The notes beneath the pieces were generated by a model, which was not told the origin of the DNA, searched no databases, and worked only from the letters and a program-made list of their open reading frames with translations. From IMG/VR virus record IMGVR_UViG_3300030376_001220, positions 1 to 30,943 of that record: a stretch of DNA of 30,943 bases; one strand, given 5' to 3'. This document shows, piece by piece, positions 1-30,943 of this stretch. Position 1 is the first letter of the stretch; every line of letters starts with the position of its first letter. The stretch is from a virus (Duplodnaviria > Caudoviricetes). Both the position numbers and the translations under genes were made by a program.

Positions 1-2
1 AT

Positions 3-182
3 TTATCTGTAGAGCAATTAAGATTAGTAAGCAAGATTGCCAAGTATCAGAAGCAAAGCAATGATCTTAAAGATGCTTTTGAAGATGCCAATATATTACA
101 GCAACAATATCTACAAGCATTAAAGACATCACTTAGCAATGATGAAACTACAAAAGCAATGGAAAATTCAAAGGCAAGCTAA
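3..182 (+). CDS. Partial (5'-truncated) hypothetical helical protein, ...LSVEQLRLVSKIAKYQ...MENSKAS*
   Basis: Open frame from the window start to TAA 180-182, coupled (TAATG) to the next gene; not in the ORF track. Confidence 0.6.
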   Translation, partial: LSVEQLRLVSKIAKYQKQSNDLKDAFEDANILQQQYLQALKTSLSNDETTKAMENSKAS

Positions 183-418
183 TGGAGTTAGATGGCACTA
201 TTATATGGAATGTAGTGTTAACACTTATTATTATGCCATGTGCCTGGGCTTTTAATAAAATGTTTGCAGAAGTTAAACGTCTTCAAATACTTTTAAATAA
301 AACTAGAGAAGAGTATGCTTCAAAAGAAGACTTGCGTGACACCTCAGCTAGAGTAATGGACACATTACATAGGCTAGAAGATAAGTTAGATAAGGTGCTA
401 ACAAATGGTAGTCGCTGA
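182..418 (+). CDS. Small membrane-anchored coiled-coil protein (lysis region)
   Basis: N-terminal hydrophobic helix IIWNVVLTLIIMPCAWAF followed by a coiled coil; TAATG coupling. Confidence 0.7.
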   Translation: MELDGTIIWNVVLTLIIMPCAWAFNKMFAEVKRLQILLNKTREEYASKEDLRDTSARVMDTLHRLEDKLDKVLTNGSR

Positions 419-1130
419 GGTTCTTACAGGAATAGCATTAGTCAAGAAATCCGTAGACTTTATTAAAGAAAATATCGGAACAGTAAATGATATAAAAGAC
501 ATTGCTGGTCAAATAGATGGTTTCTTTAAAGGTGAATCGGAGATGAATAAGAAAAGTGGTGGTATTGGTATTAAAGAACAATTTGGCATTGAAAGTACAG
601 CCTCTGATTTTATTGATAGGAAATTGTTAGAAGAAAAACGTCAAGAACTTAAGAATATGATTAACTTGAGATTTGGCCCTACAACTTGGGATCAGATCAT
701 AGCTGAAAGAGCAAACAGAATAAGTGAAGCTAAAGAAGCTGTACGTCTTAAGAAAGTAGAAGCTAGGCAACAACAGAAAGAAATTTTAGATTCATTCCAA
801 ACAATGGGTATTGTATTTTGTGTAATAGCTGTTCTTGCATTAGCAGTAATTGTTGCATTTAAAACTTATGCTAAAGATTATACAAGGCAGCAAAAGATTA
901 ATCGTGGCGATATAGTTCCACCAACAATGACTAAATGCAGATTAAAAAAACAAAAAGTATATAAAGATAAAATAGCTTGTATATACCAAGGTGCAAACAA
1001 AACATTTGAATTATCTTTTCAAGATATAAGAATAGGTTGTGTAAGAAACTTTTATTGTATTTTAAATCCAAATGGCAAAGAACCTAGTATTGATAAAGTC
1101 ATGGAAAGTTTAAGGAGCATTGCAAAATGA
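405..1130 (+). CDS. Hypothetical membrane protein: helical N-domain, one TM segment, Cys-rich C-domain
   Basis: 241-aa ORF with AAGGTG RBS; TM GIVFCVIAVLALAVIVAF; four Cys after the TM (CRL, CIY, GCV, YCI). Confidence 0.75.
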   Translation: MVVAEVLTGIALVKKSVDFIKENIGTVNDIKDIAGQIDGFFKGESEMNKKSGGIGIKEQFGIESTASDFIDRKLLEEKRQELKNMINLRFGPTTWDQIIAERANRISEAKEAVRLKKVEARQQQKEILDSFQTMGIVFCVIAVLALAVIVAFKTYAKDYTRQQKINRGDIVPPTMTKCRLKKQKVYKDKIACIYQGANKTFELSFQDIRIGCVRNFYCILNPNGKEPSIDKVMESLRSIAK

Positions 1131-1492
1131 TACAGTTATTAGGCCCTATAGCTAATATAGCTACAACTTGGCTTGAGGGTAGACAAGAGAAAGCCAAAGC
1201 TAAACAACAGTTAGAAGTTGCCAAAGTACAGGCACAAGTAAAACGTGTAGAACAAGATGGATCATGGGAAGAGAAAGCCATGGACGCATCTGACAACAGC
1301 TGGAAAGATGAAGCATGGACTATTACTTTCATACTGTTAATAATTGCCTGTTTTATACCAGCACTCCAACCATATATATCTGAAGGATTTAAGTTTCTAA
1401 GAGAAGATTGCCCTGAGTGGTTAAGCTATGGCATTCTTGCATCTATTGCAGCTTCTTTTGGATTAAAATCTATAGCAAAGTTAAAGAAATGA
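1127..1492 (+). CDS. Probable holin (3TM/GTA-holin-like)
   Basis: AGGAG RBS; SWKDEAWTI motif followed by two hydrophobic segments and a basic C-tail; lies just upstream of the endolysin. Confidence 0.7.
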   Translation: MIQLLGPIANIATTWLEGRQEKAKAKQQLEVAKVQAQVKRVEQDGSWEEKAMDASDNSWKDEAWTITFILLIIACFIPALQPYISEGFKFLREDCPEWLSYGILASIAASFGLKSIAKLKK

Positions 1493-1584
1493 AATCTTTT
1501 TATTTTAAAGCCTTCAAAGTATTAAATAATATGTCTAATTATTTTTATAGAAAATATGTTAATGGAGTAAGACGTGAAAGATAA
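1489..1584 (+). CDS. Unannotated 31-aa cationic/aromatic peptide MKSFYFKAFKVLNNMSNYFYRKYVNGVRRER
   Basis: ATGA overlap with the holin stop; fills the holin-endolysin gap and overlaps the endolysin start. Confidence 0.5.
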   Translation: MKSFYFKAFKVLNNMSNYFYRKYVNGVRRER

Positions 1585-2098
1585 TTTTCCTAAATGTATT
1601 GAAATGGTCTTGCATCATGAAGGTGGTTATGTTGATCACCCAAAAGACCCTGGGGGTGCTACAAATTTTGGTATAACAAAAAAAGTCTATGAAGTATATT
1701 TGGGTAGATCATGTACTAAAGATGAAGTAAAAGATATGCCAATGGAAGCTGTGTTAGATATATATAAACGTAAGTACTGGAATAAAGTAAGAGGCGATGA
1801 TTTACCAAGTGGGTTAGATTGGGCAGTATTTGATTTTGCAGTAAATGCTGGCGTATCTAGATCAGCTAAAACATTACAAGGATTTCTAGGCACACCTATA
1901 GATGGTATTATAGGGTCAGGAACATTACAAGCTATAAAAGATTATCCTACAACTTTAAAAGGTGTGATAGAAGTATTTACTGCCCAAAGATCGTCTTTTT
2001 ATAGAACCCTTAAAAACTATGATACGTTTGGTAAAGGTTGGGATAAGAGGTGTTATGAAACAAGAGTATCAGCTCTAGAAATGTTAGAGAGTACCTAA
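1574..2098 (+). CDS. Endolysin, glycoside hydrolase family 108 with C-terminal peptidoglycan-binding domain
   Basis: HEGGYVDHPKDPGGATNFGIT, FDFAVNAG, DGIIGSGT, FGKGW motifs; GTG start with GGAG RBS. Confidence 0.92.
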   Translation: MKDNFPKCIEMVLHHEGGYVDHPKDPGGATNFGITKKVYEVYLGRSCTKDEVKDMPMEAVLDIYKRKYWNKVRGDDLPSGLDWAVFDFAVNAGVSRSAKTLQGFLGTPIDGIIGSGTLQAIKDYPTTLKGVIEVFTAQRSSFYRTLKNYDTFGKGWDKRCYETRVSALEMLEST

Positions 2099-2350
2099 GC
2101 TGCTCCTGACACCTATCTGATTTGATGGTTTTTGTTTATGAATTACACCCTCATCAGGATCACGATGAGTTATATCCTCAAACATACCTTCTTCTGGTTT
2201 AGATGCTTTTGCAGTTTCTTCGAATATTCTTTTTAATTCATAGTTACGTGAGTGATTTCTGCAATCATGACATTTAGTTGGCTTTACTCTTAGGTTTCTT
2301 ACTTTCCTTAGATTACAACCACAGTCTATGCATACTTCATAATTTTGCAT
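2084..2350 (-). CDS. Small Zn-ribbon protein
   Basis: CIDC...CHDC; last gene of the - arm, overlapping the endolysin 3' end by 15 nt. Confidence 0.7.
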   Translation of the reverse strand: MQNYEVCIDCGCNLRKVRNLRVKPTKCHDCRNHSRNYELKRIFEETAKASKPEEGMFEDITHRDPDEGVIHKQKPSNQIGVRSSLGTL

Positions 2351-2351
2351 A

Positions 2352-2537
2352 TTAATTCCCTTTCTTTGGATTATAAACTCTTAGTCTTTGTATATCTGTT
2401 ATTTCATCATCACTTACTAATATACCAAATGTTTCCATAAAGTTGTCTTTTAATTTAAGTCTGTATTCATCTTCACTGTTAGCATCTATATTATTGCCAC
2501 CAAATATTATTGTTACTGTACTGGTATATTCTTGCAT
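2352..2537 (-). CDS. Hypothetical protein (61 aa)
   Basis: Tightly packed in the - strand operon. Confidence 0.6.
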   Translation of the reverse strand: MQEYTSTVTIIFGGNNIDANSEDEYRLKLKDNFMETFGILVSDDEITDIQRLRVYNPKKGN

Positions 2538-2539
2538 TG

Positions 2540-2785
2540 TTAATCTCTTTTATAATCTTTAAGTTGTAACACATTGTTTTTATTAGGTTTATTTACTTCT
2601 GTTTGTATTTCTATCAAATTAGGAGTGCCGACTAAAAGTGATAAAGTGACAACTGTAGGCACTCCAGAGATATTAAAACTATAATCAAAGTGTTGTATTG
2701 GATAATGTATATTATCACTACTTTGAATAGACTCTAAAATCTTTCTAATTTCCAAGGCAATACTTGCTGGAGATTCATATTCCAT
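2540..2785 (-). CDS. Hypothetical protein (81 aa)
   Basis: GAGG RBS, operon packing. Confidence 0.6.
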   Translation of the reverse strand: MEYESPASIALEIRKILESIQSSDNIHYPIQHFDYSFNISGVPTVVTLSLLVGTPNLIEIQTEVNKPNKNNVLQLKDYKRD

Positions 2786-2809
2786 AGTATTGCCTCAGAA
2801 TAAATTGCA

Positions 2810-3469
2810 TTAGCTAGCAATTTTTAGTTTAGTACGTGATGACTTAAAAAGTTCTTTGACCTCTTCTTGTGCCTTAGAACCCATGCTGTTGAATTTAGAT
2901 GTATTCAATGACCATACCTCATTCAATTCTTTTTTGTCTTTGACATCTGTCAATGCAGTTTTGAATGCTTGCACAGCTTCAAGATCTTTGTCAATAATTT
3001 TGTCAATCATATCACCCATAGGTAGATCTTCACCAGCATATACATTGATGCCAAGGCCATGATAAGCAAGACATTTAGTAAGACCACGTTGAAATGCATT
3101 GTTGATTTCTGTAGCATCAGGAATACGTCCAACCTTTTCTTTGTTGAATCGTGTAGTTTTCTCTGAATTGATAGCAGTCATCTTGTTGTCCATAACTGGA
3201 TATATCTCCATTATGTCAACTGTATCAATTTTGACAGATACTTTCACAAACGTATTGCCTTTGTAGTCACGCATGAATGGTAAAACATTGTGTTGATTGT
3301 CTACAAATGTATGCTTGGTAAATGTTGCAGTAGGAAATTCTTGCTTCACTGCTGCCCATGCATGAGTCCATGATACATAGTTTAGTCCATTCTTCTTTTC
3401 AATGTAACTTGATACGTCGATCTTTGATAGAACTTCCCATACCGATTTAGCTGAGGTTTTAGTTGCCAT
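2810..3469 (-). CDS. Single-strand annealing protein, Sak3/DUF1071 family
   Basis: LSKIDV..EKKNGLNYVSWTHAW and QRGLTKCLAYHGLGINVYAGEDLP motifs; adjacent to an exonuclease. Confidence 0.88.
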   Translation of the reverse strand: MATKTSAKSVWEVLSKIDVSSYIEKKNGLNYVSWTHAWAAVKQEFPTATFTKHTFVDNQHNVLPFMRDYKGNTFVKVSVKIDTVDIMEIYPVMDNKMTAINSEKTTRFNKEKVGRIPDATEINNAFQRGLTKCLAYHGLGINVYAGEDLPMGDMIDKIIDKDLEAVQAFKTALTDVKDKKELNEVWSLNTSKFNSMGSKAQEEVKELFKSSRTKLKIAS

Positions 3470-4328
3470 CTTTACTTCCCTTCTTTGGTTGATGTTTAAG
3501 TGTTACAGTATTGGATTTGCTTCTAGTGACAACAACTTTGTCGCCTTCTAGATTGCCTGACAGATCCAATACCATTTTACGACAGTTGTCAGGCAAATAG
3601 TGTTTGATAGATATCTTAGCCGTCTCTGCTATTTTATTGGCTTTGTTGGCTTCGATAATGTCCTGTGCATGAAGATTCATCTCTGACTGCATCTGACGAT
3701 CCCAGCATTCCAAATCTTTCATGTTGATACTAATTTGATCTGTCCAGTCAACAGGTGGTAGCACCTTGAACTCATCAGGCATATCATTGTTTTGATACCA
3801 ATTCCAAAACATTTTACATTGTTCCAGATATTCTTTGAGCCAAGCATCGTCTCTGTTAACTCTTCTGTATTCAAAACGACAATGAACACCGAAGAATACA
3901 GCTAGATAGCAATGATCAGCTGCTCTAGTGTGCATATGATGCTGACATTGTGCTTCATATAGGTCACATAGATCGTCCATAGGAATAAATCCCCAATGAG
4001 TTTTAGCTTCTATTGGATTCCCATCAGAAGCAATAGCATCATATGTTGAGTGTATAGGAACACCTTCATAGTCTACAGTTCTGCCTTGTCCAACTGATCC
4101 TACCTTTAGCTTTGTGTTTTTGCCAAAAGCATCAAGAACAAAAGATTCAAGATGATTACCAGCATCAAACATGAATTGTAGCTGTTTGGATATAAGTGGC
4201 TCAGACTCACCTTTCTTCTCTGATATAAGTTTAGCCCATGATTTGAAATCTCCACTAGCAATAATCTTAGCTTCTGATGAACCGATAAAATTTTTTCTTT
4301 CATTAAGCTGCTGTTGAGTTAGTGCCAT
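3459..4328 (-). CDS. YqaJ/lambda-exonuclease-like recombination nuclease
   Basis: RKNFIGSSE, GNHLE, STYD, IEAKT, Y.AQCQHHM (PD-(D/E)xK motifs). Confidence 0.88.
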   Translation of the reverse strand: MALTQQQLNERKNFIGSSEAKIIASGDFKSWAKLISEKKGESEPLISKQLQFMFDAGNHLESFVLDAFGKNTKLKVGSVGQGRTVDYEGVPIHSTYDAIASDGNPIEAKTHWGFIPMDDLCDLYEAQCQHHMHTRAADHCYLAVFFGVHCRFEYRRVNRDDAWLKEYLEQCKMFWNWYQNNDMPDEFKVLPPVDWTDQISINMKDLECWDRQMQSEMNLHAQDIIEANKANKIAETAKISIKHYLPDNCRKMVLDLSGNLEGDKVVVTRSKSNTVTLKHQPKKGSKDGN

Positions 4329-4572
4329 GATTCTTACCCTCCTGATATTGTTGTTTTAATCTGATTTCTAACCAATCCTCCTGTGCATGAGGACTGTTTC
4401 TCCCTTGCCAAGAAAGTTTACATACTTCCATGAAAAGTTCCATATTAAATCTACTGTTTCTTGATTTGGCTTTGACTGTTTTTGCAAACTGATCCATGTC
4501 TTGTGGATAGATCATAGGAGCAATTTCTTTAGCAAACCAAATAAGATCTTTACGACTGAACATTTGTGACAT
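4303..4572 (-). CDS. Hypothetical protein (89 aa)
   Basis: Strong AGGAGGT RBS; overlaps the start of the exonuclease gene. Confidence 0.7.
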   Translation of the reverse strand: MSQMFSRKDLIWFAKEIAPMIYPQDMDQFAKTVKAKSRNSRFNMELFMEVCKLSWQGRNSPHAQEDWLEIRLKQQYQEGKNHGTNSTAA

Positions 4573-4593
4573 TTTTACCTCCTAATTTTTTAT

Positions 4594-4623
4594 TTGAATA
4601 TATTGGCTTTCATGTGTAATACT
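4594..4623 (+). promoter_or_regulatory. Putative sigma70 promoter for the HTH gene (probably leaderless)
   Basis: TTGAAT 4594-4599, then TGtAATACT ending at 4623, 7 nt before ATG 4631; no SD sequence. Confidence 0.45.
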
Positions 4624-4630
4624 TCCGTAC

Positions 4631-4867
4631 ATGAATACTAAAGAAGAACAATGGATTGCTGATTTAGTTGGTCAGTTTACCCATCGTCGATATGAACTGA
4701 AGATTTCACAGAATGAACTTGACCATAGAATTGGTTGTGCAACAGGATTAGTTGCTAAGTGGGAAACTGGGAACAGAAAGCCAACAGCATTTAATTTGTA
4801 TTGTTGGGCTGAGGCCCTAAAATGTAAAATAAATGTGGAGGCGATCAATGATAATATGTGGAATTGA
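4631..4867 (+). CDS. XRE/Cro-C1 family helix-turn-helix regulator
   Basis: RRYELKISQNELDHRIGCATGLVAKWETGNRKP...WAEAL. Confidence 0.88.
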   Translation: MNTKEEQWIADLVGQFTHRRYELKISQNELDHRIGCATGLVAKWETGNRKPTAFNLYCWAEALKCKINVEAINDNMWN

Positions 4868-5339
4868 CCCAGGATTATCAGGTGGTATAGCTTTTTTTCA
4901 GAATACAGATTATCATCTTTATGCTGAGAAAGTACCAACCTATACACTAAAAACAAAGACTAAGACTAAAAGATTCTTAGATCTATGGCAAGTTATGACA
5001 ATTATTAATGATCATGACCCTGACCATGTATTTATAGAAAAACAACAAGCTATGCCAAATCAGGGACTAGTTAGCACATTTGCAACTGGTTTAGGCTATG
5101 GAGCTTATCTTGGATTACTTGTTGCTTCAGGTTATAGTTATACAGAAGTACAAGCAAGAATCTGGAAAAAAGATCTTAACTGTACTTCTGACAAAGACCA
5201 ATCAAGAGATATGGCCTCTAAGTTAATGCCCCAAGGACAACATTTCTGGACTAAGAAAAACCAAGATGGTGTTGCTGAAGCCAGTCTAATTGCCTATTGG
5301 GGTTTGAAAAAGTCTATCGAAAGATGTGTAGATGTATGA
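4848..5339 (+). CDS. RuvC-like Holliday junction resolvase
   Basis: GIDPGLSGGIA, VFIEKQ, WKK, DGVAEASLIA; start moved to ATG 4848 after GGAGG. Confidence 0.88.
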   Translation: MIICGIDPGLSGGIAFFQNTDYHLYAEKVPTYTLKTKTKTKRFLDLWQVMTIINDHDPDHVFIEKQQAMPNQGLVSTFATGLGYGAYLGLLVASGYSYTEVQARIWKKDLNCTSDKDQSRDMASKLMPQGQHFWTKKNQDGVAEASLIAYWGLKKSIERCVDV

Positions 5340-5421
5340 TGTGAGGGCATAGCAACCAACGTATACTTAATGACAGCTTATATGGCCTTTTAATGCTTGT
5401 TACCTTTCGGCTGCCCTCACA
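5340..5421. terminator. Stem-loop between convergent ruvC-like and parB-like genes
   Basis: TGTGAGGGCA 5340-5349 / TGCCCTCACA 5412-5421, perfect 10-bp inverted repeat; no clear U-tract, so function is uncertain. Confidence 0.4.
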
Positions 5422-5425
5422 AACT

Positions 5426-7024
5426 CTATACCTCTTCTAAAAACCTGATAGGGTCAAACTCAGCACCATTCTCAAATGCTTTGATGATCTTTTCCATGAC
5501 TAGCTTCTTGCCGTCAGTAGGTTGCAGATCGCATTTGATCTTGTTAGCAAGTAACCTTAGTTGGGTTATCTTGTATTTGTTGAGCCATTCTTCTGTTGGT
5601 TGGAACCAATTTTTGGCAATAGATAAGTTGTATATCTCTTTGTTTGCCTTGAATGTTTGTGACCTATCCATACAGCTAATAACTGCTTTACGTAAGATAG
5701 CAGCAAGTTCATGTTCTTGCTTACGGATAAAAAACATAAGACTATTGCATTTATGTTCTTTAGTATAATCAGACATTTCTTGCCAAAGAGTAGTAAAGTA
5801 GTCAAATGTATCTCCAGTTCTTTCATATTTGATATTGGTATAGTGTTCAACAGTATCATTCATGTGTTTGTCATCATGATATTGTGGTGTAATTGCATTA
5901 CAAGCCAAGGCAAGTGTAAAGTGTGAACCACTTGATTGTACCCAAGACTGATACTTAATCCTGTCACCTTCCCATAATTCTTTCCTTAGATAGTGATAAA
6001 ACATATCATTAGTAAGATCTAGTTGGGGATTAGACATATCAGCTAGTGTTAGATCTGGTATCTCACCATTCTCAATAGCTGCAAGTTCTTTCTTGGACAT
6101 ATCAATTTTGCTTCTGTATTTGTAAACATAGAATATACCTTTGATTGGTATTGCCATGATAACAACATCAAGATCTTTTCTACTTAGTTCTTGGCTTTTA
6201 ATCTCATGTTCATAGACTTGATCTTTGTTCTTGAGTAAACCCTTAACTTCTTGTGGATAAGTATCAATAACTACACATTCTCTGTATATTTTTTTGTAAT
6301 ACTTTTGCTTTTCTTCAATGAACTGGACAGCAAGAGGCATATATTGTGCCATGTTTGCAACATATTGTGCATCTGTAAAAAGATCACCATCAAAATCAAT
6401 AGACTTGAATAGCTTGTGTTTCTCAGGAATGATTACTTCTGATCTAAGTATTCTTACCTGACCAATCATTCTCTGTAGATCATCATAGTCAAAATGACCA
6501 TTACAATCATCATACAATCTATCCATAGTATCTTGATTTACATTGGTAAATAACTGAGCAATGCCAATACCAAACTCATTGTTACGAAATGCAGCTTTAA
6601 CCTTGTCAGATAAATCAGCAAAGGCAACACGTTGTTTGACCCATTTACTTGTCTGACCCCAGTTAACTGCCAAAGCATCGTATGTCATCTCACCATCAGC
6701 CATTACTTTACTGATTGCTTCTGATTCATCTAGTGGGTGCATACCCTCACGTAACATATTTGCCATGACACCAACTTCTGTTTCATTGTCATCAATAACT
6801 TTGCATGGAATCATCTCAGTAGAGTTTTTACCATGTATTTTCATCAAGGCTTCATAACGTCTGTTACCATCAATAACGATATAACCGACACCATTTTTCT
6901 TTACTACCAAATTGTGTAGTAGATCCCTGGACTTTATTGAGGCGATAAGAGTATCAAGATTGTTTGCCTTGACTGTTCTTACGTTCTGTGGATTTGGTTT
7001 TAGTTGATTTAATGCTATTTGCAT
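5426..7024 (-). CDS. Long ParB/Spo0J-family protein (plasmid/ICE ParB-like type), no ParA partner
   Basis: PNPQNVR, IDGNRRYEAL (GxRR), NMLREGMHPLDE, HTH, C-terminal WFQPTEEWLNKY; AAGGAG RBS. Confidence 0.88.
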   Translation of the reverse strand: MQIALNQLKPNPQNVRTVKANNLDTLIASIKSRDLLHNLVVKKNGVGYIVIDGNRRYEALMKIHGKNSTEMIPCKVIDDNETEVGVMANMLREGMHPLDESEAISKVMADGEMTYDALAVNWGQTSKWVKQRVAFADLSDKVKAAFRNNEFGIGIAQLFTNVNQDTMDRLYDDCNGHFDYDDLQRMIGQVRILRSEVIIPEKHKLFKSIDFDGDLFTDAQYVANMAQYMPLAVQFIEEKQKYYKKIYRECVVIDTYPQEVKGLLKNKDQVYEHEIKSQELSRKDLDVVIMAIPIKGIFYVYKYRSKIDMSKKELAAIENGEIPDLTLADMSNPQLDLTNDMFYHYLRKELWEGDRIKYQSWVQSSGSHFTLALACNAITPQYHDDKHMNDTVEHYTNIKYERTGDTFDYFTTLWQEMSDYTKEHKCNSLMFFIRKQEHELAAILRKAVISCMDRSQTFKANKEIYNLSIAKNWFQPTEEWLNKYKITQLRLLANKIKCDLQPTDGKKLVMEKIIKAFENGAEFDPIRFLEEV

Positions 7025-7098
7025 ATTACACTCCTTTTGTGTAGTGTTAGCGTAGGGGGGAGGTTTTTTCGTAACAGTTCCTTCAGCCCCCCTACAAA

Positions 7099-7458
7099 TT
7101 ATATAGCCTTAGTTGGCTTAGACTGATTAAGCAATCCGTGTATAAGACTCTGTAGATCCCTTTGAACAGGCTTGATATGCTTGATATCTGTACTGCTCAT
7201 ACCAATTTTAGCTGGTTCTAGCTCTTGATAACTTTGAAAGTCATTGATCTTATTGTCTTTACAAAAGTCTTTAATAGACTTTATTGCTTTTTGAGATAAC
7301 TTACTAGCATCTGAATCACTTAGATACACATACTTCTCAGCTACCTTTTCTATCTTGATTTCATTGTCATAAAATGCACCAATAAAGTCAAGAATCTTAC
7401 GTGCATTACCTTTTACTATATAGGTTTGCTCATCAATTTTTAGTTTAAAATGCATCAT
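7099..7458 (-). CDS. Hypothetical protein (119 aa)
   Basis: GGAGG RBS, coupled to the upstream gene. Confidence 0.7.
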   Translation of the reverse strand: MMHFKLKIDEQTYIVKGNARKILDFIGAFYDNEIKIEKVAEKYVYLSDSDASKLSQKAIKSIKDFCKDNKINDFQSYQELEPAKIGMSSTDIKHIKPVQRDLQSLIHGLLNQSKPTKAI

Positions 7459-7679
7459 TATTTATCCTCCATGATTTTGTCTGTGATGTATTTAGATGTG
7501 AATGCAACAGCTAGCCACAAGGGAGCTGCAACAACTGACACAACAAGTGTTGGGTTAACACCGATTGCCAATAAAGCAATAAGTACAAATATTGTTGAAC
7601 AAATATGTACTGTGCAAAACCAACCAAGCCAGTTTGCTTTTCTTGATATTGGTTTGATTGTTTTGATTTTTTCCCACAT
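7458..7679 (-). CDS. Small two-TM membrane protein
   Basis: Two hydrophobic segments; TAATG coupling on both sides. Confidence 0.7.
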   Translation of the reverse strand: MWEKIKTIKPISRKANWLGWFCTVHICSTIFVLIALLAIGVNPTLVVSVVAAPLWLAVAFTSKYITDKIMEDK

Positions 7680-8035
7680 TAGGCTACGATCCTTCCATTT
7701 AGATTAGCTTGTTTTGCATATTCATTTATTGTTGATTTGGCTTTCCAATGTATATCTCTTTCAATACCCAAAGCACCACCAAGTAATTTGACATTTTGTA
7801 ACTCATCATGATGTACATATCCTAGTTCTGGGTAACCATGACCCATATCACAAAGACCAAACATCATACCTTCTTCGTCCATTTCAGTTATGAGCCAAGT
7901 TGCAGACCCTACTGGACTGAACAGCTTGACTATCGGTGCAAAATCAATCTCTCCTTTGTCTGCGTTTTGTGCCTTGACGTTTGCATGGTAATTTGCGATC
8001 AACTGTTTTTTCAATGACTGTGTTAGTAATTGCAT
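7679..8035 (-). CDS. DUF2958-family protein
   Basis: DFAPIVKLFSPVGSATWLITE...FGLCDMGHGYPELGYV...GIERD; start moved to ATG 8035 after GGGAG. Confidence 0.85.
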   Translation of the reverse strand: MQLLTQSLKKQLIANYHANVKAQNADKGEIDFAPIVKLFSPVGSATWLITEMDEEGMMFGLCDMGHGYPELGYVHHDELQNVKLLGGALGIERDIHWKAKSTINEYAKQANLNGRIVA

Positions 8036-8219
8036 TTTGTAACTCCCTGAGTTTCTGATTAGTTTCAATAAGTAATGTATCTCTTTCATATAGTTTCCAT
8101 TGTAAATGGCCTATATGATTGTTTGCATCAACAAGAGCAGCTGTTCTCTGTGTTAGTTTAGTTTCTAACTCTTCGTAGCTTTGTTCTTCTTGTAGCTGTT
8201 CTTGCCAGTCTTTAGACAT
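7944..8219 (-). CDS. Hypothetical coiled-coil protein (91 aa)
   Basis: AAGGAGG RBS; C-terminus overlaps DUF2958 by 92 nt. Confidence 0.65.
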   Translation of the reverse strand: MSKDWQEQLQEEQSYEELETKLTQRTAALVDANNHIGHLQWKLYERDTLLIETNQKLRELQNAITNTVIEKTVDRKLPCKRQGTKRRQRRD

Positions 8220-8410
8220 AAGCCCTCCTTTTCATAGTTAATAAGATATTGTAAATAAGTTTTGGCTTTTTCTAAATCTTCAATTCCATTCTTCTGTTTA
8301 TACCTAAGAATGTATTTAATTATATTGCCTTGTAAGTATGATAAATTATTCTGTGTTATAAACTCTACTGGTTCTATTTTAAATTGTTCGTAATGTTGTG
8401 GCGATATCAT
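8165..8410 (-). CDS. DUF3310 (SaV-like / T7 gp1.7-related) protein
   Basis: PQHY..IEPVEFI..GNIIKYILRY..KNGIEDLEKA motif; GGAG RBS. Confidence 0.85.
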   Translation of the reverse strand: MISPQHYEQFKIEPVEFITQNNLSYLQGNIIKYILRYKQKNGIEDLEKAKTYLQYLINYEKEGLCLKTGKNSYKKNKATKS

Positions 8411-8492
8411 TTTTTTCTCCAGTAAAATAGGGAGAGCCTAAGGGTTTATATGTACAAAGCTCTCCCAATCCGTCTATTGATCCGTGTAGGAC

Positions 8493-8924
8493 TTAGAACG
8501 GAATCTCATCGTCAACTGTTTCGTCTACCTTGGGGGATTTATTATTACCCTTGGCAGATGTTGAGTCAACTGCTTTTGAGTTGATGAGCCTGAAAGTAGA
8601 AGACACACCAGCTAGTTTGATTTTGAAAGCAGTCATTTTCTGACCATCTTTCTCATAGGACTCAACGATTGGAAAACCCTGTACAAATACTGTAGTACCA
8701 GCTTGTACATACTTTTCTATGACGTTGGACACAAGACCTTTTCCGTTCTTGCCGTCCCAAGCCTCACATCTATACCAATGAGTATTTTCTACTTTCTCAC
8801 CAGCATTGTTTGTGTAGCCTTCGTTGACTGCAATAGAGAAGTTAGCAACCTTAGTGCCATTGACTTCTTTTATTTCAGGTAGTTGTCCAATGTTACCTGA
8901 TACCATGATTTGAGCAATGTTCAT
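8493..8924 (-). CDS. ssb: Single-stranded DNA-binding protein
   Basis: OB-fold motifs (GNIG..PE, NFSIAVN, THWYRCEAW) and acidic C-tail DDEIPF; AAGGAG RBS. Confidence 0.95.
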   Translation of the reverse strand: MNIAQIMVSGNIGQLPEIKEVNGTKVANFSIAVNEGYTNNAGEKVENTHWYRCEAWDGKNGKGLVSNVIEKYVQAGTTVFVQGFPIVESYEKDGQKMTAFKIKLAGVSSTFRLINSKAVDSTSAKGNNKSPKVDETVDDEIPF

Positions 8925-9101
8925 CTGTTTCTCCTTTACGTTAAGATGATTGTTAAATCAGAACCTGTTTAGATTCTAATGCCAATAGCCCTTGGCTTTT
9001 TAGACCAAAGGCTAAAGGACTTGACTAGTAAGAGGATTAGGGGCATCACCTCTAAGTTGTACATACCATCTTGTCGACCAGACTGTACATCATTATCAAG
9101 A

Positions 9102-9386
9102 TTATTTGGGGGGAACATTAACCCATCTAACCTTGAATCCTTTCCTTATTGGCTTTTCATACCCTATTGTCTTCTTGAGTATAAAAAGAACTATTGAGAT
9201 AATTGCACCACCAAGAATAGCTGCCATCATACCAGCAAAAGTACCAGCAAACATAACTATCAAGGCGATTGAGGCTCCAATGTCTACTGCAATATCAAAA
9301 CATAGAACCTTTTTCATATCGAGTTTGGCTAACATAAAGAGTATAGCTACAGCTGATGCGACACCAGCTATCAAATAGAATAACAT
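9102..9386 (-). CDS. Small three-TM membrane protein
   Basis: AGGAGGT RBS; three hydrophobic segments and a basic tail. Confidence 0.75.
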   Translation of the reverse strand: MLFYLIAGVASAVAILFMLAKLDMKKVLCFDIAVDIGASIALIVMFAGTFAGMMAAILGGAIISIVLFILKKTIGYEKPIRKGFKVRWVNVPPK

Positions 9387-9521
9387 TTGAACCTCCTTTT
9401 TTATTTAAATTCACTTTGGCTTTCTGAGGCGATAAAGAGTGAAAAATGGTTGGGATTAGCTTTGTTGTTCCCTCTATGCTCTGACTTAGGGAGATCAAAG
9501 AGGGAACGTCTTTGAAAGATT

Positions 9522-9710
9522 TTAGAGGGTCGATCCCTCTAAATAATCTTTACTAGGCTTTTTATATATTCTCTTGAAGAGTGGAATAAGATCATACTGT
9601 ATTATATGCATAACACCTCCGACTCCAGACAAGACTGTAACGAATAAAAGTAAAAAGAAGGCTATAGGAAAGAAAGCCAAGATTGATAAGTTTATAAAAA
9701 ATAGTTTCAT
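9522..9710 (-). CDS. Small membrane protein (62 aa)
   Basis: Long hydrophobic N-half; ATG 9710 follows GGAG (the track starts at TTG 9722). Confidence 0.6.
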   Translation of the reverse strand: MKLFFINLSILAFFPIAFFLLLFVTVLSGVGGVMHIIQYDLIPLFKRIYKKPSKDYLEGSTL

Positions 9711-9787
9711 AATATGCTCCAATTAATAGTTGGGTGTAAGGGAGGTATCTACCAATTACAGGATTGACCTCACACCCAGGGGATTAG

Positions 9788-10561
9788 TTACTCAAGATCT
9801 TCTGGCATCTCCAATATGCCATCTTGATTGCTGATATCCAGCATAAGCTCATCATGCTTAGATGAGATAGGATAGACCTTAGATCGGTCAGATTGTAAGT
9901 CATCATATACATCACGACTGTTGACAAGAGTATCAAGTGTCATCTTCTCATTACGTTTCTGCATACGCTTGACCTTGGCAAACTCATGAAGCTGAGTGTA
10001 TTTGCCGAAGCTGATACCAGTCTGACCTTGAATGATAGGTCTGAAGTTGTTCAGCAATGTCTTGAATGCATGATTGATAGATGCATACTGCTTACGCATT
10101 TGATCTAGCTTGGCATCATGATCTTCTAGCTTGTTGCCTGTTATCTCAATGCCAACATCTTGACGAACCAAGACCTGACGTTGACGTTGCATCTTCTCTG
10201 CTTGTTCAAGAACTGAATCTCTCATCTTCTCAAACATACGAGGTAGCTGATCTTGTAGCTTGGCTTTGACAATAACCTCATCACCATCTTCAAACATCTC
10301 AGCAAGTGCCAATGCACGTTTGACAAACTCTTGCTCCCATTCTACGTCGTATGATGACTTGGGTTTGAATGCCTTGGCAACATTGTCAAGTTGCTCTGCT
10401 GTCATAGCATCAAGCTCTTGCTTTGCCTTGTTCTGATCTGGTGTACGATTCTCATACTGCCATTCTGCAAGTGCAATGTTAGCTTGTGTCAGATGTGGCA
10501 TATTCAATCTCTTACGCATCTGATCTGATTTCTCTTTTGATATATTTATATATTGTACCAT
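9788..10561 (-). CDS. Helical/coiled-coil early protein (257 aa)
   Basis: Start moved to ATG 10561 after GAAAGGAA; acidic C-tail. Confidence 0.8.
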   Translation of the reverse strand: MVQYINISKEKSDQMRKRLNMPHLTQANIALAEWQYENRTPDQNKAKQELDAMTAEQLDNVAKAFKPKSSYDVEWEQEFVKRALALAEMFEDGDEVIVKAKLQDQLPRMFEKMRDSVLEQAEKMQRQRQVLVRQDVGIEITGNKLEDHDAKLDQMRKQYASINHAFKTLLNNFRPIIQGQTGISFGKYTQLHEFAKVKRMQKRNEKMTLDTLVNSRDVYDDLQSDRSKVYPISSKHDELMLDISNQDGILEMPEDLE

Positions 10562-10625
10562 TGTAATGTTCCTTTCATGGTAGTTAAGGGGATATATAAT
10601 TATACCCCCTGTAATATTGGCTTTC

Positions 10626-10868
10626 TTAGTTGCCCATGTCATACTTGATTGTTAGTAATTCATGAGCCCTTTGCTCATCACCAGCTTCAATAGCTTTTTG
10701 TATATCCCAATCTAATTGGCTAGATGGCATAGGATCTGACCTGAATGGCAACCTGAACTCAGGTGGATCAAGTAGATCAACTGTTGAAGTATTTTGATAT
10801 GACACCATATTATCTAAAATCTCTAGATCACTTGGTTGGCTTTTATTAAATAGATTGAGCTGTTTCAT
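10626..10868 (-). CDS. First gene of the early arm, hypothetical (80 aa)
   Basis: GAAAGGAA RBS; N-terminal QLNLF resembles a beta-clamp-binding motif. Confidence 0.7.
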   Translation of the reverse strand: MKQLNLFNKSQPSDLEILDNMVSYQNTSTVDLLDPPEFRLPFRSDPMPSSQLDWDIQKAIEAGDEQRAHELLTIKYDMGN

Positions 10869-10889
10869 TGTAACATTCCTTTCAACTAA

Positions 10890-11400
10890 CTCCTCCTACG
10901 GAATTGTAGGATTACGATGGACACGGCTTATCGGAAAGGTTCTGTCAATTACCGAAGTGGAAGAAAATCGTCTTTGTCGACGACCACTTAGGAGGAGCTA
11001 TTTTCTGGGAACGTAGCCGTCAGGACTCCAACTTGTTGGAGGGTGATTTACAGGTTCTCGGGAGATAGGCCCAACTGGAGGTTATCATATAATTTCCGTA
11101 GTAGTAGTCGTCGACGATTAGTCGACTCATTATGTTTGGGCTACCCTTTTATAAAGGGTTGATATAATGAAGCCACGGCTTTTGTTAATACGATCATATC
11201 CACAAGGCTATGAAAAGAACGAGATGTAACATAGGGAATCTTACGTAGTGAGATGAGTGGAGTGGAATCTTGTTCTAAGTATTATCAAAAACGGACTGGA
11301 GTTATATTCTAGCCCAGATCGTTACCCGAATGGGCCGACACAACTTAGTGTCGGTGAGGTTAGGAGTTCACTCCTTAGCGAATAGAGCTGGATAAAGCTA
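10890..11400 (+). other. Large multi-domain structured non-coding element (candidate ssDNA origin/promoter cluster or ncRNA)
   Basis: More than a dozen nested inverted repeats with G-T pairs on the + strand; no ORF; lies between divergent arms. Confidence 0.7.
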
Positions 11401-11419
11401 CTAATAACAATGACTTATA

Positions 11420-11458
11420 AATGTGAATTGACAGACATATTACTAGTATGGTTATACT
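11420..11458 (+). promoter_or_regulatory. Late promoter box 1 (AATGTGAA-TTGACA...TATACT) upstream of terS
   Basis: TTGACA 11428-11433, TATACT 11453-11458 (19-nt spacer); motif repeated at three other intergenic sites. Confidence 0.6.
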
Positions 11459-11486
11459 CTCGTAGAGAAACTAAAAGAGCTGCCTT

Positions 11487-11918
11487 ATGAAAGCAAATAA
11501 CGAACAACAAGAACGATACAGTAGATCAATAGTTCCGATGGAAGACATACAGAAGAACAGCCAAGTACTCTTACCTAATCATACACAAGTAACTGAAGCA
11601 CAAGCTGAATTAGTACACGCAATGTTGCATGATGGTTGCAACCCAACAGAAGGTGCAAAGAGGTTGGGTAGGAATAAAGCATGGGCTTACAAAACCATTG
11701 CAAAACAACACGTTGTGGAATATAGACAACAAATAGCAATGAGTTGTTTAGGTTGGGACGCAACACAAGCATTGGCAACTATGAGAGATCTGTTGAATGC
11801 TAAGTCATCTCATGTACGATTGGAAGCAAGTAGAGATCTGATGGATCGTGCTGGTCTGAGAGTAGATGCACCTAGACAGAGCAATACTTCTGTAAATATA
11901 AACTTCAATGTTGACTGA
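11487..11918 (+). CDS. Terminase small subunit (probable)
   Basis: N-terminal HTH, ALATMRDLL..SSHVRLEASRDLMDRAG motif, C-terminal beta strand VNINFNVD; upstream of TerL. Confidence 0.75.
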   Translation: MKANNEQQERYSRSIVPMEDIQKNSQVLLPNHTQVTEAQAELVHAMLHDGCNPTEGAKRLGRNKAWAYKTIAKQHVVEYRQQIAMSCLGWDATQALATMRDLLNAKSSHVRLEASRDLMDRAGLRVDAPRQSNTSVNINFNVD

Positions 11919-12006
11919 GGGGCCCCACGGCATACACGTCACTATAGACATACGGCTTGAAATTATAGATGCTGACACTATAACAGGTAAACCACACTCA
12001 TGATAT

Positions 12007-12020
12007 AATGTGAAAAGACA
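12007..12020 (+). promoter_or_regulatory. Late promoter box 2 (AATGTGAAAAGACA)
   Basis: Intergenic copy of the conserved motif followed by an AT-rich stretch. Confidence 0.5.
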
Positions 12021-12073
12021 AATACTAAAAAATAATTTTATATAAATAAAGCCAAAAACACAAGGAGATAAAT

Positions 12074-12757
12074 ATGGGTGGAAGTTCAAGTGATTCAGGA
12101 GGATCAAGCAATCTTGAAAGCCTAAGGTCAAGAGATAGAGCAATGGCAGAGGCAACCAATCGTGCCAAAGCAGAACAGGAAGCTAAATCAAGACAAAGCA
12201 GTTTTGATGATTATCAGCAACAACGTAGTGCAGCTTCTCAGGGTATAGATGTAATGATAAGTCCTCAGAAAGCTAAGACAGTTAGAGAAAATGCAGGTCT
12301 TGCTATGATGCTAGATGAAAGGGCTAAGACATCTCAAATAAAAGTTCCCATTCCTACATTGGGTACAGTTGCTATGGGTACTATTAGTTCTATTAGTTCA
12401 AAGCAACAAGCAAGGGCATTAAGGTCAGGTGGAATACCAGTTTATGATAGTAGTTCTTCTATGTTTGATGCTGATAAAGATTATAGAGGGGTTGTAAAAG
12501 ATGGTCGTTTTTCAGGTGATCCTTCTTTTAGTCCTATAGGTAGAAGTGAGGGTGTAACGAGAACTGAGTCAGGATCTTATTCTGTTTCTGCTAAGTCTGA
12601 TGATGGTGGCAATGACAGTCCTACAGAAGAGATAATATCTCCATCTCCAAAAGACATGACAACACCGAAGCCAAAAGCTCCATCTATATCTACTGCATCA
12701 AGAAGAGCATTGATATCAGGTGCTGGTGGTGGTGCATTAAGAAGAAATCTTTTATGA
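12074..12757 (+). CDS. Ser/Gly-rich low-complexity protein, probable virion/ejection protein
   Basis: AAGGAG RBS; MGGSSS N-terminus; C-terminal SRRALISG...RRNLL; ATGA-coupled to TerL. Confidence 0.75.
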   Translation: MGGSSSDSGGSSNLESLRSRDRAMAEATNRAKAEQEAKSRQSSFDDYQQQRSAASQGIDVMISPQKAKTVRENAGLAMMLDERAKTSQIKVPIPTLGTVAMGTISSISSKQQARALRSGGIPVYDSSSSMFDADKDYRGVVKDGRFSGDPSFSPIGRSEGVTRTESGSYSVSAKSDDGGNDSPTEEIISPSPKDMTTPKPKAPSISTASRRALISGAGGGALRRNLL

Positions 12758-14304
12758 AACTAGACTACAAACCCCCAGGGGCAGTAGCAAAAGCATTTAT
12801 GAAAGATGGTTCTTTTGTACGTGGTATAAGAGGGCCAGTCGGAAGTGGGAAATCTGTTACTTGTTGTATGGAAATAATGAGGAGATCAGTTGCCCAACAG
12901 CCCAATGATCAAGGTGTAAGAAAGAGTCGTTGGGTTATTATTAGAAACACAAATCCACAACTTAAAACTACAACTATCAAAACATGGAGAGATTGGTTTG
13001 ACGATAGTTTGGGTCGTTTTGTGTGGTCACCACCATATACACATAATGTATGTTTTGCTCTTGGAGATAAGACTACAGTAGAGCTAGAGGTAATATTTTT
13101 AGCTTTGGACAAGACTGAAGATGTAAAAAAGCTATTATCTTTAGAGTTAACTGGTGTTTGGGTAAATGAAGCTAGAGAGATAAATAAAAATATAATAGAT
13201 GCTTGCACTATGCGTGTAGGTAGATATCCATCAATGAGGGAGGGTGGCCCATCTTGGTATGGTGTTATTATGGATACTAATGCTCCAAGTGAAGATCACT
13301 GGTGGGGAATTGTAGCTGGTGAAGTACCAATACCTGAGTACATGACACAAGAAGAAAAGCTGCTTATGGTCAAGCCTGACGATTGGAATTTCTTTTCACA
13401 ACCATCTGCTATGTTTGAGAAAAAAGATGTACATGGCAATTTATCAGGATATGAAGCTAATTTACAATCTGAGAACAGGGTAAACTTACAAAATGAATAT
13501 TATGACAAGATAATTTTGGGTAAAGCTCCTTCTTGGGTAAAAGTATATGTATTAAATGAATACCAAGCCTTATTAGATGGTAAGCCAGTTTATCCTACAT
13601 TCAGAAGAGATACTCATGTTTCTAATGAGCCATTAGTGCCATCAGAAACCAGCGATGTAATTGTTGGCATTGACTTTGGTAGATCCCCATCAGCTGTCTT
13701 TTGTCAGCAGTTGCATTCTGGAAAATGGATTATATTCCATGAGATAATTGGCAAAGACATGGGTGCTATAAGATTTGCAGATATATTGAAAAAAGAAATA
13801 TCTAAAAACCAATGGGATAAGCACACATATAAATTTATTGGTGACCCAGCTGGTAATCAAATGGCACAGACTTCTGAGCATACACCATTTATGATGTTGC
13901 GAGCATCAGGGATTAATGCTTATCCAGCACCTACAAATGATATATCTATAAGAGTAGAGGCAGTTGAATCTGTAATAAATAGAATGACAGATGGTTTTCC
14001 ATCTCTTACAGTTAGCCCTACTTGCACTAATTTGATATCAGGGTTTGAGGGTGGTTATCAATTTAAGAGAATGTACTATATGGGATCAGAAAGATATGAA
14101 GAAAGACCTGATAAAAACAGATTTTCACATTGCCATGATGCATTACAATATGCTTTCTTAGGAGGAGGTGAGGGTCGAAAGGTAATGTTAGGTGGTCAAA
14201 GAGCAGCTACTGCGACTGTTGTTGAAAGAACAAGTAATCCGTTTGATAGAATGAAACGAAGAAATAATAAAAATAGTAGATTTGGAAGGCAAATGGCTAG
14301 ATGA
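12754..14304 (+). CDS. Terminase large subunit
   Basis: Walker A GPVGSGKS, Walker B VWVNEARE, nuclease motifs GIDFG, GDPAG, HCHDALQY. Confidence 0.95.
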   Translation: MKLDYKPPGAVAKAFMKDGSFVRGIRGPVGSGKSVTCCMEIMRRSVAQQPNDQGVRKSRWVIIRNTNPQLKTTTIKTWRDWFDDSLGRFVWSPPYTHNVCFALGDKTTVELEVIFLALDKTEDVKKLLSLELTGVWVNEAREINKNIIDACTMRVGRYPSMREGGPSWYGVIMDTNAPSEDHWWGIVAGEVPIPEYMTQEEKLLMVKPDDWNFFSQPSAMFEKKDVHGNLSGYEANLQSENRVNLQNEYYDKIILGKAPSWVKVYVLNEYQALLDGKPVYPTFRRDTHVSNEPLVPSETSDVIVGIDFGRSPSAVFCQQLHSGKWIIFHEIIGKDMGAIRFADILKKEISKNQWDKHTYKFIGDPAGNQMAQTSEHTPFMMLRASGINAYPAPTNDISIRVEAVESVINRMTDGFPSLTVSPTCTNLISGFEGGYQFKRMYYMGSERYEERPDKNRFSHCHDALQYAFLGGGEGRKVMLGGQRAATATVVERTSNPFDRMKRRNNKNSRFGRQMAR

Positions 14305-14714
14305 AGTGGATAATTTGCTTTTGTGATAGTAAAAATATAGGTTTATGGAAGCTATTTACCAAATATCGTGCTGGATTTACTCATGTTTATGCTGTTAGAT
14401 ACGATCCTGAGTTAGAATTGTGGCAAAAAGTAGAAATTACTACAAATGGTTTTGATTTTCAGAGTTTAAAAGGTGAAAAAGCTACAGAATTAGTGTTAAA
14501 TATGCATTTATGCAACACTTGTGTAGAGGTAGATGTAAAGGATTATCCTATTTACATACCAAGATTGTTTTATTGTGTTAGTTTTATAAAGCATCTGTGC
14601 AATGTTCGTAAGTTTTGGATCTGGACACCTTATCAGTTGTATTGTGAATTGCTAAAAAGAAAAGGTTCAATAATATTTGAATCAAAAGATTTATTGGAGT
14701 CATCAAATGGGTAG
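14301..14714 (+). CDS. Small permuted papain-like (NlpC/P60, YiiX/LRAT-type) protein
   Basis: His (GFTHVY) precedes Cys (FYCVSF), then TPYQLY. Confidence 0.55.
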   Translation: MKWIICFCDSKNIGLWKLFTKYRAGFTHVYAVRYDPELELWQKVEITTNGFDFQSLKGEKATELVLNMHLCNTCVEVDVKDYPIYIPRLFYCVSFIKHLCNVRKFWIWTPYQLYCELLKRKGSIIFESKDLLESSNG

Positions 14715-14955
14715 TCTATTTTCAACACCAAGAGTTGCACCTGATCCTGAATTAGCCAAGCAAAAAGCAGAACAAGAACGAATTAACAAAGAAGCTGCTG
14801 CTGATCAGAAGTTTCAACGTGAAGAAAAGGTAAGAAAGTTAGCAAGTAATAAAATTGGACAAAAATCTCTACAAGACGAAGATGTAGAAGGTTTTACTGG
14901 ATATAGACGTAATCTTACCAAGTCTAAAACTATGGGAGGAAGCTACAATGCGTAG
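14707..14955 (+). CDS. Small virion assembly/ejection protein (positional analogue of T7 gp6.7/7.3)
   Basis: ATG 14707 after GGAG; MGSLFSTP start, coiled coil; directly before the portal gene. Confidence 0.7.
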   Translation: MGSLFSTPRVAPDPELAKQKAEQERINKEAAADQKFQREEKVRKLASNKIGQKSLQDEDVEGFTGYRRNLTKSKTMGGSYNA

Positions 14956-16528
14956 TGAATATGGTGGAGATTCAGGCAAAGCACCAGCTGGTGGTCAATC
15001 TGGAGATCGTGCCGAATACCAAAAAGTAATGAATCGATTCAAAAAAGCCAAAGGTAGATGGCAGAATTGGTCTGATATATGGGAAGAGATATATGATTAT
15101 GTATTACCACATAGAGAAAGTTTTTTCGGTGAGTATGCTGGTCAAAGACGAACTGAGAATATTTATGATGAAACAGCAGTAACTGGACTCCCTAGATTTG
15201 CCTCAAGACTTCAGCTTGGCTTTTTTCCTCCAAATGGTCGAGCATTTAAACTAGCCCCAGGCCCTGAGTACCCAGCAGAGAGCATCAACTCTCAGCTATT
15301 GAAAGAACTTGATGATATTACGGAACTACTACATGAAGGGCTAAGAAATAGTAATTTCAATTCCGAGTTTCATGAAGGTCTTCAAGATTTAGGTATAGGT
15401 ACGATGAATATGCTTGTTGAATCAGGACGTTTTACAGGCGATCTCCATTTTACTGCTGTACCACCAAATAACGTGGCACTTTTATCAGGTGCTATGGATC
15501 AAGTGACTGATTGGTTTCGATGGAATTACGACTGTGAAATTACAGATGTAAAGCATAGATATCCTGATGCAAAGTTTAGTAAGGACATGGAGCTTGTACA
15601 ACAAAGAGATCCACATAGAAAGACTAGAATAATTGAAGCAACTATGTTTGATAGTGATGATAAATTTAAAGATGAATATACTTATTTTCTTTTATCAGAA
15701 ACAGACAACCATATTTTACAAAAGACTAAGTTAAAAGGCAAAGGATCACTACCTTGGTTGACAACAAGATGGTCTAAAAGTGGTATGGAAGTTTGGGGAA
15801 GAGGCCCAGTATTACAAGCTATGCCAGCAATTAAAACTTTAAACCTAACTGTGCAGCTTATTCTTGAGAATGCAGAAATGGCAATAGGTGGTGCATATGT
15901 ATATGATGATGATGGTGTATTCAATCCTGATAATATTACAATACAGCCTGGGACATTTATACCAAGAAGCCCAGGGAGTTCATTAGAATCTTTACAAAGC
16001 CCAGCACGTTTTGATGTTGGTCAATTAATATTGGAGGATATGAGAAGAAATGTCAGGAAGGCTATGTATATTGATGAACTCGATTCAAGAGCAAATGCGA
16101 AGACACCATTGTCAGCAACAGAAGTTTCAGAAAGGCTTGCTGACGTGGCAAGAGATATGGGAGCAGTCGCAGGGAGAATGCAGAAAGAATTTTTGCACCC
16201 ATTGGTTGAAAGGATCGTACATATATATTCAGAGCAAGGTATCTTGGATATACCGAAAGTTGATGGTAGGGAAATAAGAATAGTACCAGTATCACCATTG
16301 CTAAGGGCTCAAGATCAACAAGATGTTGCTGATTTTGTCAGATTTCAACAAACTATAGCTGGAACATTTGGGCCTGACATAACACCAGCATTGTATAATC
16401 AAGAAAAAGTAATACAATATTTAGCATCAAAGTTTGGTGTTAAAGAAGAACTATTGGCTAGTAGAGATGAAGTACAAGGGAACATTGACATGGCATTACA
16501 ACTAATGCAACAACAACGAGGACAATAA
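14948..16528 (+). CDS. Portal (head-tail connector) protein
   Basis: 526 aa; WEEIYDYVLP, IYDETA, RWSK..EVWGRGP, SATEV, VSPLLRAQ motifs. Confidence 0.95.
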   Translation: MRSEYGGDSGKAPAGGQSGDRAEYQKVMNRFKKAKGRWQNWSDIWEEIYDYVLPHRESFFGEYAGQRRTENIYDETAVTGLPRFASRLQLGFFPPNGRAFKLAPGPEYPAESINSQLLKELDDITELLHEGLRNSNFNSEFHEGLQDLGIGTMNMLVESGRFTGDLHFTAVPPNNVALLSGAMDQVTDWFRWNYDCEITDVKHRYPDAKFSKDMELVQQRDPHRKTRIIEATMFDSDDKFKDEYTYFLLSETDNHILQKTKLKGKGSLPWLTTRWSKSGMEVWGRGPVLQAMPAIKTLNLTVQLILENAEMAIGGAYVYDDDGVFNPDNITIQPGTFIPRSPGSSLESLQSPARFDVGQLILEDMRRNVRKAMYIDELDSRANAKTPLSATEVSERLADVARDMGAVAGRMQKEFLHPLVERIVHIYSEQGILDIPKVDGREIRIVPVSPLLRAQDQQDVADFVRFQQTIAGTFGPDITPALYNQEKVIQYLASKFGVKEELLASRDEVQGNIDMALQLMQQQRGQ

Positions 16529-16794
16529 TGAAAAAGGAAAAAGTCAATGCATCTATCGATAGTCGAAGCTACACTACTGAAGTTGAAGCTGATCTTAATA
16601 ATAAAGCCTATGCTCTTTTTGGTTCAGGGATTGGCAAGTTGTTCCTTCAATATTTGGAGAATCTCACAACGGGCAACATTCATGGGGCAGGCGTACCAAT
16701 CGAAAGTCTTGCTCACTTTGAAGGTCAGAGGTGGGTAGTTGCACTAATAAAACATAGAACAGAACTTGGGAGAAGAAATGGCGATACCAACTAA
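16528..16794 (+). CDS. Conserved post-portal protein (Bbp19-like)
   Basis: LFGSGIGKLFLQYL...LAHFEGQRWVV motif. Confidence 0.7.
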   Translation: MKKEKVNASIDSRSYTTEVEADLNNKAYALFGSGIGKLFLQYLENLTTGNIHGAGVPIESLAHFEGQRWVVALIKHRTELGRRNGDTN

Positions 16795-16930
16795 TCCAGC
16801 ACTATATGCAAAAGCCAAAGCTATTGTAAAAAAAAGAGTTGCTAAATGGCCATCGGCATATGCCTCAGGGCAGTTAGTTATTCAATATAAGAAAATGGGT
16901 GGTGGTTATAAAGGTGGCAAAAAGACATGA
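16778..16930 (+). CDS. Unannotated 50-aa basic protein (DUF5872-like N-half)
   Basis: MAIPTNPALYAKAK...WPSAYASGQLVIQYKKMGGGYKGGKKT; GGGAG RBS; ATGA-coupled to the next gene. Confidence 0.75.
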   Translation: MAIPTNPALYAKAKAIVKKRVAKWPSAYASGQLVIQYKKMGGGYKGGKKT

Positions 16931-17157
16931 GTCTTAAGAAGTGGTTTGGTGAAAAGTGGGTTGATATATCCACAAAGAAAGATGGTAAGCACCCAAAGTG
17001 TGGAAGAACTATGGGAGATGGTAGAAAATATCCCAAATGTGTACCATCATCTAAAGCTGCACGAATGACAGTAGCTGAAAAACGAAAAGCCACCACAAGA
17101 AAAAGGAAGACAAACCCTGAAGGTGGTGGTAAAAAACCAACTTATGCAAGGACGTAA
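16927..17157 (+). CDS. Small basic protein (DUF5872-like C-half)
   Basis: SLKKWFGEKWVDI..CGR..KYPKCVP. Confidence 0.75.
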   Translation: MSLKKWFGEKWVDISTKKDGKHPKCGRTMGDGRKYPKCVPSSKAARMTVAEKRKATTRKRKTNPEGGGKKPTYART

Positions 17158-17160
17158 CAA

Positions 17161-17430
17161 ATGGCAAAGACACCAGCATGGCAACGTAAAGAAGGGAAAA
17201 ACCCAAGTGGAGGACTCAATGCCAAAGGTAGAGCAAGTTTACGTCGTCAGGGGAAGAATATCAAACGTCCTGTTTCTGCGAAAGAAGCTAAGAAAAGCCC
17301 AAAAGCAGCTGCAAGACGTAAATCATTTTGTAAAAGAATGATGGGAATGAAAAAGAAATTGACTAGTAAGAAAACGGCTAATGATCCAAATAGTCGTATT
17401 AATAAAGCACTAAGAAAGTGGGACTGCTAA
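17161..17430 (+). CDS. Small basic protein (DUF6321-like)
   Basis: AWQRKEGKNPSGGLNAKGRAS...RRKSFCKRM...ALRKWDC. Confidence 0.75.
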   Translation: MAKTPAWQRKEGKNPSGGLNAKGRASLRRQGKNIKRPVSAKEAKKSPKAAARRKSFCKRMMGMKKKLTSKKTANDPNSRINKALRKWDC

Positions 17431-17443
17431 ATAAGGAGATAAT

Positions 17444-18229
17444 ATGTCTGATGAACAAACAACTCAAGAAAGCAATGAAAGCACCGATACAGAAGTCCAA
17501 AGCACCATTGCAAACGACACAGGTGAACAAAACGAAGTCGAACAAAAAGACTCAACAGAAAGACCTGAATGGCTTGATGCTAAGTTTGAAACACCTGAGC
17601 AGTTGGCAAACAGTTATAATCAACTACAGCAAAAGTTTCATAGCCGTCGTGATGAAATTAAAGCAGAGCTTGTGGACGAACTTAATGAAGAGGCTTCCAA
17701 AGAAGTTCCAGTAACACCAGCTGATTACAAGCTAGAGGTACAAGATGAAGAAGGTAATAATTTAGACGTACCTGAAGATGACACTATGTTAAATTGGTTT
17801 AGAGATAAGGCACATAATATGGCTTTATCACAAGATGAATTTAGTGATTTTGTTTCTGAGTATATGACAATGCAAGCACAAAGTGGGCCTGATTGGAATG
17901 TAGAATCAGAAACTCTTGGTGAACACGCTGACAGAAGACTGGAAAGAATAGATGCCTGGGCAAATTCAGTATTAGCTGAACCTGATTACAATACGTTTGC
18001 AAGTATTCCAGCATCAGCTGGTATGGTTAAGTTCTTTGAATCCATCATGGAATTGAATGGTCAGCCTAAGTTTAATATGACATCTACTACTGAGTTTCAA
18101 GAAGCAGTTACTAAAGAAGACTTACAAGCTGCACAAAGAGATGAAAAGTATTGGAAAAATGGTGGAGATCCAGTTCATATTGCAAAAGTAAGAGCTATGG
18201 CAGATCAACTAGCAAGGAAACGTGCATGA
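17444..18229 (+). CDS. Capsid scaffolding/assembly protein
   Basis: Acidic; RPEWLDAKF, LANSYNQLQQK motifs; lies between portal and capsid; TAAGGAG RBS. Confidence 0.85.
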   Translation: MSDEQTTQESNESTDTEVQSTIANDTGEQNEVEQKDSTERPEWLDAKFETPEQLANSYNQLQQKFHSRRDEIKAELVDELNEEASKEVPVTPADYKLEVQDEEGNNLDVPEDDTMLNWFRDKAHNMALSQDEFSDFVSEYMTMQAQSGPDWNVESETLGEHADRRLERIDAWANSVLAEPDYNTFASIPASAGMVKFFESIMELNGQPKFNMTSTTEFQEAVTKEDLQAAQRDEKYWKNGGDPVHIAKVRAMADQLARKRA

Positions 18230-18405
18230 GAACAATAAAAAAACCTAAGACTATGGGTGTAAACAAAGTTAGTCAAAAAAAATCTGTGAAAGAACTTGAG
18301 TTAGATTTACAGCAATTAATGGCAGAAGAACAACAAGGTGTTGGTGGTGTTGGCAATGCTGAAAGAATAAATGAATTAAAAAGAGCTATTCGTAAACTTA
18401 AGTAA
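18226..18405 (+). CDS. Small protein (59 aa) MRTIKKPKTMG...
   Basis: ATGA overlap with the scaffold stop (the track start at 18151 is unlikely). Confidence 0.65.
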   Translation: MRTIKKPKTMGVNKVSQKKSVKELELDLQQLMAEEQQGVGGVGNAERINELKRAIRKLK

Positions 18406-18414
18406 AAATTTAGT

Positions 18415-18428
18415 AATGTGAATAGTCA
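18415..18428 (+). promoter_or_regulatory. Late promoter box 3 (AATGTGAATAGTCA) upstream of the major capsid gene
   Basis: Intergenic copy of the conserved motif. Confidence 0.55.
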
Positions 18429-18456
18429 AAGATTTAATTTTCTGAAACATTGTAAT

Positions 18457-18539
18457 TACTAGAAGGCTCGTAGAACTACTTAGAGGCCCAATATTGGAAT
18501 AACTTCAAGGTAGTAGTGAAGCGAATAACCAGAATAGTA
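18457..18539 (+). promoter_or_regulatory. Structured 5' leader of the major capsid mRNA
   Basis: Nested stems TACTA/TAGTA, GG-C-TCG/CGA-ATAA-CC, ACTACT/GGTAGT, GAGG-C-CCAA/TTGG-AATAA-CTTC. Confidence 0.5.
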
Positions 18540-18567
18540 TAATTTTTAACTTATAACGGAGGCTATA

Positions 18568-19407
18568 ATGGCTGTTAATACCATAAGCACTTCCTTTATT
18601 GAGGAGTTTGAATCAGGGGTACACGTTGCGTACCAAAGAATGGGTTCAAAACTTAGGAATACTGTTCGAACTAGAAATGGTGTAAAGAACAAAACAACAT
18701 TCCAAAAAATCGGTAAAGGTTTTGCTACTACAAAAGCAAGGCATGGTAACGTCGCACCTATGAATCTTGCACACACTAACGTAAATGTAACAGTTGAGGA
18801 TTATTTTGCTGGAGAATGGGTCGATGATCTAGATCAGTTAAGAATAAACCACGACGAAATGCAAGTTGCACAACAATCAGGTGCATATGCTTTAGGTAGA
18901 AAGACAGATGACCTAATATTAGGTGCTATGACTGGAACATCTTCTGCACATGACGAAACTTCTAACGGCATAACTTTAACATGGGCTTTAGAGCTTATGG
19001 AAAAGTTTGGCAACAATAATGTCCCTGATGATGGTCAGAGATATGCTGTTGTTGGCTGGGAGCAGTGGTCGCAACTGATGGCTATTGATCAATTCTCAAG
19101 AGCAGAATATGTTGGTGAAGCAGATCTTCCTTTCCCTAATGGCGTAACTGCTAAAAGATGGTTAGGATTCATGTGGTTTGCACATGGTGGTCTTACTGAA
19201 CTAAACGGATCAGGTGCAGCTGGAACTACTCATAGAGAGTGTTTTGCTTACCATAGAGATGCCGTTGCTCATGCAATCGGTACGGATATAACTTCAAATA
19301 TGCAATATCACAACGATAAGGACAGCTACTTTGTATTAAATAAAATGCAACAGAACGCAGTCTTAATCGATGGTGAAGGTGTATTTGAAATGGAACTAAA
19401 GAAATAG
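18568..19407 (+). CDS. Major capsid protein
   Basis: FIEEFESGVHVAYQRMGSKLR, ALGRKTDD, WLGFMW motifs; GGAGG RBS; position after scaffold. Confidence 0.92.
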   Translation: MAVNTISTSFIEEFESGVHVAYQRMGSKLRNTVRTRNGVKNKTTFQKIGKGFATTKARHGNVAPMNLAHTNVNVTVEDYFAGEWVDDLDQLRINHDEMQVAQQSGAYALGRKTDDLILGAMTGTSSAHDETSNGITLTWALELMEKFGNNNVPDDGQRYAVVGWEQWSQLMAIDQFSRAEYVGEADLPFPNGVTAKRWLGFMWFAHGGLTELNGSGAAGTTHRECFAYHRDAVAHAIGTDITSNMQYHNDKDSYFVLNKMQQNAVLIDGEGVFEMELKK

Positions 19408-19416
19408 GAGGTAGAC

Positions 19417-19677
19417 ATGGCGTTAGTACAAGCAGACTTAAGTTTAGTTTCCTATGCTGGTAATGGGTTCCATATCTGGAATTACAAATCTACTGGTGAT
19501 GCTCTTAACACAATAGATGCTGCTGGATATTTCAATGCATTAGTCAACGAAATGAATGTTGGCGATGTTATATTCATCAATGCATCTAATGGTTTTGGTA
19601 TTACAACTGTGGTATCTAATGATGGATCAGCAATCGATACTGCTGATATTGTTAGCATGACCTCGGATAGTAGATAA
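19417..19677 (+). CDS. Probable capsid cement/decoration protein
   Basis: AGGAGGT RBS; TIDAAGYFN..VGDVIF motif; directly after the major capsid gene. Confidence 0.65.
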   Translation: MALVQADLSLVSYAGNGFHIWNYKSTGDALNTIDAAGYFNALVNEMNVGDVIFINASNGFGITTVVSNDGSAIDTADIVSMTSDSR

Positions 19678-19820
19678 TGGCTAAGAAACCAACAAAAACT
19701 AAGGAGGTGGCTGTAAAGGCCACTTCCTCTCATACTGTAGAAACCTCAAATGGTACAGTTTATACTGTTAGATTTGGGGATAAAGTTAAATTAGGGAGTA
19801 AAGTTGATGCCAAAAGCTAG
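19677..19820 (+). CDS. Unannotated 47-aa basic protein MAKKPTKTKEV...
   Basis: TAATG-coupled; fills the gap before the next gene. Confidence 0.55.
   Translation: MAKKPTKTKEVAVKATSSHTVETSNGTVYTVRFGDKVKLGSKVDAKS
19702..19728 (+). terminator. Hairpin after the capsid/cement genes (possible attenuating terminator or stability element)
   Basis: AGGAGGTGGC/GCCACTTCCT, 10-bp stem with one G-U; poor U-tract. Confidence 0.4.
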
Positions 19821-20016
19821 TGATGGAAAAAACTTTCCATATACAAAAGAGGGTCTTGTCCAACTTAAAGCATACAACGAAAGACTAAAGAAAAAGCCAA
19901 AGACAATGGGTAAAGAAAAGAATGGCAATGGTGAAAGTATGCTAACTGCCAATCAGAAGAAATTACCTGAAGATCTAAAGAAAAAAATAATTGCTAAGAA
20001 AAAGGAGTCAGCATAA
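19807..20016 (+). CDS. Small Lys-rich protein
   Basis: GGGAG RBS; GKNFPYTKEG, KKPKTMG, LTANQKKLPEDLKKKI. Confidence 0.7.
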   Translation: MPKASDGKNFPYTKEGLVQLKAYNERLKKKPKTMGKEKNGNGESMLTANQKKLPEDLKKKIIAKKKESA

Positions 20017-20057
20017 TGAAAAAAAAGGGTAAAGGCAAAGGTGGCAGAGGTTACTAA
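20016..20057 (+). CDS. 13-aa micro-peptide MKKKGKGKGGRGY
   Basis: AAGGAG RBS; TAATG coupling at both ends. Confidence 0.55.
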   Translation: MKKKGKGKGGRGY

Positions 20058-20311
20058 TGAAGTATTCTAATGATCCACAAACTTCTTATATGGAAAAAAA
20101 GAATACAATGAATTACTTCAGTAAGAAGAAAAATAAAAGTTTTGGTGAAATGTCTGCTCCTGAAAGAGTTGGTAATTTAATAGTAGGCGTAGCACATGGT
20201 TCTTTTTTAGAATTTCAAAAATCTAAGAATATTAGAACTATGGGAAAAAATTTATACAAAACTAGACCAAAGAAAAATAAAGTATTCTTTGATAAAGGTA
20301 AAGTATTCTAA
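20057..20311 (+). CDS. Small Lys-rich protein (84 aa)
   Basis: GAGGT RBS; coupled; abuts tail tubular A. Confidence 0.65.
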   Translation: MKYSNDPQTSYMEKKNTMNYFSKKKNKSFGEMSAPERVGNLIVGVAHGSFLEFQKSKNIRTMGKNLYKTRPKKNKVFFDKGKVF

Positions 20312-20941
20312 ATGCCACAAACAGCTAAGACGGATATTGAAGTAGCACAAAGAGCTATGGTTATGGTGGGAATGGAACCACTCTCATCATTTACCGAGGG
20401 TACTGATGAAGCCTTAGTTATGAATACAAGTTATGAAGATATAGTTGAAGATTGTTTGGCACAGAATAATTGGAACTTTGCTTCTGGTCAAAAAGTATTA
20501 TCAAGACAAGCTGATGCTCCAGTCGCAAGATGGTCGGCAGCTTATGTTCTACCTACAGAGCCTTCAGTTATACAAGTACAAACTGTCACAATAGCTGATG
20601 CAGTACAGCAATATGATATATATGAAAGATTTATATATCTTAATGCTAACGAAGATGATGAAGTAGTTTTAAACTACATATTTCGAGTTGATACACAGTT
20701 TTGGCCACCAGCATTTACTTTATGGGTTATATATCGCCTTGCATCTATTTTGGCTTTAGCAGTAACGAGAAAAGGTGATATAGCTAGATCATACAGTCAA
20801 TTAGCTGAAGTTCAGTTTAGAAGAGCTAAAGCTAGAGATGCACAGCAAGTAACTACACAACAAGTTGCTCTCAGCAGATTTCATAAAATAAGACTTGGAT
20901 CTGGTATTTATGCAAAGATCGAAGGAGAATCAACGAGTTGA
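20312..20941 (+). CDS. Tail tubular protein A / adaptor (T7 gp11-like)
   Basis: About 200 aa; WNFA, YVLP, WPPAF..YRLAS motifs; position. Confidence 0.85.
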   Translation: MPQTAKTDIEVAQRAMVMVGMEPLSSFTEGTDEALVMNTSYEDIVEDCLAQNNWNFASGQKVLSRQADAPVARWSAAYVLPTEPSVIQVQTVTIADAVQQYDIYERFIYLNANEDDEVVLNYIFRVDTQFWPPAFTLWVIYRLASILALAVTRKGDIARSYSQLAEVQFRRAKARDAQQVTTQQVALSRFHKIRLGSGIYAKIEGESTS

Positions 20942-20945
20942 ATGA

Positions 20946-22871
20946 ATGGCATTATTAAGACAGTTTACTACAAATTTTTCATCAGGGGAGTTATCCCCTC
21001 TTTTGTCATCTAGAGTCGATGCAGCTGCTTATGCAAATGGGGCTTTTAGGCTTCGTAACGTAAGGTTAAAGGCTCAGGGGGGTTGCACTAGGCGACCTGG
21101 GCTTAGATACCTTCAGACGCTTGCAAATGAGGCTTATCAGACGGAAGCATACGTATTTGATGAAAATGAAGCATATATATTACTATTTAGTAATACAAAA
21201 CTTAGAATTGTAGATATTTCAGATCCAACAACATTATTACAGACTATTACAGGTTGTCCTTGGCAAACATCACAAATTGGATCATTAGTTGTTTCGCAAA
21301 GTGGTGATACTATGTTTGTTACTCACCCTGATATGCCCATGCAACAAATAGAAAGAACAAGTGCCACAAACTTTACAAGAACGGCATTTGACTTTGATGT
21401 TTCATCAGGATTAAAATTCCAACCATATTTCAAGTTTGCAGCTGGTAGTGTGACTATTACACCTAGTGGAACAAGTGGATCTGTTACACTTACGGCAAGT
21501 GCTACTGCTTTTACCTCAGCATATAATGGACTTTATCTTAGATTAGTAGATGATGCACTTACAGTACGTCATGCTTTGATAACAGGTTATACAAGTGGAA
21601 CAGTTGTTACTGCTACTTTATCAGGAGCAATAGCGAATACCAATGCAATAACTACTTGGGCTGAACCAGTATTTAGTTCTGTCAGGGGTTTTGCTAGAGC
21701 AGTTACTTTACATGATCAACGATTAATATTTGGGGGGAGCAGAGATTTACCTAACTTCTTGTTTATGTCTAAGATTGCAGAATTTACAAACTTTGATGTA
21801 GGAACAGCACAAGATGATGAATCTATCCAAATACAAATCGCAGAAGCACAGGTGTCAGAGATTAAGGCTTTGCAATCATTTCGATTTCTTACAATCTTTA
21901 CTTCTGAGCAAGAACTCTTTGTGCCTACAAGTGAGAACAAACCTCTTACACCATCGACAATCACAGTTAAAAAACAAACTAGCTATGGATCAGGATCAGT
22001 TCAACCACAAGAGTTTGATGGTGCAATAGTATTTTTAACTAAATCCAAAGGTGCAATCAGAGAATTTATTTTTTCAGATATATCACAAGCCTATAACTCA
22101 GACTCAATTACTTTGTTATCGGAACATATTATAGGGACTCCATCGGCTATTGAGGCTCAAAGAGAATCAGCTGATCAGATGGAGGGATATCTTTACCTAT
22201 TAAATACAGATGGTCATATGCCAGTATTTATGTCTATTAGAAAAGAAAAGGTACAAGGCTGGGTTAGGTACGATACAACTGGTAATTTTAAAAACATAGT
22301 TAATGTAAATAGACAGATATATACAGTAGTCGAAAGAACAATAAATAGTTCTACAGTTACAACATTAGAATTGTTTTCCAATAGCTTTCATTTAGATATG
22401 GCATCACAGCAAACTGGTAGTGCTACCACAACATGGACTGTTTCACATTTACCCAACACAGAAGTCCAAGTGAAGTCAGGTAATTTTAGTTTAGGTACAT
22501 TTACTACAAATGGTAGTGGTCAACTTACACTTAATGATGCTGTAACATCAGTTGAAATAGGGCTTGGCTATACTCCTGAAATAACGACACTTCCTCCTGA
22601 AATGCAATTACCAGATGGTATAAGTGTTGGGCAAAAACGTAGGGTTGTTAGAGCAGTTCTAGATTTAGTATCTACTCTTAATGTGAAAGCTGGTGGTACT
22701 AGGATTCTGTTAAGATCTGTCACAGATGATTTTTCTTTAGATCCAACTGCTCTTACGCAACGTAAAGAAGTTTATTTGTTAGGTTGGTCAAAAGAGGGTA
22801 GAGTAACTGTAACACAAGAAGAGCCATTACCAATGACGTTGAATGGAATATTATTAGAGGTTGAAGTATAA
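20946..22871 (+). CDS. Tail tubular protein B / nozzle (T7 gp12-like)
   Basis: TNFSSGELSP, GGCTRRPG, QSGDTMFVTHP, QRLIFGG motifs. Confidence 0.9.
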   Translation: MALLRQFTTNFSSGELSPLLSSRVDAAAYANGAFRLRNVRLKAQGGCTRRPGLRYLQTLANEAYQTEAYVFDENEAYILLFSNTKLRIVDISDPTTLLQTITGCPWQTSQIGSLVVSQSGDTMFVTHPDMPMQQIERTSATNFTRTAFDFDVSSGLKFQPYFKFAAGSVTITPSGTSGSVTLTASATAFTSAYNGLYLRLVDDALTVRHALITGYTSGTVVTATLSGAIANTNAITTWAEPVFSSVRGFARAVTLHDQRLIFGGSRDLPNFLFMSKIAEFTNFDVGTAQDDESIQIQIAEAQVSEIKALQSFRFLTIFTSEQELFVPTSENKPLTPSTITVKKQTSYGSGSVQPQEFDGAIVFLTKSKGAIREFIFSDISQAYNSDSITLLSEHIIGTPSAIEAQRESADQMEGYLYLLNTDGHMPVFMSIRKEKVQGWVRYDTTGNFKNIVNVNRQIYTVVERTINSSTVTTLELFSNSFHLDMASQQTGSATTTWTVSHLPNTEVQVKSGNFSLGTFTTNGSGQLTLNDAVTSVEIGLGYTPEITTLPPEMQLPDGISVGQKRRVVRAVLDLVSTLNVKAGGTRILLRSVTDDFSLDPTALTQRKEVYLLGWSKEGRVTVTQEEPLPMTLNGILLEVEV

Positions 22872-23299
22872 TGGGTGCTGCTGGATATGCTATAAGTGCT
22901 GTAATGTCATTAGCTGCTGCAAGGCAAGCTCAAAAAGCCTATGCAAATGATGCACAAGCTGCAATGGAACAAGCTGAAGTTGCTAAGATACAAGCTGATC
23001 AAGAAGCAATCAATAGAACAGCACAATTAAATGCACAACTAGCTAGAATATCTGCAAGTCAATCAGGTGGTGGTGTATCTATAGGAACTAGTGGTAGTTT
23101 CCAAGCACTAAAGAAAAATGAAGTTAAATTAGCAAATGCTGATATATCTGCAATAAAGTTTATGGGTTTACAAAATAGACGTAAGTTTCAACTTGATGCC
23201 AAGTCTAAGAAACTTAAAGGTAAAGCAGCAGTTATAACAGGTGTATCAAATGCAGCTTCGGCTGGATCTAAAGCATACTATGCAAACAAGACTGGATAA
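22871..23299 (+). CDS. Internal virion protein (gp14-like ejection protein)
   Basis: Ala/Gln-rich helical protein, MG start, GGVSIGTSGS; position. Confidence 0.7.
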   Translation: MGAAGYAISAVMSLAAARQAQKAYANDAQAAMEQAEVAKIQADQEAINRTAQLNAQLARISASQSGGGVSIGTSGSFQALKKNEVKLANADISAIKFMGLQNRRKFQLDAKSKKLKGKAAVITGVSNAASAGSKAYYANKTG

Positions 23300-23304
23300 G
23301 CATA

Positions 23305-26300
23305 ATGGCAATTAAAAGAACAATTACACGACAATATGGTGTTAGACCAGTACAGATGGATACATCATCTGGAGCATTGGCTTTAGCACAGGCAAGTCAG
23401 AATGTAGCTAATACCATATCTAACGTGACTAAATTTGTTGATGATAATCAATTCCAAGAGGCAGTTCTAAAAGCTGAGATAGCTGGTAGACAAGTTGGAT
23501 CACAAACAATTCAAGATAAAAATGGTAATACTATACCTAAACCACTTGATCAAAATACATTAAATTCTTTTACTGCTGATATTTATAACAAAGCCAATAT
23601 TAGAAAAGCCCAGGAGTATTATAAAAAAGAAGCAATTAATAGCTATGGATTAGCATTACAGAATCATGCAGTTGCTGAAGCTGATATGGCATTAGCTAAA
23701 AATGGTGGCAAGATTAATGACAAAGGCAAGTTAATTGTTGATGACTTTAAAGATAAATATATAGATGGAATTAAAGGATCAATCGCACCACAAGTATTTG
23801 ATATTATTAGTCCAGCATTAAGTAAGATATGGGGTCAAGCATCTAGAAAAGCATCTGCTATACAAATAAAAGAAGTTAGAGAAACTCAATTGTTTGAAGC
23901 TACAAAATATTCTGAACAACTTTTAGCTATGGAAACTAACCTCATAACTAATGGCACAGCCGATGAGCAAGAATATGAGTTTATAGAAAGAGAAAAAGCA
24001 AGAGTATTCTCCATAATAGATGATAATGCATCGTCAAAACAAAAGTCAAAACAATTTCAGTTAGCATACAACCAATCTTTACAACAAAATGTTTCTTCTA
24101 ATGCAGTAGATCTAGCGTATGAAGCTGGTGTTTCTATACCTGATTTATTGGTTATGGCATTTGATACTGGTAAGACATTCGCAAATGATCCTAATATTGA
24201 TGGCATTAAGATACAAAAGGTTATGGAATCTAAAATTGCTTTCTATGACAAGCTAGATACAGAAAATAGAGAAAAAATGAGAATGGACTCATCAGATTTG
24301 TTTTCTACATTAGGATTAAAGATTCTTCTTAATGAAACTGTTTCTGAAAATGACATTTCTAAAATGCTTTTACCTGACCAATTAAGGTTTCAAAAATTAA
24401 GAGCAGCACAGTTAAAATTATCTACTACACAAGATGTAAAAGATTTTAATGATAATATTTCTAATAGATTATTAGCACTATCTTTTGGAGATATTAAACC
24501 AGCAAAGCCAACTGATGAAAATATTGAGGTTGATGGTATTGGTAGTTTCGATACACCAGCACAGTTAAAAAAACGTGCAATAGTAAATGAAATGAACGAA
24601 TTAGTTAGGCTAATTGGTCATAAAGATACAACAGTATCTGTACGAAGCAATATATACAAAACACTTCAAAAGGTTCATCAAGCTAATCTTGCAATGACAA
24701 AAGATGCTTTTAGAGCCAATATGGAAAAAATGTTTACAGGAAGTGGTGGTGTTGTAGCCCAAGATCCAAGCACACTTCTTAGTTTTGATTATATACAAGC
24801 ATTAAAGAGCAAAGGTTTTATCGGCCCTGATAAAAAAGTAAATGCTTATACAGAAGAAGATTGGGTAAAAAGAGTTTCTACTTATGCTAAAGATTGGCAA
24901 AAGGCTATTAAGAAAACACATATGCTATCACAAGTCGGATCTTTTATAAATAATGGTGTTGTTTTACCTAAAGAACATAAAGTTGCTTTAGAAGAAATAA
25001 TTGGCAAAACTATCAATGTTAATGGTCAAGTTATGCCACATGATATTTTTAGTGATAATGAAGATGTTAGAGAAAAAAGTATAGAATCTCTAACAAAACA
25101 CGCAATAGCATATAAATACATACCACAATATGCAAAAAATGTTTTTGAAAGTATACAAACATTAGAAGGTGATGCATTTAATCATGCTAAACGTCTTTAT
25201 GAATCAATAAAAAGTGCTTTTATGAAAGATACTCCAAGTAATGATTCTTTCTTTCAACAAATTGCTGGTGATAATGTGTCTGGTGTAAATATACAGATGA
25301 TGGAATCAGCAATGTTTTATAGAGATTCGAAAACATTTTTAAATGTTAATTCGCCAAAATCAGCTAACAGAAATCTTTCAGACATATATCCCAATAGTAC
25401 TTTATTTGGAGGCACAGCCAAGTCTGAAGCAGAAGTATTTGATCTAGCTGCCAAAGAAGTGTTTGATACTATAGATGATAATTGGTTTGTTAGATTTTTT
25501 AGTAATGGTGTAGGTGGTCAACCATATGAAAGTAAGGTTGTAGATAAATTCTTTGCCCAAAGTGGTGTAAATAATATGGAAGAGGCCATATTCAAAGAAC
25601 CACTTTTAAAATCAGAAATGATGAAATATGTAAAATACCAAATAGCACAAGGTTCAGTAACAGCTGATGAAAAGGGTTTAAAAGTAGCTATCAAACACGC
25701 ATTATATAAATTCTCTGGTAACATGAGTTTACAAGAAGATCGTAATGGTAAAATTTATCTGACAAGGGGTGTTGATATAGTTAAAGCATCACAATCAAAT
25801 GTCCCAGATGGTATGGGTTTTTTGGTTACTAAAGACATTATTAATGCAGATGTATTAAGTAAATATAAACAGACTTTTTCTGTCGAAGGTGCTGATCCAC
25901 AACTTAAAGAAGCTATTGAAAATGGTAAGTTTCTTTACATAAGCAATAATAACAGAGTAGGTAATCCCACTTATAGAGTTGTTGCTGAAACTGAAGATAG
26001 TCGAATGATAACAATAGCTGATGGATATTCTTTTAATTATGAAGGATCACAACTTCAATCAGACTATACAGAAGCAAAACAAAAAATATCTAATGGTGGT
26101 GTAAGATCTGTGTTTGGCTACTTCGATTTTATGTCACAGAATAATATTAAGGCAGTAATGGAATCTATTGATTCTAATAAAGATTACACTAAAGGTTTAG
26201 CAAGTTTATTTGCTGGTTATAATAATATGGCTAATACTCTTGGTTTAAAATCTATTTCATTACCTTCAGTAAGTAATTATCTTGCAAGTGATCTAGGTAA

Positions 26301-26358
26301 AAAAGAGGTACAAGAGTTTTTTGACAACTACAGATTGATAAGGTTTGATCTTAGATGA
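23305..26358 (+). CDS. Large internal virion protein (gp15-like position)
   Basis: 1017-aa helical protein after the gp14-like gene. Confidence 0.7.
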   Translation: MAIKRTITRQYGVRPVQMDTSSGALALAQASQNVANTISNVTKFVDDNQFQEAVLKAEIAGRQVGSQTIQDKNGNTIPKPLDQNTLNSFTADIYNKANIRKAQEYYKKEAINSYGLALQNHAVAEADMALAKNGGKINDKGKLIVDDFKDKYIDGIKGSIAPQVFDIISPALSKIWGQASRKASAIQIKEVRETQLFEATKYSEQLLAMETNLITNGTADEQEYEFIEREKARVFSIIDDNASSKQKSKQFQLAYNQSLQQNVSSNAVDLAYEAGVSIPDLLVMAFDTGKTFANDPNIDGIKIQKVMESKIAFYDKLDTENREKMRMDSSDLFSTLGLKILLNETVSENDISKMLLPDQLRFQKLRAAQLKLSTTQDVKDFNDNISNRLLALSFGDIKPAKPTDENIEVDGIGSFDTPAQLKKRAIVNEMNELVRLIGHKDTTVSVRSNIYKTLQKVHQANLAMTKDAFRANMEKMFTGSGGVVAQDPSTLLSFDYIQALKSKGFIGPDKKVNAYTEEDWVKRVSTYAKDWQKAIKKTHMLSQVGSFINNGVVLPKEHKVALEEIIGKTINVNGQVMPHDIFSDNEDVREKSIESLTKHAIAYKYIPQYAKNVFESIQTLEGDAFNHAKRLYESIKSAFMKDTPSNDSFFQQIAGDNVSGVNIQMMESAMFYRDSKTFLNVNSPKSANRNLSDIYPNSTLFGGTAKSEAEVFDLAAKEVFDTIDDNWFVRFFSNGVGGQPYESKVVDKFFAQSGVNNMEEAIFKEPLLKSEMMKYVKYQIAQGSVTADEKGLKVAIKHALYKFSGNMSLQEDRNGKIYLTRGVDIVKASQSNVPDGMGFLVTKDIINADVLSKYKQTFSVEGADPQLKEAIENGKFLYISNNNRVGNPTYRVVAETEDSRMITIADGYSFNYEGSQLQSDYTEAKQKISNGGVRSVFGYFDFMSQNNIKAVMESIDSNKDYTKGLASLFAGYNNMANTLGLKSISLPSVSNYLASDLGKKEVQEFFDNYRLIRFDLR

Positions 26359-29300
26359 TTGAAACACCACAATATACAGCAATAAAAAATAGTATATTAT
26401 CTGACTACGACAATATGGAAGCACCAGATATTGCTACAGCTAATGATGTCTATAAAAGTCCATTAGTTGCTCCTGAAGAATATACTTTTGGAGAATCATT
26501 TGAAGCTGGGTTTCGTCAATATGCACCAGCCCAGGCTATAATGAGATTGTTTGAAAACTTAGATTTCCAAGATGATCCAAGTTATGATCCATTAAAAGAT
26601 GAACAAATACCTGAAGGATATTCATATCGTTTTTTAAATAGTGCAAGTGAGCATGAAACAGCTGTACGTCTAGAAAGATTAGATGCTGACTTAGCTGATA
26701 TGGATATAGTAGAAAATGGTAATCTTCTTGCAGTAGGTTTAGGTGGACTTGTTTCTCCACTTACTTTAGCCCCAGTAGGTACATTTAAAACTCTGTCACA
26801 AACAAGTTTCCTCAAAAGGTTTGTTGGTAGTGCTGCCTTTACCTCTGCAATCTATGCACCTGAAGAACTATTGATAGCATCACAAAACGAAGGTAGAGGT
26901 GAAATAGGACAAACTCTTGTACCATTAGTAGGTGCAGCTTTAATTGGTGGCACAGTTGGTGGTATATTTGGAAGACGTATTACAGCTAATATGAATCCAG
27001 CAGAAGAGTTTGCACAAGATGGTGAGCAGACAATATTTAGAAGCGTTGGAGCAGCTGGTAATAATCCCAATAACTTGAGAGCATCTTTAGAAGCTGAGGG
27101 TTTAGCAGAAACAGGTATTAATCTAGAAAAACTAAAATGGAATCCAGTTACAAGACTTACACAAAGTGCTGTACTTGGTTCACGAAAGATTGCATCACAG
27201 TTAGTGGATATGGGTGGTGTTATCCAAAAGAAAGTACAGGGTGGTAAAGTTACTGGAGAAGCACAAGACCAATCTGTAGAAACGCAATTCAGAACAAATT
27301 ATCTTAGTTCATTGTTAGATGCTATTAGAGCAAGTGATACAGCATATCTTGCATTTAGAGGAGTAGAAGCAAAGTCTGGAGATATTGGTAGATCATTGCA
27401 AATGTTATCACAGAAAGGTAGGGATTTTATTAAAAGAAATTCTACATTATCTGAATTTGGTTTTCGTGAAAGAGTTACCAAAGCAATGAGAAATGGTGAT
27501 GTAGATCTAATAACAGATTCAGCAACACAGTTTGTTAATCAAGCAGCTACTGCTTATCGTAAACATTTAAACATGATCAAACAACAAGCTGAAGATGTAA
27601 AATTATTTGAGATTGATTTAGCTAAGAAAATCAAAGGGTTAGAACAAAAGGTTGCTGACGGATTAGCTGATGCTAGTGAATTAGTAAAAGCCAAAAATTT
27701 ATTGAACAAAATCAGGTCTGAGGGTGTGTTACTTAATACAGCTAGAGGCTATGTTCCTAGAGTTCCAAGACTTGATAAAATAGAAAAGAATGCTGAACAA
27801 TTTAAAATTATTGTAAGTAATTGGGCAATCGGTCATTTTGCAAATATGACACGTCAAGCAGCTGATAAGTATGCAGATAATATTATTCTGAATTACACAA
27901 AGAGCAGACCTTTCTACAATTTAGATGAGGGAACAGAACAGATAGATTGGATAACAAATGCATCAGGGGCAAAGGCCAGATCATTTGAAATACCTGATAA
28001 ATTAATAGAAGATTTCTTAGAAAACGATATTGAAGTTCTTATACGGCATCATACTAAAACAATGGGTGTCGATATAGAGTTAACTAGAAAGTTTGGCGAT
28101 GTATCTATGAAAAAAATTCTTGATGATATTGGTCAAGAATATGCTGCTAAAATAAGAGAAGCACCTACTATTGCAGAAAAACAAAAGCTAAAAGAAGGAC
28201 TTGCTAACGATCTTAGAGATGTAAGAGGACTTAGAGATAGGGTCAGGGGTACTTATGGTGCATCAAAAGATCCCCATAATATGGCTAGTAGATTTGTTAG
28301 GCAAATGAAATCATTCAATGTTTTAGTTGGAATGGGTGGAGCAGCTGTTTCGTCTATACCTGATATAGCTAGACCAATAATGGTTGAAGGTTTTAAGAAT
28401 GTATATGAGCATGGCTTTAGACATATGTTTAAATCACATAGATCTACAATAAAGCAAATGCTCGACAGAGAGGCTAAACAAGCTGGTATAGCCGTTGATG
28501 CTGCATTAGGGTTAAGAGCAAATGCATTCTCTGATGTAGGCGATTTATTTGGCAGTAGGTACGCAATGGAAAGAGCATTAAACTCTTCTACTGGTGTATT
28601 CTTTCTTATTAATGGATTGAACTATTGGAATCAGGCACTTAAAGAATTTTCAAGTAATATAATAACTTTAAGAATGACTGATGCGATAATGAGAGATTAT
28701 CAAAGAATTAGCAATATAGATCGAAGAAAGCTATTGGCAAATGGTATAGATGGTACTGATGCATTACGTATGCAACAATTAATTAGACAACATGGTCAAA
28801 GGGTAGATGGTGAATGGTTGCCAAATACTGCACTATGGCCAGATCAACAAATGGCACAAAAGTTTCGTAATGCACTTAATCAGTCAGTAGAAAGAACTAT
28901 AATAACCCCAGGGGCTGGTGATCGTGCATTATGGACATCTACTGAATTTGGATCATTAATAACTCAATTTAAAGGTTATGGTCAGGGTGCAACTGTAAGA
29001 TTACTTACGTCTGGGTTACAAGAAAAAGATGCATCATTTTGGCAAGGTGCATTAGTTTTAGTAGGTTTGGCATCTATGGTGAATGAACTTAAAAAGAAAC
29101 AATATGGTATAGACAAAGAACAATCATATACAGAGTTATTAGGTGATGCAGTAGATAGAAGTGGTGTATTGGGTTGGTTTACTGATGTTAATAATTCAAT
29201 AGAAAAATTATCTGACTATAAGTTTGGTCTTAGACCATTAATGGGTAGAAACGAATCTTACCTACCATTTGGTGCTAAAATGGGTGCTTTATTTGGCCCA

Positions 29301-29462
29301 GCAGCTTCTAATATCACAACTGCCTCAAGTGTTGCAAGTGATGCTTTAACAGGTGATTTTGATGAAAGTACTTTACGAAGTATGAGATTTATAACACCTA
29401 CAGGAAATTTGCCATACTTAGATCCTATATGGGATAATATTATGGCTGCTGATAGAAAGTAA
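26355..29462 (+). CDS. Large internal virion protein (gp16-like position)
   Basis: 1035 aa; GYVPR, DFLEND, TPGAGD, LITQFKGY, DRSGVLG, FGPA motifs. Confidence 0.75.
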   Translation: MIETPQYTAIKNSILSDYDNMEAPDIATANDVYKSPLVAPEEYTFGESFEAGFRQYAPAQAIMRLFENLDFQDDPSYDPLKDEQIPEGYSYRFLNSASEHETAVRLERLDADLADMDIVENGNLLAVGLGGLVSPLTLAPVGTFKTLSQTSFLKRFVGSAAFTSAIYAPEELLIASQNEGRGEIGQTLVPLVGAALIGGTVGGIFGRRITANMNPAEEFAQDGEQTIFRSVGAAGNNPNNLRASLEAEGLAETGINLEKLKWNPVTRLTQSAVLGSRKIASQLVDMGGVIQKKVQGGKVTGEAQDQSVETQFRTNYLSSLLDAIRASDTAYLAFRGVEAKSGDIGRSLQMLSQKGRDFIKRNSTLSEFGFRERVTKAMRNGDVDLITDSATQFVNQAATAYRKHLNMIKQQAEDVKLFEIDLAKKIKGLEQKVADGLADASELVKAKNLLNKIRSEGVLLNTARGYVPRVPRLDKIEKNAEQFKIIVSNWAIGHFANMTRQAADKYADNIILNYTKSRPFYNLDEGTEQIDWITNASGAKARSFEIPDKLIEDFLENDIEVLIRHHTKTMGVDIELTRKFGDVSMKKILDDIGQEYAAKIREAPTIAEKQKLKEGLANDLRDVRGLRDRVRGTYGASKDPHNMASRFVRQMKSFNVLVGMGGAAVSSIPDIARPIMVEGFKNVYEHGFRHMFKSHRSTIKQMLDREAKQAGIAVDAALGLRANAFSDVGDLFGSRYAMERALNSSTGVFFLINGLNYWNQALKEFSSNIITLRMTDAIMRDYQRISNIDRRKLLANGIDGTDALRMQQLIRQHGQRVDGEWLPNTALWPDQQMAQKFRNALNQSVERTIITPGAGDRALWTSTEFGSLITQFKGYGQGATVRLLTSGLQEKDASFWQGALVLVGLASMVNELKKKQYGIDKEQSYTELLGDAVDRSGVLGWFTDVNNSIEKLSDYKFGLRPLMGRNESYLPFGAKMGALFGPAASNITTASSVASDALTGDFDESTLRSMRFITPTGNLPYLDPIWDNIMAADRK

Positions 29463-29474
29463 TGTGAATTGATA
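29461..29474 (+). promoter_or_regulatory. Late promoter box 4 (AATGTGAATTGATA) upstream of the tail-fibre unit
   Basis: Intergenic copy of the conserved motif, overlapping the preceding stop codon. Confidence 0.55.
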
Positions 29475-29503
29475 AATTATCTATAAAAAGTAAAGGTATA
29501 AAA

Positions 29504-29656
29504 ATGGCAGAACTTACTGAAAAACAAAAGAATACAATGAAAAAACATAGTGTGCATCATACAAAGAAGCATATGAAGTTTATGAATAATAAAATGAAAC
29601 AAGGTATGTCATTTACAAAAGCACATAAACTGGCAATGAAAAAGGTTGGTGAATAA
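29504..29656 (+). CDS. Unannotated 50-aa Lys/Met/His-rich protein
   Basis: MAELTEKQKNTMKKHSVHHTKKHMKFM...AMKKVGE; AAGGT RBS; TAATG-coupled to the tail fibre. Confidence 0.7.
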   Translation: MAELTEKQKNTMKKHSVHHTKKHMKFMNNKMKQGMSFTKAHKLAMKKVGE

Positions 29657-30943
29657 TGGCTACTATATCGATTGCAGATAATGATGCACGTATACAACAT
29701 AGTATAGGTGGTGGAGGTAATACAGCTAACTCTACTCAGTTTACTATAGATTTTCCATTTTTTGCACTTGATGATATTAATGTAACGATAACCAATAGTT
29801 CAGGTGTTGATACAGTTCTAACAAGAGGTACTGGATCTAATACCTTTGCTGTTACAGGTACAGCTGTTGATGATGGATTCTCTGGTGGCAACATTACATT
29901 AGGATCTGTGTATACAAGTAGTACTGTTACTATATCCAGAGATATACCTATTGTAAGAACAAGTGACTTTGCTACTAGTGGGCCATTTAATATATCAAGC
30001 CTGAATACTGAGTTAGATAAAGTTTATGCAGTAATGCAGCAACTTGAAACCAAGAATGATCGTGCATTAACTATGGCAGAATCTGATGATGCTAATGAAA
30101 TTGCACTACCAAATAAGGCTTCTAGAAAAGGTAACGTCCTTGCTTTTAATGCAACAACAGGAGCAGCAGAAGCTGGGCCATCTATTGGATCAGTTACAAC
30201 AGTTTCATCACAATCAACTAATATTAATACATTAGCTGGGATATCATCGAATATTACAACAGTTGCTGGAATTTCATCTAATGTAAGCACTGTAGCTGGT
30301 ATATCAGGTAACGTCACAACAGTTGCTGGTATAACATCTAATATAGCATCTGTTGTTTCTAATGCATCAAACATAAACACAGTTGCTGGTTCTATAAGTA
30401 ATGTTAATACAGTTGCTGGTGCTATATCTAATGTAAACTCTGTAGCCAGTAATGCTTCGAATATAAATACTGTAGCTGGTAAAGCCTCATTAATAACATC
30501 ATCATTTGCATCTGATATGGCTTTGATAGATTCATCTTTTGTTACAAAAATGGGATTGGTAACAAGTGATTTTGTAACAGATATGGGATTAGTGACGGCA
30601 GATTTTATCTCTGATTTAAACGATATTGCTACTACAGCTATAATAGCAGATCTAGACTTATTGGCTACATCTGACTTTATATCTGATCTTAATGCAGTTG
30701 AAGGTATAAAAGCCAATGTAACTACAGTAGCTGGGATAAGTAGCAATGTTACTTCGGTAGCTGGTAACTCAAGCAATATTAACTCAGCCGTAAGCAACGC
30801 AAGTAATATAAATGCAGCAGTATCTAATGCTAGTAACATAAACTCAGCAGTAAGTAACGCATCTAATATTAACTCAGTAGTAAGCAATGCCAGTAATATA
30901 AATACTGTCGCTGGTGCAATAAGTAATGTTAATACTGTTGGTA
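29656..30943 (+). CDS. Tail fibre protein (3'-truncated by the window end)
   Basis: MATISIADNDARIQ..FTIDFPFFALDDINV..RTSDF..LNTELDK (gp17-like N-terminal anchor), then a repeat shaft; missing from the track because no stop occurs in the window. Confidence 0.9.
   Translation, partial: MATISIADNDARIQHSIGGGGNTANSTQFTIDFPFFALDDINVTITNSSGVDTVLTRGTGSNTFAVTGTAVDDGFSGGNITLGSVYTSSTVTISRDIPIVRTSDFATSGPFNISSLNTELDKVYAVMQQLETKNDRALTMAESDDANEIALPNKASRKGNVLAFNATTGAAEAGPSIGSVTTVSSQSTNINTLAGISSNITTVAGISSNVSTVAGISGNVTTVAGITSNIASVVSNASNINTVAGSISNVNTVAGAISNVNSVASNASNINTVAGKASLITSSFASDMALIDSSFVTKMGLVTSDFVTDMGLVTADFISDLNDIATTAIIADLDLLATSDFISDLNAVEGIKANVTTVAGISSNVTSVAGNSSNINSAVSNASNINAAVSNASNINSAVSNASNINSVVSNASNINTVAGAISNVNTVG
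30190..30943 (+). repeat. Degenerate 30-nt (10-aa) and 33-nt (11-aa) coding repeats in the tail-fibre shaft
   Basis: SNITTVAGIS/SNINSAVSNA decamers flanking LVTSDFVTDMG-type hendecamers. Confidence 0.85.

Follow-up and report, generated by a model that had tools for sequence, protein, structure and literature searches.

A divergent HerB-like ParB is a core early-arm protein of marine podoviruses with no recognisable DNA-copying genes

The DNA analysed here, a 30,943-nucleotide stretch recorded as IMGVR_UViG_3300030376_001220 (the window), belongs to a clade of widespread uncultured marine podoviruses without recognisable DNA-copying genes, of which our literature search found no description. 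Its early arm encodes a 532-aa ParB whose sequence is homologous to YfjB/HerB from the leading region of F, over D1-D2, part of D3, and D4. The first characterisation of HerB dates from 2026 and describes a plasmid factor by which newly entered cells are reprogrammed (PMC13370423). Since the clade has kept a HerB relative and has no recognisable DNA-copying genes, plasmid-style takeover combined with copying by host machinery appears likely; with a probability of about 0.5, we thus propose that the divergent HerB-like ParB acts on the host after entry and that the genome is copied by host restart proteins on recombination intermediates.

The early arm (2084–10868) encodes Sak, YqaJ, HTH, RuvC, ParB, DUF2958 and SSB proteins, and lies between the convergent endolysin gene (end at 2098) and a divergence region of about 620 bp ahead of terS (11487). 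The features are given below, with occurrence counted among the 25 of 80 clade loci that span o284 to the lysis genes (fully covered arms, near-duplicates counted); Hodr is Pelagibacter phage EXVC031P Hodr (OQ414635), the closest isolate (terL 55%, major capsid 49%).

11625–11644, plus strand: codon-frozen cis element TTGCAT-RAY-GGTTGCAACCC within terS; it contains a perfect palindrome of 10 bp (11634–11643)
10869–11486, no strand: divergence region from the early arm to terS, hairpin-rich, weakly conserved, without a DnaA-box cluster
10626–10868, minus strand: first early ORF, 80 aa, no family match, homologues in the relatives G001, G002, G005 and G006
9788–10561, minus strand: core helical protein o284, probably translated from the ATG at 10561 (257 aa), with the longest ORF starting at 10642
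9102–9386, minus strand: small core membrane protein of 94 aa, ahead of ssb, PHROGs unknown families, 25/25 fully covered arms
8493–8924, minus strand: SSB (Pfam SSB) with an acidic host-type tail, DDEIPF
8165–8410, minus strand: DUF3310 protein (Pfam), accessory, confined to a sub-clade
7679–8035, minus strand: DUF2958 protein (Pfam, 8e-33), accessory, 12/25 arms
7458–7679, minus strand: small membrane protein, 73 aa, identity 51–90% in 7/7 near-complete relatives
5426–7024, minus strand: HerB-like orphan ParB, 532 aa (Pfam ParB_N+HTH_ParB)
4833–5339, plus strand: RuvC-like Holliday junction resolvase (PHROGs 1770, E 3e-28), 25/25 arms
4631–4867, plus strand: Xre-type HTH protein (Pfam HTH_3), homologous to the N-terminus of the Hodr HTH-DnaT fusion, without the DnaT domain
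4303–4572, minus strand: small conserved ORF of 89 aa, immediately ahead of YqaJ, the position of a loader-like gene in Hodr
3459–4328, minus strand: YqaJ/RecE-like exonuclease (Pfam 9e-7, PHROGs), 25/25 arms
2810–3469, minus strand: Sak single-strand annealing protein (Pfam E 2e-32, PHROGs), 25/25 arms
2084–2785, minus strand: three small distal ORFs (81, 61 and 88 aa), accessory, no family above the Pfam cut-off; the last (88 aa) has two CxxC

Pfam matches above cut-off in the arm were Sak, YqaJ, HTH_3, ParB_N+HTH_ParB, DUF2958, DUF3310 and SSB; RuvC fell below the Pfam cut-off, yet was clear as a resolvase in PHROGs. Every gene that the initial annotation had named in the arm was present where it had been placed, and the plus-strand orientation of HTH and RuvC, opposite to the other arm genes, is a detail missing from it. 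The annotation had also described the arm as free of recognisable DNA polymerase, primase, helicase, RNA polymerase, initiator and integrase genes; indeed, the 43 window proteins scanned gave no match to these families or to ParA in Pfam and PHROGs, and relaxase or transfer genes were found neither among the window proteins nor in the clade clusters scanned. ParB, YqaJ, Sak and RuvC were each present in 25/25 fully covered arms.

The window is one linear contig whose ends have no terminal overlap, and a second contig from a different run covers positions 1–9844 with 26 differences. The complete relative G001 (34,435 bp, direct terminal repeats, CheckV 100%, terL 91%) is syntenic with the window, 84% of which aligned at 80% nucleotide identity. 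When the unseen part of about 3.5 kb was filled from G001, only tail and accessory genes were added, the eight gap ORFs belonging to tail fibre, tail, 2OG-Fe(II) oxygenase, lipoprotein or unknown families; the oxygenase ORF also gave weaker matches to endonuclease PHROGs. Completing the genome was one of the checks that the initial annotation had proposed for the missing replisome, and the gap ORFs held no polymerase, primase or helicase. Replisome genes were likewise absent from the whole of G001 and from the near-complete G005 and G006, and 91 further cluster representatives gave no match to polymerase, primase, helicase or initiator PHROGs. Nine contig matches considered as a same-strain bridge over the gap proved to be other phages with a common small tail-associated gene. 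GTDB scans for a host via prophages gave no close terL or o284. In metatranscriptome contigs from one study the ParB gene was covered and the divergence bin was not; as these are contigs and may include DNA, we do not take them as evidence of expression.

The likeness of the long ParB to the F leading region, pointed out in the initial annotation, was borne out by profile comparison. The protein divides into D1-D2 (about 1–190), a short D3 (about 192–322) and a D4-like domain (325–532), and matched three plasmid long ParBs over 516 columns (probability 99.95). Against 76 HerB-like proteins, the per-domain probabilities were 100 for D1-2, 97 for D3 (60 columns) and 97 for D4 (187 columns), with all reversed and cross-domain controls below 1; against a set of 29 proteins chosen by means of HerB itself, D4 reached a probability of 63 (E 7e-5, 177 columns). 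Furthermore, a phage C-terminal HMM found 33 of the 76 HerB-like proteins and none of 380 shuffles. Three results count against our reading at this point: the D4 HMM alone, at E<1e-3, recovered none of the 120 phage proteins, the alignment of F HerB alone to the phage ParB is limited to residues 2–225, and the D3 alignment takes in only about 60 of 180 positions (probability 88–97), below the coverage filter of at least 80% used in the HerB preprint.

D1 is homologous to that of the HerB-like proteins (probability 99.9–100), matches ParB/Noc/KorB in fold and retains Box II GxxR, with G53, R55 and R56 in all 110 phage sequences. The D2 HTH (residues 81–191) matched the ParB DNA-binding domain at Z 13.7 (rmsd 2.3, 108 aligned) and KorB at 12.7. 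For D4, a predicted homodimer scored 0.73, the best of three controls 0.00, with contact agreement of at least 86% and pLDDT of at least 85, and the score mark was reached by 20/30 solved pairs and 1/23 single chains; the model thus predicts that the D4-like domain dimerises. In the residue comparison, which uses HerB numbering, the Box III glutamate E130 is replaced by alanine (Ala88 of the phage protein) in 110/110 phage proteins, whereas it is Glu in 29/29 and 75/76 HerB-like proteins; the Ala mutant of HerB E130 lost foci (PMC13370423). At the positions of R172 and K175, through which HerB contacts DNA, the phage protein has Q131 and A134, and both this difference and the Box III change speak against the preferred reading. 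The natural Glu-to-Ala change suggests that CTP hydrolysis is slow or absent, and with it a long-lived clamp. An equation of the phage-changed positions with M. xanthus Q52 and E93 was rejected, since E93 belongs to the GERR box and the Q52A chain still has its LQP glutamine. A search for a hidden replication fold in ParB returned, apart from one weak C-terminal match given below, matches only to ParB, KorB and Noc, the middle part being barely covered, and a fold predicted without an alignment was unusable (pLDDT 33). No cognate ParA was matched in the window or the clade clusters scanned.

Like HerB (YfjB/ParB2) of F, the phage protein is a long orphan ParB that combines CTP-binding and HTH domains with a D3 'DLFS' segment and a helical D4, and an ssb gene lies a few genes upstream; it differs in length (532 vs 652 aa), in its short D3, in Box III and in the recognition-helix residues, and it belongs to the core of a tailed-phage clade and sits on a long branch of its own. 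In the tree, all long HerB-like proteins split from canonical ParB (support 100/100), with the phage ParB forming a deep phage-only branch outside the proteobacterial plasmid HerB clade. The phage HerB relatives comprise more than 100 divergent sequences, in 136 clusters at 90% identity.

According to our preferred reading, the HerB-like ParB would probably act just after DNA entry, forming a CTP-gated dimer on host DNA and shifting host transcription. YqaJ would resect DNA ends and Sak would anneal or invade, giving circularisation and then D-loops; the acidic SSB tail, whose (I/V)P(F/I) end is present in 76/76 clade copies, may recruit host PriA/DnaB/DnaG/Pol III, and RuvC would resolve branches ahead of packaging. 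SPP1, the closest studied phage with an exonuclease, annealase and SSB set, weighs against this: its recombination-dependent replication uses host polymerase and primase, but it depends on three proteins of its own, the origin binder G38P, the loader G39P and the helicase G40P, and is PriA-independent (PMC3561973). No counterpart of these three proteins was detectable in the clade, and our literature search found no precedent for purely recombination-dependent initiation without any phage initiator. The entry-type genes were probably gained singly from a plasmid/ICE/phage pool, not as one module; the HerB-like protein is core and DUF2958 accessory in the clade, and ArdC or DUF932 occurs in sister phages. 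Phages and conjugative elements have been described as holding common genes for the post-entry period (ArdC-N, MPTase, ParB-like domains) (PMC5512222); in the parts of that paper considered here, the ParB domains are DdrB-like and belong to polyvalent proteins, not to the four-domain HerB family.

The initial annotation had instead seen a podovirus that took over one conjugative-establishment module. Its missing replisome and its ParB, now a HerB homologue, hold; the single module is not supported, as DUF2958 is accessory and weakly phage-grouped and ParB lies outside the plasmid HerB clade. We consider it very improbable that the phage acquired an entire conjugative leading-region block, made up of ssb, DUF2958, long parB and either an ssDNA promoter or a priming signal, and that this block drives ssDNA-primed replication. 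Such a capture would fit the neighbourhood of DUF2958 and HerB-like ParB genes, which recurs in bacterial genomes (31/79 loci, 6-kb flank), the SSB gene near HerB-like genes in 21/57 bacterial loci of a second set, the F plasmid, in which ssb sits two genes ahead of herB, and a short hairpin ahead of ssb in 6/8 aligned genomes. However, DUF2958 was found in only 12/25 fully covered arms and occurred without HerB in 5/16 sister-phage loci, and its tree groups it weakly (84) with two alphaproteobacterial phages, not with the HerB-linked copies. In the phylogenies that the annotation had proposed as a check, ParB was not nested in plasmid HerB, DUF2958 grouped weakly with phage copies, and a block origin found no support; SSB, 29–36% identical to plasmid and phage SSBs alike, was uninformative. 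The ssDNA promoter had been cited there as part of the F layout only, and no conserved Frpo-like promoter was found, promoter matches being at chance level (37 vs 39.4 ± 6.3). Hairpins with z of −3 to −5 were seen, but the long ones are not conserved. Moreover, tailed phages inject double-stranded DNA. A different role for the HerB-like protein would be on the phage DNA, as a parS-like clamp at the terS palindrome that either marks an origin or serves to partition a plasmid-like carrier state, with host enzymes replicating; this we regard as unlikely. The palindrome occurs in 23/23 non-redundant regions, once per genome in the window and 7/7 near-complete relatives; terS codons 48 and 50–52 are identical in 28/28 genes, with synonymous sites frozen. 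The element is a candidate pac or ParB-loading (clamp-loading) site. The confirmed ParB HTH fold and the failure to find an initiator elsewhere also favour this role, as does the absence of the palindrome from Hodr, MEP301 and the upstream regions of 16/16 HerB-less Hodr-like loci, weak evidence since their terS is only distantly related. Against it, pac is the simpler reading because P22 has its pac site within terS (PMC9611059), ParA is missing, G010, which has no HerB-like gene, carries two palindrome copies, both outside terS, and F HerB did not bind its own plasmid.

The clade may alternatively have an origin-binding initiator or a helicase loader of its own, unrecognised in sequence and most likely o284, with a theta start like that of lambda or SPP1 followed by recombination-dependent replication; we give this a low probability. 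The main remaining candidate, o284, is core, stands at the arm start and has no named relative: it was present in 7/7 near-complete relatives (37–77% identity), its family had 59 representatives at E<=0.001, 30 of which were scanned with one HHH_5 match, and no match was found in PDB, ESM Atlas, the phage collection or GTDB, although the lack of a PDB or Atlas match also tells against an initiator. Related phages do carry initiator-like genes. Hodr shares the two-arm layout, YqaJ, SSB, HTH and resolvase with the clade, but lacks a HerB-like gene and carries genes for ArdC and an HTH-DnaT fusion as well as a loader-like gene, and its metagenomic relatives have early arms with ArdC, DUF2958 or DUF932; MEP301 has a winged-HTH protein. 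The HTVC010P-type pelagiphages are, like the clade, marine podoviruses whose early and late arms lie on opposite strands and which lack DNA and RNA polymerases, but most encode a DnaA DNA-binding domain, and 'ParB' is absent from the text of the paper (PMC8477408). Among the window proteins scanned, no DnaA-domain gene was matched by Pfam. The Hodr DnaT domain or loader-like genes were found in 0/80 clade loci vs 10/16 Hodr-like loci, and 35 ORF-family profiles reached at most 0.71 against loader and DnaT profiles (positive control 99.9) and gave no match to the MEP301 proteins. A relation of o284 to the first Hodr ORF was rejected (probability 0.18 as single sequence, 5.9 as profile), and the 89-aa ORF showed no homology to the Hodr loader-like gene (0.37). 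No convincing iterons or operator repeats were found in the arm; DnaA boxes formed no cluster, with counts close to shuffled expectation in 36 regions, and an Rfam scan gave no match. That a co-infecting or resident element supplies initiator and helicase functions would agree with the absence of replication genes from every clade member examined, but is scarcely credible: the virion, packaging and lysis gene sets are complete, the clade is present in many marine runs, and relatives carrying integrase and S24 repressor remnants resemble ordinary temperate phages.

We tentatively suggest a wider meaning, in which this abundant clade dropped all initiator, loader and replisome genes and keeps, as the product of its largest early-arm gene, a hydrolysis-altered HerB-type CTP clamp; this clamp would either rewire the host on entry or load at the terS palindrome to launch host-driven replication, and sisters would swap in ArdC, DUF932 and DUF2958, together a phage 'leading region' drawn from a plasmid establishment pool. 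The INPHARED search of the HerB preprint gave only three phage homologues, all from cyanophages, for which its authors offered no explanation (PMC13370423). To these the clade adds more than 100 divergent relatives, in which the gene is core and the focus-disabling residue is naturally changed, so that the natural Glu-to-Ala variant is a direct test of the roles of CTP hydrolysis and D4. The clade also allows one to ask whether tailed phages use plasmid-type entry-phase host reprogramming, and makes testable how a 34-kb double-stranded DNA phage without a detectable initiator or loader starts its replication. As a minor observation on the ParB C-terminus, residues 476–522 gave a weak Rho-N/SAP-like match (Z 6.6), and its ESM Atlas matches were to unnamed clusters only.

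The window is a single marine phage contig of 30,943 bp lacking a terminal overlap, and its positions 1-9844 are also spanned by a contig from another run. Its main features are as follows:

1574-2098, endolysin, the last lysis gene of the late arm
2084-10868, early arm, encoding Sak, YqaJ, an Xre HTH protein, RuvC, a 532-aa ParB_N/HTH_ParB protein, DUF2958, DUF3310 and SSB, with the HTH and RuvC genes on the opposite strand
11487 onwards, late arm, from the start of terS to a tail fibre gene interrupted by the contig end, resuming at the window start with the lysis genes
11625-11644, inside terS, codon-frozen element TTGCAT-RAY-GGTTGCAACCC, containing a perfect 10-bp palindrome and two copies of TTGCA spaced 11 bp from each other

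Scanning of 43 window proteins gave no match to a polymerase, primase, helicase, initiator, ParA or integrase, which confirmed the initial annotation of this early-arm gene set as free of recognisable replisome genes. The same held for the counterparts of the unseen part. In the complete relative G001 (34,435 bp, 77-bp terminal repeat, terL 91%), the eight ORFs from the large virion gene to the holin belong to tail fibre, tail, 2OG-Fe(II) oxygenase, lipoprotein or unknown families, and the eleven ORFs of the equivalent gap in G005 belong to tail or unknown families or have no match; neither set contains a recognisable replisome gene, so the finding that would have refuted the initial annotation did not materialise. 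The host is probably an alphaproteobacterium, since the nearest isolate is a Pelagibacter phage.

Of 148 clade loci detected by a profile scan, 80 were retained; 25 of these, near-duplicates included, span the arm from o284, the core helical gene at its start, to the lysis genes. ParB, RuvC, YqaJ, Sak and a 94-aa membrane protein are each present in all 25, SSB in 24, DUF2958 in 12 and an integrase in three (nine of the 80 loci overall). The integrase follows Sak (L268-L270, L275, L276, L283, L286, L299, L309), and an S24/UmuD-like gene diverges from the HTH gene in part of the clade (L107:14429-15442). Another relative, G007, carries an integrase, an excisionase and an S24 repressor, all absent from the window. 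The clade thus includes temperate members, and since the integrase and the S24/UmuD-like gene occur in part of it and not in the window, lifestyle varies within it. None of the 91 previously unannotated representatives, from 259 ORF clusters listed, matched replication families in PHROGs, the small, rare clusters being covered in part, and literature searches found no published description of this podovirus clade.

Clustering at 90% gives the 532-aa ParB 136 relatives, almost all of them unnamed proteins from metagenomes. Its family profile aligned with three plasmid long ParBs over 516 columns (probability 99.95). A 2026 preprint shows F YfjB, renamed HerB, to be a four-domain ParB-like dimer that is produced on plasmid entry, binds the chromosome and reprograms transcription, and counts 426 plasmid and three phage homologues (PMC13370423). 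Compared with 29 HerB-like proteins that had been picked using HerB itself, the phage family scored 99.9 for D1-D2, 88 for the start of D3 and 63 for D4 (E 7e-5, 177 columns); when 47 further proteins, retrieved by phage N-terminal motifs, were included, the D3 and D4 scores rose to 97, and all reversed and cross-domain controls stayed below 1. At the sequence level, single-direction HMM support for the relationship is uneven: the phage C-terminal HMM matched 33 of the 76 HerB-like proteins, F HerB itself not among them, and the D4 HMM matched none of 120 phage proteins.

Box II of HerB is intact in the phage proteins, whereas the Box III glutamate (E130), kept in 29/29 HerB-like proteins, is replaced by Ala88 in 110/110 phage proteins. 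Furthermore, Q74 is His in 108/110, R172 and K175 correspond in the alignment to Q131 and A134, and D3 is short. Since two features that define HerB were looked for and not found, we call the phage protein HerB-like rather than HerB. In a careful D1-D2 tree (39 subsampled rows, long branches excluded), all long HerB-like proteins split from canonical ParB (100/100), and the phage proteins fell together in a single clade (100/100) on a stem of 1.77, separate from the HerB clade of proteobacteria (96/92). A quick 97-row tree gave them a different sister group, and the trees therefore fix neither donor nor direction. A large set of HerB-like ParBs from Planctomycetota and other environmental genomes (L116-L172), often with SSB and VirD4-like genes nearby, retains the Box III glutamate, yet often has the phage-type GNRR form.

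The ParB model (pLDDT 83) matched ParB-family folds only, and its pTM of 0.39 is expected for mobile domains. Its D4-like segment, residues 325-532, is predicted to form a homodimer, scoring 0.73 versus 0.00 for the best control, with at least 86% of contacts agreeing between runs and pLDDT of at least 85; the benchmark mark was reached by 20/30 solved pairs and 1/23 single chains. The top-ranked contacts are arranged symmetrically about residues 397-401, some 8 residues away from the stretch that aligns with the intermolecular strand of HerB. The PDB search with the model returned no HerB chain, which makes it less likely that the dimer score was memorised.

The interpretation in the initial annotation gained partial support. 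Separate gains of entry genes fit the data better than the block capture of a plasmid leading-region module proposed initially. Bacterial HerB-like loci are taken here to be ICE- or plasmid-like. Within 6-kb flanks, DUF2958 occurs at 31 of 79 such loci, in agreement with the initial annotation on its neighbourhood, and DUF932 at 35; of 57 loci in a further set, 21 have SSB nearby, 16 a VirD4-like gene and 5 ArdC. However, the whole-module proposal was not supported, as the ParB falls outside the proteobacterial HerB clade, and DUF2958, carried by 12 of the 25 arms, joins weakly two roseobacter phages (84; 113 columns) and next roseobacter plasmids, not the HerB-linked copies, in a tree that took in 2/10 phage and 2/192 plasmid records. 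The clade SSB, 29-36% identical to plasmid and equally to phage SSBs, favours neither side. Among 16 loci related to Pelagibacter phage EXVC031P that extend 8.4 kb or more upstream of terL, a HerB-like gene is absent throughout; five carry ArdC, five DUF2958, three DUF932 and three none of these, never two together. In sister-podovirus early arms, such genes lie at L016:13573-14457, L328:11088-11945 and L363-L435. A DnaT-like domain together with a gene that we take, on the basis of a motif, to be loader-like occurs in 10 of the 16 versus 0 of the 80 clade loci, and G010 combines DUF932 with a loader-like gene. Entry-phase genes common to phages and conjugative elements are an established theme (PMC5512222).

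Polymerase-less marine podoviruses are known: the HTVC010P type, mostly with a DnaA domain (PMC8477408), and MPP-C cyanophages with a primase-helicase (PMC9860041). A missing polymerase alone is thus ordinary; less usual is that the window's clade has no detectable initiator, loader or helicase at all. The remaining replication-related set comprises an exonuclease, an annealase, a resolvase and an SSB whose tail is acidic in 76/76 clade copies. Since acidic SSB tails bring in PriA and further replication proteins of the host, our best inference is that D-loops would be primed by host restart proteins recruited via this tail. Against this reading, SPP1 has its own initiator and is PriA-independent (PMC3561973), and o284 could be a hidden initiator. 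Comparison of 35 ORF-family profiles with sister initiators and loaders gave no match; likewise, we found no DnaA-box cluster (36 regions), no iterons in the early arm, no Rfam element and no excess of matches in an ssDNA-promoter search.

Hairpins with z of -3 to -5, as upstream of F ssb, are present and lack conservation. Strong ones (z about -5) lie on the early strand at 2676-2825, the junction of Sak and the next gene, and at 9420-9569, upstream of the 94-aa membrane gene. A short hairpin immediately 5' of ssb (about 8985-9015), possibly an RNA or ssDNA signal, is kept in six of eight aligned genomes, the remaining two having a GC-rich look-alike. In the divergence region of relative G002 (L101:5560-6455), a small hairpin whose loop reads GAAGA/GAAGT is repeated three to four times, and G001 has two copies; it was not seen in the window.

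Within terS, GGTTGCAACC occurs in 23/23 non-redundant terL-to-o284 regions, and codons 48 and 50-52 are invariant across 28/28 terS genes; the number of such codons is 0-2 in each of eight other genes and five in the short HTH gene. The 11625-11644 element is present in a single copy per clade genome. It is a candidate pac or a candidate ParB/clamp-loading site, the former being likelier because P22 pac is located in terS (PMC9611059). If packaging began there and proceeded along the late arm, the end carrying o284, ssb and ParB would be the last to be packaged and the first to enter. Several small, very basic ORFs, including DUF5872 and DUF6321, lie among the head and tail genes at 16766-17430, 19677-20311 and 29504-29656 and are kept in relatives.
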